64,000 nt of DNA from a virus: positions 1 to 64,000 of IMG/VR virus record IMGVR_UViG_3300028920_001037. The stretch is one strand, 5' to 3'. Position numbers and translations under genes: made by a program. Within the stretch, counting starts at the first letter, position 1, and each line of letters begins with the position of its first letter. The notes under the pieces are model-generated. The model saw nothing but the letters and a program-made list of their open reading frames with translations, was not told the origin of the DNA and ran no database searches. This document shows positions 1 to 64,000 of the stretch, piece after piece.

Positions 1-164
1 GATTCGATTAATCCAAGATCTTTTAGTTTGGGATTGGGGCCATAAACTGTTTTCCAACCTTTAGGTGCAACTCCACCTGTAGGTATGTTCAAGTCATGTG
101 CGGCGGCTAAGCCAGCTACGTCTGCCCCCCATTGGCCACCTGAGATTGCTTTTTCGATTTTCAA
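1..164 (-). CDS. SLOG-superfamily protein (cpYpsA / 'putative molybdenum carrier' family), 5' part only, TTG start, runs off the window
   Basis: Not in the ORF track. Manual translation MKIEKAISGGQWGADVAGLAAAHDLNIPTGGVAPKGW matches the family ISGGQxGAD...GG.APKG motif; GGAGG RBS upstream. Confidence 0.75.
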   Translation of the reverse strand, partial: MKIEKAISGGQWGADVAGLAAAHDLNIPTGGVAPKGWKTVYGPNPKLKDLGLIE

Positions 165-175
165 TAATGTACCTC

Positions 176-421
176 CTAAGATTGAACTCTACCACAATCA
201 ATACAAACATAATTCCATTCAGCATATCCCGGTCCACAAATACCATTTGAGCTAAGAGGTCTAGTATCACCACCACACCAACGACATTTAGGTCTCGGTT
301 TTGGTTTATTTATTTCTTTAATAGCTTCACGATGTTGTTCTTGATAAGCTTCAATCATTTCTTTAGGAACAGGTTTTCCTTTATTAAAAAATGTTCTTTG
401 TTCTTCTTCTAAAGGTGTCAT
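176..421 (-). CDS. Hypothetical zinc-ribbon protein
   Basis: CxxC...CxxC; start overlaps the stop of the upstream gene. Confidence 0.6.
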   Translation of the reverse strand: MTPLEEEQRTFFNKGKPVPKEMIEAYQEQHREAIKEINKPKPRPKCRWCGGDTRPLSSNGICGPGYAEWNYVCIDCGRVQS

Positions 422-753
422 TATAACTCCTTAACTTCAATTCCTAATTTTTCTTTAAACCAATTAGCAACTAGATTTCTATGACAGAATTGACCAGACT
501 TTTCAAAACACAATAGAATAGAGTCTTTACCAAGTTCATCATAAACTTCTTGAGGATCTAGTTTATCAAGAATATATTTTTTATATTCTATAACATATTG
601 TTTTGCGTCTCCGGTATACTTATATCTTTCTAGTATGCCAACAGTCGGAGCTAGTTTTGAATATTGTCTACCTTTGAACCAATGAGGTTTAAAACAAGCA
701 ATTGAAACAGCATTCGGATTATCTTTTGATTTACCAAAGTACGATGTGTTCAT
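421..753 (-). CDS. DUF488-like protein
   Basis: TSYF...SIA...LAP...LLCFEK...CHR motif pattern. Confidence 0.7.
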   Translation of the reverse strand: MNTSYFGKSKDNPNAVSIACFKPHWFKGRQYSKLAPTVGILERYKYTGDAKQYVIEYKKYILDKLDPQEVYDELGKDSILLCFEKSGQFCHRNLVANWFKEKLGIEVKEL

Positions 754-1208
754 TTACTATTTCCTTTGCACTTGTTCTTTTTTGCCAAATAATATTTTCT
801 TTTCCATTCATTTCTATGAGCAGGACAAAACTTAGGATAGATATAGATTGATGGATAAAGCATTAATGTATATTCTTCATTACAAGCATCACATCTTCTG
901 TTTATTTCAACTGCTTGAGTATGTTTATGTTTCATTGTAAAATTTGCAGTATTTTCGATAATAGACTTTTTCTTGGCTAAAATCTTATCTCTATCTATTA
1001 TTTTGCGATATTTGGGTTGTCTATGAACTTTACAGAACTTAGCTTTACCAATGCCAAAGAAAACTGTTTTACATCTTTTACCATCTAAATCAACAAACGC
1101 ACAACGCTTCTCATGAAGTCTTTCTCTCTTTTTTCTTTTCTTAGATTCGCTCAAATTAAAACCTCCCGAGAATTGATATAATAGGATGTTCAGCCATGGT
1201 TTCACCAT
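750..1208 (-). CDS. Basic Cys-rich hypothetical protein (true start probably downstream, near 1154)
   Basis: Several Cys/His clusters; 5' end overlaps the patatin gene. Confidence 0.5.
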   Translation of the reverse strand: MVKPWLNILLYQFSGGFNLSESKKRKKRERLHEKRCAFVDLDGKRCKTVFFGIGKAKFCKVHRQPKYRKIIDRDKILAKKKSIIENTANFTMKHKHTQAVEINRRCDACNEEYTLMLYPSIYIYPKFCPAHRNEWKRKYYLAKKNKCKGNSK

Positions 1209-2058
1209 ATTTTTTATATTGTTTCAAATACTTTATTTTATCCATACCATCATATTTTTTATCTATTTCAACATCCCAATAGTTAAAACTAATATTAGAA
1301 AAACTTCTAGCTAGTTTTTTCATCCTTGCTATCTTATCCTCACGACTTTGAGCTCTTGCTAATCCACCCTCAATAGGTTTAATAAAATCATACAGCTGGC
1401 GTATATTGTTTTCTTTGGTTGCTTCTTTGTATGGAATGGTTGAGTTAACAAAACCACTTCCAAATACATCAACTTGAATTTCTTCCTTTGCCCAACCAAG
1501 AAGTATAGCTTCCATTAATGCTTCTTCAAGACTAAGATTGCTAACACCACAACCACCATCAAACCAAACACATTGGTTAACAGGGTCATTGTATTGACCA
1601 AAATAAAATGGAGCTGCAAAAGACTTCATAACTTCAGTCACAAGTCTTTGTTTTCCATCTTTAGTCCATGATTTAAAATAATGGTTACGATCTGTACAAC
1701 GATTAACAGATGTAATAAGAAGTTTAGTTTTACATTGTTTCATCTCAATATCACCAATTAAATCTTTCCAAACACTTTCAAAATACTTTCGTTGATACTT
1801 AGGAAGTTTCCATCTTTGATACCAAGGTCTTTTCTTAAAGACTTTATGAAGCATGGCATCATAAACATTATCCATATCAGCTACAGTAATTCTTCCACTA
1901 GCAGCGGCAGCCACGTTGATACTACCAACTGATGTACCAACCATCAAGTCATAGTATTCATAAAGAGGGCCTACATGTTCTTCTCTTTTTTTAAGAGCGA
2001 CTATTTGGATTCGACCTTTACAGCCCCCTCCACTACATATACATATTTTTTTAGCCAT
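1156..2058 (-). CDS. Patatin-like phospholipase
   Basis: GGGCKG oxyanion motif, GTSVG (GxSxG), DGG. Confidence 0.9.
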   Translation of the reverse strand: MAKKICICSGGGCKGRIQIVALKKREEHVGPLYEYYDLMVGTSVGSINVAAAASGRITVADMDNVYDAMLHKVFKKRPWYQRWKLPKYQRKYFESVWKDLIGDIEMKQCKTKLLITSVNRCTDRNHYFKSWTKDGKQRLVTEVMKSFAAPFYFGQYNDPVNQCVWFDGGCGVSNLSLEEALMEAILLGWAKEEIQVDVFGSGFVNSTIPYKEATKENNIRQLYDFIKPIEGGLARAQSREDKIARMKKLARSFSNISFNYWDVEIDKKYDGMDKIKYLKQYKKYGETMAEHPIISILGRF

Positions 2059-2328
2059 TTATTTTTTATCTCTTTTATTAAATTTTGAGCAATGTCTTCT
2101 TAAATAATGACCACACTCAAAGGCGTGTGTACAATTCCTGCATTGTGAATCATTCCACTTATCTCTGAACTCTTGGCTGTTCTCATTAACCCATTGAAAC
2201 ACATAAGGTTCTCCTGGATCATTTTTAATTTTTTCACCCTGTAACCATTTATCTTTATTAATACATTCACGTTCTGCATGTAAAAATGCAGTAAACTCCT
2301 CCATATCATATAATGCTGATGTAAGCAT
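2059..2328 (-). CDS. Hypothetical protein, DUF4032-like helical domain plus Cys cluster
   Basis: KW.QGEK...DPG....W......FR..W pattern; GGGAGGG RBS. Confidence 0.5.
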   Translation of the reverse strand: MLTSALYDMEEFTAFLHAERECINKDKWLQGEKIKNDPGEPYVFQWVNENSQEFRDKWNDSQCRNCTHAFECGHYLRRHCSKFNKRDKK

Positions 2329-2372
2329 AAAGACCCTCCCTTTCTATCAGGAGGAAGATTTAAAGGATCAAA

Positions 2373-2380
2373 TATTTATA
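2373..2380 (-). promoter_or_regulatory. T4-type late promoter TATAAATA
   Basis: Exact octamer in the intergenic region upstream of 2328. Confidence 0.6.
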
Positions 2381-2423
2381 AAGTTACAATTCCCCATTTA
2401 TGTTTACTATTATTTATGATATT

Positions 2424-2452
2424 AATATAATAAATTTATTTGCAAAAGTCAA
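2424..2452 (-). promoter_or_regulatory. Sigma70-like early promoter
   Basis: TTGACT-N17-TATATT. Confidence 0.75.
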
Positions 2453-2502
2453 TTTAAAAATCATAAATATATTAATGTCAAAGAACAAATACAAAAAATC
2501 AT

Positions 2503-3924
2503 TTACCAATTATGTAAATTTTCATGTCTATCTAATACCGCTTGAAATCCCCAATTCCAGTTAGGTTTAAGATCTTTGGAATGAGAAAGAAAAAGAACTT
2601 TAGCTTTTGGTTTTTTTGGTTCTGGAGCAAACATATCACTAAATATTACAACCCCATCACATTTAGTTTCATCAGCATAATCCAAGACCTCTTGAAAGTC
2701 TGTACCTCCCCTACCACAAATTTTAAAAGTCTTTTTGGCAGTCTTTAATTTAGTTTCTATTTGTTTTATCTCTGTATCAAACAGAACGTATATCAGTTCA
2801 GCATGTTTGATTATCTTATTAATTACAGCAAAGCCTTCAGCTAAATCATCATCACTCATGGAACCAGAAACATCAACTGCAAAAATAATCTTAGTCTTTA
2901 AGAATCTTCTATGACCAGGATAAAGCAGGTCGAATCTTCTATTTGCTTTAAGTCTTGAATTAACTCTTGCATATGTTTCAACGGACTTTTTAAATTTCCT
3001 TATGATTTCTTTATAGGAAATCTTAGGTTCGTTAGCGGCTAGAATTTCAGCAATATAATCTCCTGTATGTTTTCCCCATGCTTTAATTCTATCTTTGTTT
3101 TTATCTACATAGTTTTTAACATCAGCATCAAACATATCATTCTTTCCCCAACCATTATTTGCTGTTCCGTTAGGATCGAAATAGTCTTTGACACCTTCTT
3201 GTGTATTATCATATTCTTTAAAACCGTCTTTATCTTTGTTTTGACCTTTGCCTTGACCTTGACCTTCGCCTTCATCTTCACCATTCTGTTCTTCTTGGTC
3301 TTGACCTTTGCCTTCTCCTTTGTCTTGACCTTTGTCTTCCCCTTCTTGATCTTGACCTTCTCCTTGCCCCTGTTGAGCTTGTTGCTGAGCTTTGTCAATC
3401 ATTTCTTGCTTTTCTTCATCGGTCATTGAATCCCAGATTTGCTTTATCATTTCATTAATTTGTTGTTGTCTATCATAAAGCTGTCTGAAATATTCTTCAA
3501 AACAATCTTTTTCTGGAAGATTGAACTGTTGTGCAGTCGGAATTAAATCTTCTAATGAAGTATCACCCTGAAGAAAAGCCATTGTATTCTGGCGAATAAG
3601 TTCATCAATGGCAATGTTAGAAGACAACGCAGAAATTTGTCTTGGCTCCTTAAGCCTTGTTGTACAATGTCTTAATAAAACCTTAAAAAAAGTATGAACC
3701 ATAACCATCTCCAAATATTCAACTGGCATCATATTAACAAAATTTGGATTGAAAGTTATTACAGGATGACGACCAGTAATATTAATACCAAAAGTTTCTT
3801 GATTGGGATCTGGATTAAAGTTAAACTGTGATGCTATTCCTAATAATATTGCATCACTAGTAAACCAATCCATTAAAACTTTCTGTATTTTCTTTTCAGC
3901 TTTTTTTACTTTGTCTTCATCCAT
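2503..3924 (-). CDS. DUF2201-type metallopeptidase-like domain + VWA domain protein
   Basis: DVSGSM MIDAS, FDT, GRGGTDF, acidic/Gln-rich linker; adjacent to a MoxR-type ATPase. Confidence 0.85.
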   Translation of the reverse strand: MDEDKVKKAEKKIQKVLMDWFTSDAILLGIASQFNFNPDPNQETFGINITGRHPVITFNPNFVNMMPVEYLEMVMVHTFFKVLLRHCTTRLKEPRQISALSSNIAIDELIRQNTMAFLQGDTSLEDLIPTAQQFNLPEKDCFEEYFRQLYDRQQQINEMIKQIWDSMTDEEKQEMIDKAQQQAQQGQGEGQDQEGEDKGQDKGEGKGQDQEEQNGEDEGEGQGQGKGQNKDKDGFKEYDNTQEGVKDYFDPNGTANNGWGKNDMFDADVKNYVDKNKDRIKAWGKHTGDYIAEILAANEPKISYKEIIRKFKKSVETYARVNSRLKANRRFDLLYPGHRRFLKTKIIFAVDVSGSMSDDDLAEGFAVINKIIKHAELIYVLFDTEIKQIETKLKTAKKTFKICGRGGTDFQEVLDYADETKCDGVVIFSDMFAPEPKKPKAKVLFLSHSKDLKPNWNWGFQAVLDRHENLHNW

Positions 3925-5141
3925 TACTTTAACCAGGGTTTATCATTATCATCGTCCGGATAACCATCAAGTCCTAAGTCACTATCGAAATCATTTTGAT
4001 CATTATCGTTCTCATGAATCATTCTTTCAACATCTTTCTCATGCTGGTCTTTACCTCTAACAACATCAACAAAGTAGTTAACAAGTTTGTCAGAATGTTC
4101 TAACAATGTATTCTGCCAAGTTTCTTGGTTGTTAGTTGCCTGATTGATAAGTCCAAAGAAGTGCGCGATAATCTCTTTAGGAACAGTACTAAGGTACTTA
4201 TAAACATTATGTGCATATTCTTCACCTGCTTTTCTTGCGATAAACAGACTATCGATATGCTGTTTAATATAGACTGCAAGTTCATCATTAATATTAATAA
4301 GATCCTGATTAGGTAGACTCTTAATTGTCTTTTCCAAATCCTTATTCCAATTAGTCACAATGAGACCAACATTAATACCCTTCATGTTTTCTTTAACATG
4401 CATACAGAACTTTGAAGCGGCGCCGATACCAACGATTGTGCTGGCAACCAGTTTTAATTTGTAATCTACATCTTGAAGAATTTCGGGATGGTTATTAATA
4501 ATATCAGAAAGTCTTTTCCAAGAACGGCGTGACTGATAGACTTCACCTGTTTTCTTTTTTGTTGGTGGGTCTAAATAGTTTGCGGAGTTCTTTGATATGA
4601 ATCCGATAACATATTTGTTAACCTTATTTTTAAGTGCCCAATCAATCCATTCTTCTTTATCGGGAAGAAAAGGAACTTTGTTAAATCTATCAAGAAGAGT
4701 GACTTCAAGTTCAGTAACATCGTAATCAGTATCATCACCGAAAGGATTGATAGCTGCGATAACTCTTGTTTCGGGTGGAAGTTTCTTTCCACAAAGTTTA
4801 CGGTTGAGAACCATATCTTGTACACATTGGAGAACTTCAGGCTTTGCACGGTTGAGTTCATCAAGAAAGATAACTACTTTCTCTCCTTCTTTCGGCCACC
4901 ACCAAGGTTGACAAAAGATTGTCACCTTAGTATGGTCAATCTCTGCACGGTCTGGCAAACCAATAAGGTCACCGGCATCAGCCATCTGTGAACAGAAAAG
5001 AATAATTACTCGGAATCCTTTTTCTTCCCAGTATTCTTTTACAAATTCTGATTTACCAACGCCGTGAATTGCCTCAAGCATGATTGCTTGGTCAGCAGGA
5101 GTCGTATCAAAGATCAGCTTCATATCTTTAATATTAGCCAT
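3924..5141 (-). CDS. MoxR-like AAA+ ATPase
   Basis: HGVGKS Walker A, DLIGLP, FLDELNRA Walker B, AAINP, LLDRF, SRRSW. Confidence 0.9.
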   Translation of the reverse strand: MANIKDMKLIFDTTPADQAIMLEAIHGVGKSEFVKEYWEEKGFRVIILFCSQMADAGDLIGLPDRAEIDHTKVTIFCQPWWWPKEGEKVVIFLDELNRAKPEVLQCVQDMVLNRKLCGKKLPPETRVIAAINPFGDDTDYDVTELEVTLLDRFNKVPFLPDKEEWIDWALKNKVNKYVIGFISKNSANYLDPPTKKKTGEVYQSRRSWKRLSDIINNHPEILQDVDYKLKLVASTIVGIGAASKFCMHVKENMKGINVGLIVTNWNKDLEKTIKSLPNQDLININDELAVYIKQHIDSLFIARKAGEEYAHNVYKYLSTVPKEIIAHFFGLINQATNNQETWQNTLLEHSDKLVNYFVDVVRGKDQHEKDVERMIHENDNDQNDFDSDLGLDGYPDDDNDKPWLK

Positions 5142-5166
5142 TATAAACTCTCCTTCAATTTTTCAA

Positions 5167-5310
5167 TTAATATTTATTTTCAGTTATAATATCTTGATTC
5201 TCAAATTGCTTTAATGCTTTTTGAATTTTTTTATCTTGGTTTTTTCTTCTTTTAAACTGTGGGTTTTTTCTATATTTGTTTCCGTATTCGCCTTTGTATG
5301 ACTTACCCAT
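5167..5310 (-). CDS. Small basic protein (47 aa)
   Basis: Manual translation MGKSYKGEYGNKYRKNPQFKRRK...; AAGGAG RBS; lies just downstream of promoters. Confidence 0.6.
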   Translation of the reverse strand: MGKSYKGEYGNKYRKNPQFKRRKNQDKKIQKALKQFENQDIITENKY

Positions 5311-5354
5311 AAAATAATACTACTCCTTTGAAAAATGAAACTAGCATCTAGTAT

Positions 5355-5396
5355 TATTTATATACATAATATAATACATCTGCATAGATTTGTCAA
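5355..5396 (-). promoter_or_regulatory. Tandem early (TTGACA-N17-TATATT) and late (TATAAATA) promoters
   Basis: -35 at 5391-5396, -10 at 5368-5373, TATAAATA at 5355-5362. Confidence 0.75.
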
Positions 5397-5406
5397 GTTA
5401 TTTAGT

Positions 5407-5556
5407 TTAGTCAGTCTTTTCTTCTTCTTCATTTTTGTTTTTTTGTTCTACGAATGGAACCCATTTACCGCATTTACAAAGTTTTTCTCTTGGTGCATTA
5501 TCAATTCTCATATCTGGTTCAGCACCGCAATCACACTTGGCTATGAAATAATTCAT
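5407..5556 (-). CDS. Small zinc-ribbon protein (49 aa)
   Basis: Manual translation MNYFIAKCDCG...CKCGKW...; AAAGGA RBS. Confidence 0.55.
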   Translation of the reverse strand: MNYFIAKCDCGAEPDMRIDNAPREKLCKCGKWVPFVEQKNKNEEEEKTD

Positions 5557-5568
5557 AATAAATCCTTT

Positions 5569-5904
5569 CTAAATAACTTGAGGTAGCCAGACTATAAAGG
5601 CCATCCACAATATATGTAATATATTATCAGTAACTATTTGACTCCAAGGAAAACAAACATTAGTTGCAAATATATGTGAACCTTTTTTATCCATGAACCA
5701 CGATACAAAGTTAGTTCTGTCGATAATATAATGTTGAACTGCGATGGCTAGCAATTGCCACCATGCAAGACCACAAAGCAAAAAAGGTATCATATATGTT
5801 ACAACATGGAGAAAGCATTTCCATGAAGACTTCTTTTTGTTTTGTGCAACATCATCCCATTGTATGAGATAGTCACCAATCAAATGTGCATATATCCAAT
5901 GCAT
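5569..5904 (-). CDS. DUF3307 family membrane protein
   Basis: AHLIGDYLIQ...K...H...Y...HYIID...DNILH motif set. Confidence 0.85.
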   Translation of the reverse strand: MHWIYAHLIGDYLIQWDDVAQNKKKSSWKCFLHVVTYMIPFLLCGLAWWQLLAIAVQHYIIDRTNFVSWFMDKKGSHIFATNVCFPWSQIVTDNILHILWMAFIVWLPQVI

Positions 5905-5916
5905 AATTACCTCTTT

Positions 5917-6894
5917 CTAAGTACAACTCCAATATGTTATTTTTCTTTTAATATTACTTTCCATTCTATCTAGTCTTTCCATTAACATTTTAACAGAAAC
6001 ATATTCCGTATCTTGTTTTTGCATATTAGATTCTGAACCGTACCATTGTTCTATACAGTTAGCTAATAGTTTCTGGACTAGTTCTCTCTGTGGTCTTTCA
6101 GGTACAGCTTTACTATTCACAAAGACTGAATCAAGTTCTTTTAATCTTCTTTCAAAGAACTCTTCAAACTTAGTATAACTTCCCCATTCACCTGCACGCA
6201 TGGCTTTACATTCTTCTTTATTTCTTGTAAGGTCTAGATCACCTTCTGTAAGAAGTTGGTGTATAAGGTCAAGCAGTCTAAGAGAATGATAACTCATTTT
6301 AACATCATAACCATGCTTTTCATAAAGTGGTAGTCTGTTTGAGTTGTCGTTCTTATGTTCTGTTTCCCAGCGTACTGCTTCCCTTCTTATTCTCGCAAAT
6401 TGAGAATAAGCATAACCTTTAAATGATTGATACATTTTCTTTGAAAGGAATAACTTTCTTTGATCCCTTATCATCCAACCAATATCATGTGCATATGTAA
6501 CTAAGTTTCTCTTAACGAAAAGAACTTCCGTAAGGTTTGGAGAACCATTAGATACAAGATCAAAGAAATTGGTTAGTGAATGCCAAGCAGCTTCATAAAC
6601 TTTATCATGCTTGCCTTTAGTTATAACAAGTTTTTGGCCTTCACCTTTGCATTCCTTGTTCTTAAACTTAGGCACATTATTGTCATAACCAAGTATAAAT
6701 CCATAAGCCTGTGGATAAAGGCATTTATGTGGATCCATAACAACACCAACTATGTCATAGTCCGAATCCGGATTATTACATTCGTAGGCATGGCTACCCA
6801 TTATACATTCCATTAAAAGGTTATCAACCATCCATTGTTCTTCTGGTTTGAACCTTTGTTCTGCAAAATGTTGTGTTAATTTTTTGTCTTTCAT
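5917..6894 (-). CDS. Nucleotidyltransferase (RlaP/YcgL, T4 NrdC.11-like)
   Basis: GSHAY...DSDYD, GSPN..E.LF, GYAYSQ, GYDVK..YH..RL. Confidence 0.85.
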   Translation of the reverse strand: MKDKKLTQHFAEQRFKPEEQWMVDNLLMECIMGSHAYECNNPDSDYDIVGVVMDPHKCLYPQAYGFILGYDNNVPKFKNKECKGEGQKLVITKGKHDKVYEAAWHSLTNFFDLVSNGSPNLTEVLFVKRNLVTYAHDIGWMIRDQRKLFLSKKMYQSFKGYAYSQFARIRREAVRWETEHKNDNSNRLPLYEKHGYDVKMSYHSLRLLDLIHQLLTEGDLDLTRNKEECKAMRAGEWGSYTKFEEFFERRLKELDSVFVNSKAVPERPQRELVQKLLANCIEQWYGSESNMQKQDTEYVSVKMLMERLDRMESNIKRKITYWSCT

Positions 6895-7244
6895 AATTTT
6901 CCATTTGTAAATTTAGCTTCTGTATCTAAATACTTACCTGTATATAACCATACATCTTCAGCTATTTCTGTATATGATTCTTCATCATAAGGGCCACCAT
7001 GACCGCCCGAATGATATTCTGTTGTTCCAAATAATGCTGTATATTCGCAACCACAATCACTTACAAATTCTGTAAGGAAAACTCTATCTACAACATTATG
7101 TATTTTTCCTTCTCGCAACAATAATGATTTTTCAAAGACATTAAGTTCTTTATATTTCACATCAAATGGTATAAGGCTTTCATCATTAAATACTATAAAG
7201 CTAGATGATGAACTATTACTTACAAATCCTATTCTTACTTTCAT
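6891..7244 (-). CDS. GFVSNSS-motif protein 1
   Basis: N-terminus MKVRIGFVSNSSSSSF. Confidence 0.75.
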   Translation of the reverse strand: MKVRIGFVSNSSSSSFIVFNDESLIPFDVKYKELNVFEKSLLLREGKIHNVVDRVFLTEFVSDCGCEYTALFGTTEYHSGGHGGPYDEESYTEIAEDVWLYTGKYLDTEAKFTNGKL

Positions 7245-7655
7245 TTAAATCTCCACATTAAAAATACCTTGTCTACCCTTGCAAGGTATTGGTTTTTCTA
7301 ATCTTACAACATCTGTTAAGAATAAACCAAATCGTTTTGTGTTAGTACAATCTATCAAAGCATATTTAGAATGTAGTCGGTTTAACCAACCTACATCTTC
7401 AACAAAAGCTGTACATACAATGTGACCACCGAAATATGCGTCCATACTTACAGCTAGAATTTTAATAGGCCTATCTTTTTTGAATAGCCATTTAAATGAT
7501 GACTTATAATCCTTATCAAATTTCTTAGAAGCATGAATAGCTATTCGTTGTCCTTTTAAATTTTTAAATCTATCATGAGTTCTCGTTTCAATGGTTTTAT
7601 AACCATGAGAAATCCAACATGCCCAAGGTTGCCATAAAGTAATTGCTTTCAACAT
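7245..7655 (-). CDS. ASCH domain protein
   Basis: AITLWQPWA...G.KTIETR...IAIHA...PIPCKG.QG. Confidence 0.9.
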   Translation of the reverse strand: MLKAITLWQPWACWISHGYKTIETRTHDRFKNLKGQRIAIHASKKFDKDYKSSFKWLFKKDRPIKILAVSMDAYFGGHIVCTAFVEDVGWLNRLHSKYALIDCTNTKRFGLFLTDVVRLEKPIPCKGRQGIFNVEI

Positions 7656-7975
7656 TCCTCCCAGTCAAAATAAACTTTAGTTTTAGGATCTACTAAACTT
7701 TGAACTATTTCTTTTACTATTCGTTCAACATCTTCTTCAGCACCATATTCAATACTTTGAATTGTAATAATGCGTTTGTCTTTATATTTATCTAGTAACT
7801 CATTCAAACTATTTCTATCATATTCATCGTCTTCTTCATAATATTCGTTGTATTCCAAATACTTTTTCTTATTATATTCTTTCAATAATTTTGGATCGTC
7901 TTGGGCAAAATTATCAATAGAAACAATAAAACTACTACTTGAACTGTTACTTACAAACCCTGTTCTAATTTTCAT
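7649..7975 (-). CDS. GFVSNSS-motif protein 2
   Basis: N-terminus MKIRTGFVSNSSSSSF. Confidence 0.75.
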   Translation of the reverse strand: MKIRTGFVSNSSSSSFIVSIDNFAQDDPKLLKEYNKKKYLEYNEYYEEDDEYDRNSLNELLDKYKDKRIITIQSIEYGAEEDVERIVKEIVQSLVDPKTKVYFDWEEC

Positions 7976-8480
7976 CTTTATCCCCCTTCAGGAATTTTTG
8001 GAATTCTGAATATGATTTAAACTTATTTTTAATCTCCTTAATTGTTTCTTTCTTTGTAGTGTTAAATTTCTTATAAAGATATTTAACTACATCATCATTA
8101 TCAACTTCTTTCATAGAACAGATTGGACAAAACTCTTCTGGAAGACCACAATCTAAAATCCAATCACTAAAGGCCTCTTCAAGTTCTCCTTCTTCCATTC
8201 CCTCTATATCTTTAATTTCTTTTTCTTTATCATCGATATATTTACTTTTGTTGATTCTATCGATGATATATTTCTTTTTATCCAGGCCTATTTCATCATA
8301 ATCTATTTCGCTATAACTGCCTAATTTAGCACATGAGTTATGAAACTCATGACCATTAACACACATTGACATTTCCATATCTGATAAACTCATATCTCGA
8401 CCAGATTCAATCGCTCCACATACTGCACATATAAATGATGTTGTGCTTGAGTTACTTACAAATCCATATCTTTTTTTCAT
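7965..8480 (-). CDS. GFVSNSS-motif protein 3, Cys/His-rich
   Basis: MKKRYGFVSNSSTTSF followed by CxxC, CxxxH, HxxC, CPIC. Confidence 0.75.
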   Translation of the reverse strand: MKKRYGFVSNSSTTSFICAVCGAIESGRDMSLSDMEMSMCVNGHEFHNSCAKLGSYSEIDYDEIGLDKKKYIIDRINKSKYIDDKEKEIKDIEGMEEGELEEAFSDWILDCGLPEEFCPICSMKEVDNDDVVKYLYKKFNTTKKETIKEIKNKFKSYSEFQKFLKGDKDEN

Positions 8481-8481
8481 A

Positions 8482-8799
8482 TTAGTCTCCTATTGTTGCA
8501 TATGAGTCTTTTTGTTTTTTAATTAAATCTACAAATTTATATAATCCATCATAGGCTTCTTCCCAACCATCATCATCAAAACTACAATCATAGAAAAGAT
8601 CCTCAGTACATACTCGTTGAACAGATACTATTTTATTTTCTCCCATAACTTTTTCTTTTTTAAATCTAAACGTATCTTTAATAGCTTCTTGTTCTATTTT
8701 TGATAAGCTCTTCAAAATCTTATTATAAGTTTCTTTGGTTGTTATAACAACAAAAGACGAACTAGAACTATTACTTACAAATCCCATTCTGATTTTCAT
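8482..8799 (-). CDS. GFVSNSS-motif protein 4
   Basis: MKIRMGFVSNSSSSSF. Confidence 0.75.
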   Translation of the reverse strand: MKIRMGFVSNSSSSSFVVITTKETYNKILKSLSKIEQEAIKDTFRFKKEKVMGENKIVSVQRVCTEDLFYDCSFDDDGWEEAYDGLYKFVDLIKKQKDSYATIGD

Positions 8800-8811
8800 T
8801 TGGCCCTTCTT

Positions 8812-9354
8812 TCATATTTGTGAATCCTCTATAACTTTACATATTTTTCTAATCTCAGGTCTTTCAAAACTAAAATGAATAACAATATCTTTTATTATTT
8901 GTGGAATATCATTACATGAATTATGCATAACTGTCCAAGCATTTAAAACAACATTATCAAATTCTTCGGTAACATTTATATTATACATGTTTCCAAGAAT
9001 CCATTTGATTGCTGGAACTAATTCAACTACAAAGTTACCCTCTTCGTTTCCAGATGTATCTATACTGTTAATTGAACTTATTGTTTCTAAATGTTTAAGC
9101 TGGGATTTCATTTCATTTAAGTGTTTCTTATTACGAAAATGAAACTTACCGTTTTTATCTTTCCTTTCAGCTTCCAATCCTTCTTCATATTGTTCAATTC
9201 TTTCTTTCAAGTCTGTATAAAGAAAGTTAATATCAAAGTAATCAAAACCTAAAGCATGATATATTTCATGTATAAATTCTTCTGTGTTCATGTTGAACTT
9301 AACAACATAAGAAGCTGAAGAACTATTACTTACGAATCCAGATCTTATCTTCAT
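8812..9354 (-). CDS. GFVSNSS-motif protein 5 (start reassigned from 9369 to 9354)
   Basis: MKIRSGFVSNSSSASY aligns with the paralogues when started at 9354. Confidence 0.75.
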   Translation of the reverse strand: MKIRSGFVSNSSSASYVVKFNMNTEEFIHEIYHALGFDYFDINFLYTDLKERIEQYEEGLEAERKDKNGKFHFRNKKHLNEMKSQLKHLETISSINSIDTSGNEEGNFVVELVPAIKWILGNMYNINVTEEFDNVVLNAWTVMHNSCNDIPQIIKDIVIHFSFERPEIRKICKVIEDSQI

Positions 9355-9355
9355 T

Positions 9356-9709
9356 CTATCCACACTCATGTAAAATTTCTATATTACCAGAATTATGAAT
9401 CAAATCATTAAGAACATCATCATGATATGAAACTTCAACAAGAGCTAATGTTTTATCAGTATCATCATATTTCTTAATTTTCTCAATAGATTTATCATCA
9501 TCATACCAACTAGCAAGTTCCTTAATAATATCGTCTTTACCTTCAGCAACAACATTGTTATCACTATTGTAATAAGAAGCTTTTTCAATTAGCTGTAAAA
9601 TATTCATATCACTTCTACCACAATGAGGGCACTTGTTTATATTTTTATCAACAGCAATAACAAAAGAACTTGAACTACTGTTACTTACAAAACCTGTACG
9701 AATTTTCAT
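9356..9709 (-). CDS. GFVSNSS-motif protein 6
   Basis: MKIRTGFVSNSSSSSF, CPHC. Confidence 0.75.
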   Translation of the reverse strand: MKIRTGFVSNSSSSSFVIAVDKNINKCPHCGRSDMNILQLIEKASYYNSDNNVVAEGKDDIIKELASWYDDDKSIEKIKKYDDTDKTLALVEVSYHDDVLNDLIHNSGNIEILHECG

Positions 9710-10341
9710 ATCGTCAACCTTTCTGAATCATCTTTAAGATATAAGTTACACATTTTCAACAATTTACATGGTCTACAATAACCACATGCTTTATTTTTCT
9801 CAGTTGGACATTCACAAGTCCAAACATATTTTTCTAGTTTATTATTTCTAATGTCTGCTATTATACTATGTTTATCTTTCCATTTAAGGGGAAAGTTAAT
9901 CCAAATCTTTTTATTTAAAGCTTCTAAAATAGTTTGACCCATACTTTCATATTTAGAACATTGGTGCCAAAAATCATCACCACGGTGAAATCCAAACGAT
10001 ATAGTTGCATTGTCCGGCACAAACCATAATGAGTTTAACATCCAAAATGTTTGTTGTGGTAATAAATTATCAGCATATAATTTACCATAGTCAATTTTAA
10101 TAATATTATCTATTATATTCCAATTTTTCTTTTTAGCAAACTCTATAAACTTCTTTCGGTAACTTAACTCCAAAATTCTTTTTTCTTTACTGATTCCCTT
10201 TAAATCAAAATAAAGGGTATGACAACAACCGTGTTCTTTTAAAATATCATATAAAATTAATGTACTGTCATACCCACCAGACCATACAACCCAATTAGTC
10301 TTGTTTGTTGTTAAACTAGAATTATATATTGCTTTACCCAT
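9706..10341 (-). CDS. QueC-like PP-loop ATP pyrophosphatase
   Basis: SGGYDS PP-loop, PL...K, C-terminal WTC..P....CG.C.PC zinc site. Confidence 0.8.
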   Translation of the reverse strand: MGKAIYNSSLTTNKTNWVVWSGGYDSTLILYDILKEHGCCHTLYFDLKGISKEKRILELSYRKKFIEFAKKKNWNIIDNIIKIDYGKLYADNLLPQQTFWMLNSLWFVPDNATISFGFHRGDDFWHQCSKYESMGQTILEALNKKIWINFPLKWKDKHSIIADIRNNKLEKYVWTCECPTEKNKACGYCRPCKLLKMCNLYLKDDSERLTI

Positions 10342-10352
10342 TATTTAAATTT

Positions 10353-11390
10353 CTAAACATTATATATTGGACAATTCCTATGACAATCTAAAAGAGTCTT
10401 ACGAAACTTATTGACTCTTGGATGATTCCATATATCTCTAACAAAATCTTTGCATTCTAAAACATCAATACCATCAACCCATTCTCCAGAACCTTCGGCA
10501 AACGAACATGGAAAAAATTCAGCATTAACACCAATATACGAACTAAAACAACTTGATTCACAAGGTTCAGCCAACATTGCAAGTTCACCATAATCTTCTC
10601 GACCAGCAACTGCTTTGAGAAACTTATTAGCAGAACAACTGTCAAAACCAATCGGAACCTTTTTCTTAAATGCATAATCAATGAGTTTCTTAAACTCATC
10701 TTCTGTAACTGTATTGTATTTAGTTCCTCTACCCTTCTGTTTAAGTGAAAGGAATACAATAGCATTTAAACCTTTAATTCTTGGTTCATTCTTATAATCA
10801 TCAATAGTTTTAAACGCATCTTCATATGTTTCTTTACTTAACATATAATGAATATTAACCTGTTTCATTCCTCTATCGACTAGTTTCTTAACTGAATCAT
10901 AGCAAATATTATAGTTAGAATATCTTGATACAGCAACTGCTCCACATAGTTTGGCTAGCTTATCTGCTGTATCATCCGAAATATCAGCAACTGTTATATT
11001 AGGAACGATTTTCTTATACCTTGCATACTCCATCATCTTAAATAGTTCTGGATTAGATGTTGCTTGAGCGTCTGCACCAAAAGCTATTTGAGTTAATGTA
11101 TCTGGCATCTTATCCATTATCTTTTTGAATGTATCAAAAGACATATTAATTCCGTTAGGATTATTACTTTTGTAACAGAAAGGGCATAACTTTCCACCGG
11201 GTCCAGCACATTTAGTTGTAACTTCAATATCTAGAATCTCTGCACCGAATTCACAGAAGTCTGGATCTCTTTCCTTTGTACTTCCCCAACGAGCAAATAT
11301 ACCATTCTTCTTATTGAATACATAATTATATTCGGGTGAAGAAAGAATTTTATAAGTTTTATTTTCTTTAATCTCGTAAGTTGTTTCCAT
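10353..11390 (-). CDS. Radical SAM protein with Twitch/SPASM-like C-terminus (probable start 11390)
   Basis: Atypical Cx7CxxC (CAGPGGKLCPFC); C-terminal PCES...YI......PCSF...CP; RBS before METTY. Confidence 0.85.
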   Translation of the reverse strand: METTYEIKENKTYKILSSPEYNYVFNKKNGIFARWGSTKERDPDFCEFGAEILDIEVTTKCAGPGGKLCPFCYKSNNPNGINMSFDTFKKIMDKMPDTLTQIAFGADAQATSNPELFKMMEYARYKKIVPNITVADISDDTADKLAKLCGAVAVSRYSNYNICYDSVKKLVDRGMKQVNIHYMLSKETYEDAFKTIDDYKNEPRIKGLNAIVFLSLKQKGRGTKYNTVTEDEFKKLIDYAFKKKVPIGFDSCSANKFLKAVAGREDYGELAMLAEPCESSCFSSYIGVNAEFFPCSFAEGSGEWVDGIDVLECKDFVRDIWNHPRVNKFRKTLLDCHRNCPIYNV

Positions 11391-11658
11391 ACTTAACTTC
11401 CTCATGTCTTGTATCATAAATTTCAAAATCTAACAGTTTATGTCTTGGTGTAGTAATTAACAGAAATAGACCATCATGGTCACCTTTCCAATTAATATCA
11501 ATGTCTATCCTAAGTAGTCCAAATCCTGTGTGCAATCGAAAACATTTCTTAGTGATAGTTATTTCACATCCGAAATTATAAACCGGATATTCATCCCAAT
11601 TTTTTTCCGAACATATTTCTACATGACAATTTTTACTAACTGGAAAATCAATATTCAT
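11368..11658 (-). CDS. Hypothetical protein
   Basis: ORF translationally coupled to pncB. Confidence 0.5.
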   Translation of the reverse strand: MNIDFPVSKNCHVEICSEKNWDEYPVYNFGCEITITKKCFRLHTGFGLLRIDIDINWKGDHDGLFLLITTPRHKLLDFEIYDTRHEEVKYGNNLRD

Positions 11659-12905
11659 TAATAAACCGTCTCCACATCTGTTTGTTCAGGTTGAAAAATG
11701 CTCTGATACATTTGTATATAAGCTGGAGTTCCTGTTGCTTTCTTAATGTTATCGCTAAGCTTAACTGTTTGTTCTTCATTGACACCAGTTGCTTTAATAA
11801 CTATACTTAATGGTTTAATTCCAACAGAATTTGTAAGATCTGTTCCCCAACCGAAATATACTTTAAACTTATCTTTAAACTCTTCTTGTATTTTAACCAT
11901 CTTATCTACATTCAAACCATCCGAAAAGATAACCTTTTTCGTTTTAGTATCTATTCCGAACTTCTTATAATGTTCAATCATTTTATAACCGAACTTAATT
12001 GGGTCGCCCGAATCTTGTCTAACACCTACACATTTAGTTGCAAGTTCTTCGTCAAAGTCTTTAAGGAAAGCATTAGTTCCAAACGTATCTGTAAGCATGA
12101 TACTTAATGGTTCACCATAATAATCATACCATTCGTTCATAGCTTTCTTTTGGGCATCTAATAAACTCTTAGAATCAGGAAGAGTTAAACAATCTCCTGC
12201 ACTTCTTTCATACTCAATAGCTGCCCTAACCATAAAAAATTCATGAGCTTGTGTTCCTATTGGATTAAGACCAAGTTCTTTAGCCATTAAATAGTTCGAT
12301 GTTCCCAATATATTATTAGGACATTCATCTCTACAAATTTCAAGAATAGCTTTCTGCCAGTTACCCGAATGTCTTCGTCTTGTTCCAAAGTCTATAAACT
12401 TAATATCATGTTTTTTAATTATCTTTATTTTTTCTTGAAGCTTTCCAATAGCATCATTTCTCATTTTATAAATACAAGTATCGGTTAATCCTTCTAATAC
12501 CGATCTAGCAAACAGTTCGTTTATGATACCAAGAATCATTGTTTCATATAAAATCGAACATTGCCAACGATTAGTAAAATGCAAGTTGAGTTTATCATGT
12601 TGTAATTGATATGTAAATTCTGTATCATATTTTTGTCTTGCCAACATATTAATAAAATGGTCTTTATATTCTGGTTGGTTTTTTAAATATGTCAAATCAT
12701 CATAGCTAAAGCGCAGGCTTTTCATATGATTGATTTGTTCAACTAGTTCATCCATGTCAAGAAAATTGGCTAGTTTTATTGACATTGTTCTATTACTAAA
12801 CGAATAAGTAACTTTCTCATTTGGATACAGGTCATTAACAATTTGGCACATTGTTAGTTTATACTTATCCAAATCCAACATGCTATCAATAATAGGTTTA
12901 TCCAT
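11658..12905 (-). CDS. pncB: Nicotinate phosphoribosyltransferase
   Basis: LDLDKYKLTM, DFGTRRR, GTSN, GTQAHE, LTDTFG, GVRQDSGDP, IFSDGL, FGWGT, KLSD. Confidence 0.95.
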   Translation of the reverse strand: MDKPIIDSMLDLDKYKLTMCQIVNDLYPNEKVTYSFSNRTMSIKLANFLDMDELVEQINHMKSLRFSYDDLTYLKNQPEYKDHFINMLARQKYDTEFTYQLQHDKLNLHFTNRWQCSILYETMILGIINELFARSVLEGLTDTCIYKMRNDAIGKLQEKIKIIKKHDIKFIDFGTRRRHSGNWQKAILEICRDECPNNILGTSNYLMAKELGLNPIGTQAHEFFMVRAAIEYERSAGDCLTLPDSKSLLDAQKKAMNEWYDYYGEPLSIMLTDTFGTNAFLKDFDEELATKCVGVRQDSGDPIKFGYKMIEHYKKFGIDTKTKKVIFSDGLNVDKMVKIQEEFKDKFKVYFGWGTDLTNSVGIKPLSIVIKATGVNEEQTVKLSDNIKKATGTPAYIQMYQSIFQPEQTDVETVY

Positions 12906-12926
12906 ATAAAAATCCTTTCATATTAT

Positions 12927-12955
12927 AATATAATACAAAATGGGTTAAATGTCAA
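12927..12955 (-). promoter_or_regulatory. Sigma70-like early promoter (pncB operon)
   Basis: TTGACA-N17-TATATT. Confidence 0.75.
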
Positions 12956-12965
12956 GGTAAATATA

Positions 12966-13163
12966 TTAGTTACTTATTTTATTCTTTAGCCAGTAATCTC
13001 TAAATATAAAAAGCTTATCAGCAGCTTCATGTAGGTCTGCATCGGTAATTCCGTTGCCAACTTCGATTAATGTATCTAATACATCTTCAATAATTAGCCG
13101 GGCATCATCGTCTGTTAAATTCTTAACATCTTTATTTTTTTCTAAATCAAAAAAATATTTCAT
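12966..13163 (-). CDS. Hypothetical protein
   Basis: GGAG RBS; abuts the upstream gene. Confidence 0.55.
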   Translation of the reverse strand: MKYFFDLEKNKDVKNLTDDDARLIIEDVLDTLIEVGNGITDADLHEAADKLFIFRDYWLKNKISN

Positions 13164-13424
13164 TTATTCTCCAATTGAGAGGTCAATTGTTTTATTAGGG
13201 TCATCAATATTAAAATCTTTAATTGGTGGGAACTGAATTAGTTGCAGACTTTCATCTTCAAAAAAGAAGTTTAGCTTTCCACTTCCATCACCATCAACGC
13301 TAATTTTAATATCACGACTAGCTCCCTGTCGGCCAAGACTTTGAATTGCAGAACATACTTTAAAGAATTCTGCAAGTTCAGTCTTACTACCCATTACAAT
13401 CATTTTAGCTTTAAGTACATCCAT
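13164..13424 (-). CDS. Hypothetical protein (probable start MDVLK at 13424)
   Basis: G..GASR.I...VDGDG motif; AGGAG RBS. Confidence 0.55.
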   Translation of the reverse strand: MDVLKAKMIVMGSKTELAEFFKVCSAIQSLGRQGASRDIKISVDGDGSGKLNFFFEDESLQLIQFPPIKDFNIDDPNKTIDLSIGE

Positions 13425-13425
13425 A

Positions 13426-13599
13426 TTATCTCCTAAAATATTTTCTATGTTCTTCTGGCACAAGTACATGAGAAATAGGTTTAACTATTTCCCCTGCTTC
13501 AGTTACTGGTATAGCAACTAATCTTTTAATATTATTAACAATTAAAAGTGTATATAGTTTATCATCCCTAGTATCTTTATATACTTTATATCTTTTCAT
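13426..13599 (-). CDS. Hypothetical protein (probable start MKRYK)
   Basis: Immediately downstream of the promoter at 13606-13634. Confidence 0.45.
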   Translation of the reverse strand: MKRYKVYKDTRDDKLYTLLIVNNIKRLVAIPVTEAGEIVKPISHVLVPEEHRKYFRR

Positions 13600-13605
13600 A
13601 TATAT

Positions 13606-13634
13606 AATATAATACATTATTATTTAAAAGTCAA
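13606..13634 (-). promoter_or_regulatory. Sigma70-like early promoter
   Basis: TTGACT-N17-TATATT. Confidence 0.75.
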
Positions 13635-13643
13635 GTTAAAAAT

Positions 13644-13651
13644 TATAAATA
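13644..13651 (+). promoter_or_regulatory. Late promoter TATAAATA for the endonuclease gene
   Basis: Exact octamer immediately before the structured leader. Confidence 0.7.
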
Positions 13652-13658
13652 TATTAAA

Positions 13659-13740
13659 GTAGGGAGACAGATGGTTGCAACCATTTTCTTTGCCTGAACA
13701 AAGATTATCTCTACATTAACTTCAATCACCTTTCAGGAGG
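13659..13740 (+). ncRNA. Endonuclease-leader RNA motif, copy A (three-way junction + SD-sequestering pseudoknot)
   Basis: GTAGGGA/TCTCTAC, GACAG, ATGGT-TGCA-ACCAT, TTT, CTTTG-[CCTGAA]-CAAAG, ATTA; loop pairs with TTCAGG at 13732-13737 overlapping AGGAGG. Confidence 0.7.
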
Positions 13741-13744
13741 TATT

Positions 13745-14650
13745 ATGTTTTCAACAGCGGATTTTATTAAAAGAGCTAAACTTATTCATGGTAATAAATA
13801 TGATTATTCTAAAACTAATCATATCAATTCAAAAACTAAACTTTGTATTATTTGTCCAAAACATAAAGAATTTTGGACTCTTCCACATAATCATTTAAAA
13901 GGTCAGGGTTGTCCAAATTGTTACAATGAAATTCGAGGAATCAAATCGAAAATATCTAAAAAATTTTTTATTGATTCTTGTAATAAAATTCATAATAACA
14001 AATATAAATATGATATAAATACTTTCAATGGAATGACTAGCCGTATTAAAATTAAATGCCCTATTCATGGTTTATTTTTTAAAATTGCATATGCTCATTT
14101 AACTTCTAAACAGGGTTGCCAAAAATGCTCTTATGAAAGCCAACTAAAACCTTTAAGCAGTTTTATAACCGAATCTAATAAAATTCATAATAATAAATAT
14201 AAATATAACAATTTTATTTATTTAGGAGCATTTAAAAAAAGTTATATAACATGTTATATACATGGCGATTTTTTACAAGATCCGCATTCACATTTAAAAG
14301 GCCATGGTTGCCCAAAATGTAATTCATCTAAAGGTGAATTAGTTGTTGAACAATATTTAAAAGAACATAATATTAAATTTAAACGTCAATATAAATTTAA
14401 AGATTGTAAAGATAAAAAACCTTTACCTTTTGATTTTTATTTGCCTAATTTTAATATATGTATCGAATATGATGGTGAACAACATTTTGGTAAATGGTTT
14501 ACAAAAATAAAAATAGATTTTAATATTATAAAATTACATGATAATATAAAAAACGAATATTGTAAAAATAATAATATTAAACTAATAAGAATACCTTATA
14601 CTAAAATAAATAAAATTAATACTATATTATCTAATATAATGAACTATTAA
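13745..14650 (+). CDS. Free-standing homing endonuclease (DUF723-like zinc repeats + Vsr-like PD-(D/E)XK domain)
   Basis: Three H.NKY.Y...C..H..F.....HL..GC.KC repeats, SKGE, PFDFYLP...IEYDGEQH, LIRIPY; opposite strand to its neighbours. Confidence 0.85.
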   Translation: MFSTADFIKRAKLIHGNKYDYSKTNHINSKTKLCIICPKHKEFWTLPHNHLKGQGCPNCYNEIRGIKSKISKKFFIDSCNKIHNNKYKYDINTFNGMTSRIKIKCPIHGLFFKIAYAHLTSKQGCQKCSYESQLKPLSSFITESNKIHNNKYKYNNFIYLGAFKKSYITCYIHGDFLQDPHSHLKGHGCPKCNSSKGELVVEQYLKEHNIKFKRQYKFKDCKDKKPLPFDFYLPNFNICIEYDGEQHFGKWFTKIKIDFNIIKLHDNIKNEYCKNNNIKLIRIPYTKINKINTILSNIMNY

Positions 14651-15107
14651 AAGCTTTATAAAATATATTAATAGCTTTTTGTTTTAACATATCATCAACA
14701 GTATCAAAATACCAACTTACCATATTACATATAAAAGGATGCTTTTTATATAGTTCATTATCGCTTATAAGAATAATAGGTTTCCTAAATTCATACGCAA
14801 AAGCTATTTCCATGATAGTTCCTAACATAGGTCTTTCAACACCAAAGTTTTCCATATAAGCTATAAACAAATCACATGTTTTAATAGCTATATAATCTTT
14901 ATCTAATATAGCTTTAGTTGGTACATTAGATGTTAATCCATCTGGTGATACATTATCTTCACCATTCAAAGGGTTTAAAAAACAAAGGTCACCATAATTT
15001 TTACCTGTATTTTTCCAGTTAGTATAATGTTTAATTACTTTATGGCGCCACTCTCTACATTTTTCAATATTTTTTCCATCGATTATACCCGCAAGATAAA
15101 CTTTCAT
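14631..15107 (-). CDS. Nucleoside 2-deoxyribosyltransferase-like protein
   Basis: VYLAG, NPL, D..AI..CD, GT.MEIAFA...KP. Confidence 0.8.
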   Translation of the reverse strand: MKVYLAGIIDGKNIEKCREWRHKVIKHYTNWKNTGKNYGDLCFLNPLNGEDNVSPDGLTSNVPTKAILDKDYIAIKTCDLFIAYMENFGVERPMLGTIMEIAFAYEFRKPIILISDNELYKKHPFICNMVSWYFDTVDDMLKQKAINIFYKAFNSSLY

Positions 15108-15109
15108 AA

Positions 15110-15634
15110 TTAAAACCTCCTTATATTAACATCGGCTCTTTCAATTGAAGCCTTTACTGTATCTTCTAATGTATTATGAATCTTTGGTATACTTACTTTA
15201 CCAAAACCTTTATCCAACCAAACAGCTTCCCACATAATATCTGAATAACTAATTCTATATGCATTATCAGGTCTACCATAAACAACCTTATATAGTTCTC
15301 TACCAATCCAATATCCCAGTTCCCAATTAGTTGTAAGTCCAATTAATTCTCTCGTTCTTGGAATCCAAAACAAAATACAATTGGCTCTTTTCAATCCATT
15401 AAACTCCCAAAGTGGAATCCAAGATTTGTTTTTATCTGATTCAGTTTTACTTACAAACTCGGGAACAACTAATGAACCGGTGAATCCTTGTCTTTCAAAC
15501 TCTTCAATAGCAGCGAATCTCCACGAAGTTAAATGGGTTTGGTTACCTCTAACAGTCGGCCCTGCCAAAAAAATAACCGGACCTTTTACATTTTTAACCT
15601 GTTCTTTTGATTGTTCATACCTGAATACATTCAT
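15110..15634 (-). CDS. Nucleoside 2-deoxyribosyltransferase-like (type 2) protein
   Basis: IFLAGP...SWR...PE...WE..GL..A..ILFW.PR...TTN.ELG. Confidence 0.8.
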   Translation of the reverse strand: MNVFRYEQSKEQVKNVKGPVIFLAGPTVRGNQTHLTSWRFAAIEEFERQGFTGSLVVPEFVSKTESDKNKSWIPLWEFNGLKRANCILFWIPRTRELIGLTTNWELGYWIGRELYKVVYGRPDNAYRISYSDIMWEAVWLDKGFGKVSIPKIHNTLEDTVKASIERADVNIRRF

Positions 15635-16743
15635 TATAACCTCACTCTTGTTTTACTTTCTTCCCAACCCTGATTAGTTATTTCAACAAATTTTACTTTC
15701 TTTCTAAACTCTTCCCAGTTTCTACAACCAGCATAATATGAAACAGCAGATTGTAAATTGCCAATAATGTTATTAACAATTTCTTTTGTTTCACCTGTAT
15801 ATGGGATTTGACCTGATTCACCTTCAATTGAAATCGCAGTCTTTTCACTTTTAAGTTTACTTGAAGCTTCCTTACTTGCCATTCCACTATATGAAACCCA
15901 TCTAATTTCTTTTGGATTCTCTGTTAAATCACCAGCTTCATCTAACTTATCTCCGTTAGAAAGACTAGTTGAGGCCAGCATCTTTCCCAACATACACATA
16001 TCTGCACCGGCAGCTATTGCTTTGCATATATCTCCCGGTGTTTCTATTCCACCATCGGCAATTAGATATGCTGTATCTTTAACTTTTGCACAATCAAAAA
16101 CAGAAGTCAATGTAGGTAATCCAAAACCAGTATTAGTTCTTGTTGTACAAATACTGCCACCACCAATACCAACTCTTATAAAGTTAGCACCAGCATCCTG
16201 TAGTCTTGCATATCCACTCCTTGTAGCAACATTTCCGGCCATGATATTTGTTGTTACCCAATTTGGACTGTTTTTTGAAATAAACTTAATAGTTTCAATG
16301 CTTGCTTTGGTATCTCCATTTGCAACATCAACAACAAATCCAAAATTATATCTATTGGCATTTTTATATTCTAATAATCTTTCAATCCATTTTCTCCATT
16401 TAGCAACTATTCCAACAGCCAAAAAAACTGTAGGTTGTTGTTCTTCTTTAAATTCACAATCTTCATAGAATTGGATTTGTTCATTAACATTTGCAAAACA
16501 TCTATCAATAGTTACTGGTAAATTAAATTCATGTGATAGACATTTAATCATTTTAACACTACAAACTTTATCCATTGGTGAATTAATAATTGGCGCCTTT
16601 ACTATAAAAGATTCACAGTTAGCTGGTAAGAAATCAGAACCATATTTATAGCTTATATCAGCATCCGTTAGATGATCTAAATTAGAATTTCTAGGAACCA
16701 ACAACACATCATTGTACGACAATACTCTACGAATGTCATTCAT
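15634..16743 (-). CDS. IMP dehydrogenase / GMP reductase family protein (no CBS domains)
   Basis: YNDVLLVP, SPMD, DVANG, AGNVAT, VGIGGGSICTTR, IADGG, GMAS, EG. Confidence 0.9.
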   Translation of the reverse strand: MNDIRRVLSYNDVLLVPRNSNLDHLTDADISYKYGSDFLPANCESFIVKAPIINSPMDKVCSVKMIKCLSHEFNLPVTIDRCFANVNEQIQFYEDCEFKEEQQPTVFLAVGIVAKWRKWIERLLEYKNANRYNFGFVVDVANGDTKASIETIKFISKNSPNWVTTNIMAGNVATRSGYARLQDAGANFIRVGIGGGSICTTRTNTGFGLPTLTSVFDCAKVKDTAYLIADGGIETPGDICKAIAAGADMCMLGKMLASTSLSNGDKLDEAGDLTENPKEIRWVSYSGMASKEASSKLKSEKTAISIEGESGQIPYTGETKEIVNNIIGNLQSAVSYYAGCRNWEEFRKKVKFVEITNQGWEESKTRVRL

Positions 16744-16745
16744 TT

Positions 16746-16940
16746 TTAATACCCCAATTCTCTTTCCGATATAAGTGTACGTGCATCATCAAACATTACA
16801 GCTAAACTATCATAAACTTCATAATCTTCATCAGAACAATCGTTCATAATTTCATGAACTTCATTTCTTTTATTTAAAAGATAACTTTGAACTTCCTGTT
16901 TAATTTTTTCAGCGTTTGTCATACTTTTATTTAAATCCAT
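16746..16940 (-). CDS. Hypothetical protein (probable start 16940)
   Basis: AGGAG RBS before MDLNK. Confidence 0.5.
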   Translation of the reverse strand: MDLNKSMTNAEKIKQEVQSYLLNKRNEVHEIMNDCSDEDYEVYDSLAVMFDDARTLISERELGY

Positions 16941-17250
16941 GTTTAATAACTCCTTCACCATGACAACATTTACAAGTATCATATCCATCAATATCATATG
17001 ATGATAACACACAATCCGTTGATGTTATTATTATTGTACCTAATGTGCAGTCTGAATTTCCAACATTGATAATTTCAAGTTCGCACCAACATATCCCACA
17101 ACCTTTAAGTTTAAGTAAAACAGATTCATCTATAAAACTACCTTTACCAGATTTTATTGAGTGTGAATATAACTTCCTATATTGTTTTGGTTTTATATTA
17201 TTACCATAACATATAGACGATACTTTAAGGTGTTGGTTCATTTCATTCAT
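16927..17250 (-). CDS. Hypothetical Cys-containing protein
   Basis: C-terminal CKCCHGEG. Confidence 0.45.
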   Translation of the reverse strand: MNEMNQHLKVSSICYGNNIKPKQYRKLYSHSIKSGKGSFIDESVLLKLKGCGICWCELEIINVGNSDCTLGTIIITSTDCVLSSYDIDGYDTCKCCHGEGVIKHGFK

Positions 17251-17252
17251 AA

Positions 17253-17657
17253 CTAACCTTTCTCATATGGAAAAACCACCCATTTTGTATTCATCTTAGC
17301 ATAGAAGTCCGGTTCAATTGGACTATCTTTATGTTTAAAAATGGTAGCTAACTTACATTTAGTCTTATCAAAGTTAAGTGAATTAATTGTTTCACCTGTA
17401 TCACAAATGTCATCGACTATCAACATATTATTACATAACCTACAGTTAAGAATCTCTACAAATTCTATACCTAATTGATGTGATATGATAGTTGCTGGAA
17501 ATAAACCTCCACGGGGTATGCCATATACGCAATCAAACTTACTTTTAGATTGTTTGATTTTCTTTATCAATCTATTAATATAATATATATATTCGTCCCA
17601 GTCAAGTAAAAATTTACCTTTACCTCGACTTAGACTTCTTTGTCTGGCATTTTTCAT
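17253..17657 (-). CDS. Type I phosphoribosyltransferase (xanthine/guanine PRT-like)
   Basis: GIPRGG, LIVDDICDTGET PRPP-binding loop, WVVFPYE. Confidence 0.9.
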   Translation of the reverse strand: MKNARQRSLSRGKGKFLLDWDEYIYYINRLIKKIKQSKSKFDCVYGIPRGGLFPATIISHQLGIEFVEILNCRLCNNMLIVDDICDTGETINSLNFDKTKCKLATIFKHKDSPIEPDFYAKMNTKWVVFPYEKG

Positions 17658-18393
17658 TTTGAACCTTTAAATTCAATATTTCATCAAAACTATCAGACCA
17701 ATTCTTTTTACAATAATCAGTTGTTACAAACCATTTAAGCCATCTACGATTAATTTCAGAAGTTTCAACACGAATATATTTAGGATTACGTTCTAATGTA
17801 TGTCCAACAAAACCATCTTTGTTTTCGTATTTCTTTCCATTTTTAAACATAAAATATTTCTGATGATTATTATATTCTTTTTTGGTTAGAAAATCTTCAT
17901 CAGTCCATTCACCATAAGTCTTTAAAAACTTTTTGCCGATATTAATTAACAATTCTTCATAAGTTCTACCATTAGCATCAACACCGTGATACAATTGCCA
18001 TTCTCTTATGTCATGATATTTTGATAAGTCTTTACCATGAAAAACTACAAAAGACATTTCGCCCCAGTATTCAACATGGTCAAACTTCCATTTCTCACCA
18101 TAAATAACTTCATAAGGAACATCAGCATATATTAATGCAGAGAAATCCTTTTCACCTGATTCTTTTAGTTCCTTATCAAAGTATTTTTTATACTTAGCAT
18201 AATTCTTTTTATTATAAGGAATATGAATTCCATCCTTACCAGCCCAATGTGAATAACCATGTTTACAAACTTCTTGTAGACTATGCCACAATAATTGCTC
18301 AACTGTATAAACAAGTGAACATGAAGTTGCTGGGTGCTGATTAAGCTTCGACAATATGTTATTATATTTTTTACATATCTTTCTAGTAATCAT
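17620..18393 (-). CDS. Hypothetical protein
   Basis: 257-aa ORF within the operon. Confidence 0.6.
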   Translation of the reverse strand: MITRKICKKYNNILSKLNQHPATSCSLVYTVEQLLWHSLQEVCKHGYSHWAGKDGIHIPYNKKNYAKYKKYFDKELKESGEKDFSALIYADVPYEVIYGEKWKFDHVEYWGEMSFVVFHGKDLSKYHDIREWQLYHGVDANGRTYEELLINIGKKFLKTYGEWTDEDFLTKKEYNNHQKYFMFKNGKKYENKDGFVGHTLERNPKYIRVETSEINRRWLKWFVTTDYCKKNWSDSFDEILNLKVQNEKCQTKKSKSR

Positions 18394-18656
18394 ATTACAT
18401 CACCATTTTCCTTTATTTTTAGATCCTCATAATGTGCAAGTATTCTACGTTCAATTTCATTTGCACATTGTCTTAGTTCTCCAATGAAATTTTTATAGTT
18501 ATTATAACTTGGTTCAACAGTATCTTGACAGAATTTATATAGAACATAGTTAAGTTTACCATCAGGTTTGACACCAGTATGTATCATATTACGAACAACC
18601 ATATTCATTGTTGGTCTATCTTCTTTTTTAATATATGGCATATTAACTCCTTTCAA
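18390..18656 (-). CDS. DUF6899-like protein
   Basis: MPYIK..R...G.LNY...Y......IG.L.....E..RR....YED.KI.ENGDV. Confidence 0.7.
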   Translation of the reverse strand: MKGVNMPYIKKEDRPTMNMVVRNMIHTGVKPDGKLNYVLYKFCQDTVEPSYNNYKNFIGELRQCANEIERRILAHYEDLKIKENGDVI

Positions 18657-18660
18657 TTAT

Positions 18661-18689
18661 AATATAATATATTTCAATAGAAATGTCAA
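18661..18689 (-). promoter_or_regulatory. Sigma70-like early promoter
   Basis: TTGACA-N17-TATATT. Confidence 0.75.
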
Positions 18690-19243
18690 GTGATATGATT
18701 TGTTCTAGCAAAATATTTCATTATCAATAATGCTTTAGCACCAAATTTTTTATCTTTTTGTAATAGTAATTCTTTAACTTCTCCTTGATTCAATAAGAAT
18801 TGTTCTATGTCTTCTGAAGCTTCTAAATTATTTATAGACAATTCTCCATTTGCTTTTACAAAAGCTATAGCAATACTTTCATCTGTAATACCAGGAGAAT
18901 TAAAAACAAATGGAGTTACCTCATAAATTAACTCAAGGTCTAATCCAGTTTCTTCTTTTAGTTCTCTCCTAATACAATCTTCAACGGGCTCGTTTTCATC
19001 AATGAGTCCAGCAGGGAATCCCCATTCATAATCTTTAATGGAAACCCTAAACTCTTTTATGATACATATCTTATTATTATCAGTTTCAGATTCAACAATA
19101 GGAATAATCATAACTGCTTTAATATTATTGGGTCTACTAACCCAACTCCATTCTTTATGATTACCTTCATTATCTTCATATTGAGTTGAATGAAGCTGAA
19201 GATATTTAGATACATTTCTGCAATCGTCTTTCCAAATTTTCAT
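18686..19243 (-). CDS. Nudix hydrolase, ADP-ribose pyrophosphatase-like
   Basis: FPAGLID.NE......RRELKEETG Nudix box, SPG.TDE. Confidence 0.9.
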   Translation of the reverse strand: MKIWKDDCRNVSKYLQLHSTQYEDNEGNHKEWSWVSRPNNIKAVMIIPIVESETDNNKICIIKEFRVSIKDYEWGFPAGLIDENEPVEDCIRRELKEETGLDLELIYEVTPFVFNSPGITDESIAIAFVKANGELSINNLEASEDIEQFLLNQGEVKELLLQKDKKFGAKALLIMKYFARTNHIT

Positions 19244-19830
19244 CGGTATAATCCATTCTGTTTAATATATTTTATAACATTTTTATACATAATTTTTTGT
19301 TGTAAGTCATTATCATTGTTAGCAATAGCTTCTCTTGCTTGTGTGGATGAATAATCTTTTTTGTGTTTTTTAAATACAACAGTAGATGGATCCCATTTCA
19401 ATTCTTCATCATTATAACCTTCACGTTGAAAAACTATAAAAGGAACAGTCTTTAAAAGATCTTCCCACTTATACCATTTATCAATTTCAATTGCACAATC
19501 CATTCCAATAATTACATAAAAGTTTATATGCTTATAAGATTCCATTAAACTTCTTATTGTATTATAAAATTTACCATCAGACTTCTTTTGAATTTCATGT
19601 AAACAAACCAACATATTATCTTTATGTTTTATTGAACGATAAATCATTTCTATCCTATGAAAAGAATCAGTAGATATTTTTCCAAGGTTATGAGAGAAAC
19701 ATGGCATAAACCAAACTTGATCAACCAAATCATATGATAAAACTGTTTCTGCAACTTCAACATGACTCTTAGTACAAGGGTTAAAAGATCCACCAAAAAT
19801 ACCTACACGTATCTTTTGTTTATTCTTCAT
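19240..19830 (-). CDS. nadD: Nicotinate-nucleotide adenylyltransferase
   Basis: GIFGGSFNP.T..H, IIGMD, W..W, SST..R. Confidence 0.9.
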   Translation of the reverse strand: MKNKQKIRVGIFGGSFNPCTKSHVEVAETVLSYDLVDQVWFMPCFSHNLGKISTDSFHRIEMIYRSIKHKDNMLVCLHEIQKKSDGKFYNTIRSLMESYKHINFYVIIGMDCAIEIDKWYKWEDLLKTVPFIVFQREGYNDEELKWDPSTVVFKKHKKDYSSTQAREAIANNDNDLQQKIMYKNVIKYIKQNGLYR

Positions 19831-20713
19831 TGAAAATATCTTTCCTATTAATTACAATAGGCCAGTTTCTTTTAAAATGTGTTGCTTTATATCTTTTGAT
19901 AACTGGATGATTACTATATAGTTCTCTAAAATTAACAAAGCTTTCATAGTCTTCAAGTCTATTCTTATACTTCAACCAATCATCCCAAGTAAAACTATCT
20001 TGGTCTTTTGTTAACCAAGTTTTTAAAAGCAGATCAACTTCTTCATATGATTTTGCACCAAGTTGATCTAAATCTGAATTAGAAACACCAAGACCGTCTG
20101 TTGGATTTGCTTCAACACAAATTCCTAAAGATGTTATTTTGTCTTGATCTTTTAAACAACTATATTCATTAACAACAATCCATCTTGCAACTTCATATAC
20201 CTCTGTTTTCCAAAGCTGTTGAATCATTCCATAATCTCCAACATCACCACAAAGCGTCCAGAAACCTAAATAATATTCAGTTAAGTTATCAGTTGAAAGA
20301 ACTATTCCTTTTTTTACTTGTGCAAGATTATAAAGATAAATCATTCTTAATCTGGCTTTAATGTTACCTCTTCTTATCTTGTCGGCTTTAGAATCCCACT
20401 CGACACAATCATGTAAATCATCTGTCAATTGATAATAAGAATGTATAAGACTTTGATCTTCCAAGAAATCGTGACAAAAGGATTCTCCAACTAATTTTGC
20501 TCTTTCAATTTCGTCTTGTTTGTTTGACTCAATTGGAAGACTTCTACCAATAAGAGGAATATCCAATTCATCACAAACAGGTCTTGCTAATGCACAACAT
20601 AAAGCTGAATCAATTCCACCAGAAACTCCAATGACTAAAGATTTTATATCATATTTAATAATATAATCCTTTAATTCTTTTTGGATATTTTTAACAACCA
20701 GTTCACAATTCAT
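19820..20713 (-). CDS. nadE: NH3-dependent NAD+ synthetase
   Basis: GVSGGIDS, GNIKARLRM, TDN.TE...GFWT..GD, KTEVY, PTDGL. Confidence 0.95.
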   Translation of the reverse strand: MNCELVVKNIQKELKDYIIKYDIKSLVIGVSGGIDSALCCALARPVCDELDIPLIGRSLPIESNKQDEIERAKLVGESFCHDFLEDQSLIHSYYQLTDDLHDCVEWDSKADKIRRGNIKARLRMIYLYNLAQVKKGIVLSTDNLTEYYLGFWTLCGDVGDYGMIQQLWKTEVYEVARWIVVNEYSCLKDQDKITSLGICVEANPTDGLGVSNSDLDQLGAKSYEEVDLLLKTWLTKDQDSFTWDDWLKYKNRLEDYESFVNFRELYSNHPVIKRYKATHFKRNWPIVINRKDIFNEE

Positions 20714-20722
20714 ATTAATTTC

Positions 20723-20926
20723 TTACCAATCTTCTGAATGTGTTAAATCAAATTCTTCACCACAAGCACACTTAATAGTTTTAATACAACCAAGTCCTGT
20801 GGGTGTAAAACAATATGTAAATCTTCCACCAATTGCTCCCTGTTTCATTGGGTCTGCAAACGGGCAAGTTTTATTATGTTCTTCTTTCCAATCTTGCAGT
20901 TCTTTATTATCCATCCGAAATTGCAT
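20723..20926 (-). CDS. Hypothetical phage protein
   Basis: GAIGG..TY.FTPTGLG.....C.CG....LT motif. Confidence 0.65.
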   Translation of the reverse strand: MQFRMDNKELQDWKEEHNKTCPFADPMKQGAIGGRFTYCFTPTGLGCIKTIKCACGEEFDLTHSEDW

Positions 20927-20935
20927 ATTAGTTCC

Positions 20936-21247
20936 TTATGGCAATATGATTCCACTATCGGTTTTCTTTGCAGCTATTGGTGGTTGACCACCCTGAATAA
21001 CCTGAACTACTTGCTGTACATTATGATGAAGAACATTCATATTATTTGCAATGACATTAACCATCTGAGCTAATCCACCCATATCATTACCAATGAAATC
21101 AATTGCCTCAAGCAATTCACCTTTAGTAACAGTTTCATCGGGATTCTCACTAAGCTTCTTATGGAAAGCTTCATATGCTTTTTTATGTTCTTCCATTGCT
21201 TTTTTCATTTCTTCTTCAGTCATCTGTTTCTGTTCTTGTTTACTCAT
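20936..21247 (-). CDS. Hypothetical helical protein
   Basis: AGGAG RBS; coupled to the upstream gene. Confidence 0.6.
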   Translation of the reverse strand: MSKQEQKQMTEEEMKKAMEEHKKAYEAFHKKLSENPDETVTKGELLEAIDFIGNDMGGLAQMVNVIANNMNVLHHNVQQVVQVIQGGQPPIAAKKTDSGIILP

Positions 21248-21765
21248 AGTTTGCTCCTAACTAGATTAAAATTATCTGGTAATGTATTCATTTTATCTTT
21301 TACTTGTTCCCAAGAATATGGGTAAAAATTATTAGTATCTACTCCACAATCAAAACTTTTACCCCAAGGTTCTAACATTCCATGCGAGTGGCCATAAAGC
21401 GAAAAAGCATTATAATGAGATTTGTGCCATATCCTCATAGAACAATGAGATAAAGTTATATTTATTCCTTCTATTTTGGTATTTAATAATTGATTATATG
21501 AAGCAAATAAATGTTTACAGTTTTTAGTATTTTTATCATGAGAACCTAATATTAAATGAATATTGCCATTTAATCTTCTTAAATGTTTTTGAACGTCACC
21601 AAAAGCAAAATCACCTAAATGATATACTATATCATTTTTTCTGACTACAGAATTCCAATTTGTAATAATAACCTCATCGTGTTCTTCTATAGAACTAAAC
21701 GGTCTATTACAATATTTAATTATATTTCGGTGTGAAAAGTGCGTATCGGCTGTAAAATATATCAT
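21244..21765 (-). CDS. Calcineurin-like metallophosphoesterase (start reassigned to 21765)
   Basis: DTHF.H, LGDF, GSHD, SH, GHSH; ATGA overlap with the GIY-YIG gene stop. Confidence 0.9.
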   Translation of the reverse strand: MIYFTADTHFSHRNIIKYCNRPFSSIEEHDEVIITNWNSVVRKNDIVYHLGDFAFGDVQKHLRRLNGNIHLILGSHDKNTKNCKHLFASYNQLLNTKIEGINITLSHCSMRIWHKSHYNAFSLYGHSHGMLEPWGKSFDCGVDTNNFYPYSWEQVKDKMNTLPDNFNLVRSKL

Positions 21766-22379
21766 AATTGTTTTCTCAATTTCCACAGGCTAATATTTAA
21801 TTTTCTACTGGCTTCTCTTAGCGATCCATATTCTATACCGTTTATAACTATTTGTATTGATTTTGGGTGTTCTTTTCCGGGTTTAAATGACGTTTTTAAT
21901 TTTTTTCCATATAAATAATGTTCTTTTCCTCTATGATAATATCTATTAGCTATTTTCTTTTTTGAATCTTTTGAATGATGTTTTCCATAAAAGGGATTAT
22001 TTTTTCCTAAAATATTTGGTCTTGGCCCCTTTAAGTTTTCAATATGTTTTTTTGATTTTGGTTTCCCTAATAAAGCCATTTTAATTTTTTGTTTATGAGT
22101 TTCTGATAAACTATCAACTCCATAACTTCCCAATCTCAAATTATAACCAATATTTGGATTAATAGATTTTAATTTTTTAATCCAATAAATTTCTCTTTCA
22201 TCAACTCCAGATATACAATGTTCAAGTATCTCTCTTTTAAAATTTTCTTTACCATATTTTTTAATATCTTCATTCAATTTAGATCCAGAACCTAAATATC
22301 CATCATCTGCACTACTATAATGTTTACCTACATAAATCTTTCCATTAACTAGATTTGTTGTTTTGTAAATAATACTCAT
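21762..22379 (-). CDS. GIY-YIG homing endonuclease with NUMOD3-like repeats (Seg-like)
   Basis: IYKTTN.VNGKIYVGK, YLGSG, ERE..WI, GYN, NPFYGK.H. Confidence 0.9.
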   Translation of the reverse strand: MSIIYKTTNLVNGKIYVGKHYSSADDGYLGSGSKLNEDIKKYGKENFKREILEHCISGVDEREIYWIKKLKSINPNIGYNLRLGSYGVDSLSETHKQKIKMALLGKPKSKKHIENLKGPRPNILGKNNPFYGKHHSKDSKKKIANRYYHRGKEHYLYGKKLKTSFKPGKEHPKSIQIVINGIEYGSLREASRKLNISLWKLRKQL

Positions 22380-22468
22380 AAGATACCCCCGATTAAGGTT
22401 TAAGTTGGAGATACCGGATAATCCTAAATCGGATAGGAAAGGTGATCAAACCCTGTCTCCAAGTATCC
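22380..22468 (-). ncRNA. Endonuclease-leader RNA motif, copy B
   Basis: GGATAC(T)TGGA/TCCGGTATCT, GACAG, GGT-TTGATC-ACC, TTT, CCTA-[TCCGATT]-TAGG, ATTA; loop pairs with AATCGG overlapping the GGGGG SD; AATAAATA upstream at 22475-22482. Confidence 0.7.
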
Positions 22469-22485
22469 TATAAGTATTTATTATT

Positions 22486-22779
22486 TTAAACCAATCCGAA
22501 GTGAACCAATAATTCATCATCAATCTTTCTATCTGGATTTCTATCTTTAATTATTTTAAAACTGGAAAATTCTGCTTCTTTTAATTCATGTGTTATATAT
22601 TTATCACATATATGTAACAGTCGAGTACTAATTCTACCTGGTCGTGAATTATAAAGATCTGATGGACATACAAAAATTAATTCTTCATCGTTTTCACGAG
22701 CTTCTTCTCTTAATTTATATAAAGCTAAATCAAAATCTTTTACTAAAATATTTTTTAAATCATCCCAAGTGACTATCAT
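22486..22779 (-). CDS. Hypothetical protein
   Basis: ORF within the operon. Confidence 0.55.
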   Translation of the reverse strand: MIVTWDDLKNILVKDFDLALYKLREEARENDEELIFVCPSDLYNSRPGRISTRLLHICDKYITHELKEAEFSSFKIIKDRNPDRKIDDELLVHFGLV

Positions 22780-22780
22780 A

Positions 22781-23074
22781 TTAACGACAACGACATATAC
22801 TATAACATTTACTAGAAGTTTCCCAACCTAAATATCTACACCCATTACTATAAGTATGAATAAAAGCCGAGTCACCAATACCAACATCAACTAAAGTATA
22901 TAGTATAAAAAATCTCTTATCAGTCTTAATCTGCATTTTAACAGGCTCATTCCATGAAGTCGGAACAACACTAGCATCTTTTATTATTCCAACATATTCC
23001 TTATTAACCATTATGGGTTGTTCAGAACAACCAATCAAAAACAATGCTACAACTAACAATATCAATTTCTTCAT
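22781..23074 (-). CDS. Putative lipoprotein
   Basis: MKK + hydrophobic stretch + LIGC lipobox. Confidence 0.7.
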   Translation of the reverse strand: MKKLILLVVALFLIGCSEQPIMVNKEYVGIIKDASVVPTSWNEPVKMQIKTDKRFFILYTLVDVGIGDSAFIHTYSNGCRYLGWETSSKCYSICRCR

Positions 23075-23076
23075 AA

Positions 23077-23544
23077 TTACCTCAATCCATAGAAATAGAG
23101 TAAAGCCGCCCAGCCAGAGGGCAACATATTTGGAGCTTCTTTTAATTCTTTACCATATTTAATTGCCATTTCTAACATAAACTTTGCATGAAAGAAAGCT
23201 TCCAACAAAGGTCTTGTATTCTTTTCCCAATGTTTGCCATGAGAAAGATGCTTATGGTTGGTTCCGTTTTTAAATATTTCCATAAAGGTTTCATTAAACT
23301 TTGTATCTTTAGGAGCTAAAGATTTTAACACATCAACAATCTTAATAGTTAGGTTTTGAATGTAATAGACCTTAGCTGAATAATGATAAAACCTATAGAT
23401 ACTATCTTCATAATTCCAATGACTGTTAATATCATCCCATAAATTATCTAAATCAGATAATCTATTTTGGATATTAGTTAACAGTTCTTGATTGCGTTTG
23501 GCTAATTCTTCAAAGTAGTTATTGTTCATTATTAAAAAACACAT
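23077..23544 (-). CDS. Hypothetical protein
   Basis: ORF within the operon. Confidence 0.6.
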   Translation of the reverse strand: MCFLIMNNNYFEELAKRNQELLTNIQNRLSDLDNLWDDINSHWNYEDSIYRFYHYSAKVYYIQNLTIKIVDVLKSLAPKDTKFNETFMEIFKNGTNHKHLSHGKHWEKNTRPLLEAFFHAKFMLEMAIKYGKELKEAPNMLPSGWAALLYFYGLR

Positions 23545-24086
23545 TTAACAAAGTGGCAACCGGCATCTTTCATTTCTTGAATAGATGTTTCTGTATTTTT
23601 TTCATCAACACCAGCGATGGCATTCTCAAAAATATATACATCAATATTTCTTTTACGGAGTCCAAGTGCCGCGGCCTTAATACATACATCTGCGGCTACT
23701 CCTGCCAGCCATACTTCTGTAACCTTCTTATCTTTCAACCACTTATCAATATCTTTGTTGCCAAGTTTTCCATCGAATACATCATAAGTTTTCTTATCAA
23801 AGTAAACAGCCTTTTTAGTTTTAGTCTTAGCTTCTGGAATAAGTTCAGCGCCTGGCGTATCTGTGATACAATGAGGTGGAAATGTTTTAAATTCGGGGTC
23901 AGAACTATCATGTTGGTCTTGTGTAAAGAAAATATCACATTTGCGCTGTACTGCAAAACTAACAAGGTTCTTTATATTTTTCTTAATGCTTGTCGCATTA
24001 GGAACATATAAATTTCCATTTTCATTCATAAAGTCATTCTGCACGTCTATGAAACCAAACACTCTGTTCATACGAACCCCTTTCAA
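23532..24086 (-). CDS. pncA: Nicotinamidase (isochorismatase family)
   Basis: IDVQNDF...G.L.V, T.D.H, FPPHC, K, GVAADVCI catalytic Cys. Confidence 0.9.
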   Translation of the reverse strand: MKGVRMNRVFGFIDVQNDFMNENGNLYVPNATSIKKNIKNLVSFAVQRKCDIFFTQDQHDSSDPEFKTFPPHCITDTPGAELIPEAKTKTKKAVYFDKKTYDVFDGKLGNKDIDKWLKDKKVTEVWLAGVAADVCIKAAALGLRKRNIDVYIFENAIAGVDEKNTETSIQEMKDAGCHFVKCVF

Positions 24087-24106
24087 ATTGTTATATTTCT
24101 ATATAT

Positions 24107-24135
24107 AATATAATTCTTTTTAAACGAAAAGTCAA
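24107..24135 (-). promoter_or_regulatory. Sigma70-like early promoter (pncA ... nadE, nadD, Nudix operon)
   Basis: TTGACT-N17-TATATT. Confidence 0.75.
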
Positions 24136-24149
24136 GTCTTTTAGTTTAG

Positions 24150-24530
24150 TTATATTTTTAGATCATCAATTATCTTTTGTTGTTTTTCCATTTCAATTTC
24201 TGTTCTCTCTCTAGCCTGTTCGTTTCTCATATTTTCATATCTTGTTTCTAATTCTTGTAGCTTTGCTGTAGCTATTGCCATTTTAAAGATATTAGCTAAG
24301 ATAGCCATCGATTCTTTCTGCTTAACATTTTGTAGTAAATATAATAACATATCAAAAAACTTTACATATGTTAGTCTTTTACTTTTAAGCGATACAATTA
24401 TATTTGCAACTATTCTTTTTTGAACCGTTGCAAACCTTAAATTAACCTCAAGTTTCAAAAGATATTCTAAGAAGTCTTTTATATGTTCTTCTTTTGGTTT
24501 TAATGTTCTTGATACTCTTGGTATTTGCAT
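24150..24530 (-). CDS. Hypothetical helical protein
   Basis: ORF follows the ligase C-terminal half. Confidence 0.55.
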   Translation of the reverse strand: MQIPRVSRTLKPKEEHIKDFLEYLLKLEVNLRFATVQKRIVANIIVSLKSKRLTYVKFFDMLLYLLQNVKQKESMAILANIFKMAIATAKLQELETRYENMRNEQARERTEIEMEKQQKIIDDLKI

Positions 24531-24533
24531 TTA

Positions 24534-25373
24534 TTACATTCCTATCATTTTAAAGAAATCTTCCTCACTAATGATTCTAATTCCTAGTTGATTTGCTTTC
24601 TTAGTCTTTGAAGATGTTGAACTAGGATCTGCTTGAATTAATCCAGATACACCCTTCTTAACCGTCTTTTCACAAGAACCACCGTTCTCATAAACCAATT
24701 CCTGCAACATGTTTCTTGTGTACCTGTTTCCGTTTTCATCGATTCTCTGAACTGCACCAGTAAATACAAAAACTTCTCCATCCAATTGACTTGAACTCAC
24801 TTCAACCTCCTTAGGTTTTTCAACACCTTTTATTGTGATAACTTCCAATAATTTTTTAATTGTAGTTTTCTTTTTGGACAATCCATAAACAATTTCTTCT
24901 GCAACTCTATCACCAATTCCTTTAATACGGACAAGTTCTTCCTCACCTATATTTAACATTTTATCCAGAGTATCAATTCCATTTTCAATCAATAATTCTG
25001 CTCTAGACTTTGAAAAATTAGGAATGTTTAATCCATCAATGAAGGTTGCTAAATCTATTTCTTTCTTGTCATTAAAGTTCTTAATAATCTTCTTAGCTGA
25101 CTTAGTTCCCATGCCCTGAAGATTTGCTATTCTGTTTTCATCAAGTCGATAGAAATCTGAAGGGTCATAGACTATTTCAGCATTTTCAAACAATTCAATA
25201 GTCTTTATACTTATTGCATCAATGTCAAGTGCATCAACCCATTTCTGAAGATTGCCTATCCTTAATCCTTTACATTCAGTATTTTCACACATTAAATAAG
25301 TTCCGTCGTTATTTAATTCTTCATTACACATTGGACACCATAAAGGCGGTTTGAAATATTTTTTATTCTCCAT
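24534..25373 (-). CDS. ligA: NAD-dependent DNA ligase, C-terminal half (Zn finger, HhH, BRCT)
   Basis: PP.WCP.C...C....C, HhH GMG.KSA and KGIG, BRCT FVFTG...SSK..KA..LGI.II.E. Confidence 0.85.
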   Translation of the reverse strand: MENKKYFKPPLWCPMCNEELNNDGTYLMCENTECKGLRIGNLQKWVDALDIDAISIKTIELFENAEIVYDPSDFYRLDENRIANLQGMGTKSAKKIIKNFNDKKEIDLATFIDGLNIPNFSKSRAELLIENGIDTLDKMLNIGEEELVRIKGIGDRVAEEIVYGLSKKKTTIKKLLEVITIKGVEKPKEVEVSSSQLDGEVFVFTGAVQRIDENGNRYTRNMLQELVYENGGSCEKTVKKGVSGLIQADPSSTSSKTKKANQLGIRIISEEDFFKMIGM

Positions 25374-25390
25374 AAACTATTCCCTTCTTT

Positions 25391-25522
25391 TCAAATATAA
25401 TTTAAACTCTTTTTCTGTTTTTCCTTTTTTACTAAACTAATTTTATGTTTTTTAAGATGCGCGTTAATTATTTGTTTAAATTTTTGACCACAAATTTTAC
25501 ATCTAACAAAATTTTGATTCAT
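25391..25522 (-). pseudogene. Internally deleted homing-endonuclease remnant
   Basis: MNQNFVRCKICGQKFKQIINAHLKKH C2H2-like finger then a stop after 43 aa; carries the same leader RNA as the intact endonucleases. Confidence 0.6.
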
Positions 25523-25611
25523 AAAACCTCCACATTAGGTTAATAGCAGGAAGCATAAAGTAATCCTTATGTGGAAAGGAAACGGAATGATCGCTAGTCC
25601 TTTATACTCCC
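25523..25611 (-). ncRNA. Endonuclease-leader RNA motif, copy C
   Basis: GGGAGTATAAAG/CTTTATGCTTCC, GACTAG, short P2, TTT, CCTT-[TCCACAT]-AAGG, ATTA; loop pairs with ATGTGGA overlapping GGAGG; TATAAATA at 25615-25622. Confidence 0.7.
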
Positions 25612-25625
25612 TATTATTTATAATT

Positions 25626-26753
25626 TTACTCAATAATTTTTTCAATTTGTGGTATAACATCTCCACGTCTAGAAATTAAAACTTTTGCATTTTTATAAGG
25701 TTTAAGTTCATTAAAAACTTTTAAATTATGTAATGATGCTTTTGTTACTACTACACCACCAACTTTAACGGGTTTAAGTATAGCAACTGGTGTAATTCTA
25801 CCACTAGATCCAGTCTGCCATTCTATATTTTCTAAAATAGTTTCAGCCTTCATTGCACCGAATTTCCAGGCTATATGTGCCTTTGGATTTCCATTAAGTT
25901 CACCCAAAATTTTTTGTAATTTAACATTATTGCATTTTACTACGAGACCATCTATATCATATTTAGTTTGTGCCCTTAAATGGTCTTCATAATCATTATA
26001 AACATTAACAGCATCATTAACTGTTACTTTTTTATAATAACATGTTTTAATATTATTATCTTTTAACCATTGTAGTTTTTGTTCTTCAGTTTCCCAATCA
26101 CCTGTAATATCATAATACAATACTGTAAGGTATTCTGAATTAGTTCCATCATATCGTTTTGATATACCACTAGCTGCATTTCTTGGATTCTTCATTTCTT
26201 TTTCACATCGTTCCATCAAAATGAAGTTTAGTTTCTCAAAATCAGAAACAAGCATTATAATTTCTCCACGAAGGGAACCTGTAAAATTTTTAATGTTACC
26301 CAACACATTCTTCATTTTCCTAACATTGTTGAGTATATTTTCACCTTCAATTCCATCTCCACGGGTAATTGCCTTAACTAATTTGCCGTTTTCATACTCA
26401 AGGTCAACGCTAATTCCATCCAATTTATCCATGATTATATAGTGCGAATCTCCGATGGTATCAGACCATTTGATAAATTCTTCTTGCGTATTTACCTTAT
26501 TTAGGGAACACATGGGGATTTTATGGGTAGCCTTCTCCCATTCTGTGACACCAACTTTAGCTCCGATGCGATTAACGAAATCATCTGTGGGAAATCTTTC
26601 AGCATATATTTTAGTAGCTTCGTCAAACTCTTGGTCTGACATGGTTGGTTCTGATTTGTTATAATAGTGGTCGCTAGCTTCAAGTAGCATTTTTTTGAGG
26701 TCTTCTTGTTTCATATGTCTAAACACATCATATAAATTTATTACCGACATCAT
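25626..26753 (-). CDS. ligA: NAD-dependent DNA ligase, N-terminal half (Ia, adenylation and OB domains)
   Basis: YY.....MSD.EFD, PM.SL, KLDG, TRGDG..GE, RGE, NPRN.ASG, DGLVVK, AWKF, GRITPVA, ASLHN, RGDVIP. Confidence 0.9.
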   Translation of the reverse strand: MMSVINLYDVFRHMKQEDLKKMLLEASDHYYNKSEPTMSDQEFDEATKIYAERFPTDDFVNRIGAKVGVTEWEKATHKIPMCSLNKVNTQEEFIKWSDTIGDSHYIIMDKLDGISVDLEYENGKLVKAITRGDGIEGENILNNVRKMKNVLGNIKNFTGSLRGEIIMLVSDFEKLNFILMERCEKEMKNPRNAASGISKRYDGTNSEYLTVLYYDITGDWETEEQKLQWLKDNNIKTCYYKKVTVNDAVNVYNDYEDHLRAQTKYDIDGLVVKCNNVKLQKILGELNGNPKAHIAWKFGAMKAETILENIEWQTGSSGRITPVAILKPVKVGGVVVTKASLHNLKVFNELKPYKNAKVLISRRGDVIPQIEKIIE

Positions 26754-26854
26754 CTACAACTCCTTAATTTTTACAGTTATAATATTCCTATGTGTGCCAT
26801 ATTCCTAATCAGTAATATTGCCCATATAGGAATATAGAATATTGACCATATAAT

Positions 26855-26883
26855 AATATAATAGTTTATTGTTGAAATGTCAA
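26855..26883 (-). promoter_or_regulatory. Sigma70-like early promoter (ligase)
   Basis: TTGACA-N17-TATATT. Confidence 0.75.
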
Positions 26884-26885
26884 GG

Positions 26886-26931
26886 GAAAAATAAAGAAGG
26901 ATGTAACCCTCTCGTGAGTTAGGTTACATCC
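26886..26931 (-). terminator. Intrinsic terminator
   Basis: GGATGTAACC...GGTTACATCC stem with inner CTC/GAG, followed by TTCTTTATTTTT on the minus strand. Confidence 0.75.
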
Positions 26932-26976
26932 CATCTATGAATAACGCTCCGATGTCTATTACTCGTTGCGTAGTTC

Positions 26977-27369
26977 TTATCTTATCTCCATCGTTTTTGG
27001 TGATGCTGAAAGACTAAAACTAAAATTTTGGTCTAAGGTTAAGAAAGGTTTCTCACAGGGTCCACCTTTTCCCCCAAATTCTACATGATTACATCTATGA
27101 GCAGTTATCTGAGCTTTAGCTTTGGGTCCTATTAAACTTTTAATTGCATTAAATACTGCACTAGTATTGTTTTCATCCTCGTAAACTGCATCAATATAAA
27201 CTCCTGTTGATACTTCTTTTATTTTATTACTACCAAGAACTTGTGTTTTCAATGCTGGTTTAGATTGTTTAGTATCAGTTACAATATCAGTTGATGTATT
27301 CAAAATATTTTCAAGTTGAGAAAGTTTATTTTCTCCTTCAACATATCCTGTTATTCTTATTACTGCCAT
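26977..27369 (-). CDS. Hypothetical protein
   Basis: Last gene of a late operon. Confidence 0.6.
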   Translation of the reverse strand: MAVIRITGYVEGENKLSQLENILNTSTDIVTDTKQSKPALKTQVLGSNKIKEVSTGVYIDAVYEDENNTSAVFNAIKSLIGPKAKAQITAHRCNHVEFGGKGGPCEKPFLTLDQNFSFSLSASPKTMEIR

Positions 27370-27371
27370 TT

Positions 27372-27575
27372 TTATTTTTCTTCGGAAATTACTTTATTAA
27401 TACTACTTAATATGGTATTTTTAACAGCGCTTGTACTTTCAATTCTGATGTCATTATCTTCGTTGGGAAGATATTTCATATTTGCCGCTACCTCACTAAC
27501 AACATCTTCTATATCTTGGTTATCGCGGTGGCTGATTGTCATTTTGATTTCAACATTGGATGTGGTAAGTTTCAT
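27372..27575 (-). CDS. Hypothetical protein
   Basis: ORF within the operon. Confidence 0.55.
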   Translation of the reverse strand: MKLTTSNVEIKMTISHRDNQDIEDVVSEVAANMKYLPNEDNDIRIESTSAVKNTILSSINKVISEEK

Positions 27576-27576
27576 A

Positions 27577-27951
27577 TTAATACATCTCTGAAGCTGGTGT
27601 TCCGTAGTCTTCGTCTGTTCCGTAACCTGCTGAAGCTAATGTATCGGCATCTGCTTCTACATCGCTCATATCAACAGGCTCATCATATTCTTCCTCTGCG
27701 CTAGATTCAATATAGCTTTTAAGAGCTGAAAGAATATTATAGTCATCATCAAAGACTTGTGGGTTAGCTGATTTCATATCACTAACAAAATCTGCTATAA
27801 TACTTTTAACATCACCCATCATTTCTTCAAGAGTGTTTTTCTTTTCTGTTTCCTTAGAGAGGTCTACGACTTCTTCAGGACCATCTTTTAAATTGAGATT
27901 AAGGTTTTCTTCTTGCGATAAACCTTCTTTTAAATATTTTTCGAAACTCAT
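27577..27951 (-). CDS. Acidic protein with capsid-targeting-like N-terminus
   Basis: MSFEKYLKE. Confidence 0.65.
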   Translation of the reverse strand: MSFEKYLKEGLSQEENLNLNLKDGPEEVVDLSKETEKKNTLEEMMGDVKSIIADFVSDMKSANPQVFDDDYNILSALKSYIESSAEEEYDEPVDMSDVEADADTLASAGYGTDEDYGTPASEMY

Positions 27952-27952
27952 A

Positions 27953-28246
27953 TTAAATATCCTCTATTTCATATGCATTTAAATCCCAAATAAATTCTTT
28001 AATAGTTAAACCATGCTGTTCTAAAATTTTATTAATATCTTTTCTCATATTTATCATAAAAGCTTTTTGTTCTGGAGTTGGTTTATAATTTTTCATCGTT
28101 TGTCCAGTAACGCCGCGACCCATAAAAGCTTTTGTAAACCTATGTTCTTTTGGTCTAATTCGCATGGTAATATCATATTCTGCCACTTCTTCATTTGGAT
28201 TTATATCTGAGTATATATTTTCTTTTAAATATTTTTCGAAACTCAT
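27953..28246 (-). CDS. Protein with capsid-targeting-like N-terminus
   Basis: MSFEKYLKE. Confidence 0.65.
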   Translation of the reverse strand: MSFEKYLKENIYSDINPNEEVAEYDITMRIRPKEHRFTKAFMGRGVTGQTMKNYKPTPEQKAFMINMRKDINKILEQHGLTIKEFIWDLNAYEIEDI

Positions 28247-28247
28247 A

Positions 28248-28892
28248 TTAATAGCCCCCTTCTTTATCTAGCTTATCACTTTTCTGATAAGTCATATGGT
28301 CTGGATTAGTTTTAATATCTTCTGGTTTTTCATAGACATCAAAAGTTTCTTCGTTGTCATTAAGTTTTGTATAGGCCATTTCCATTGAGGTCTGGTCTTC
28401 TTTGAGTTCTTCTCTTGTGAAGATAAATCTGTTATAAATCTTTTCTTCGCCTTCATCATTTGAAACATCATAGTTCTTATCTCTATCTTCAGTTATAGCA
28501 GATTCGTCTATAAAATTATAATCTTTAATTTTCTTCGCTAACGCTTTAGCAATATTATTATAGGCAGGATATTTTTCGGATGCTCTCCAGTAGAACTTAG
28601 TTGGGTTTTTAAGTTCAACCCATTCTGAAAGAGCCTCAACAAAAGCATTTTCAACTTCTTTTGTTTCTTCTATGGTTTCGGTATTGCCTAACCATTTCTT
28701 ACGGAGTTGAAGTTTCCATGCACCGTCATCATATTCTGTACCTTCTGATTCAGCTATACATGAATATGTTGTTCCACCAACTTTAAAATAAATTTCGAAC
28801 CCACCTTTCGCTCTATCAAACCAGACATTACATCTGCCCATTCTCATGTTTGGTGATTCTAATTCTTCTGTAAGATACTTTTGAAAACTCAT
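28248..28892 (-). CDS. Protein with capsid-targeting-like N-terminus
   Basis: MSFQKYLTE; AAGGAG RBS. Confidence 0.65.
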   Translation of the reverse strand: MSFQKYLTEELESPNMRMGRCNVWFDRAKGGFEIYFKVGGTTYSCIAESEGTEYDDGAWKLQLRKKWLGNTETIEETKEVENAFVEALSEWVELKNPTKFYWRASEKYPAYNNIAKALAKKIKDYNFIDESAITEDRDKNYDVSNDEGEEKIYNRFIFTREELKEDQTSMEMAYTKLNDNEETFDVYEKPEDIKTNPDHMTYQKSDKLDKEGGY

Positions 28893-28935
28893 GTTGACTC
28901 CTTTAAAAATTAAAAGCTTATAACACTCTTTATTA

Positions 28936-28943
28936 TATTTATA
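28936..28943 (-). promoter_or_regulatory. Late promoter TATAAATA
   Basis: Exact intergenic octamer. Confidence 0.7.
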
Positions 28944-28946
28944 ATA

Positions 28947-30131
28947 TTATATTTCAAGAAAATCAGCTAATCCCTTTTTTTGTCCGGTTTTTACAGGTTC
29001 TTTTTCAGGTTCATCCTCATGGAAACCAAACATATCTTTAACGTAATCAGCTGGTAACCTATTTTTATCCTTAGATTTAAGGCTTTTAAACACATCTGGA
29101 TCTTTATCAATTGCCATTCTCATTATATCAATATCAGGATCTTCTATATAAGTAACTGCATATGGATCAGCCTTAACAGCGGCTTGTTGAACTTCTCTTG
29201 GTGGATCTTTAATATTTTTAATTCCTAATGGCGATTTAGTAACTGCTCTAAGCATATCTTCTATTTCGACTTTTGCTCTTTCACTTTCAGCAGTTTTACC
29301 ATAAACATCTTTAACATAAGCTGCCCAAGGACCTCTTAAATCTTGACTAATTCTAGTAAGACCTTTATATGGATTATCAAAATAAAATGACATTGGATTA
29401 CTAATATATCTTTTATCATCTAGTATTTTTTTAATCCTAAATGAATCCAACTCTTTATTCTTTGTAAATATTGAACCTGTATTATGTTCTAAATCAAATA
29501 CATAATCCAAATATTCAAACTGTTTACGCTGGTTTACATTAGGAACATCTAATGCTTGAATAGCTGATTCCGCTATATTCTTCCACGCACTTCCACCATA
29601 TTGATCGCTTATCCAACCACTTCCATCTGCAAATGCAAACTTAGCAAACTCAAATAAATCAAAAGGTCTATATCCATATTTCTTCATAAATTCTTTTGTC
29701 ATTTCATAAACATCTTTATAACCTTGTGCATAACTTACTTTATGTGGTTCCAATATAAGTTTATCCGATGATGTTCTCTTGTCTGGGTCTGCAAAATATT
29801 TAACATAATCCAAGAAAAATTTCTTTACTCTATCTCCACCTTTTAACCATTTTGGTGGCTCACCTTCTAATGCTGATGGTTTTCTAAAATGTAAATAGTG
29901 CGCGATTTCAGCTGATATTGCTAATTTTAAATTATATAAAAGTTCTTTATACCAATAATCTATAATGGTTTTTTGTGCATCCTTTAAAGCATAAGCTAGA
30001 TCTTCATCTCTTAAAGAATCTGGATTTATAACAGACAATGCATAAAAATCATACATGGCAGAATAAAAGTCTTCTGGTTTATAATGCCAGTTAGAAAAAA
30101 GTTCTTTAAGATAATAATCTTTAAATCTCAT
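28947..30131 (-). CDS. Protein with capsid-targeting-like N-terminus and C-terminal DUF4116-like repeats
   Basis: MRFKDYYLKE; three AV...P..I..I.DP repeats. Confidence 0.65.
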   Translation of the reverse strand: MRFKDYYLKELFSNWHYKPEDFYSAMYDFYALSVINPDSLRDEDLAYALKDAQKTIIDYWYKELLYNLKLAISAEIAHYLHFRKPSALEGEPPKWLKGGDRVKKFFLDYVKYFADPDKRTSSDKLILEPHKVSYAQGYKDVYEMTKEFMKKYGYRPFDLFEFAKFAFADGSGWISDQYGGSAWKNIAESAIQALDVPNVNQRKQFEYLDYVFDLEHNTGSIFTKNKELDSFRIKKILDDKRYISNPMSFYFDNPYKGLTRISQDLRGPWAAYVKDVYGKTAESERAKVEIEDMLRAVTKSPLGIKNIKDPPREVQQAAVKADPYAVTYIEDPDIDIMRMAIDKDPDVFKSLKSKDKNRLPADYVKDMFGFHEDEPEKEPVKTGQKKGLADFLEI

Positions 30132-30388
30132 TTTTTATTCTCCATATATTTTTTATCTGTTCTTCTAACTATTTTATAACCTTTTGTATATAAATAATTT
30201 ATTATATTGCAAGATTCTTTAAATGCTGGATCTTGATTGTTAACTGCATATAACAAATCAACTTCGGCATTTTTAATAGCATCTATCATTATATTTCTAG
30301 TTTCTTCTATAATTTGAAGATCTATATCATCACTTTTACTTTCAAGTATTTCATTTTCTTTCAGTTGTAAAAAATCTTTAAATCTCAT
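30128..30388 (-). CDS. Protein with capsid-targeting-like N-terminus
   Basis: MRFKDFLQLKE. Confidence 0.6.
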   Translation of the reverse strand: MRFKDFLQLKENEILESKSDDIDLQIIEETRNIMIDAIKNAEVDLLYAVNNQDPAFKESCNIINYLYTKGYKIVRRTDKKYMENKK

Positions 30389-30648
30389 TTTTTATTCTCC
30401 ATTCTCTTTTGACCTACTTTACCAAAATAACTTATTCCGTTTGCTAATGAATAAAGAACTATAACACTTTGTGGAATAGTTTGTATTGCTCCTTTACTTA
30501 AACACAATCCCGTCCAAACTCCCCAGAAACAAAGATTAGAAAGTACAACACAAGTTAAGAAACCAAACCTTACAGATGACCAATGTTCTCCACCATTCTT
30601 AAACATTGATGATAGTCTATGCAATAATGTATCGATAAATTGTTTCAT
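30385..30648 (-). CDS. Two-TM membrane protein, possibly holin-like (probable start 30648)
   Basis: SSVRFG followed by two hydrophobic segments and a basic C-terminus. Confidence 0.5.
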   Translation of the reverse strand: MKQFIDTLLHRLSSMFKNGGEHWSSVRFGFLTCVVLSNLCFWGVWTGLCLSKGAIQTIPQSVIVLYSLANGISYFGKVGQKRMENKK

Positions 30649-30659
30649 ATTTATATCCT

Positions 30660-30836
30660 TTACATAAATAAGTCTTTTATTTTTGACCAATTTGTTTTTG
30701 GTTGTTGTGGTGTTGATTTAGCTTTTTTAACTTTTGTTTGTAAAGTTTTTATAGTATCAACAGAATCGGATTTGATTTCCATTGAGTACGAAATACTTAA
30801 AAAAATTAAAGTAATTATAAGTATTATTTTTTTCAT
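30660..30836 (-). CDS. Small secreted protein (58 aa)
   Basis: Manual translation MKKIILIITLIFLSISYSMEIKSD...; signal-peptide-like; ATGA overlap with the upstream gene. Confidence 0.55.
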   Translation of the reverse strand: MKKIILIITLIFLSISYSMEIKSDSVDTIKTLQTKVKKAKSTPQQPKTNWSKIKDLFM

Positions 30837-31132
30837 TTTGTAAATTTTCCTTTTAATTTTTTAGCTTCTTCTAGTGCTATTTTATATTCTTCATTTGTTG
30901 GAAACCTTTCGGTTAATCTTTTAATAGCATTTACAATCATCTTTTTATTTTCTTCATCTAGAAAACCACGACCAATCATAGTATAATAAAAACCATTTAA
31001 GATTTCATCAGAAGATAAATTACTATTATTAACTTCATCTAATTCTTTATCGGTTGGATCTCTGTATATAGTTTCATTAAATATACTAGGTTTGCTATTA
31101 ATGTTTTCTTTTAAATATTGTTTAAAGCTCAT
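30833..31132 (-). CDS. Protein with capsid-targeting-like N-terminus (start MSFKQ)
   Basis: MSFKQYLKE; ATGA overlap with the cca stop. Confidence 0.6.
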   Translation of the reverse strand: MSFKQYLKENINSKPSIFNETIYRDPTDKELDEVNNSNLSSDEILNGFYYTMIGRGFLDEENKKMIVNAIKRLTERFPTNEEYKIALEEAKKLKGKFTK

Positions 31133-32580
31133 GATTCTTTCCAATCCTTAACTAGTTGTTCTATAGTTTCCATATCGTCTAATGGTATTTCATTATCCAT
31201 AACATAATCAGTTACGTCTTTAATAATGTCGCCCATTTTCGGTCCTGGTTTTATATCCGGGCGGATCCGCATAATCAATTTACCATTGATAACTTTTCTA
31301 ACAGCATCAACTGCGTCTTTACCTTTTGACCATTCTTTAATCTTATTTATCTTTTCTTGTATTTCATTCCACTCTTTCTGGTCATATAAACTTCCTCTTG
31401 CTTTAGTATCTGCCAATGCAACTTGTTGTAACACATCAAAATATGGAGATTTCAATAATTGTGCAATGGTCGAGTTACTCATCTTTGGAATATTAAAATA
31501 GTTCATATGATTACTAGCCGCAAAAATTAAAGCGTCTTTCATCTTATTTTGTAGTTTAAGTCTGTCTGCAATTTTTTCCAATATGCGTTTTGACTCTCCT
31601 TCATGACCATGATATGTATGAGTTCCTTTTTCTGTATCAAACTTATATGTTTCTGGTTTACCAACATCATGTAAAAGTATAGCCATATTAACTGTTGGGT
31701 CATTTCCTTTGTAAGTTCTAAGAGCTGCAATTGTGTGTTGAATGACGTTGCCTTCTGGATGGTGAGCAGGTGTATGCTGAAACCCTTCCATAACATCAAT
31801 CTCTGGAAGAATGTATTGTAATAGTCCAACATCTTTCATCATTAAGATGGCATCAGCAAATTTAGTTCCCGGTTCTTTAGCCATCTTTAAAACTTCTTTC
31901 ATTATTCTTTCGGCGGCTTGACCCTTAATTTTATCAGACTGTGATTGAATTGCTTTAAAAGTTTCTGGCTCTACATTAAATCCCATACGAGAGGCAAAAC
32001 GAATTGCTCTAAGCATTCTAATATAATCTTCTGTAAATCTTTCTTCTGGATTACCAACAGTTCTAAGAACTTTATCTTTAATATCTTTCTTACCATCAAA
32101 ATAGTCTAGAATATTTCCATCTCTATCTATTGCCATTGCATTAATTGTAAAATCTCTACGAGCAGCGTCATCTTTAAAGTCTGGAACTATTGTTACTTTA
32201 TCCGGATGTCTGCCATCAGTATACGTTCCATCTGAACGAAAATTAGAAATTTCAAAATTATAACCTTTATATTCTACAACCACAATACCAAATTCTTTAT
32301 TTCTTCCGATGTCATGTGATGGAAATAATCTATCGACAGTTTCCATAGGAACATTGGTTGCTATATCAACATCATCGAAATCTTTTCCTAATATAATATC
32401 TCTGACTGCACCACCAACGATATAGTTCTTTGAATCTGGTTTAGCTTTCTTTAGTTTATCTAATATTTCAACACCTGCTTTAAGTGGTGGAGTTTTTTCA
32501 ACGTATTCTTCCCAGTCACCAAAGCGATCTTCGTCTTCAATATAGCCTTCTTTAAAAATATAAAATTCTTTAAATCTCAT
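31129..32580 (-). CDS. cca: Class II CCA-adding tRNA nucleotidyltransferase with HD domain
   Basis: VGGAVRD, DVDIAT, RRDFTINA, ED..RMLRA.RF, LLHDVGK; extra N-terminal MRFKEFYIFKE. Confidence 0.9.
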   Translation of the reverse strand: MRFKEFYIFKEGYIEDEDRFGDWEEYVEKTPPLKAGVEILDKLKKAKPDSKNYIVGGAVRDIILGKDFDDVDIATNVPMETVDRLFPSHDIGRNKEFGIVVVEYKGYNFEISNFRSDGTYTDGRHPDKVTIVPDFKDDAARRDFTINAMAIDRDGNILDYFDGKKDIKDKVLRTVGNPEERFTEDYIRMLRAIRFASRMGFNVEPETFKAIQSQSDKIKGQAAERIMKEVLKMAKEPGTKFADAILMMKDVGLLQYILPEIDVMEGFQHTPAHHPEGNVIQHTIAALRTYKGNDPTVNMAILLHDVGKPETYKFDTEKGTHTYHGHEGESKRILEKIADRLKLQNKMKDALIFAASNHMNYFNIPKMSNSTIAQLLKSPYFDVLQQVALADTKARGSLYDQKEWNEIQEKINKIKEWSKGKDAVDAVRKVINGKLIMRIRPDIKPGPKMGDIIKDVTDYVMDNEIPLDDMETIEQLVKDWKES

Positions 32581-32589
32581 TTTTATTCC

Positions 32590-33216
32590 TTAAAAAATAA
32601 ATTTATTTACTAGTGTATATCTAATATTAAAGATACCAAACAATATTTGAATCTCTTTAAGACATTCATTCATTCCACCACCACATAAAAGACAGTTATT
32701 AAAATCTCTTTTTAGTTCAGCTATATTTATATCTGGATTCCATATTGTTATACCTTCATCTTCTATAGCTTCAAATCCATTATTATAATCTTCTTCTGAT
32801 AATATATTCTTCCATTGATCTAAAGGTACATCTCTACTATCAGTAATTTTATTATTATACATATATCTTAAAGTTTGTTTAACTCCATTTTCACTAATAC
32901 CATGATCTAAAAAGTCACGAAAGAATGAATAACCTTTATCATAAAAATCAACATTATTCCAATCCCAATCAGTATAAAGACTTTCATTGTATTCTGCAAG
33001 CCAGCTTCTAATAACATCAGGTGAATCCTCACTTGCTATTGTTTCGGGGCCATTATAGAAATATAATATATTTTTCTTGATACTAGTTAAAAAATCTCCA
33101 AATTCTGTTAGGTCAAACTTAATATTATCTTTATATAAAGGTTGCACATCAACAACGACTAGGCTACGAAATGTGCTTCCCATACGTTCATTTAGATAAT
33201 ATTCTTTGAATCTCAT
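32590..33216 (-). CDS. Isochorismatase-like fold protein with capsid-targeting-like N-terminus
   Basis: MRFKEYYLNE; VVVDVQP...K...LCGG...ECL. Confidence 0.55.
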   Translation of the reverse strand: MRFKEYYLNERMGSTFRSLVVVDVQPLYKDNIKFDLTEFGDFLTSIKKNILYFYNGPETIASEDSPDVIRSWLAEYNESLYTDWDWNNVDFYDKGYSFFRDFLDHGISENGVKQTLRYMYNNKITDSRDVPLDQWKNILSEEDYNNGFEAIEDEGITIWNPDINIAELKRDFNNCLLCGGGMNECLKEIQILFGIFNIRYTLVNKFIF

Positions 33217-33959
33217 TATTTACCGCGTCTCTTTTCTAACCAGTTAGAATACGACATATAGTCTTTTAAAAGTGTTATAACATCATTATATGTTTTAAGT
33301 TCGTTTAAATCTTTTATCTTTGCATATTTGCTTCTTTTGGTAAGGAAAAGTATTTGTTTAGGTAAAACCATCCAGTATCTTTGTATATCAAATATTATTT
33401 CTTCTTCACCACCAACAGGCGGAAGTTCATTATTATATTCCTTATATGTTTGATGAATCTTATCAAGAACATCGTTATATTCTTCTTCATTCTCAATATC
33501 TTTTATAGGTGTAGTTAAATCTCCCATATTTAATTCTTTTGGGCTTTTATCCGATAAGATTGCAATATCATTTGTAATTGGTGATACAAAAGACTTAAAT
33601 GGTTTAATTGGAACCATAATTCCTGGATTTCCAAAAACAGAAAAGGTATGTAATTTGTAAGTTGCAAATGCTGGTTTTCTAATTCCTAACTTTCTTCTCA
33701 CCATATCGGCTGCTAATTGATTTCGACCAACTAAAAAACTACCACGAAATACAACATCACCATCGACTTCTTTCCTATCATTAATAACTTCTACAGCAGG
33801 CCACGGCCCTCTATTTACAGAAAAGGATCTCCACACAATATCCTTATTTGATAAATCAAGACTATTAATATCATTAATTATCAATGGCAAACTATCGGTC
33901 AGCTTGCCTCGTTCTGGATAGACTATATCTTCTGATAAATAATAATCTTTAAATCTCAT
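33216..33959 (-). CDS. Protein with capsid-targeting-like N-terminus
   Basis: MRFKDYYLSE; first gene after a late promoter. Confidence 0.65.
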   Translation of the reverse strand: MRFKDYYLSEDIVYPERGKLTDSLPLIINDINSLDLSNKDIVWRSFSVNRGPWPAVEVINDRKEVDGDVVFRGSFLVGRNQLAADMVRRKLGIRKPAFATYKLHTFSVFGNPGIMVPIKPFKSFVSPITNDIAILSDKSPKELNMGDLTTPIKDIENEEEYNDVLDKIHQTYKEYNNELPPVGGEEEIIFDIQRYWMVLPKQILFLTKRSKYAKIKDLNELKTYNDVITLLKDYMSYSNWLEKRRGK

Positions 33960-33977
33960 ATACTTATACCTCTTATA

Positions 33978-33985
33978 TATTTATA
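33978..33985 (-). promoter_or_regulatory. Late promoter TATAAATA
   Basis: Exact octamer upstream of a GAGG RBS. Confidence 0.7.
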
Positions 33986-33989
33986 TTTA

Positions 33990-36900
33990 TTAGTTTAACA
34001 TCATAACACGATTATTTAAGGATACTACAGCACCTGAACTAGAACTTGATTCAGAAGACTCTGAACTGCTAGATTCAGATGAACTACTAGACTCTGAACT
34101 TGAGCTTTCAGATGATGAGCTAGATTCACTAGAACTAGATGATGAACTTGACTCGGATGATGATGAGCTAGATTCTGATGATGAACTTTCAGATGAACTG
34201 CTTGATTCGGAAGAAGATTCTTGTGCCAGTTCTAAATAAAGTTTACTTATATAAAATTCATGAAACTGACTTCCAGTAGATTCATGATCTATTCTTAATA
34301 TAATATCTCCAGCACTTAAATAATCAGAAGAATCTAAAAGACTAAATGCTGAAGTGTATGGAGAACTAGCATCTGGAAAATCTGTAGTTGCACTTGTTAC
34401 ATCATCCCATTGTGATAGAGTATAATTCCATTGTTTCAATTTTACATTATGTGATGGGCTTCCATCATAATATCCAGTAAAGTTTAAAATAATATCAGTA
34501 GATGGTACATCATCATATTCACCATATTTAAAATCATATACAAAACCTGGAGTACCACTAGTTTCACCCAATACTAAATTATTACTGCTACTTTCTTTAT
34601 ATACGTCTGATAATTGACCAGCCAGTATACTACCAACTACAACATTTAAGGATGAAGGATTCCACCAATTATCAGCCTCACTACTACTAGATTCAGAACT
34701 TGAGCTCGACTCACTAGAACTTGACTCTGAACTTGAACTTGATTCAGATGATGAGCTTTCTGACGAACTTGATGATTCTGAACTTGAACTTTCCGATGAT
34801 GAGCTAGATTCACTAGAGCTACTAGACTCCGAACTTGAACTTTCAGATGATGAGCTAGATTCACTAGAGCTAGATTCTGATGAACTGCTTGACTCACTTG
34901 AACTTGATTCAGATGAAGAACTTGACTCACTAGAACTCGACTCAGACGAACTTGACGATTCAGAACTACTTGATTCCGAACTAGAACTCTCTGATGAACT
35001 TGACGACTCAGAACTAGAAGATTCAGACGATGAACTAGACTCTGATGAACTAGAACTTGACTCAGATGAAGAACTTGACTCAGATGAACTAGATGATTCA
35101 GAACTAGAACTTTCCGATGAAGAACTTGATTCACTTGAACTGCTACTAGATTCGGAACTTGAACTTGACTCAGATGAGCTACTCGACTCAGATGAGCTAC
35201 TACTTGATTCACTTGAACTAGATGACTCAGATGAGCTACTACTTGATTCACTTGAACTAGATGACTCAGATGAGCTACTTGATTCAGATGAACTAGAAGA
35301 AGAACTTTCAGAACTAGAACTTGAAGATTCACTACTACTACTTGACTCAGACGAACTACTACTTGATGACTCTGAACTTGAGCTAGACTCTGAACTTGAG
35401 CTACTAGATTCCGATGAAGAACTAGATTCCGATGAAGAACTAGAACTAGATTCGCTTGAGCTACTTGACTCCGATGATGAACTAGACTCAGAGGAGCTAG
35501 AACTAGATTCACTTGAGCTAGATGATTCTGATGATGAGCTTGACTCAGAGGAACTAGAACTTGATTCTGAACTACTACTTGACTCACTTGAACTGCTAGA
35601 TTCAGATGAGGAACTAGATGATTCAGAACTAGAACTTGACTCACTAGAACTACTTGATTCTGAACTTGAGCTACTAGATTCACTAGAACTACTTGATTCA
35701 CTTGAACTAGATGACGAACTTTCAGAACTAGAACTAGACTCACTTGAGCTACTGCTTGATTCTGAACTGCTACTTGATTCAGAGGAACTAGAACTTGATG
35801 ATTCTGAACTACTACTTGACTCAGAACTAGAACTAGAACTTTCTGATGAACTACTTGACTCAGATGATGAACTTGACTCAGAGCTAGAACTCGATGATTC
35901 TGAACTGCTACTCGACTCACTTGAACTTGATGATGAACTTTCTGAACTTGAGCTTGATTCACTTGAGCTACTGCTTGACTCGGAAGAACTTGACGATTCA
36001 GAACTACTGCTTGACTCAGAACTGGAACTAGAACTTTCCGAACTGCTAGAAGATTCTGATGAACTTGATGATGAACTTTCTGAACTTGAGCTTGATTCAC
36101 TTGAGCTACTGCTTGACTCAGAAGAACTTGACGATTCAGAAGAGCTAGAAGATTCACTACTTGAACTTGATTCAGAGGAACTACTGCTAGATTCCGATGA
36201 AGAACTAGATTCCGATGAAGAACTAGAACTAGATTCTGATGAACTACTAGATTCACTTGAACTGCTACTAGATTCTGATGAACTGCTTGATTCGGATGAA
36301 GAACTAGATTCTGATGAACTTGAGCTTGACTCTGATGATGAACTTGACTCACTAGAGCTAGATGATGAACTCTCCGATGATGAGCTTGACTCAGATGAAC
36401 TAGAACTCGATTCACTAGAACTGCTTGATTCTGAACTTGAGCTAGATGACTCAGATGATGAACTTGATTCTGATGAAGAACTTGATTCACTTGAACTAGA
36501 ACTTGACTCCGATGATGAACTAGACTCACTCGAGCTACTACTTGATGATTCAGAACTACTACTAGACTCACTTGAGCTACTACTTGATTCCGATGAACTT
36601 GATGACTCAGATGAAGAACTAGAACTCGACTCACTTGAGCTAGATGATTCTGATGAACTAGATGATGAACTTTCCGAACTAGAGCTAGATTCTGAACTTG
36701 AACTAGAAGATTCCGAACTACTACTAGACTCACTTGAGCTACTGCTTGATGATTCACTGGAGCTACTTGATTCGCTAGAACTAGAACTTGATTCAGAACT
36801 ACTGCTAGATTCTGAACTAGAACTTGACTCTGAACTTGAACTACTAGATTCAGATGATGAACTTGACTCAGAACTAGAACTACTACTTGATTCAGATGAA

Positions 36901-39074
36901 GAACTAGACTCACTTGAGCTACTACTTGATTCACTAGAGCTAGACGATTCTGATGAAGAGCTTGAGCTAGACTCAGAAGAACTAGAAGATTCCGAACTAC
37001 TACTAGATGATTCACTTGAGCTAGATGACTCTGATGATGAACTAGAACTTGATTCAGAAGAACTAGAAGATTCAGATGAGGAACTAGATGATTCAGAACT
37101 AGAACTTGACTCACTAGAACTACTTGATTCTGAACTTGAACTTGATGACTCAGAAGAACTACTAGACTCCGATGAGCTTGATGATGAACTTTCTGAACTT
37201 GAGCTTGACTCAGAACTAGAACTACTTGACTCACTTGAGCTAGATGACTCTGATGATGAACTAGAACTTGACTCACTAGAACTACTTGACTCAGAGCTAG
37301 AACTTGAAGATTCCGATGAACTACTTGATTCAGAACTACTACTTGACTCTGATGAAGAACTTGATGATTCAGAACTACTACTTGATTCAGATGAACTAGA
37401 ACTTGACGACTCAGAAGAACTACTTGACTCCGATGAGCTAGAACTCGATTCTGATGAAGAACTTGATTCAGAACTACTACTTGACTCAGAAGAACTAGAA
37501 CTTGACTCGCTAGAGCTACTAGATTCACTAGAACTTGATGATGAACTTTCAGAACTAGAACTAGACTCAGAAGAACTAGAACTTGATTCAGAACTACTAC
37601 TTGACTCACTAGAACTACTTGACTCAGAACTTGAGCTACTTGATTCTGATGAGCTAGATGATTCTGATGAAGAACTAGAACTTGATTCACTTGAGCTAGA
37701 TGATTCTGATGAACTAGAACTCGATTCTGATGAACTACTTGACTCTGATGAACTAGAAGATTCACTACTTGAACTTGATGATTCAGAACTAGAGCTTGAC
37801 TCGGAAGAACTAGATGACGAACTTTCAGAACTAGAACTAGACTCACTTGAGCTACTGCTTGATTCTGAACTGCTACTTGATTCTGAACTTGAACTTGATT
37901 CTGATGAGCTACTGCTTGACTCAGATGAGCTACTTGATTCAGATGAACTAGAAGAAGAACTTTCAGAACTAGAGCTTGACTCAGAACTAGAGCTACTCGA
38001 TTGACTAGAACTTGATGACTCAGAGGAACTACTAGATTCAGACGAGCTAGAACTTGATTCTGATGAAGAACTAGATTCCGAACTGCTACTTGACTCAGAA
38101 GAACTAGAACTTGACTCGGAACTACTGCTAGATTCACTAGAACTAGATGAAGATGATTCGGAACTAGAACTTGATTCAGAACTACTGCTTGAACTTGACT
38201 CACTAGAACTGCTTGACTCCGATGACGAGCTTGATGACTCAGAAGAGCTACTTGATTCTGATGAAGAACTCGATGAACTCGATTCACTCGAACTTGACTC
38301 GCTTGAACTTGATTCAGATGAAGAACTTGACGAACTTGACTCGCTTGAACTTGATTCAGATGAAGAACTTGACGAACTCGATTCAGAACTTGAAGAATCT
38401 GCTGAAGCAATTTCAGGTCCTCCCTCGCTTACAAATGTCGGGCCACCACCAGCAGTAAAATTACCACCACTACCCATATTAGTGGTTCCCTGCGCTTCAA
38501 TATAAACAATAGGGGAATAACCACTTCCTGCGGTTGCAGGGGCTTTACCACTTAAATAGAAAAGGTCTCTGTTTGAAGATTGGGAAAGGTCAATATATGT
38601 ACCATGTATCTCCCATATTTCAGAAAGAGAACCTTTGAAGTCCTTTGTTACATTCGGAGCAGTACCAATGGAGTAGTTAATATATTTAAGGTCAATGGTA
38701 TCATTTGTATATGTGATGACGTTTAGCTCATCAACACCATCAACATACAGATGCCGTTTGCTTGTGTCAGACATATCCACTGAAAACATGAAGTGATGCC
38801 ATGCAGTATCAGTAAATGTGGATGTGCTTTTTAATTGAAGAATAGTACTACCAGAGGAATTTTTACCTATAATCTCTATTTTATCATCTGTTTGAAGTGA
38901 TACAATTCCTCTTGCATTGTTACCGCATAGACGTGCCAAAACACCATGATTACCATCACGCTTAAACCACAAAGATACAGTCCACAGCTTACTATCAGCA
39001 TCACCTGTAAGAGTACCACCCCTTACATACCTATCATTTACACCATCGTAATATACTGTATCTTTGAAAGCCAT
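33990..39074 (-). CDS. Giant serine-rich repeat protein: N-terminal LamG/ConA-like domain, about 1240-aa (Ser)nGlu tract, C-terminal beta-rich domain
   Basis: WTVSLWFK...WHH....D......LYVDG...IG......GSLSE LamG-like signature; uninterrupted 1694-codon frame. Confidence 0.85.
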   Translation of the reverse strand: MAFKDTVYYDGVNDRYVRGGTLTGDADSKLWTVSLWFKRDGNHGVLARLCGNNARGIVSLQTDDKIEIIGKNSSGSTILQLKSTSTFTDTAWHHFMFSVDMSDTSKRHLYVDGVDELNVITYTNDTIDLKYINYSIGTAPNVTKDFKGSLSEIWEIHGTYIDLSQSSNRDLFYLSGKAPATAGSGYSPIVYIEAQGTTNMGSGGNFTAGGGPTFVSEGGPEIASADSSSSESSSSSSSSESSSSESSSSSSSSESSSSESSSSESSSSSSSSESSSSSESSSSSSESSSSSESSSSSSSESSSSSESSSSSSSESSSSSESSSSSSESSSSSESSSSSESSSSSSESSSSSESSSSSQSSSSSSESSSSSESSSSSSSESSSSSESSSSSSESSSSSESSSSSESSSSSSESSSSSESSSSSSSESSSSSESSSSSSESSSSSESSSSSESSSSSSESSSSSESSSSSSSESSSSSESSSSSSESSSSSESSSSSESSSSSSESSSSSESSSSSSSESSSSSESSSSSSESSSSSESSSSSESSSSSSESSSSSESSSSSSSESSSSSESSSSSSESSSSSESSSSSESSSSSSESSSSSESSSSSSSESSSSSESSSSSSESSSSSESSSSSSSESSSSSESSSSSSESSSSSESSSSSESSSSSSESSSSSESSSSSSSESSSSSESSSSSSESSSSSESSSSSSSESSSSSESSSSSSESSSSSESSSSSSSESSSSSESSSSSSESSSSSESSSSSESSSSSSESSSSSESSSSSSSESSSSSESSSSSSESSSSSESSSSSSSESSSSSESSSSSSSESSSSSESSSSSSESSSSSESSSSSSSESSSSSESSSSSSESSSSSESSSSSESSSSSSESSSSSESSSSSSESSSSSESSSSSSSESSSSSESSSSSSESSSSSESSSSSESSSSSSESSSSSESSSSSSSESSSSSESSSSSSESSSSSESSSSSESSSSSESSSSSSESSSSSESSSSSSSESSSSSESSSSSSESSSSSESSSSSESSSSSSESSSSSESSSSSSSESSSSSESSSSSSESSSSSESSSSSESSSSSSESSSSSESSSSSSSESSSSSESSSSSSESSSSSESSSSSSSESSSSSESSSSSSESSSSSESSSSSESSSSSSESSSSSESSSSSESSSSSSESSSSSESSSSSESSSSSSESSSSSESSSSSESSSSSSSESSSSSESSSSSSESSSSSESSSSSSSESSSSSESSSSSSESSSSSSSESSSSSESSSSSESSSSSSESSSSSESSSSSSESSSSSESSSSSESSSSSSESSSSSESSSSESSSSSESSSSSESSSSSSESSSSSESSSSESSSSSESSSSESSSSESSSSSESSSSESSSSSESSSSESSSSSESSSSESSSSSESSSSESSSSSESSSSSESSSSESSSSSESSSSESSSSSESSSSESSSSSESSSSEADNWWNPSSLNVVVGSILAGQLSDVYKESSSNNLVLGETSGTPGFVYDFKYGEYDDVPSTDIILNFTGYYDGSPSHNVKLKQWNYTLSQWDDVTSATTDFPDASSPYTSAFSLLDSSDYLSAGDIILRIDHESTGSQFHEFYISKLYLELAQESSSESSSSSESSSSESSSSSSESSSSSSSSESSSSSESSSSESSSSSESSSSESSESSSSSGAVVSLNNRVMMLN
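34677..38396 (-). repeat. Codon-degenerate (Ser)nGlu coding repeat, 3720 nt
   Basis: TCN/AGY/GAR codons apart from a single Gln; a shorter tract lies at about 34035-34220. Confidence 0.95.
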
Positions 39075-39127
39075 AGAATCTATCCTATATAAGAATAGTT
39101 TTAATTAAATAATAATTTACTTGACTG

Positions 39128-40186
39128 TTACTTTGTAAATGTTAAAGTTACAGCAAGTCCATTTGGAGGAGTTACGTTGACAGAATCTACATCAATATAC
39201 AGTTGGTCTCCAGTATTAACATCATCATTAGAAGTATCTATTACTCCATCTCTAGCAAAATATTCACCATTTGATAATGTAATAGGAGTGGATAACATAT
39301 CTACATCAGAACCACTTCTTTTTCTACGAATTTGTATATCTGTAGTACTTCCACCAGAACCCGCATCATATACAGTTGCTACTGCATCTGTCAATTTCCA
39401 CCCATTAATTTCTAATGGAACTCCGAATGCAATAGTACCATTTCCAGTTGAAATAGCCTGTGTAGACTCAAAAGGAGTTATACAAACAGATTTTGTATGA
39501 GTATGGTCGTCTAATGTATCAAAAGATTTTTGAATAGTATTATCGGCCGATGTAAGAATATCATCAAAATTATTTGTATCTACACTAGCTGATTTTGCTC
39601 TACTAGTTATTAATCTAATGGTATCATTTTCACCAAGACCGCCACCAAGAAATCCACTTTTAACGGTCATCAAATTCTGTTCAATAAAACTTAAAAATTC
39701 TCTTTTAAGGTCTTCATTTCCAGATAATAACTTCAGAAAACTTTCAACCGTCATTTTACCGGCTTTACCAGTCTTACCAGGTTTTCCATTCTTACCATCT
39801 TTACCCGGTGGTCCTGGTGGGCCTTGTGGGCCTTGTGGGCCTTCGGTTACTAAACCATCTTTACCCGGTGGTCCTGGTGGGCCTTGTGGGCCTGTTATAG
39901 AAAGTCCATCTTTACCAGGCGGACCTTGTTCTCCCTTAATTTTTTGTATAAAATCTTCGTGAGTATTAAGAAATTCTATAATAAAGTTTAAATCATTCTC
40001 TGTAAGAAGTGTTTTGCCTTTTAAATCTTCTCGGCCCTCTTTTATAAGAAAATAATCTAAAATGTCTTTTCTTACATTTTTAATTAATAATTCTTCTAGT
40101 GGAACACTTTCAAGAGATGATATTTCTTTTTTGCGGAGAAACTTTATTATTTGATCTCTCTCAAATTTTGGTATTCTTTTTTTCAT
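39128..40186 (-). CDS. Collagen-like (Gly-X-Y) virion fibre-type protein
   Basis: [13 protein letters not shown] repeats; beta-rich C-terminal domain. Confidence 0.75.
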
Positions 40187-40195
40187 AATGCAAAA

Positions 40196-40501
40196 TTAGA
40201 CCATTTGTTGAAGTCTTGTAAGTGCTTCTTCTGACTCAAGATACTGATTACCCTTCTCTGTAATTTCTTTCTCTTTAAGATATTCAAAAGCATTAAGCTC
40301 TTCAATGGCTTCTGCATATTTTTGCTCATCAAGATTTTCACCATTTGCCTTAACAACCAAGGCTACAAGTGCATTATCACTAAGCTCGCTTCTTAATAAA
40401 ACATGCTTTTTAATAATGTTTTTAAGCTCTGGATTCTCTTGAAGAATATTAACTTTGGGTGTATCTTTTGTGGCTCTGAAATTTTTAAAATTAGTTTTCA
40501 T
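40196..40501 (-). CDS. Hypothetical protein
   Basis: GGAGGAG RBS; follows a late promoter. Confidence 0.65.
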   Translation of the reverse strand: MKTNFKNFRATKDTPKVNILQENPELKNIIKKHVLLRSELSDNALVALVVKANGENLDEQKYAEAIEELNAFEYLKEKEITEKGNQYLESEEALTRLQQMV

Positions 40502-40555
40502 TGAAACTCCTCCAGAATTTGTTATAAATTAAATACTTATATAGTACCTCTATTA

Positions 40556-40563
40556 TATTTATA
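40556..40563 (-). promoter_or_regulatory. Late promoter TATAAATA
   Basis: Exact intergenic octamer heading the collagen/serine-rich genes. Confidence 0.7.
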
Positions 40564-40567
40564 ATTT

Positions 40568-40915
40568 TTAATCTAACCTTCCACCAACAGTTCTTCTTAT
40601 AATATCAGGACCTTCCATAGATACCCAGTAAATCTCATAAACAACTGAATCTTTATTAGCCTTAAATTTGTGTATAAGTTTTGGTGGAACAGTTGATTGG
40701 TCAAAAGCCTTCAAGACTGTAGTTTCATTAATGCCGTTTTCCTGGAATATAGTAACTTCTATTTCACCACTCTCTACAAAGAATTGATTATACTTATAGT
40801 CATGGAAATGTTCACTACAATATCCACCTTTATCTATTTCTATTCGGTGGATTTCTACATTGTTAAGTTCAAATATTTTACTTGTTATTCCCCAAATTTT
40901 TGATTGTTTAACCAT
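40568..40915 (-). CDS. Cupin domain protein
   Basis: K.WG, CS.H.H..K...F.V.SG, P....H.F, E. Confidence 0.8.
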   Translation of the reverse strand: MVKQSKIWGITSKIFELNNVEIHRIEIDKGGYCSEHFHDYKYNQFFVESGEIEVTIFQENGINETTVLKAFDQSTVPPKLIHKFKANKDSVVYEIYWVSMEGPDIIRRTVGGRLD

Positions 40916-41781
40916 TATAAACTCCTTTTTTCCAATATTCTGGTAACTTTAATAGCAGTATCAACATTTGATAAATATTTATTATCTAATAAATCTTTAA
41001 AATATTCCATCGAATTTTTAAGGTTATTTTTTTCATCATACATCAAACCCTTTTTATCAGTTATTAAATCTTCTGAAAGATCCTTATACGTTTTATCATA
41101 CCAAGTTATCATCAATGGTATATCATCTAATGGATTATATCTAGCAAAAGCTTTAGTTCCATAAAAATTAATATTGAAATCCTTTTTATAATAATCTAAA
41201 CTTACATTTATTTTTACAGTTACTTTTTTATTTTTACAGGTAATAGACCCTGTTGTACAAATATTATTATTAAACATATAATCATCAAACTTATATTCAA
41301 ATGAATTCAAATCAAAAAACATATCCAATACGGATAAATGATGTGAAGCCAGTAACCAATAAACATCAAACTCCATAAATCTGCCAAGATGTTTAGTTGA
41401 CATTTCAATATATTTAATCTGACCAATATCATATTTTGAAAATTCTAATAAACACTTTGAAAACATTTGTGTATATTCAACTGCCAACTTCAATTGTTTT
41501 TCTTTAGCTATTTCTTTAAGCTCTATAGCTTCGTTTAAATGTAAACTAATAGGTTTCTCAACATAAACATTTTTTCCGTTTAATAAAGCTTCTTTAGTTA
41601 ATTTATAATGTGTATCTATTGGTGTTGCTATAATGACAGATTCAACTTCATTATCTTTCCATATTTGATTAAGATCAAATTTAGAATTAGCTATATACTT
41701 AACATCAAAAGATACATACATATAATTTAATATTTTACTGCCCCAATATCCACATCCAATTAAGGCTATTTTACTTTTCAT
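40915..41781 (-). CDS. Gfo/Idh/MocA family NAD(P)-dependent oxidoreductase
   Basis: IGCGYWG, IATP...H, VEKP. Confidence 0.9.
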   Translation of the reverse strand: MKSKIALIGCGYWGSKILNYMYVSFDVKYIANSKFDLNQIWKDNEVESVIIATPIDTHYKLTKEALLNGKNVYVEKPISLHLNEAIELKEIAKEKQLKLAVEYTQMFSKCLLEFSKYDIGQIKYIEMSTKHLGRFMEFDVYWLLASHHLSVLDMFFDLNSFEYKFDDYMFNNNICTTGSITCKNKKVTVKINVSLDYYKKDFNINFYGTKAFARYNPLDDIPLMITWYDKTYKDLSEDLITDKKGLMYDEKNNLKNSMEYFKDLLDNKYLSNVDTAIKVTRILEKRSL

Positions 41782-42704
41782 AATTCTTCTATTATCCTTT
41801 TAAACTGTTCAAACCTATGATACTCTGTATGATTTTCTAAAACAAACTTTTTACCATTCTCTCTTATATGTTCATAATCTTCTGGATGATTTATAATATC
41901 TTTAATTGTTTTTTCAAGATTTTCCTCATTAACTTCTACATAATTGACTGATGGTATAAACCCAAGTTTCTTCATGTCTTCACATGTATCTGATAATAAA
42001 ATAGAACCTGTGGATGGTATTTCAAAGTTTTTTCTAACCGTATATTTATAAATTGAACAAGACGATAAACAACACAAATATTTATGTAAATGACTTACAT
42101 AATCATATTTAATTAATGGTTTTTTGGTAAACTTAGGAGTTTTTAAAATATCAATTAAATTGTCTTTACTTAAATATTTTGAAGCAAAGAATCTTAAAGG
42201 ATAATATTTTTTTCTTATTGCTCCAGATATAAGACATTTATTTATTGGATTTATATTCTCTGGCATTTTTTTTACAAAATCTGAAAGACTTAAAAATTGT
42301 GGTATCCACTCAGCCTTTTCAATAAATTGCGGCCATCTGTTTTTAAAAGCTTCATCATATGTATATACTATTTTATCACATCTTTCCATTAACTTAGAAA
42401 ATCGTTTTCTCCTTGTTTTTGTTGACGCTGTTCTATGCATATCTACAAAATATCCAATAACTTTAATATTTTTAGGAAGATTAAAAACAATATCTTCACT
42501 CTGAAAAACTTTAAGATGACTAGGAAATCTAAAAGTTATAACAACATCATAATCATATAATTTTTTAAAACTATCAGCATCTTGCCATATAATTCTTTCA
42601 AATCCTAAATTTTTCTCTATTAATTCAAATAATGGAACATATGCTCCATATCCACAATATCCACTGCCACCACGCAAATTAGGAATAAATATACAACCTT
42701 TCAT
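41778..42704 (-). CDS. GT-B glycosyltransferase (CgeB-like)
   Basis: YPLR, K.FEIP.TG..LL, GF....NYV, I..NG..FV...HT. Confidence 0.8.
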   Translation of the reverse strand: MKGCIFIPNLRGGSGYCGYGAYVPLFELIEKNLGFERIIWQDADSFKKLYDYDVVITFRFPSHLKVFQSEDIVFNLPKNIKVIGYFVDMHRTASTKTRRKRFSKLMERCDKIVYTYDEAFKNRWPQFIEKAEWIPQFLSLSDFVKKMPENINPINKCLISGAIRKKYYPLRFFASKYLSKDNLIDILKTPKFTKKPLIKYDYVSHLHKYLCCLSSCSIYKYTVRKNFEIPSTGSILLSDTCEDMKKLGFIPSVNYVEVNEENLEKTIKDIINHPEDYEHIRENGKKFVLENHTEYHRFEQFKRIIEEL

Positions 42705-42720
42705 TTATTAATCTCTCCTT

Positions 42721-43443
42721 TTATCTTTGCATATTAATATTAAATTCTTTATCAATAATTCTATAATGTTCAATATGAATAACTGCTGATAAATCAAAAA
42801 CAAGTTTTCTTTCTCCAATTCTATTTCTAAATCTTTTATCACTTCTAGTTCCCATAAATCCCATTGGTTTATCTCCATAATAATCTGGTCTTACATAAAA
42901 ACCTTTACCTTTATCAAGTATAACTTTTTTTCTAACTAATTGAGCACCTCCATTAGGAACTTTTCTCTTATATACTTTAGTAATACCAAACGATTTTGCA
43001 ACATCATAAGCGGAATCAATATACATTTTAAAACAATCAAAAAATTCATTAGCATTCTTTAATTTAGTATGAGCAGTTAAAGGAAAACCGATTACTCCTT
43101 GAAACTTAGGATCAAGATAATTTTTCATTCCTTTTAAAAAATATGGATCATATATAAGATCACTATCATTAAAAAATAACCATTCTTCTGTTGAATTTTT
43201 TACTTGTATATTTCTAATTAAACCTCTTGTTTTTAATTCTTCATCATAAGGTGTAAGTTTAAACTTCAATCCTTTTTGTTCATAAAATTTTACTATAGTT
43301 TCTATATCTGGACTTCCAATACCTTTAACATAAGCTACATTAATTATAAAATCTGGTGGGTCTATTTGTTGAACTAAAGATGAAAGTTGCATAACCCATC
43401 TTCTTTGAAAATTAGTACATACTGTACATATTTCAATTGTCAT
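42721..43443 (-). CDS. GT-A glycosyltransferase (GT2-like)
   Basis: RG..RN, WLFFNDSD, C-terminal H. Confidence 0.75.
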   Translation of the reverse strand: MTIEICTVCTNFQRRWVMQLSSLVQQIDPPDFIINVAYVKGIGSPDIETIVKFYEQKGLKFKLTPYDEELKTRGLIRNIQVKNSTEEWLFFNDSDLIYDPYFLKGMKNYLDPKFQGVIGFPLTAHTKLKNANEFFDCFKMYIDSAYDVAKSFGITKVYKRKVPNGGAQLVRKKVILDKGKGFYVRPDYYGDKPMGFMGTRSDKRFRNRIGERKLVFDLSAVIHIEHYRIIDKEFNINMQR

Positions 43444-44404
43444 TTTGCTCTTTTCCTTTTTGCAACAAATCAGTTAATATTTTATCATAAAAATTTAAAA
43501 ATTTTTCTGGGTTACTTCTTATTTCACCTTTCCAAGCATGATAATGAGCAGATTTATTATCTACCCAAACATTTTTTCTATGAATATCTTTATAATATTT
43601 TTCTGTATTAATAATATTTCTATCCATCAATCTTAAATCAAGTTCTTCTGCATGTTCAGGAAATTTTTTTCTTATTGTTTGTATAAATTTAGAATCTGCA
43701 TGTGGAAGTCTCCAAAAATTTTCATACCAAAGAGGAAGATAAATTTCTCTATATTTTTTCATATTAAAAACAACTAGCCCAACACTTACATTAGAATCAT
43801 CATAATAATTTGTTAGACAAAAAGTTTCTGTATTTTTATTAATTTCTTCTTGAATATAATCTGTACATTCGTTTGTACAAACTGTATCTATATCAGACAT
43901 TATTGCATATGGAGTCCTAACATAATTTAAACCATGATATTTTGCACGATAACCAAGTCCAAGCATAGAAACAGTTGGATTAACAGATAAACCACTTCTG
44001 TGCAAAGAAACATATTTATTACTTAAATAATTATAACTATTACTTACATGATCAATTTTAAGTTTAATCGGTTCTGGTACTTTTAAAAAATCTAAATTAA
44101 AATCTTCAAATAAATTTAAAAGATATTTTGGAAAAAGTTGAAATTTTCTTTCTGGATCTCTTCTAATAGAACGAGTATCTGTTGGAACATCCCATCCACA
44201 AATAATTTTTGGAACAGTTTTTTCATTAATAATAATACTTGACATTAAAGCTGCACCTTGAGCCTGTAAATCTTCAAAATCTGTTCGTCCTTTAATAATA
44301 CCAAAAGTCCAAGAAAGATTATTATTTATTGGTTTATCCAGTTGATTTGCAATCTTCCAAATCTCTTTTATCTTTTCATTAAAGTTTTCTGAAATAATTC
44401 CCAT
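43433..44404 (-). CDS. GT-A glycosyltransferase (GT8-like)
   Basis: K, SDIDT DxD, GLVVFN, D, HYH. Confidence 0.6.
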   Translation of the reverse strand: MGIISENFNEKIKEIWKIANQLDKPINNNLSWTFGIIKGRTDFEDLQAQGAALMSSIIINEKTVPKIICGWDVPTDTRSIRRDPERKFQLFPKYLLNLFEDFNLDFLKVPEPIKLKIDHVSNSYNYLSNKYVSLHRSGLSVNPTVSMLGLGYRAKYHGLNYVRTPYAIMSDIDTVCTNECTDYIQEEINKNTETFCLTNYYDDSNVSVGLVVFNMKKYREIYLPLWYENFWRLPHADSKFIQTIRKKFPEHAEELDLRLMDRNIINTEKYYKDIHRKNVWVDNKSAHYHAWKGEIRSNPEKFLNFYDKILTDLLQKGKEQNDN

Positions 44405-45796
44405 TTAATTTCCTTTTATATTGTTTAATGCTTTTTTCCAACTCTCACTAATTTCTTCAACATTAGTTGTATGTTTGCTTTTACAATTACTATGACCACA
44501 ATATTTACATATGCTTTGTATTTGTTTTAATAAATTTTCTGATGTTATATCTTCAAATTTTTTAACTGCAATATCCATTTGAAATATTTTTGCTAATGAA
44601 GCTCCAGCACCACAAACAAAATATCCATTTGGCGTTAGGGCTATTCCACAACGCCAAGGAATTGAACAAGCCTTTATTTCTGTTTCACCATTATCTATCG
44701 GAGCAGAATTATAAGAATCAAAAGATTGTTCCTTACTTTTTTTATTAGAATTTCTTATACTAACCCAATTAGGTATTTCTTTTAACTTTTCAGTAACATA
44801 TTTACCTAATCCATTTGTACTAAATCTAATTTTACATTTTGGATTCCAATTCTTATATACTTTTATTATATCAAACATTTCTTTGAAATGTGGATAGTAA
44901 GTTGGTTCTCCACCTATAATATCTATACGCGACCATTTCTTACAGCTTTTGATTGATTTATCTACAAACTCTTCTATTTTATCTAATGGAATATATGATT
45001 TGTCTTTATATATTCCACAGTTCCTATCACAATTAAAACATCCCAATTGACAAAAAGATGTAACTTCAAGTTGTATATTATCAAGTAAATGGTCTCTTAA
45101 ATATTTATTATTACTATCAGCTGTAGCACAAACTCCTTCTCTTATTGCTTTCCATTTTCCAGAATGACCAACTCCACGCTTTCTAATATTTTTAGATCCC
45201 CAACTTCTATCAGTCATCCTATCTGCAAAATACCACAGAACAGTATCGTGACTCGGAACAGGAAGTCTATCTCCAAATTTGTTAGCTAATGTCTTTACAA
45301 ATTCGGTTTTATGAAGGCAACATATACTCTGTATTCTTTTTTCTGTATATCGTTTTCCATAATTACCTGTATCTTTACCTGTATAATATTTATCAAGTTG
45401 ATTTATCCAGTATCCAGGTTTCGTATATCCCCATCTATGAGAAACAACATCATGTCTAAAATCTTTCTTTACAAATACATCTTCAGCATTTGTAAAATAT
45501 GTATCAGCATCAATTTTAACAAAGTAATCAGTCTTAATATATTTAGCTGAACCTAATATAAAAGATGATAGCATTAGTTCTCTAACATTATCATATTCGG
45601 GCATATCCCAATTAATAAATTCTACATCAAAATGATCTTTAACAAAATTAAGGGGTTGTAAATTATCAAATCCATGGTGAAACAGAATTATTTTCTTATC
45701 TCTAAATTGTGGTTTAATATTCCAAGAAGGTAAACTCCATTTAAGTTTATCTATATAATTTGGTGTGCAGGCTGTTACTATTGTAAAATTCTTCAT
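44405..45796 (-). CDS. Glycosyltransferase-like (DxD) + radical SAM fusion
   Basis: N-terminal KIDADT; C-terminal CQLGCFNC, GGEPT, TNG, SPASM-like Cys. Confidence 0.8.
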   Translation of the reverse strand: MKNFTIVTACTPNYIDKLKWSLPSWNIKPQFRDKKIILFHHGFDNLQPLNFVKDHFDVEFINWDMPEYDNVRELMLSSFILGSAKYIKTDYFVKIDADTYFTNAEDVFVKKDFRHDVVSHRWGYTKPGYWINQLDKYYTGKDTGNYGKRYTEKRIQSICCLHKTEFVKTLANKFGDRLPVPSHDTVLWYFADRMTDRSWGSKNIRKRGVGHSGKWKAIREGVCATADSNNKYLRDHLLDNIQLEVTSFCQLGCFNCDRNCGIYKDKSYIPLDKIEEFVDKSIKSCKKWSRIDIIGGEPTYYPHFKEMFDIIKVYKNWNPKCKIRFSTNGLGKYVTEKLKEIPNWVSIRNSNKKSKEQSFDSYNSAPIDNGETEIKACSIPWRCGIALTPNGYFVCGAGASLAKIFQMDIAVKKFEDITSENLLKQIQSICKYCGHSNCKSKHTTNVEEISESWKKALNNIKGN

Positions 45797-47499
45797 TTAT
45801 CCCTCTTTGGTAAATATTTTCTCAATTGTCTATCAAATTCAATATTATCCTTAATAAAATCTAATTCTTTAATCTTATCAAACTCTGCATACCATTTGTC
45901 ACTATTAAATATGTATTTTCCATCTTTATCTAATCTACAATGTTTTCTGCCATGAAAGTGAAGAATCTTTGTCTTTTTGGTAACTTTATCATATTTACAA
46001 CTTGTATTATAATCATTTGATACTATACTGTTTTTATATTTAGGTAATAGTAAATGACATGATTGTTCATCAGGTATAAACATATCTGTGCCATGCTTGG
46101 CATAGTCAAACCAATGTTTCATTAGTTCGCTGTCTTTTTTAAAGGCATATACACCAACATTAATTGAGGCTCTTGGTTCAAGAGCTTCATCCATCATATC
46201 TGGAAATATTTCTCTAAACTCAAGAATTCTTTTCTTTATTACACTTCTTTGGTTCGTCCAATCAGAAAACTGTGTTACGACAAACTCATTCTTATCAGCA
46301 GCGTCATGAAGTTCATCAAAACTTTTTAAAACGATTGTATCAGAATCTATGAATATTGTATTCTCATATGGTGTGTATGTATGTGCTAAACATTTATTTA
46401 AAAGGATTTCTTTACGATTAAGTTTCTCTAAATCAATGATTTTTATATTAACTCCAAAATGTTTCGCTATTTTTTTACATTCATCATATCCACCATAATC
46501 TGATAGTATTGTTATTTTTTCTTTGGGGTAATGGTTTACACAAGTTGATAGAGAAACTGCAAGTCTAACCAATGCACCCTTACCAACATTATAATAAATT
46601 AATCCACATGAACCTTTAATGGGTTTTTCTGATTTTTTAATTTTTTCAATCTTGACTTTTATATCTTTATCTTTTTTATTTTGTTTTTTATCATTTTTCT
46701 CGGCGTCAAATCTATCGTACATTCCCTCAACCTTTTCTGTTTTTATATCTGGAAAATTCTTTAAAGATAATTTAATAGCTTCATCAAAATCTATAAAAGG
46801 AAAAACTTTAAGCTCTGAATCGGGATTGCAATTGTAAACATGAAAATCATTTTTTTCAAAAATGGGCTGAAGCTGAATATATCTTTCATTCATTTTATTA
46901 TATGAATTGTTATTTTGTTTAATCGAACCTGTACTTCTTGTCTGATTCCAAGAATAATTTGCTTGACCACCTTTCATCTTGAAATCACAACCAAGAAGAA
47001 AGACATTTTTAAAACCAAGTACATAACACATTTTAAGAACTGCCATCATTATACTACGACCACCACCATATTTTTTATGGTTTCCCCAATTAATAGTCTT
47101 TTCAGTTAAATATGTATCTTTATTGAAGTGTTCATTTCTATGATAGTAAATTACATTAGGGCAATCCATAACTCTTAATTCTGTTTTTTTCCAATTAAAA
47201 TTATCAAATAAAGTGGTATCAGATTTAGTTATAGGAACAAACTTAGTAATATTAGGGTCTTTCCAAACACTAATCATAAACCTTGATGGATGGTCAACAC
47301 ATGACCACAAATTAGGTCTAAAGGTTTTTGCAGAATTATTTACACCAAATGTTATTATACCGGGTTGTTTAAGTTTATTCAGGTCATGATTATTTAATGA
47401 AGGTCCAGATAAAACCAAGAAGCATGATTTATTTTTATAATGGTTTTCAATTGGAATTGGTTTCTTGTCAAATGTACTAAAGGTCAACTCATCACTCAT
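45793..47499 (-). CDS. Maf/DUF115-like domain + GT8-like glycosyltransferase fusion
   Basis: SGPSL, GVN, P..W..VD, LGFKNVFLLGCD, VYNC; second half IDSDT, NVGV, DEQ, HFHG. Confidence 0.75.
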   Translation of the reverse strand: MSDELTFSTFDKKPIPIENHYKNKSCFLVLSGPSLNNHDLNKLKQPGIITFGVNNSAKTFRPNLWSCVDHPSRFMISVWKDPNITKFVPITKSDTTLFDNFNWKKTELRVMDCPNVIYYHRNEHFNKDTYLTEKTINWGNHKKYGGGRSIMMAVLKMCYVLGFKNVFLLGCDFKMKGGQANYSWNQTRSTGSIKQNNNSYNKMNERYIQLQPIFEKNDFHVYNCNPDSELKVFPFIDFDEAIKLSLKNFPDIKTEKVEGMYDRFDAEKNDKKQNKKDKDIKVKIEKIKKSEKPIKGSCGLIYYNVGKGALVRLAVSLSTCVNHYPKEKITILSDYGGYDECKKIAKHFGVNIKIIDLEKLNRKEILLNKCLAHTYTPYENTIFIDSDTIVLKSFDELHDAADKNEFVVTQFSDWTNQRSVIKKRILEFREIFPDMMDEALEPRASINVGVYAFKKDSELMKHWFDYAKHGTDMFIPDEQSCHLLLPKYKNSIVSNDYNTSCKYDKVTKKTKILHFHGRKHCRLDKDGKYIFNSDKWYAEFDKIKELDFIKDNIEFDRQLRKYLPKRDK

Positions 47500-47522
47500 A
47501 TAAACTCCTATCTATTTCAAGA

Positions 47523-47558
47523 TATTTATAATATAATATATTATTCGTAAAAAGTCAA
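47523..47558 (-). promoter_or_regulatory. Overlapping early (TTGACT-N17-TATATT) and late (TATAAATA) promoters of glycosylation cluster 1
   Basis: -35 at 47553-47558, -10 at 47530-47535, TATAAATA at 47523-47530. Confidence 0.75.
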
Positions 47559-47585
47559 CTTATGTTTGAAACTTAAATAATATAT

Positions 47586-48197
47586 TTACCTATTGTCAAA
47601 TCTTTCATCCTGTTCGGTTTCAACCGGAATTGCATTTATCAAATTATAAATAATATCTTTTTGTTCATCTGTAAACTTCCATCTTTTATTTACATTTTTA
47701 TCAGCCCAGTCTTTAACTGAAGAGCCTTTTTCTTCTGACATTGCTAACCAATCAGCCATCATCTCAGCAACATATATATCAGGCATTTTAGTTGCATCGA
47801 CTAATTGATCTGGTACGGCATCTCTATCTTTTGTATTAATGTTTGCTGTATCTCCAGCCCAACATTCCGGATGATGTTTATTAACCTTAACATGATGTAA
47901 AGTTGCCTCATTACATTTATCCTTAACTCCATCTGGCATTGTATAGTCTTTACCCAAGTCTTTACAATGATAATCCCATGAGATGAAGATATAAGGAATT
48001 TTCTCTACATCATCTTCAAGTTTACTTTTATCATGTTCTTCAGTTTGTTTTGATAAACCTTCATATCGTTTATCATAGTCTTCAATTTTCTTTGCATATT
48101 TTTGAACTCGACCAATGTGTTTTTTAGTTCTTTGTTCAAACCAGTCTTTCATTTCATCAGTATAATTCATACTTTCATAAAAACTTTTAAATGTCAT
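47586..48197 (-). CDS. HD-like (DUF5662-type) protein
   Basis: H...V, HDKSK, HH...NKHHPE, MP.....EM.ADW; N-terminus MTFKSFYE. Confidence 0.75.
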   Translation of the reverse strand: MTFKSFYESMNYTDEMKDWFEQRTKKHIGRVQKYAKKIEDYDKRYEGLSKQTEEHDKSKLEDDVEKIPYIFISWDYHCKDLGKDYTMPDGVKDKCNEATLHHVKVNKHHPECWAGDTANINTKDRDAVPDQLVDATKMPDIYVAEMMADWLAMSEEKGSSVKDWADKNVNKRWKFTDEQKDIIYNLINAIPVETEQDERFDNR

Positions 48198-48207
48198 ACT
48201 AACTCCT

Positions 48208-48831
48208 TTATTTTTCTCCTACTTTAGATGATCCTCCACCCATTTTCCATGCATGTTTTGTCCAACCTGTTTGAGGGCTTCCACTCTTTTTTTCTTCACC
48301 TTCTTCTGGTGAGGTAGCTGCCATTATTTTTTCGTCATCTGAATCTGTTTCGGATTTTCCTATATTAGTTTTATCAAGTAAAAGTTTCATAACTAAGTAT
48401 ACAACATCACCATCAGTTTCTGTATTTTTACTTAAAATTTTATTAAGTTTATAATATCCACCTATACTCGGTTCTGTTTCTAAAAATATTTCAAATTTAG
48501 CAACTTCTGGTTTAATAAAACTTTCAATTGCTTCTTTAACATCATCAACATTTGAGTTAACTTTTTCTGCTAAATTTGAAAGATTAATTTTTTGTATAAG
48601 TTTAATAGAATTTCCTTGTTTACCATCAAACATATAACCATCTATTTCTGGTTTTTGGAATTCTTCATCTTCTTTACCCCATAAATTTAATGCATGAGAA
48701 TCGTCTACTTTAATTAATGTAAAGTCTTTTTGCCCCTCTTGTTGTGGTGCTAAATATGGTTTAAGTTGATCTTTAACATCTTCAAAAAAAGTATTAAGTT
48801 TATTATACAAAAATTGTTTATGTTCCCTCAT
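48208..48831 (-). CDS. Hypothetical acidic protein
   Basis: GGAGG RBS. Confidence 0.6.
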   Translation of the reverse strand: MREHKQFLYNKLNTFFEDVKDQLKPYLAPQQEGQKDFTLIKVDDSHALNLWGKEDEEFQKPEIDGYMFDGKQGNSIKLIQKINLSNLAEKVNSNVDDVKEAIESFIKPEVAKFEIFLETEPSIGGYYKLNKILSKNTETDGDVVYLVMKLLLDKTNIGKSETDSDDEKIMAATSPEEGEEKKSGSPQTGWTKHAWKMGGGSSKVGEK

Positions 48832-48988
48832 TATTTCCTCCCAAGTTTTCTAAAAATGATAATTGTTTATCTACATACCAGTTATATTCTAAATAATTAT
48901 TAAATTGTTTATCTCTAGCATTAACATCTTCATTAATACTTTTATCGTCATTCATTTTTTCATTTAAATATTTATCAAAGTTTTCCAT
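48818..48988 (-). CDS. Small protein (56 aa) with capsid-targeting-like N-terminus
   Basis: Manual translation MENFDKYLNEK...; fills the gap between two genes. Confidence 0.55.
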   Translation of the reverse strand: MENFDKYLNEKMNDDKSINEDVNARDKQFNNYLEYNWYVDKQLSFLENLGGNNEGT

Positions 48989-48989
48989 A

Positions 48990-49964
48990 TTAAACCGATA
49001 CCTTTTCTTTTTCTTTAGATGTTACAAATTGTTTTCTAGATTCTCTTATTTTATTTATAAAACCTCTCAAAATATCTTCTAGATTATCTTTTTTAATTTC
49101 ATATACTATTGATGTATTTGTTTCGGGATCTGTAAACTGTGCCATATTAATATAACTATAACCAGGAGGAATATCCCAGAAACCATCAAACTTTAATCCT
49201 GTTTTATCAGCTAAGTATTTAGCTATCTGAACAATACTTGTATCAATTTTTTCAATTCCATTTTCTTCTGTAAGCAATCTAATACTATTATTTTTACTAT
49301 AAAAAGATAACATTTTTTCAGTTATATATTTTTCATAATTATTTACAGACTCTTCCTTTTCTTCTTCATCTTGTAATTCAGGTTCAAGTTTATCTTTATA
49401 AGGATAAAGGTCTATTTTAAAGAAGTCTGTATCTTCAAATTTAATGAATTCAGCTTTTTGGTCTTTATCTTCAATCTCTATTTTTTTCCAATCACCTTCT
49501 TCGTCCATATATTCTTTAACTGCATCTATAGGAACATTGGCAACAAACACAATGCTAACTTCTTCATCTTCTTCCATATCAGCAGCTTTAGAAGGTTCTA
49601 ATGTTGCCATAACATATTTACCTTCTTCAAAGTCTTTGTATTTCTCTTTATCTTTAACACCATAGTAGAAATCAAAAAGTTCACCTTCAATAGCCTTTTC
49701 TGGTTCTGGTTGAGCAGCTGGTGCTCCCATACCAGGCATATTTTTTCTTTTCTTTGCCTTATCATATTTACTAGTTTTCTTTTTCTTTCTAGCCAAGTCG
49801 ATTGGTTTATATTTCATTTGTTCTTCAGGTGCCAAAGACTTAATCTTAACATAATGCATTTCACCTGATTTGGTTCTGTGCCAAACTCTTCTTTCGCGCC
49901 ATGCGATTGAAGGTGGTTTATAGTCTTTTGAATACTCGTTTAATAAATGATCTAATATACTCAT
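48990..49964 (-). CDS. Hypothetical protein with basic N-terminus and acidic core
   Basis: MSILDHLLNE; internal YEKYITE. Confidence 0.6.
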   Translation of the reverse strand: MSILDHLLNEYSKDYKPPSIAWRERRVWHRTKSGEMHYVKIKSLAPEEQMKYKPIDLARKKKKTSKYDKAKKRKNMPGMGAPAAQPEPEKAIEGELFDFYYGVKDKEKYKDFEEGKYVMATLEPSKAADMEEDEEVSIVFVANVPIDAVKEYMDEEGDWKKIEIEDKDQKAEFIKFEDTDFFKIDLYPYKDKLEPELQDEEEKEESVNNYEKYITEKMLSFYSKNNSIRLLTEENGIEKIDTSIVQIAKYLADKTGLKFDGFWDIPPGYSYINMAQFTDPETNTSIVYEIKKDNLEDILRGFINKIRESRKQFVTSKEKEKVSV

Positions 49965-49975
49965 TTGTTATCCTT

Positions 49976-51337
49976 TTATAATTCGAATTCGTTTATATCT
50001 GTAATATCAGCTTCTACTTGGAAAAATTTTAAAAAGTAACCCAATCCTTTCTTAATAATTTGAACTATGGCGTTGTAAATTCTTTTCATAAAATTAACAA
50101 CTACAGTACCATACTTTTTAATTTTATCCATAAAACCTTCATTAAGATCTTCTGTAATTAAATCACAATCTATTCCTAATGATTCGGCATATTCAAATAA
50201 TTTACAAACATTTATTTCAGTTGTTTCTTTCTTTACAGGCACTTCTTGAACATCAAGAATAGTTGAAGAACCGCTGTTACCACTAGTCTTCCAATTAACC
50301 AAAATCTTAACTTGATTAGCTAATTTTTTAATTTTACTACTAATAATTGCAAACTCAATTACTGATGCATCACTATTAAATTTTAAAAAGTAGTTTGCCT
50401 TTGGTGGTTGTTCAATGAATTTTAAATCTCCGGTAACGGCCTCTTTAATAAATTCTTGTTTAAATCGACTATTGTTTGCTACAATATTATTTAAAATTCT
50501 TTCAAACTCTTTGTGGTTTAATCCTATTTTTGTTTTAGCTTCTAAATCTTTTACATTTCTTCCTAATAAAGCTTCTTCACTAGATTCTGGTTTAACCCAT
50601 TTATCTACGGTTTTAATAAATTCATCACCAACATTTGCCTTATTTAAAGCATTATAGATGAGAGCTTGACCTTCACCATGTATTACCTGTGGTGATGCTA
50701 AACGAATTCGACCAGTTTTACTCATTAACTTTAATGACATTCTATATGCTTCACTAATTAAAACGTCAGTTTTTGGCGTTCTATCTGGTGATCTTTTTGA
50801 ATTTACCAATGATACATATTGTCTACTCAATTGATAATTTTTATTGGCTCCTATATTAATAGCTGGTTGATTAGTTTTAATTTGTTTATCAATATAATCA
50901 GCTATTTTTTTACCAACAGTATTATCCATTGATGTTGGTTCTTTAACTTTGAATTCCTTAATATGTTTTTTATTCCAAGCATTAGTTATAGCAGCTTCAT
51001 ATGTTGTACCTTTTTCTAAAGATCTTGATACGAATTCCTTTGTCTTAACTATATGTGCTAATCTATATTTTTCACCATCACTACCTATAAATAAAATATT
51101 TTTAATATTCTCATCTCTATCTTTTAACATTTTAATTGCTTTTGAATTTAAATTTACAGGGAAAGTAATTTCTTTAGTTTCACCTTTTTTTCTTATGGCA
51201 AATTTCGATTCATCTTTAATCTTTTTTAAAAATGTATCGACTCTACCAGGTCTATTAAATAAACTTACATAACTAAAAGTACCACGACCAGCATGTTTGT
51301 CTTCGGACTCAGTAAAATAATGTTCTCTAAATCTCAT
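49976..51337 (-). CDS. PD-(D/E)XK-like nuclease-fold protein with capsid-targeting-like N-terminus
   Basis: MRFREHYFTE; E...PKTD.......SLK; EA.TG..KF. Confidence 0.55.
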   Translation of the reverse strand: MRFREHYFTESEDKHAGRGTFSYVSLFNRPGRVDTFLKKIKDESKFAIRKKGETKEITFPVNLNSKAIKMLKDRDENIKNILFIGSDGEKYRLAHIVKTKEFVSRSLEKGTTYEAAITNAWNKKHIKEFKVKEPTSMDNTVGKKIADYIDKQIKTNQPAINIGANKNYQLSRQYVSLVNSKRSPDRTPKTDVLISEAYRMSLKLMSKTGRIRLASPQVIHGEGQALIYNALNKANVGDEFIKTVDKWVKPESSEEALLGRNVKDLEAKTKIGLNHKEFERILNNIVANNSRFKQEFIKEAVTGDLKFIEQPPKANYFLKFNSDASVIEFAIISSKIKKLANQVKILVNWKTSGNSGSSTILDVQEVPVKKETTEINVCKLFEYAESLGIDCDLITEDLNEGFMDKIKKYGTVVVNFMKRIYNAIVQIIKKGLGYFLKFFQVEADITDINEFEL

Positions 51338-51346
51338 TGTTACTCC

Positions 51347-52435
51347 TTATAAATCTGTAAAATCAATAGGTTCAGCTTCTATTACTGGAATTATTCCCCA
51401 AAAATTACAAAAATCGTCAAAACCTTTTTTAAGCATGTTTATTAATTTATTAAAAATATTCTTAAAAAAGTCCCATATTTTTTGTAATACTCCTTGTTCT
51501 TCTTCATTTAACAAAGATAATTCTTTATCTAGATATTTATATTCCTGTACAAGAAAATCATTCCAACATGTTGCTTCCTTAGTTGGGTCTTTTGCTTCAT
51601 ATCTATGTGATGTTCTATAATATAAATTGGATGGGTCATGTTTATCCTTATCCGTTTTATATGAAATTCTAAACTTAGATTTCTGCATTACCTTATCTAT
51701 AAAATTATCATCTGTTAAAATATCATAATATCCTATTTTCTTAGCATCATTTGTAAAAGAAAGCATTTTATAGGCCGCGGCTTTTGGTTCTGTTGATGAA
51801 AATTTAATTTGTCCTGACAAAGCTTCCTTAACAATATCCCTATTAAATTCCTCATTTTGAAATATATCTTTTAACATAACCTGTATTTTATCATCAAGTT
51901 CTTTTGTTTTATCTGCTATTTCTTTTTTACGACTTGCCGGTGCCTTAAATCTATCCATAAATCCTTGTTCCATAGTTCTATTTAATTCTACAACTTGGTT
52001 CTGTAATCCTTGATATAGTTCCTTTTTGCTGTTCATAACTGCAAAAAACAATGCCATAGATTCTGTTTTGGCTCCACTTGAGAGTGTTGACTTCTCACCC
52101 TTTGCACCAGCTTTAAGTGATAGATTAATCTGTTTAGGACTGTTAACTACTATGTCGGATTTTGATTTTGATTTACCAGCAGGATATTCAGTTCCTGTTT
52201 CTGGATCAACAAATGCAAATGCTTTACTTACTTGAAATGGTACCGGACCTATAGCTTCGGATTCTACATCTCCAGTTATATTTTCTCTTTTAAAAAAGTC
52301 TTCACAAACTTTTTTAGTCGCTTCTGCAAGTTCTGGAAATGATTCAACACGACCAGTATTTAAATATTCATTGACAGTAACTTCAAATTGATCACCAATA
52401 GTTGCTTCTGTTAAATAAAATTCCTTAAATCTCAT
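51347..52435 (-). CDS. PD-(D/E)XK-like nuclease-fold protein (paralogue of 49976-51337)
   Basis: MRFKEFYLTE; FE...KSD........LSLK; EALSG..KF. Confidence 0.55.
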   Translation of the reverse strand: MRFKEFYLTEATIGDQFEVTVNEYLNTGRVESFPELAEATKKVCEDFFKRENITGDVESEAIGPVPFQVSKAFAFVDPETGTEYPAGKSKSKSDIVVNSPKQINLSLKAGAKGEKSTLSSGAKTESMALFFAVMNSKKELYQGLQNQVVELNRTMEQGFMDRFKAPASRKKEIADKTKELDDKIQVMLKDIFQNEEFNRDIVKEALSGQIKFSSTEPKAAAYKMLSFTNDAKKIGYYDILTDDNFIDKVMQKSKFRISYKTDKDKHDPSNLYYRTSHRYEAKDPTKEATCWNDFLVQEYKYLDKELSLLNEEEQGVLQKIWDFFKNIFNKLINMLKKGFDDFCNFWGIIPVIEAEPIDFTDL

Positions 52436-52439
52436 CGGA

Positions 52440-53912
52440 TTAACCTTTCTTTGCCATTGCCCATCTATGTGCTAAAGCTTTACTTGTTTTTATCTTCTCA
52501 CCCTTCTCAGCGGCTTCTTTTGCTTTCTCAAGTGTTGCTTTTAGTTTTGACCACTTATCAATACCTGATTGCTTTCCCTTACCAGCTGTAACAGCAGCCA
52601 CAGCCGCTTCCATATTCTTTTCAAACTTTCCTGTAAGAGAATCAATCGATCTTGCTATACCAAGTTTCGATGCTTCGGCTTCTCCACCAGCTTGATATTC
52701 TTTTCCATAAGTTTCTAAATCCTTAATGAAGTTTGCAACATCCAATTTTCCAGAAACTAACTTTACAAATAAGTCTATTCTATCTTTTCTGATAGGAACA
52801 AGATGCATTAATTCTTGACCCAATTCCTTATCTTGATAAACAATCTTATATAAAGATTCTGCCTTTTCAGGAACAGTTTGGTCTGAATTGACTATATTCA
52901 CAAACTCAGGGTTATTTACAACAGAACTAATAATCTTCTCGACTCTATTATCATACTTTGTTCCTGCACCATGAATAGGAAGAAAGATATGTTTCTTTTC
53001 TTTCTTCTTACAATAGTTACACTTTCTACAGTCACCTATACAATGACGAGCAATTGTAACTGGTGAACCATAATACTCTTGACCTTTAATAGTTTTGTCT
53101 TTAATCTTCTTCATTATGTCAATGAATTCATCATACTCGACTGCTATAAATGCATTATCTAACATATACTGTGAACCATTAACACATACATTAGGTCCTA
53201 AATCTCCAACATCTAAATCGGTTCTATGTGTATATGTGTATATTTGTAAAGGTGAACCTATGTTATTTAGTTCTGCTCCGACTTGTGCAAGTTTTTTAAC
53301 ATCATCTGCTGTTCCTATTTTTGCTTTCATCTCATCAGGAACTTTTGCTAGAAGTGCAGGGTCAGTTGGAATATTTCTAAATTCACCTGCTTCATTGACT
53401 CTTACATACTTAATCTTCTTTAAAGCCTTTGCAATCTCATCTAATCCTTTTGCAATACCAGCTGGAGTCAAACATGCCCATTGTTTTTCATGTCTTATAT
53501 TCTTTGCTAATGGTGATCCTGGTTTATCCCCCCATCTCTTTTCTGGAGCCAATGCATAACAATTACCATCAGCGGCTAGTTTACACAAACCAATCTTGGC
53601 AGACATACAATCCGTTGCTGTTGACATATTCATTAAAATAGTATCGCCACCTATTTTAATATTACCTTTACCAACTTCAAAGTGTCTTTCTTCTCCTGTG
53701 TCCGGGTCTTTATAAGTTATTGACGGAGATTTATACTTATCATCTTTTTCTTCTGTAAGAGTTATTTCCTTTAATGCCCCTTCTTTAATAAGAGTTGGAA
53801 AATATTTGTCAGGAATTCCAATGTGCAACTTTCCACTTTCATCAAAATAACAAAGTTCAAAATGAATAGGAATGTTAAGTTCAGGCTGATTATAATGTTC
53901 TGTAAATCTCAT
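52440..53912 (-). CDS. GP88-like (radical-SAM-related Fe-S) protein
   Basis: C.......C.......CYA, R.NEAGEF, YTYT, C...C..C..C. Confidence 0.65.
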   Translation of the reverse strand: MRFTEHYNQPELNIPIHFELCYFDESGKLHIGIPDKYFPTLIKEGALKEITLTEEKDDKYKSPSITYKDPDTGEERHFEVGKGNIKIGGDTILMNMSTATDCMSAKIGLCKLAADGNCYALAPEKRWGDKPGSPLAKNIRHEKQWACLTPAGIAKGLDEIAKALKKIKYVRVNEAGEFRNIPTDPALLAKVPDEMKAKIGTADDVKKLAQVGAELNNIGSPLQIYTYTHRTDLDVGDLGPNVCVNGSQYMLDNAFIAVEYDEFIDIMKKIKDKTIKGQEYYGSPVTIARHCIGDCRKCNYCKKKEKKHIFLPIHGAGTKYDNRVEKIISSVVNNPEFVNIVNSDQTVPEKAESLYKIVYQDKELGQELMHLVPIRKDRIDLFVKLVSGKLDVANFIKDLETYGKEYQAGGEAEASKLGIARSIDSLTGKFEKNMEAAVAAVTAGKGKQSGIDKWSKLKATLEKAKEAAEKGEKIKTSKALAHRWAMAKKG

Positions 53913-54403
53913 ATAAGTTCGAATCCTTCCTCTTTTATTTTTGATTTGGTTTCTTCAAACTTCTTTTGCATTTTATCTATAATATGGTCAGGTACATCTG
54001 ATCTATCTTTACCTGCTTCAATATCTTTTCTAATTCTTCTTTTCGATTCTTCTGGGTCAATTTCAAAAATTTTTGCCTTAAGTTTAATATCTTTTGGCAT
54101 TTGTTTAATTAGACTTCTTCTTTTTTCTGTATCAACATTGGTTGCATCATATATTACAGAATCTCCACCTTCCAAGAATCTCTTGGTTGCTTCTTCTGCC
54201 ATTTGAAAGACTTGAGCATTCATTGACTGGTCTGAAATATCGTCTGCCATTTCGCGTCTTATTTCATCAGGTGAAACAATTTTATATTTATTACCTTTAT
54301 TGAATTCCTTTATCCAAGTAGACTTACCGGATCCAGGAATTCCAATCGGAAGAACTAGTTCCGGTTTATCATCTTCAGTATAAAATTCTTTAAATCTATT
54401 CAT
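53909..54403 (-). CDS. Polynucleotide kinase-like P-loop kinase (AAA_33)
   Basis: GIPGSGKST, SPDEIR, DATN...RR, R...R...VP; N-terminus MNRFKEFYTE. Confidence 0.85.
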   Translation of the reverse strand: MNRFKEFYTEDDKPELVLPIGIPGSGKSTWIKEFNKGNKYKIVSPDEIRREMADDISDQSMNAQVFQMAEEATKRFLEGGDSVIYDATNVDTEKRRSLIKQMPKDIKLKAKIFEIDPEESKRRIRKDIEAGKDRSDVPDHIIDKMQKKFEETKSKIKEEGFELI

Positions 54404-54408
54404 AAATA

Positions 54409-54416
54409 TATTTATA
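54409..54416 (-). promoter_or_regulatory. Late promoter TATAAATA (leaderless-type spacing to the ATG)
   Basis: Octamer 5 nt upstream of the start codon at 54403. Confidence 0.65.
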
Positions 54417-54422
54417 ATTTAA

Positions 54423-54689
54423 TTAATGTGATAGATATAAGTCTATAGTTTTCTTATCAAAACCAATATCTATTAAATATTTCTCTTGTGCTTCCGATAA
54501 TCTTTTAACTGCCACAAACATATTTTCATTATTATTATTTAAATGTGTAACTTTTACCCATCCTTTTTGTTCTAACTCTTGTTCTGTAAATCCAATTTTT
54601 TCTGAAAACTTAACATGTTCACCATAACCACAAGGATAAAAATTGCCATCTCTATCTATCCACCCTGTTGTTGGTGTTGTTTCTTTCAT
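54423..54689 (-). CDS. Hypothetical phage protein
   Basis: GWI..DG.F..C....H...GWVK motif. Confidence 0.65.
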   Translation of the reverse strand: MKETTPTTGWIDRDGNFYPCGYGEHVKFSEKIGFTEQELEQKGWVKVTHLNNNNENMFVAVKRLSEAQEKYLIDIGFDKKTIDLYLSH

Positions 54690-55191
54690 ATTTGTCTAGC
54701 TCCTTAATTGTATCATTAGTTGATTTGTGTAGTAATCCAATACCTCCAGCTTTTTCCCACCTGTCTATATTCCCTTTCATATCATCAACTAATATACTTT
54801 TATTATCAGCATATTTTTCTTTATTTCTGTCTATTATATATTCAACATCATTTCCTAACTCTCTTTTAATCCAATCTATTTTACCTTTCTTTACAATATC
54901 AATATTTTGAGTGCCTGGAGATGATAGTATTATTGGATTAAATTGTTTCAAAAAATCCCACAGTTCTTTTCCATCTTTAGTCCAGGGAAGATTTGCCCAC
55001 CAATCTGAACCTGCATCATGAATTAATTTCCACGCTTCAACATCTTTACCTTCAGCTTCCCATTCATCCATAGTTTTACCTGGACTTAATTTATCAAACC
55101 CATCAACCCAACTTACAATAACACTATCCATGTCAACATATAACTTATAGTTTTTTAAATCTTCTGTAAAATAAAATAGCTTAAAACGCAT
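54652..55191 (-). CDS. HAD-family 5'(3')-deoxyribonucleotidase-like protein
   Basis: VDMDSV, W..LPW, ILSS, K..W, K......LVDD...N...W...GG; N-terminus MRFKLFYFTE. Confidence 0.85.
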   Translation of the reverse strand: MRFKLFYFTEDLKNYKLYVDMDSVIVSWVDGFDKLSPGKTMDEWEAEGKDVEAWKLIHDAGSDWWANLPWTKDGKELWDFLKQFNPIILSSPGTQNIDIVKKGKIDWIKRELGNDVEYIIDRNKEKYADNKSILVDDMKGNIDRWEKAGGIGLLHKSTNDTIKELDKYERNNTNNRVDR

Positions 55192-55222
55192 GTATCTAAT
55201 CCTTTATATAATATGCTATATA

Positions 55223-55230
55223 TATTTATA
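55223..55230 (-). promoter_or_regulatory. Late promoter TATAAATA
   Basis: Exact intergenic octamer. Confidence 0.65.
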
Positions 55231-55249
55231 ATAATATTGAAAGGATGTT

Positions 55250-55537
55250 ATGTACTATTGTGAATTGTGTGACTATAAAACCGAGAACAGGAACAATATT
55301 GAGTATCATCATATAGTTCCTAAGGAGTTAGAAGGTTCTGATAAATTGTTTAATCGTGTATATCTATGCCCCAACCATCATAAAATGGTCTACATAGAAG
55401 ATAGTAAGGCAGGAATTCACTCGATTAGGAACAGCGACTCTATCATTATAAGGGGTTGGTTTAAGTCAACTACAGGTGATGTTCTACTAACAGAAGCGCA
55501 AGGCATTGAAAAATATATAGACCGAAAGAATTTGTAA
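55250..55537 (+). CDS. Small HNH endonuclease
   Basis: CELC...HHIVP....GSD...N...LCPNHH. Confidence 0.85.
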   Translation: MYYCELCDYKTENRNNIEYHHIVPKELEGSDKLFNRVYLCPNHHKMVYIEDSKAGIHSIRNSDSIIIRGWFKSTTGDVLLTEAQGIEKYIDRKNL

Positions 55538-55584
55538 CTATAATTTTTTTCTTCTTTTGTTTTTAATTTTTTTAATTAGTTTAA

Positions 55585-55623
55585 TAAATCCCCTAATCTG
55601 TTTAGGCAGAGTTAAGGGATTTA
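55585..55623. terminator. Stem-loop between convergent genes
   Basis: TAAATCCC.TAA...TTA.GGGATTTA inverted repeat; no clean U-tract. Confidence 0.45.
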
Positions 55624-55653
55624 TACTAATTGTAATTTTTTCTACAGGTAATT

Positions 55654-55983
55654 TCATTTCTTTTTAAATAAGCCTATGATTTTTGAGAAGTTAATGAGAA
55701 GGTCGAGAGAATATTCTACAATTTGTTCTACTTTGTCATCTTGTAAATCTATTTCTTCCTTTACCATATTACAAAGATCGGCTCTCTCATCGTCTGTAAG
55801 ATCCATAAACTCTTCAGGAACTTCCTGTATTCCGTTAACTGCCTTGATTGCTTTAGGTAAAAGCTTGGTAACTTTTGGAAGAATAGTAAGAATGTTTAAT
55901 TTCTTGCCCTTAAGTTCATCAACCATTTTTCCGGTAGCTGCTAAAAAAACTACTACATCTTTTGTTTCATCAATACCCTTCAT
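55654..55983 (-). CDS. Hypothetical helical protein
   Basis: AGGAGG RBS; late promoter upstream. Confidence 0.65.
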   Translation of the reverse strand: MKGIDETKDVVVFLAATGKMVDELKGKKLNILTILPKVTKLLPKAIKAVNGIQEVPEEFMDLTDDERADLCNMVKEEIDLQDDKVEQIVEYSLDLLINFSKIIGLFKKK

Positions 55984-56010
55984 AGAATCCTCCTTAGTTT
56001 GATTCTTATA

Positions 56011-56018
56011 TATTTATA
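56011..56018 (-). promoter_or_regulatory. Late promoter TATAAATA
   Basis: Exact intergenic octamer. Confidence 0.65.
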
Positions 56019-56022
56019 TTTT

Positions 56023-56649
56023 TTATTTAGTTGCATCTTTAAATTTCTTATTCAATAATTTAATAGCTTCTTCTATATTATCTGGTAAGGAAACATTTTC
56101 TAATAACATAAGTTTACAAAAAGCTCCACTAAATAAAAAATCAAAATCTTCCATTTTTAAACTATTGTCTAACAAATCACCAAATATATCTATAACATCT
56201 TCTTTTGTTAAATCCCATTTTGGATAATTAGTTGGAATACAAGTTATGTTTTGTCTTGTATATAATCTTGTTTTTACAGTTTCTATTGGGTTTCTAATTT
56301 TAATTCTTCTTATAGGACTTCCAGCATAAACGGAATCTTTATTTAATTTACCAGAAACCACACTAGACATTCCTATTAAACACCTTCTTTCAATAGTTGT
56401 TCCCGGTACAATAGAAACTCCATATCCTATCCACACATCTTTCTCTATATTAGTTTTTAATCTTTCAATTGATATTCCATTTATTGGGCAATGTGTTGCA
56501 ACAAAGGATCCTCCACCTAAAGTTGAATAATCTCCAATACTTACACATTTAAAATGTTGGTCTATTGTACCCCATATTCGGGCTCCTTTACCTATTTTGA
56601 AACCCATTTTTCTATATGATTCGTTTGTGTTGTGTGTTAGTGATGCCAT
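56023..56649 (-). CDS. Left-handed beta-helix acyltransferase
   Basis: Hexapeptide repeats, DVWIG, AGSP. Confidence 0.85.
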   Translation of the reverse strand: MASLTHNTNESYRKMGFKIGKGARIWGTIDQHFKCVSIGDYSTLGGGSFVATHCPINGISIERLKTNIEKDVWIGYGVSIVPGTTIERRCLIGMSSVVSGKLNKDSVYAGSPIRRIKIRNPIETVKTRLYTRQNITCIPTNYPKWDLTKEDVIDIFGDLLDNSLKMEDFDFLFSGAFCKLMLLENVSLPDNIEEAIKLLNKKFKDATK

Positions 56650-57791
56650 TATTTACCCTTCTTATAATATGTTTCATTTATTTCTAAACCCATTCGATTA
56701 CATCTTAATCCTTTATCAAAACACATTTTTTTACAATCCCAATTTGGATTATAATTATCCATAATCATTTTATTAAATTCGTCTAAATCATAAGTTACCT
56801 TACCAATTCTACATTGTTTTCCGGTTGGTGTTGCAACTGTACTACATTTATATACATATCCATCTGCACCAATTGTAATCTGATAATATCCATAAATACA
56901 TTGTTTAAAATTAAACCTATCTACATCTGTAAATTCGGGTCCGGTATAAAATATATATGGTTTTTCATTTTGGTTTTTTGATAAATATGGTTCTAATCTA
57001 TTATAATAATTATCATTATCCGGAAGCTCTCTATTATATTTATACTCTCTTACCTTATCAAATGTTTGATTATAATTTGCAAAAGGAATGGAAAACCTTA
57101 AACTGTCGGCTCCTATTCTTTTAGCGTGTTCTACAATTGCTTTAAAGTTTTCATCATTATCACTATCATGAGATATAAGATAACACATTCTTATAGCATG
57201 ACTTGGTTTACCAACTTTATCACGAATACTAGCAGCCATTTCAAGACCCTTAATAATTTCATCATTAAATATATAACTCTTTTTTGTTCCTTTAGTCTTA
57301 GCCCAAGACTCAGACAATCCAGCATCAATACTCACAGAAAGATAATCAACATCATCTGTTGAAATTCTATTCAACTCGGTCAAGAACCCTATACTATTTT
57401 CAAGTGTTGCTAAAAGACTTCCATTAGTGTGAATTCCAAAATGATTTCCATAATACTTAGTTGTTGCAAGATAAGCCATATAATATGGATTCATCATGGG
57501 TTCTGTATATGCACCGCCGTAAATATGGAAAGGAATTGCACCTTTAAGTTTGTGTAACAAATCTAGCCCTTCAATTTCCCAATTTCCTAAAGATTTATCA
57601 AATAATTTTCCAGCGCAATGAGGACAATGAAGATTACAAGATCTTTTATGATCGGCTGGTAAATGTATTTCAAACTGTCTTGGATACACTAATTTACCAT
57701 TAAAAAATACATCTTCATTATTGTTAAGATGTTTCATTAGCTGTTTATAATAATGATAAACTTCTGGTCTTGTATCTTTCATTTTATTCAT
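56649..57791 (-). CDS. Radical SAM/SPASM protein
   Basis: CNLHCPHC, EP, TNG, C....Q.TI.ADG.VY.C. Confidence 0.85.
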   Translation of the reverse strand: MNKMKDTRPEVYHYYKQLMKHLNNNEDVFFNGKLVYPRQFEIHLPADHKRSCNLHCPHCAGKLFDKSLGNWEIEGLDLLHKLKGAIPFHIYGGAYTEPMMNPYYMAYLATTKYYGNHFGIHTNGSLLATLENSIGFLTELNRISTDDVDYLSVSIDAGLSESWAKTKGTKKSYIFNDEIIKGLEMAASIRDKVGKPSHAIRMCYLISHDSDNDENFKAIVEHAKRIGADSLRFSIPFANYNQTFDKVREYKYNRELPDNDNYYNRLEPYLSKNQNEKPYIFYTGPEFTDVDRFNFKQCIYGYYQITIGADGYVYKCSTVATPTGKQCRIGKVTYDLDEFNKMIMDNYNPNWDCKKMCFDKGLRCNRMGLEINETYYKKGK

Positions 57792-59448
57792 CCTTTAAAA
57801 AATTGTTCATATAATTTAGAAAATTAACTAGTTCATCTTTCTTGCATTTATAAACTTTCTCAAAAAAATCATCCCATATTGGTTGAGTTTTTTTCCAACT
57901 AAAATTTTCTTCAACATAATTACGGTTTCTTATTCCAACTTCTTTTCTTTTTCTATGATTTTTAAACAAATAATTTAATCTTTCATTTACCTGTTTAACT
58001 ACTTTTTCTTCTGGGTTTACATCAACTATCCATTCCTTACCAAGAAGCATACTTATACAACCAACATTAGTTGCAATGACTGGTAATCCCATTGACATTG
58101 CTTCTAATATAACTCTAGGCATACATTCAGTGTTACTAAGTAAAATTAAAACATCAATAGATTTATAAAATTCTTTCATATGGTCTTGTGTTTTCTTAGT
58201 CCAAAATTTACTTCCCCAATCACATTTTTTAATAACAGGAAAATCTAATCTTGAAAATAAATGTATTCTTTTCAAAGGAACTGTACTTCCAGCATATCCA
58301 ACATTAAATCTTTTTTTATCAAAAATTACATCAGAAGAAAAATAATTTGTATCAATTGATTCGGGTAAAAATACTATCGGTTTTTTATAATTCTTCTTTG
58401 CAAAATCATATGTTTCTGGTGATATTGTTGCTATAACATCGGCATATGGATATGTAGAATTAACCATTCCACCATAACCACCAACAATGGGAATACCCCT
58501 ATCCCTGCAGTTTTGTATCAATACATCTGTAGTCTTAGGATGCATATCAGGGCCATGAAAATACATTACATCTATATTATCTAAATTGACTGTTACTTCA
58601 TTATATTTTTGTAAAATAATATTATGTTTTGTATATCTTTGCTGTTCTATACCAATATAATAATAAGCCCAACCCCATTGGTCTATAATTTTAACTATGT
58701 TTAATTTTTTTGGTCTTTCATTCATAAATGTCTTTATTTTTATAAATTCATCTTTTTTACCATCAACATAGCTTTTTTCTTCATTGTCTATATCTTTTTT
58801 AATAATACTAGTATATGCACCAAGTAGTGCATATAAATTTTTTTTAGATGGATTTTTCTGTAAAATTCTTAACAGTTTATTAGGTATATTAGCTAACCAA
58901 CTATATTCATATTTTTTATATTTTTCCATCAAATTATAATATCTTTCAAATATATTATCATCTGTCCACTTAGGACTATGATCTCCCAACACTATTTCTT
59001 TAGTTATAAATTTATAACCACGACTTTTCATTCTATTAGTCTGTTCAACCTCACACGAAAGACACGATAAGTTATATGGAAAATTTTTAAATATTTTATG
59101 TTTATATATTTTGACTCCATCTATAATAAAATCTAAATGAATATCTTTAAGTTTAAAACATATCATTGCTTCTTTTTTATCAGAATTGATTATAGCATTA
59201 TACATAGTTTCAATAGAATTAGGATACATAATCATATCATCATCAACCTGAATATAATATGGCGTTTTACAATTATCAATCATTTTTTGAAATGCTCTAG
59301 ACATTGGATAAAAATTTCTAATAACAACAATATTAAATATTGAATTTTGACTTTTTAAAGCCTCGATACAATCATTATAATTAACACTTCTATCAGTTGT
59401 AATAACAAAAACTGTTAACTCGTTTGTCAAATCAATACTAGACATCAA
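57784..59448 (-). CDS. GT2-like + GT4-like glycosyltransferase fusion
   Basis: QVDDD in the N-terminal half; E..P..ILEAM..GLPVIATNVG in the C-terminal half. Confidence 0.85.
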   Translation of the reverse strand: MMSSIDLTNELTVFVITTDRSVNYNDCIEALKSQNSIFNIVVIRNFYPMSRAFQKMIDNCKTPYYIQVDDDMIMYPNSIETMYNAIINSDKKEAMICFKLKDIHLDFIIDGVKIYKHKIFKNFPYNLSCLSCEVEQTNRMKSRGYKFITKEIVLGDHSPKWTDDNIFERYYNLMEKYKKYEYSWLANIPNKLLRILQKNPSKKNLYALLGAYTSIIKKDIDNEEKSYVDGKKDEFIKIKTFMNERPKKLNIVKIIDQWGWAYYYIGIEQQRYTKHNIILQKYNEVTVNLDNIDVMYFHGPDMHPKTTDVLIQNCRDRGIPIVGGYGGMVNSTYPYADVIATISPETYDFAKKNYKKPIVFLPESIDTNYFSSDVIFDKKRFNVGYAGSTVPLKRIHLFSRLDFPVIKKCDWGSKFWTKKTQDHMKEFYKSIDVLILLSNTECMPRVILEAMSMGLPVIATNVGCISMLLGKEWIVDVNPEEKVVKQVNERLNYLFKNHRKRKEVGIRNRNYVEENFSWKKTQPIWDDFFEKVYKCKKDELVNFLNYMNNFLKDE

Positions 59449-59464
59449 ATTATCCTTTAAAAAA

Positions 59465-60451
59465 CTATAACCATTTTTCTTTTACCGCATTCAAAACTTT
59501 TAATACTCTTTGTTTTGTGGTATGATTTTCAGCAATTAATTGTTTACCATTCCAAGCAATTAATTCAGCTTTTGGATTATTAAGCCAATTAAACTGACTA
59601 TTAAAATTATCATAATTAATAGGTATATAATTTTCATATTCTATTAAACCTAATTCATTAAAGTCTTTTGTTTTTTCTAAGAATCCCAAACAACCCATTC
59701 CTAACGATTCATAAACCTTTTTTAATGTATAATCCAATGGATGTTTAATCTTTGGGTCATATCCAGGACTTCCACCAGAAGCCGTTGTAGCTATCATTCC
59801 TTTAAATGTAGCTATATATTCAAGAAAATTCTTTCCATGATATTTGTGTAAATACTTACCATTATTATAATCTTCTTTTCTACCAGTATTATAACCGCTA
59901 TGCGGTAAAATTTCAAGTAAGGAATGGGGTGATGCTTTAATTATTTGTCTTAATTTATAAAACTTACTATCAGCACCTGAAAATAAAATATTGTGTTTTT
60001 TTTGATTCCATTGAATATTAAAATCTATCATTCTTTCGGGTAACCACCAGAACAAAGAAACAAATTTATTTTTAAATTCTTTAAAAACATCATATGCTAT
60101 AGTAGTTCTATAATACGGCGTGAAAATTAAGTCATGTTCTTTAAATAATTTTAATCTCATTTGTAACTGTGATAAATACCACCAATGTATATCTGTAATT
60201 AATATAGCTTTTTTAATTGATTTAGAATTATCATTTAAACCATTACCCCAGTAATTTAAAATTCCATCAACTTGTACTCCAGATTTAATTAATTCTTTTG
60301 ATGATACATTTTCATGATATACAATATCAATACCCATTGTATTAGCTAAATCATTATATTTTCTTAAACCTTCAAATAAATCTGTAACATTTAAAGATAA
60401 ATCATTTATAAAGCTATTAAAATTCAATACGTGTAATTTAAACATTATCAT
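59465..60451 (-). CDS. GT-B glycosyltransferase (CgeB-like)
   Basis: Y.LR, K.YE....GCL, LG....ENYI, IA.NG......HT. Confidence 0.75.
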   Translation of the reverse strand: MIMFKLHVLNFNSFINDLSLNVTDLFEGLRKYNDLANTMGIDIVYHENVSSKELIKSGVQVDGILNYWGNGLNDNSKSIKKAILITDIHWWYLSQLQMRLKLFKEHDLIFTPYYRTTIAYDVFKEFKNKFVSLFWWLPERMIDFNIQWNQKKHNILFSGADSKFYKLRQIIKASPHSLLEILPHSGYNTGRKEDYNNGKYLHKYHGKNFLEYIATFKGMIATTASGGSPGYDPKIKHPLDYTLKKVYESLGMGCLGFLEKTKDFNELGLIEYENYIPINYDNFNSQFNWLNNPKAELIAWNGKQLIAENHTTKQRVLKVLNAVKEKWL

Positions 60452-60876
60452 TTTCCTTTAAACTGTTTCATGTGTTCAATAAACTTTTGATGCCTTTTTA
60501 AATCTTTTGAATTTTCGTTTAATTTTCTAACAATTCTTGGTGGATTTCCAACAACTAATGACCAATCTGGAATTGAATGAGCTTTAGTAACAACCGTTCT
60601 TGCTCCTACAACACAATTGTTTCCTATAACAGAACCCGGTAATATTAAAGCATTCCAGCCAATATAACAATTATCACCAATCATAATTGAATTCCATTCA
60701 CTAGAATAACCATGACATAATAAATAAGCCTGTGAAGCTATTAAACAACCAGAACCAATTGTAATAAGTTCAGGTTTATCTAAATCCAATATTCCAAATA
60801 TTAAAGTACCATCACCTATTTTTGCTCCTCTTGATCTGGCTTCACTAGCTTTAATTATTGGGTTATTATTTGACAT
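60448..60876 (-). CDS. Left-handed beta-helix acyltransferase
   Basis: IGDNCYIG..A.ILPG..IG...VVGA, GNP. Confidence 0.9.
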   Translation of the reverse strand: MSNNNPIIKASEARSRGAKIGDGTLIFGILDLDKPELITIGSGCLIASQAYLLCHGYSSEWNSIMIGDNCYIGWNALILPGSVIGNNCVVGARTVVTKAHSIPDWSLVVGNPPRIVRKLNENSKDLKRHQKFIEHMKQFKGK

Positions 60877-60878
60877 TT

Positions 60879-61463
60879 TTATTCCTTATAATAATTAAAA
60901 TCATCCTTATATATATCTTTTATAACTTTCTTCATTTCTTCATCATATAAAGACATATAATCTTTTTTATTTTTAGTTGCGTTTAAATGTGGTAATTGTT
61001 GATCAACTTTTAATAAATTAGTTAGTTTTTTCCAATCTTCTTGTAAATTTTCATATTTACCTATAAAATCTAATTTATATTGGTCATGATTTATAAAATA
61101 ATTTAAAGGTAAAATATGATAAAATTGTTTGGATAATTCATATTTTATTTTATAATCAATTTTTTCAGGTAAAAATTTATATAAATTTAAAACAAAATCT
61201 TTAAATGTTTTACTTTCTGAAAACATTTTTTTCTGCACATAAGTTTGAATCTTTGTTCCATAATATGCTGATGCTATTCTAGTATATGGATTTCTTATGA
61301 ATGCCCATTTTATAAAATTAGGATTAAAATTACTTTCTTTAGATATATTATAAAAATTAATATGGCCGTTTCCACCTACAAAATACAAATGTTCCATCGA
61401 TGATCCAGCACATTTAGGTATGTGTATAAACATATTTTTATATTCAACATTAATAAAAGACAT
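60879..61463 (-). CDS. Sulfotransferase family 2 protein
   Basis: FIHIPKCAGSS, RNPY.R..SAY, GKYENL..D, Y..DF. Confidence 0.9.
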   Translation of the reverse strand: MSFINVEYKNMFIHIPKCAGSSMEHLYFVGGNGHINFYNISKESNFNPNFIKWAFIRNPYTRIASAYYGTKIQTYVQKKMFSESKTFKDFVLNLYKFLPEKIDYKIKYELSKQFYHILPLNYFINHDQYKLDFIGKYENLQEDWKKLTNLLKVDQQLPHLNATKNKKDYMSLYDEEMKKVIKDIYKDDFNYYKE

Positions 61464-62158
61464 TATCCACCTTTATAAAATTCTTTATGTTTAATTTTTA
61501 ACTGTTCTTTAATTTCATTAACATGAAGATGAGAAACAGAATCGATCATAGTTTCGTTTGTTCTTCTATATAGTAAATGTGTTTTTTCACATTTTTTAAA
61601 ATTAAATCCTAATTTAGCTGCTCTTAACCAAAAATCATAATCTTCAGAACCATATATAAAAGATTCATCATATCCACCAACTTTTTCCCATACTTCTCGT
61701 CTATACATAGCAGCACAATGAATAAAATTATTTTGCCTTAATATTTCTATATTAAAATTAGGCCAATTAAATCGTTTATTTATTGTACCAAAACATTGTG
61801 AATCTGAATATGAAATGTCTACTCCATTATCTATAATTTTAATATTCTCTTGAATATAATTATCGGGAATTAAATCATCGGCATCTAAACATATTATATA
61901 ATTACCATTTGAATTTTTAATACCTTTGTTTCTTGTATAAGGAAGTTTTTTATTAATATCATTTTTAATAACCTTACAAAAATTAAAAGTCTGTTCTAAT
62001 TTTTTAGCTATCTCAAAAGAGTTATCTGTACTTGCATCATCAACTATAATTATCTCAATATCCAAATCAGTTACATTATTAATTACTGATTTAACACATT
62101 CTTCAAGATACTTACCATAATTATAACAGGGTATTATTATTGACATTAAATTGTTCAT
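61463..62158 (-). CDS. GT2 glycosyltransferase
   Basis: IIPCYN, VDDASTD, RN.GI, LDADD, EDYDFW. Confidence 0.92.
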   Translation of the reverse strand: MNNLMSIIIPCYNYGKYLEECVKSVINNVTDLDIEIIIVDDASTDNSFEIAKKLEQTFNFCKVIKNDINKKLPYTRNKGIKNSNGNYIICLDADDLIPDNYIQENIKIIDNGVDISYSDSQCFGTINKRFNWPNFNIEILRQNNFIHCAAMYRREVWEKVGGYDESFIYGSEDYDFWLRAAKLGFNFKKCEKTHLLYRRTNETMIDSVSHLHVNEIKEQLKIKHKEFYKGG

Positions 62159-62877
62159 TAATGACTTCCACTATAATAATATAAAGGCGCATCTATGACT
62201 ACATGAGATTTAAGATAGTATAATGCTTCCATATTAAACTCATAATCTTCTGTTTTTGTTCTTGGATGTGGCGCAAAAAGCAATTCATTTGGACCTTTCC
62301 ATTTTATTTTTTGTAAAACTTCTTTTCTAATAGATACTATACCAGCATGTACCGGAAAATTAAAACCGCCACCAAAAGCTCCGGTATATTTTAAACAATC
62401 TGTTAACTTATTTTCTGGAAAATAACGATTATAAAGTTCATTAGAATATACTTCTTTAATTTTATCAAAATTATTATTAATTTTTTCATTATTAAGTACA
62501 AAAGAATGATTTAATAATAAAATTTTAGAATCATTTTCAAAATATTTTTTAACTATTTCAACTCTTCTTTTATGTGGCAAATCATCATCATCTTGATATA
62601 AAATAATATCACCGCTACATAAATTAGCAGCCATTTGTCTATTTGGCCCGGCATATAATCTTTCTTTTATTAAATTTAACATTACTTTATCATGATATTT
62701 ATTTACAAAATTATTAATAATTATAGGATCTATTTGTTGAAACATAGACAAATTAACAATAATTTCATCTGGTTTAATAGTTCCGTTTAAATAAATATCA
62801 ACAATGTTAAAAACATTATTAAAATTTTTAGGAATACTTGGTATAAAAATTGATGTTTTCACATTTTCTCTTTTCAT
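62158..62877 (-). CDS. GT2-like glycosyltransferase
   Basis: PDEII, NR, YQDDDD, ED..F. Confidence 0.8.
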   Translation of the reverse strand: MKRENVKTSIFIPSIPKNFNNVFNIVDIYLNGTIKPDEIIVNLSMFQQIDPIIINNFVNKYHDKVMLNLIKERLYAGPNRQMAANLCSGDIILYQDDDDLPHKRRVEIVKKYFENDSKILLLNHSFVLNNEKINNNFDKIKEVYSNELYNRYFPENKLTDCLKYTGAFGGGFNFPVHAGIVSIRKEVLQKIKWKGPNELLFAPHPRTKTEDYEFNMEALYYLKSHVVIDAPLYYYSGSH

Positions 62878-63983
62878 TTTGTTTTGTAATTATTTAGAAC
62901 CTTTATTAGTTGGTCTATATCATCGTCCATAAAAGGGTGTATTGGTAAACTTATGGCATGGTCACAATAAAAATTTGTTCTTTTATTTTCATATGGTGTT
63001 AAAAACATCTTCATTTTTTCAATTGGGATTGGATAATGAATATTTGATTGTACATCATTTTCATTCAAATAATTTTGAAAGTGTTCTCTGCTTTCTACTG
63101 TTACAAATAACACATGGTAAACATTATTTGTGCAATAATGTGGAGTTTTCATAAATGTTAAGTTTGAATTAACAGTCTCTGTAATTATTCTTTTCGCAAA
63201 TTCAGTTCTTCTTTTATTCCATTCATCAAGATATTTTAATTTTTCATCTAGTATTATTGCTTGTATCGTATCCAGTCTGTGATTATGCCCTAGTGTTACA
63301 TGATTAAATTTTTCTATAAAACCAATATTTCTTTTTTTTAAAATTATATTATAAAATTTATCACTATTAGTAGTTATAACACCAGCGTCTCCAAATGCTC
63401 CTAGGTTCTTTCCTGGATAACAAGAGAATCCATTTACAACACCAATATTACCAACCTTTATATTATTACACTCAGCACCATGAGCTTGTGAACAATCTTC
63501 TACAATGAAAGCATTATACTTTTTAGCAATTTTCGATAACGAATCTATATCACATGCCATACCAAACATATGTACAGGAGTAATAATACAATCATCCCAA
63601 TTATTTCTGTTTTCTTTTAATATTTGTTCAAGAGCTTTACAATCCATCTCATAATATTCATCAACATCACAAAAAATTATATCAGCATTTGGATAAGAGT
63701 ATTTCGCAGCCATAGCAGTCGCCACATATGTATTTGCTTGAATTATAATACCAACTTTACCTTGAAGTTCTAAACTCTCATAACATAATTTTAAAGCATC
63801 AGTACCATTTGATACACCAATAGCATATTTTGTTCCTATAAATTTTGCAAAGTTTTCTTCAAATATCTTAACATCAGGTCCCAAAATATAAGAACTCGTT
63901 ACAAACAAATTTTCAAGGCGCTTATTAGCTGATTCTTTTATATAATTCCATTGTTTATTTAAGTCATTAAATCTTATCATCAT
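62874..63983 (-). CDS. DegT/DnrJ/EryC1/StrS PLP-dependent sugar aminotransferase (FdtB/WbpE-like)
   Basis: NGTDAL, PVH.FG, EDCSQAHGA, FS.YPGKNLGAFGDAG, N.RLD. Confidence 0.95.
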   Translation of the reverse strand: MMIRFNDLNKQWNYIKESANKRLENLFVTSSYILGPDVKIFEENFAKFIGTKYAIGVSNGTDALKLCYESLELQGKVGIIIQANTYVATAMAAKYSYPNADIIFCDVDEYYEMDCKALEQILKENRNNWDDCIITPVHMFGMACDIDSLSKIAKKYNAFIVEDCSQAHGAECNNIKVGNIGVVNGFSCYPGKNLGAFGDAGVITTNSDKFYNIILKKRNIGFIEKFNHVTLGHNHRLDTIQAIILDEKLKYLDEWNKRRTEFAKRIITETVNSNLTFMKTPHYCTNNVYHVLFVTVESREHFQNYLNENDVQSNIHYPIPIEKMKMFLTPYENKRTNFYCDHAISLPIHPFMDDDIDQLIKVLNNYKTK

Positions 63984-64000
63984 GCCTCCAATATTTGTGT

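Follow-up and report, generated by a model that had tools for sequence, protein, structure and literature searches.

Serine is the acceptor residue in both the SRRP and the Maf glycosylation systems of bacteria. The SRRP adhesins of Gram-positive bacteria, which include GspB, Fap1, SraP, and PsrP, are paired with the transferases GtfA/GtfB and with the GT8 extenders GlyE and GlyD. Among phages, we know of experimental proof that particles glycosylate themselves only for mycobacteriophages, whose acceptors are reported to be capsid and tail-tube subunits (Freeman et al. 2023, Cell Host Microbe). Maf enzymes O-glycosylate Ser and Thr residues of flagellin in the cytoplasm (PMC4065374, PMC11339370), and the Maf proteins of Magnetospirillum magneticum (PDB 5MU5), Aeromonas caviae (Maf1), and Clostridium botulinum exemplify the O-transfer of nonulosonic acids to this protein. 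The sugar clusters of jumbo phages are usually read as serving host-surface remodeling, and our literature search found no paper on a polyserine phage protein paired with a glycosyltransferase (GT) cassette. Herein, we describe a phage locus that encodes a giant Ser/Glu (S/E) protein. Because it is accompanied by a cassette of soluble enzymes that transfer sugars, the phage probably turns this protein into a mucin-like fiber with a sugar coat.

The locus lies in a 64,000-nucleotide stretch (the window) of a 75-kb contig from an uncultured phage of marine sediment. This is probably a T4-like jumbo phage with a genome of ~260 kb, in agreement with the jumbo-phage setting of the original prediction made for this DNA. 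Each of the two close relatives encodes a Gp23-type major capsid protein (E 6e-88 and 1e-85), which has no match in this contig, 29% complete. The S/E giant is encoded by gene P0001 (33990..39074; minus strand, as are all features given below), and the open frame, composition, and Pfam match of its 1694 residues bear out the LamG, Ser/Glu, and second globular regions that had been described earlier. Residues 1 to ~215 (38430..39074) form a LamG or concanavalin-like module with GSGGNFT as its last motif, in which Laminin_G_3 (PF13385) covers residues 27–153 (E 2.5e-12; 47.6 bits versus a cut-off of 27.6). The main S/E tract (residues 227–1466; 34677..38396) consists of 1,048 Ser, 191 Glu, and a single Gln over 1,240 residues, and its Glu residues recur every 5–8 positions (mode 6), a regular spacing that gives a charge of about –191 without any sugar. 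It is followed by a CBM-like β-sandwich of a family without a name, here called C-dom (residues 1467–1618; 34221..34676), by a second tract of 62 residues recognized by its S/E composition (1619–1680; 34035..34220), and by the peptide GAVVSLNNRVMMLN, which makes up the final 14 residues (33993..34034). As had also been claimed, the protein carries no obvious signal peptide or wall anchor: no signal peptide or transmembrane segment was found (highest 19-residue Kyte–Doolittle mean, 0.98), the N-terminus (MAFKDTVYYDG...) is without a hydrophobic core, and LPXTG is absent from the sequence, which ends in ...SLNNRVMMLN.

A simple DNA microsatellite as the source of the main tract was rejected based on its mixed codons and imperfect repeats. 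All six Ser codons are present in proportions equal to those of other genes of the genome, the repeat units found by TRF are only 60–90% similar, and the longest exact repeat is 77 nt, compared to 22–41 nt in synonymous shuffles. A 1254-aa ORF at 34646–38410, rich in V, L, Q, and H, has a nonsense composition and was set aside as an alternative-frame by-product of the repeat. The tract length given here is that of this assembly, and contigs assembled from public short reads fall apart within the repeat.

The LamG module has homologs (E 1e-48 to 1e-18) among multi-LamG proteins and among phage tail proteins of 1000–1300 residues with a Gly-rich Gp38 (PF05268) end. C-dom has no Pfam or PHROG match, has 673 representative homologs at E ≤ 1e-3, and contains three near-invariant His residues and one Asp. 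Its AF2 model (pLDDT 96.8) matches CBM29 (Z 11.6) and a phi812 baseplate protein (Z 11.0), and reaches TM 0.74–0.81 against ConA/collagen (tail-fiber) proteins of phages in BFVD; DUF2460 tail proteins also contain the domain. The tail-associated, His-triad YHYH domain (PF14240) gave no match at E ≤ 10 in the contig or in the records of L002 and L005, two podovirus-type contigs discussed below. These sequence and model comparisons point to a phage-tail affinity of both globular domains. The lectin-like nature of the second fold was not part of the original prediction, nor was the conservation of the C-terminal peptide, whose core L[NK]NR[IV]MML is kept in the S/E giants of the relatives L006 and L007.

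The S/E gene belongs to a transcription unit that opens with the T4-type late-promoter motif TATAAATA (40556..40563). First behind the motif is a 101-aa ORF (40196..40501), which is conserved together with the collagen-like gene in the relative G001, and then comes the gene for a 352-aa collagen-like fiber protein (39128..40186; PF01391, E 1.4e-6, and PHROG tail-fiber families), which is co-transcribed with the S/E gene. The late promoter and the collagen-like gene thus lie upstream, where they had been placed before. A second TATAAATA motif (47523..47530) stands 24 nt ahead of the gene for a 568-aa bifunctional transferase, and such motifs precede many genes of the contig, including both of these units directly. 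The flanks of the S/E gene in this contig are nonstructural genes (CCA-adding enzyme and others).

The late sugar operon runs from this transferase gene (45793..47499) through genes for a radical-SAM enzyme (44405–45796), a 323-aa protein of no assigned family (43433–44404), a GT2-like protein with a weak match (42721–43443), a GT-B-like protein (41778–42704), a GFO/IDH/MocA oxidoreductase (40915–41781), and a WbuC-like cupin (40568–40915). Five GT-type genes had been counted beside the giant; the region from 40.5 to 47.5 kb supports three, namely the Maf-like/GT8 fusion, the weak GT2, and the GT-B-like protein. A second glycan cluster (56023..63983, extending to ~70.1 kb of the contig) encodes two hexapeptide acetyltransferases, a radical-SAM enzyme, a GT4/GT1 protein, one unassigned protein, a sulfotransferase, two GT2 proteins, and a PseC/LegC-like DegT aminotransferase, and beyond position 63983 an oxidoreductase as well as further sulfotransferases at 66.8 and at 68.1 kb of the contig. 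At 57.8–62.9 kb, where four further GTs had been placed, lie the GT4/GT1 protein, the two GT2 proteins, and the unassigned one, alongside the sulfotransferase, both acetyltransferases, and the DegT aminotransferase. All cassette enzymes are predicted to be soluble, and neither sugar cluster encodes a priming phosphoglycosyl transferase, flippase, polymerase, ligase, or polytopic or other membrane protein. A nonulosonic-acid synthase or CMP-transferase was not found in the 75 kb of the contig (29% of the genome), and the complete relative G001 encodes NeuB and a CMP-sugar cytidylyltransferase.

The 568-aa enzyme combines a Maf/MptE-like domain (residues 9–249) with a GT8 domain (residues 295–551). 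It scores E 7e-7 against PF01973 (MptE-like; 29.6 bits, under the gathering score of 34.6), and its PHROG match is a sialyltransferase. In the AF2 model (pLDDT 94.4), the first domain superposes on residues 255–517 of Maf (5mu5_A; Z 13.7, rmsd 3.7 over 199 residues, VIA-align), a fold that it also has in common with HPPK kinase (Z 10.7). The GT8 domain matches LgtC (Z 19.3), Skp1 GalT (18.9), glycogenin (18.4), and the SRRP enzyme GlyE (17.4), and PBCV-1 A64R (14.3) is among the structural matches of the enzyme. Its Pfam GT8 score reaches only E 0.007, and the motif D385-x-D387 is invariant in 22 homologs. The flagellin-binding flanking domains of true Maf proteins are missing from the enzyme, and the contig encodes no flagellin. 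Because only residues 9–249 align and the rest is a GT8 domain, the enzyme is Maf-like in fold and not a Maf orthologue. In other phages, the Maf-like domain stands alone in proteins of ~250–450 residues.

Co-occurrence of poly-Ser/Glu proteins with GT clusters in jumbo phages, which had been suggested as a check, is seen in two T4-like jumbo-phage relatives: in L006 and L007, S/E giants with the same C-terminal peptide adjoin an orthologous operon (59–75% identical). A homolog of the collagen-like protein (65% identical) is carried by the same cassette in L007/G001. The cassette lies near gp23 in L006 and L007 and elsewhere in the genome here. Because the S/E giants nevertheless remain beside the operon, the fiber and sugar genes moved together. 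The gene content of the clusters varies between relatives, and every long Ser-rich protein of the complete 264-kb relative is encoded within 11 kb of the Maf-like gene.

This association extends to other viruses. Among 80 viral loci with the Maf-like domain, 42 have a Ser-rich-tract ORF within 10 kb, and the pairing persists after clustering at 90% identity (20 of 39 clusters) and at 55% (7 of 12), whereas none of 136 random viral loci (1.14 Mb) has such a protein and ~36 would be expected at the test rate. In the largest cluster, 27 loci have the Ser-rich ORF immediately next to the Maf gene, and the pairing spans lineages whose other genes differ. In L005, a Ser/Thr-rich giant with C-dom lies directly behind genes for a GDP-mannose dehydratase, epimerases, and four GTs; in L002, a similar giant lies directly behind an epimerase, methyltransferases, and a GT2. 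The Ser-rich C-dom carriers of unrelated podovirus-type contigs are found inside structural modules, C-dom carriers adjoin tail-tube, SU10-adaptor, and S49 prohead-protease genes, and a neighboring GT2 gene is present in 8 of the 14 Ser-rich loci with visible flanks.

The glycosylated, lectin-bearing stalk of the original prediction stands in its architecture and in a functional link between stalk protein and cassette, while glycosylation itself is proposed. We base this link on the S/E giants that stay beside the same operon in two relatives despite its changed position, on a lead enzyme that unites a Maf-like domain with an intact GT8 domain, on the tie of the Maf-like family to Ser-rich-tract proteins (42/80 versus 0/136), and on the podovirus-type Ser-rich C-dom carriers beside GT and sugar-nucleotide genes. 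We propose that the giant is a late-expressed modular adhesin or fiber whose serines are O-glycosylated by the adjacent late operon while the protein is still cytoplasmic, and we hold this proposal as a whole to be evenly balanced between right and wrong. Specifically, the Maf-like domain would be the likely initiating Ser-O-transferase and, by analogy, might use a CMP-activated ulosonic or nonulosonic acid as its donor. Elongation of the glycan would fall to the retaining GT8 domain fused to it, together with the GT2 and GT-B enzymes, and the sugars would be made and tailored by the products of the oxidoreductase, cupin, aminotransferase, acetyltransferase, and sulfotransferase genes. The predicted product is an intrinsically disordered, polyanionic stalk (contour length estimated at ~450 nm; coil Rg ~10–14 nm if bare) that is turned into a mucin-like bottle-brush fiber. 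The stalk would carry LamG as the distal N-terminal head and the CBM-like β-sandwich near its C-terminus, and the short conserved C-terminal peptide probably docks it to the particle. Carbohydrate-binding heads held far from the virion could make first contact with host or particle glycans.

Alternatively, the transferases might glycosylate other virion proteins, such as the collagen-like fiber, the capsid, or the tail, and the tract might be a bare polyanionic linker: a polyserine-type spacer in extreme form, whose entropy and charge keep two carbohydrate-binding modules tethered. Marine polysaccharide degraders do use polyserine linkers between CBMs and their other modules (PMC2386152, PMC2699552), the Glu spacing alone provides the charge, the collagen-like protein travels in the same cassette, and co-location cannot name an acceptor; moreover, in mycobacteriophages it is capsid and tail-tube proteins that are glycosylated (Freeman 2023, as cited in PMC12582341). 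However, the Maf-like family is tied specifically and often by direct contact to Ser-rich-tract ORFs across lineages with different other genes, and Ser-rich giants directly adjoin GTs in podovirus genomes, which are small and have little gene space to spare. In addition, serine is what Maf and SRRP enzymes modify, and we therefore judge a bare linker to be rather unlikely. It is also conceivable that the tract length or frame is an assembly artifact of repetitive DNA and that the actual product is far shorter or is split, given that Logan short-read contigs fragment in the tract with many alternative joints, that no piece spans it, and that a 77-nt exact repeat is present. Yet the frame is open over 5 kb with globular domains in frame on both sides, the codon mix is degenerate rather than that of a collapsed perfect repeat, the other-frame ORF is nonsense, and the independent assemblies of relatives from other samples also yield S/E tracts, of ~1400, 830, and 450 residues, which makes such an artifact very improbable.

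Two further readings leave the S/E protein as an unrelated neighbor. The clusters could remodel host LPS or capsule, for example against superinfecting phages, as Iyer et al. (2021) read the polymorphic GT clusters of jumbo (cyano)phages (PMC7824862), and the DegT, acetyltransferase, GT2, and GT4 genes, like the variable gene content, resemble O-antigen loci. We find this improbable, as the clusters lack the priming, flippase, polymerase, ligase, and polytopic membrane proteins noted above, whereas the operon of this lytic T4-like phage carries a late-promoter motif, moves together with fiber genes, and includes a Maf-like enzyme associated with Ser-rich proteins. Hypermodification of phage DNA with glycans has precedent in GT clusters that act on 5hmC and 5hoC DNA (PMC13326640; bioRxiv 10.1101/2023.12.21.572611), and late timing is compatible with it since DNA modification can occur late in infection (PMC13326640). 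Such pathways start from a thymidylate-synthase homolog or TET, however, and the complete 264-kb relative has no match to the ThyA family (PF00303), which control genomes did match; the Maf and GT8 folds, furthermore, are those of protein or glycan transferases. The predicted solubility of all cassette enzymes and the complete relative without a ThyA-type enzyme argue against host-surface or DNA targets, and we give DNA only the slightest chance of being the substrate.

More tentatively, and with somewhat more doubt than confidence, we suggest that the Maf-like domain, alone or fused, marks a widespread undescribed phage O-glycosylation system with dedicated polyserine-stalk acceptors. If this is correct, then many unrelated tailed phages would make mucin-like glycan-brush fibers of their own, possibly acidic and sulfated, that are tipped by exchangeable lectin or β-helix heads, and viruses would have an equivalent of the SRRP adhesins and of flagellin glycosylation. 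Such fibers would affect adsorption, the stickiness of particles in sediments, and how well they evade recognition. A Ser-rich scaffold served by a Maf-type transferase of its own would also change the annotation of common "auxiliary" sugar clusters, add a class of very long and modular appendages to the known receptor-binding structures, and give glyco-engineering a compact machinery for O-glycosylation in the cytoplasm.

Among the known systems, SRRPs share with the S/E giant the Ser-rich regions (227–1466 and 1619–1680) that flank a binding-type domain (1467–1618), adjacent soluble GTs (SRRP glycosylation is cytoplasmic), a GT8 domain that superposes on pneumococcal GlyE, and, as proposed here, an adhesin role. 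Unlike SRRPs, the giant belongs to a virus of a sediment bacterium, has no KxYKxGKxW (long aSec) signal peptide or LPXTG, and repeats S4-7E rather than SX dipeptides; accessory Sec (SecA2/SecY2) and GtfA/GtfB are not among the Pfam and NCBIfam names of the scanned neighbors, two of which have no assignment. Polyserine linkers (PSLs), known from modular CAZymes of Saccharophagus degradans, Teredinibacter turnerae, and Cellvibrio, span tens of residues, far fewer than the 1,240 found here. They likewise are near-pure Ser spacers with mixed Ser codons that join carbohydrate-binding modules (PMC2386152, PMC2699552). In contrast, the S/E tract is regularly spaced by Glu and genetically tied to transferases, and the giant joins two lectin-type folds without the catalytic module or secretion signal of PSL enzymes.

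The mycobacteriophage system reportedly has no giant Ser stalk and GT families that differ from those found here. It resembles the locus, according to PMC12582341, in its phage-encoded glycosyltransferases, and in targeting the phage's own structural proteins, as we propose. Mimivirus-type fibrils and the PBCV-1 capsid show that virus-encoded sugar-nucleotide pathways and GTs can decorate long surface fibers (review PMC9614988), but in eukaryotic giant viruses with fiber proteins of the GMC-oxidoreductase type and no polyserine scaffold. Maf systems modify Ser/Thr of an acceptor protein in the cytoplasm, before that protein becomes part of a filament outside the cell (PMC4065374). The 568-aa enzyme shares the Maf central-domain fold and the PF01973 signal. 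For the nonulosonic-acid pathway co-encoded in Maf systems, the candidates are the NeuB and cytidylyltransferase of G001 and the PseC/LegC-like DegT and acetyltransferases of this contig. Unlike Maf, the phage enzyme is fused to GT8, has neither flanking substrate-binding domains nor a flagellin, and its presumed acceptor is a disordered Ser tract. The original prediction is partly supported, and the S/E fiber with its cassette would be a new form of virion glycosylation.

The ORF at 33990-39074 (- strand) encodes 1694 residues, and translation and Pfam searches bear out the architecture given in the original prediction: a LamG-like domain (Laminin_G_3, residues 27-153, above the Pfam cut-off), a nearly pure Ser/Glu region of about 1240 residues, and a second globular domain (residues 1467-1618, window 34221-34676). 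A second Ser/Glu tract (1619-1680) and the terminal peptide GAVVSLNNRVMMLN follow. The main tract (residues 227-1466, a length that is this assembly's figure and is unconfirmed because public short-read contigs fragment inside it) comprises 1048 Ser, 191 Glu, 1 Gln, and nothing else, with Glu spaced every 5-8 residues, most commonly 6. No signal peptide, transmembrane segment, or LPXTG motif was found in the protein, as had been claimed for the signal peptide and wall anchor. The DNA of the main tract is degenerate: all six Ser codons are used, in proportions that match the rest of the phage's genes, the similarity between repeat units is 60-90%, and no exact repeat is longer than 77 nt. Such degeneracy argues for selection acting on composition and against a recent microsatellite. 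Another long same-strand ORF (34646-38410) was rejected as a by-product of the repeats read in a different frame.

The window covers the first 64 kb of a 75,062-bp contig with a G+C content of ~30%, on which nearly every gene is minus-strand; CheckV estimates it to be 29% complete. The closest relatives of the contig are two IMG/VR records, G001 (IMGVR_UViG_3300018080_000099, a complete genome of 264,037 bp with direct terminal repeats) and G002 (a 124-kb fragment). Because both encode a T4 Gp23-type capsid protein, we assign the contig provisionally to an uncultured T4-like jumbo phage. Window DNA is present in three runs, all labelled marine sediment metagenome, none of whose contigs spans the main tract; no RNA run was listed as containing it. 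Megablast and tblastn searches of a phage collection revealed no cultured-phage relative of the region, the second globular domain, or a 490-aa neighbour; a glycosyltransferase (GT) query of the collection gave one weak match, to an uncultured 462-kb phage, and no cultured phage showed more than 35% identity to the contig's DNA ligase.

Three copies of the TATAAATA motif lie on the coding (-) strand around these genes. One (47523-47530) is 24 nt upstream of the first sugar gene, and another (33978-33985) is immediately past the stop codon of the giant gene. The third (40556-40563) precedes a 101-aa ORF, a collagen-like gene of tail-fibre type, and the giant gene, in keeping with the predicted position downstream of a late promoter and a collagen-like gene. 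Just beyond the fibre gene is a CCA-adding tRNA nucleotidyltransferase gene with an HD domain (31129-32580). The first sugar unit runs from 47499 down to 40568 (-) and encodes a 568-aa transferase, a radical-SAM enzyme, an unknown 323-aa protein, a weak GT2 match, a GT-B-like protein, a GFO/IDH/MocA oxidoreductase, and a WbuC-like cupin. A second glycan cluster (56.0 to ~70.1 kb) encodes two acetyltransferases, a radical-SAM enzyme, a GT4, two GT2s, a PseC/LegC-like aminotransferase, an oxidoreductase, and three Sulfotransfer_2 proteins.

The Sulfotransfer_2 genes, of carbohydrate sulfotransferase type, are located at 60879-61463 of the window and at 66782-67399 and 68127-68723 of the contig (L001 4783-5400 and 6128-6724), and would imply that the phage makes sulfated glycans. 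Where the complete relative is syntenic to this second cluster (G001:C1:245309-249571, L065), its gene content differs and includes a NeuB-family nonulosonic-acid synthase and a CMP-sugar cytidylyltransferase; the locus is polymorphic, as O-antigen loci are. In the G002 locus L006 (7126-8661), the operon's radical-SAM enzyme and GT2-like protein are fused into one 511-aa protein, which ties the radical-SAM step to the glycan pathway.

The first gene of the late operon (45793-47499, -) encodes the 568-aa enzyme, whose predicted fold (pLDDT 94.4) contains two transferase-like domains. Residues 295-551 form a retaining GT-A domain of family GT8, with matches to LgtC (Z 19.3), Skp1 alpha-galactosyltransferase (18.9), glycogenin (18.4), UGGT (18.3), and GlyE (17.4), a pneumococcal enzyme of serine-rich repeat proteins (SRRPs). 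The DxD motif (385-387) is invariant; by sequence, solved structures gave only weak glycogenin matches. Residues 9-249 superpose on the Magnetospirillum Maf flagellin glycosyltransferase (Z 13.7 over 199 residues); the MptE kinase is a poorer match (Z 10.7). Maf enzymes transfer nonulosonic acids, and also Neu5Ac or Kdo, onto flagellin Ser/Thr in the cytoplasm (PMC4065374, PMC11339370, bioRxiv 10.1101/2020.06.03.131540). A stand-alone Maf-like protein, ~48% identical, occurs in many environmental contigs.

A Ser-rich ORF, defined by a window of at least 60 residues with at least 60% Ser or 75% Ser+Thr, lies within 10 kb at 42 of 80 IMG/VR loci that carry a relative of the Maf-like domain. Counted per Maf-domain identity cluster, the figures are 20/39 at 90%, 14/26 at 70%, and 7/12 at 55%; the two genes are immediate neighbours in 27 loci of the largest cluster. 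A control set of random viral loci (1.14 Mb) gave 0 of 136, against an expectation of ~36 had the test rate applied. In the largest group of phages with a Maf-like gene, its abutting neighbour (L127 10762-12300, P0293) encodes a Hint/intein-like domain between long Ser/Gly-rich tracts.

Orthologs of the operon, 59-80% identical, are present in both close relatives (L006 and L007, the latter in G001), directly adjoined by giants of Ser/Glu, with Pro or Gln in some, of at least 1782, 903, and 1543 residues. The N-terminal heads of the giants differ, and two of them share the C-terminal peptide of the protein described here, with the core L[NK]NR[IV]MML. An IMG/VR scan with the back-translated C-terminal peptide found true matches only in the two known relatives; the other 22 were chance matches, which we reused as control loci. 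Among this contig's proteins there is no second carrier of the peptide or of Ser-rich tags. The only long Ser-rich proteins in the complete 264-kb genome are the two beside the Maf-like gene. On sequence grounds, these giants look like a stalk-protein family with exchangeable heads and at least two C-terminal end types. P0172 (L007 2-4186, G001 168885-173516), a second Ser/Glu/Pro/Gln giant, has a beta-helix-like head and, in place of the NRIMML peptide, the C-terminal sequence MFYYYRRRRL.

The cassette of fibre genes and adjoining sugar operon is 7-11 kb from gp23 in both relatives, whereas in this contig the genes on its two sides are homologous to those found at 231 and 257 kb in G001. Because these positions differ, we conclude that the fibre and sugar genes moved as one unit. 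Non-structural genes border the cassette in this contig, which is not the case in the relatives. Cassette proteins (window 40568-47499 versus G001 179331-185653) are 59-75% identical, compared to 26-68%, mainly 30-55%, for most other proteins shared with G001, and the two genomes differ by 13 points in G+C content (30% versus 43%). The high cassette identity suggests either recent lateral transfer or unusually strong constraint.

The LamG module has homologs, with E as low as 1e-48, both in tandem LamG arrays and near the N-terminus of phage tail proteins of 1000-1300 residues that have a Gp38-type glycine-rich adhesin end. The second globular domain has no Pfam or PHROG match; its family, which carries no name, is large, with 673 representatives at E<=1e-3. 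The domain is predicted to adopt a jelly-roll beta-sandwich (pLDDT 96.8) whose top structural matches are carbohydrate-binding modules (CBM29, Z 11.6, and CBM4, 15, 16, 22, 32, and 61) and a phage phi812 baseplate protein (Z 11.0); in BFVD it matches ConA-like and collagen proteins of uncultured phages (TM 0.74-0.81). Comparison of its sequence with solved structures found nothing, single-sequence scans of viral contigs with either globular domain gave no match, and an ESM Atlas search returned unnamed clusters with no named match. Fusions of family members with a DUF2460 tail protein and with LamG arrays occur, and members with visible flanks adjoin tail-tube, SU10-adaptor, or prohead-protease genes. 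From fold and gene context, therefore, both domains probably serve virion-associated carbohydrate binding.

In ~41 of 47 environmental loci, linkers that are ~50% Ser/Thr lie on both sides of this CBM-like domain, and the ORFs reach 3605 residues. The longest (L030 368-11185, a sediment metagenome contig) is nearly all Ser-rich linker around one such domain, and two GT2 genes follow it. In two SU10-like, podovirus-type records, the Ser/Thr-rich carrier lies directly behind sugar genes: GDP-mannose dehydratase, epimerases, and four GTs in L005 (complete, 52.6 kb), and an epimerase, two methyltransferases, and a GT2 in L002. GT2 homologs, detected with seed sequences of our choosing, adjoin 8 of 14 Ser-rich loci with visible flanks versus 0 of 4 in which the domain lacks Ser-rich linkers, although these numbers are small. 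Near-invariant H76, H131, and H139, together with D99, Y70, and Y119 (domain numbering, family alignment), suggest a metal site. These residues recall the tail-associated "YHYH" domain (Iyer et al. 2021, PMC7824862), but neither the contig nor the L002/L005 records match PF14240.

We propose that late transcription would yield the sugar enzymes and fibre proteins together, and that the disordered Ser/Glu tract would be O-glycosylated in the cytoplasm, with the Maf-like domain initiating and the fused GT8 and other GTs extending the glycan. The oxidoreductase, cupin, aminotransferase, acetyltransferase, and sulfotransferase genes may tailor the sugars. More speculatively, the conserved C-terminal peptide might dock the protein to the particle. 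In this model LamG is distal and the CBM-like domain proximal to the base. Computed for the bare chain, the contour length is ~450 nm and the Rg of the coil 10-14 nm; charge and glycans could extend it into a brush-like tentacle that makes the first reversible glycan contact.

We give about an even chance to the central proposal, that the tract is a glycosylated substrate on a virion fibre. For this protein, a bare charged linker is a serious alternative, given that CBMs joined by polyserine linkers have been described (PMC2386152, PMC2699552) and that Glu alone supplies a charge of about -191. Jumbo-phage sugar clusters have been interpreted in print as remodelling host LPS or capsule (PMC7824862). 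However, neither cluster here encodes a flippase, polymerase, or priming transferase, or any protein with a predicted transmembrane segment, and host remodelling leaves the linkage with Ser-rich proteins unexplained, so we regard it as improbable. Glycosylation of DNA by these transferases is more doubtful still, to the point of being very unlikely: known routes require a ThyA-family hydroxylase/hydroxymethylase or a TET enzyme (PMC13326640), and the complete relative has no PF00303 match, whereas control genomes did match. A TET/JBP search gave no match in the relative, nor in the control genomes, so its negative result carries no weight here. An assembly artefact may affect how long the gene is but is unlikely to account for the gene itself.

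There is separate precedent for phage self-glycosylation, Maf enzymes, SRRPs, and polyserine linkers; our literature search found no paper that combines them in phages, and none on polyserine phage proteins together with glycosyltransferases. What the present analysis contributes is the fold-level confirmation of a Maf-like/GT8 fusion, the controlled test of association between Maf-like genes and Ser-rich proteins, the argument for cassette mobility, a CBM-like family with habitual Ser-rich flanks, and a conserved C-terminal peptide.
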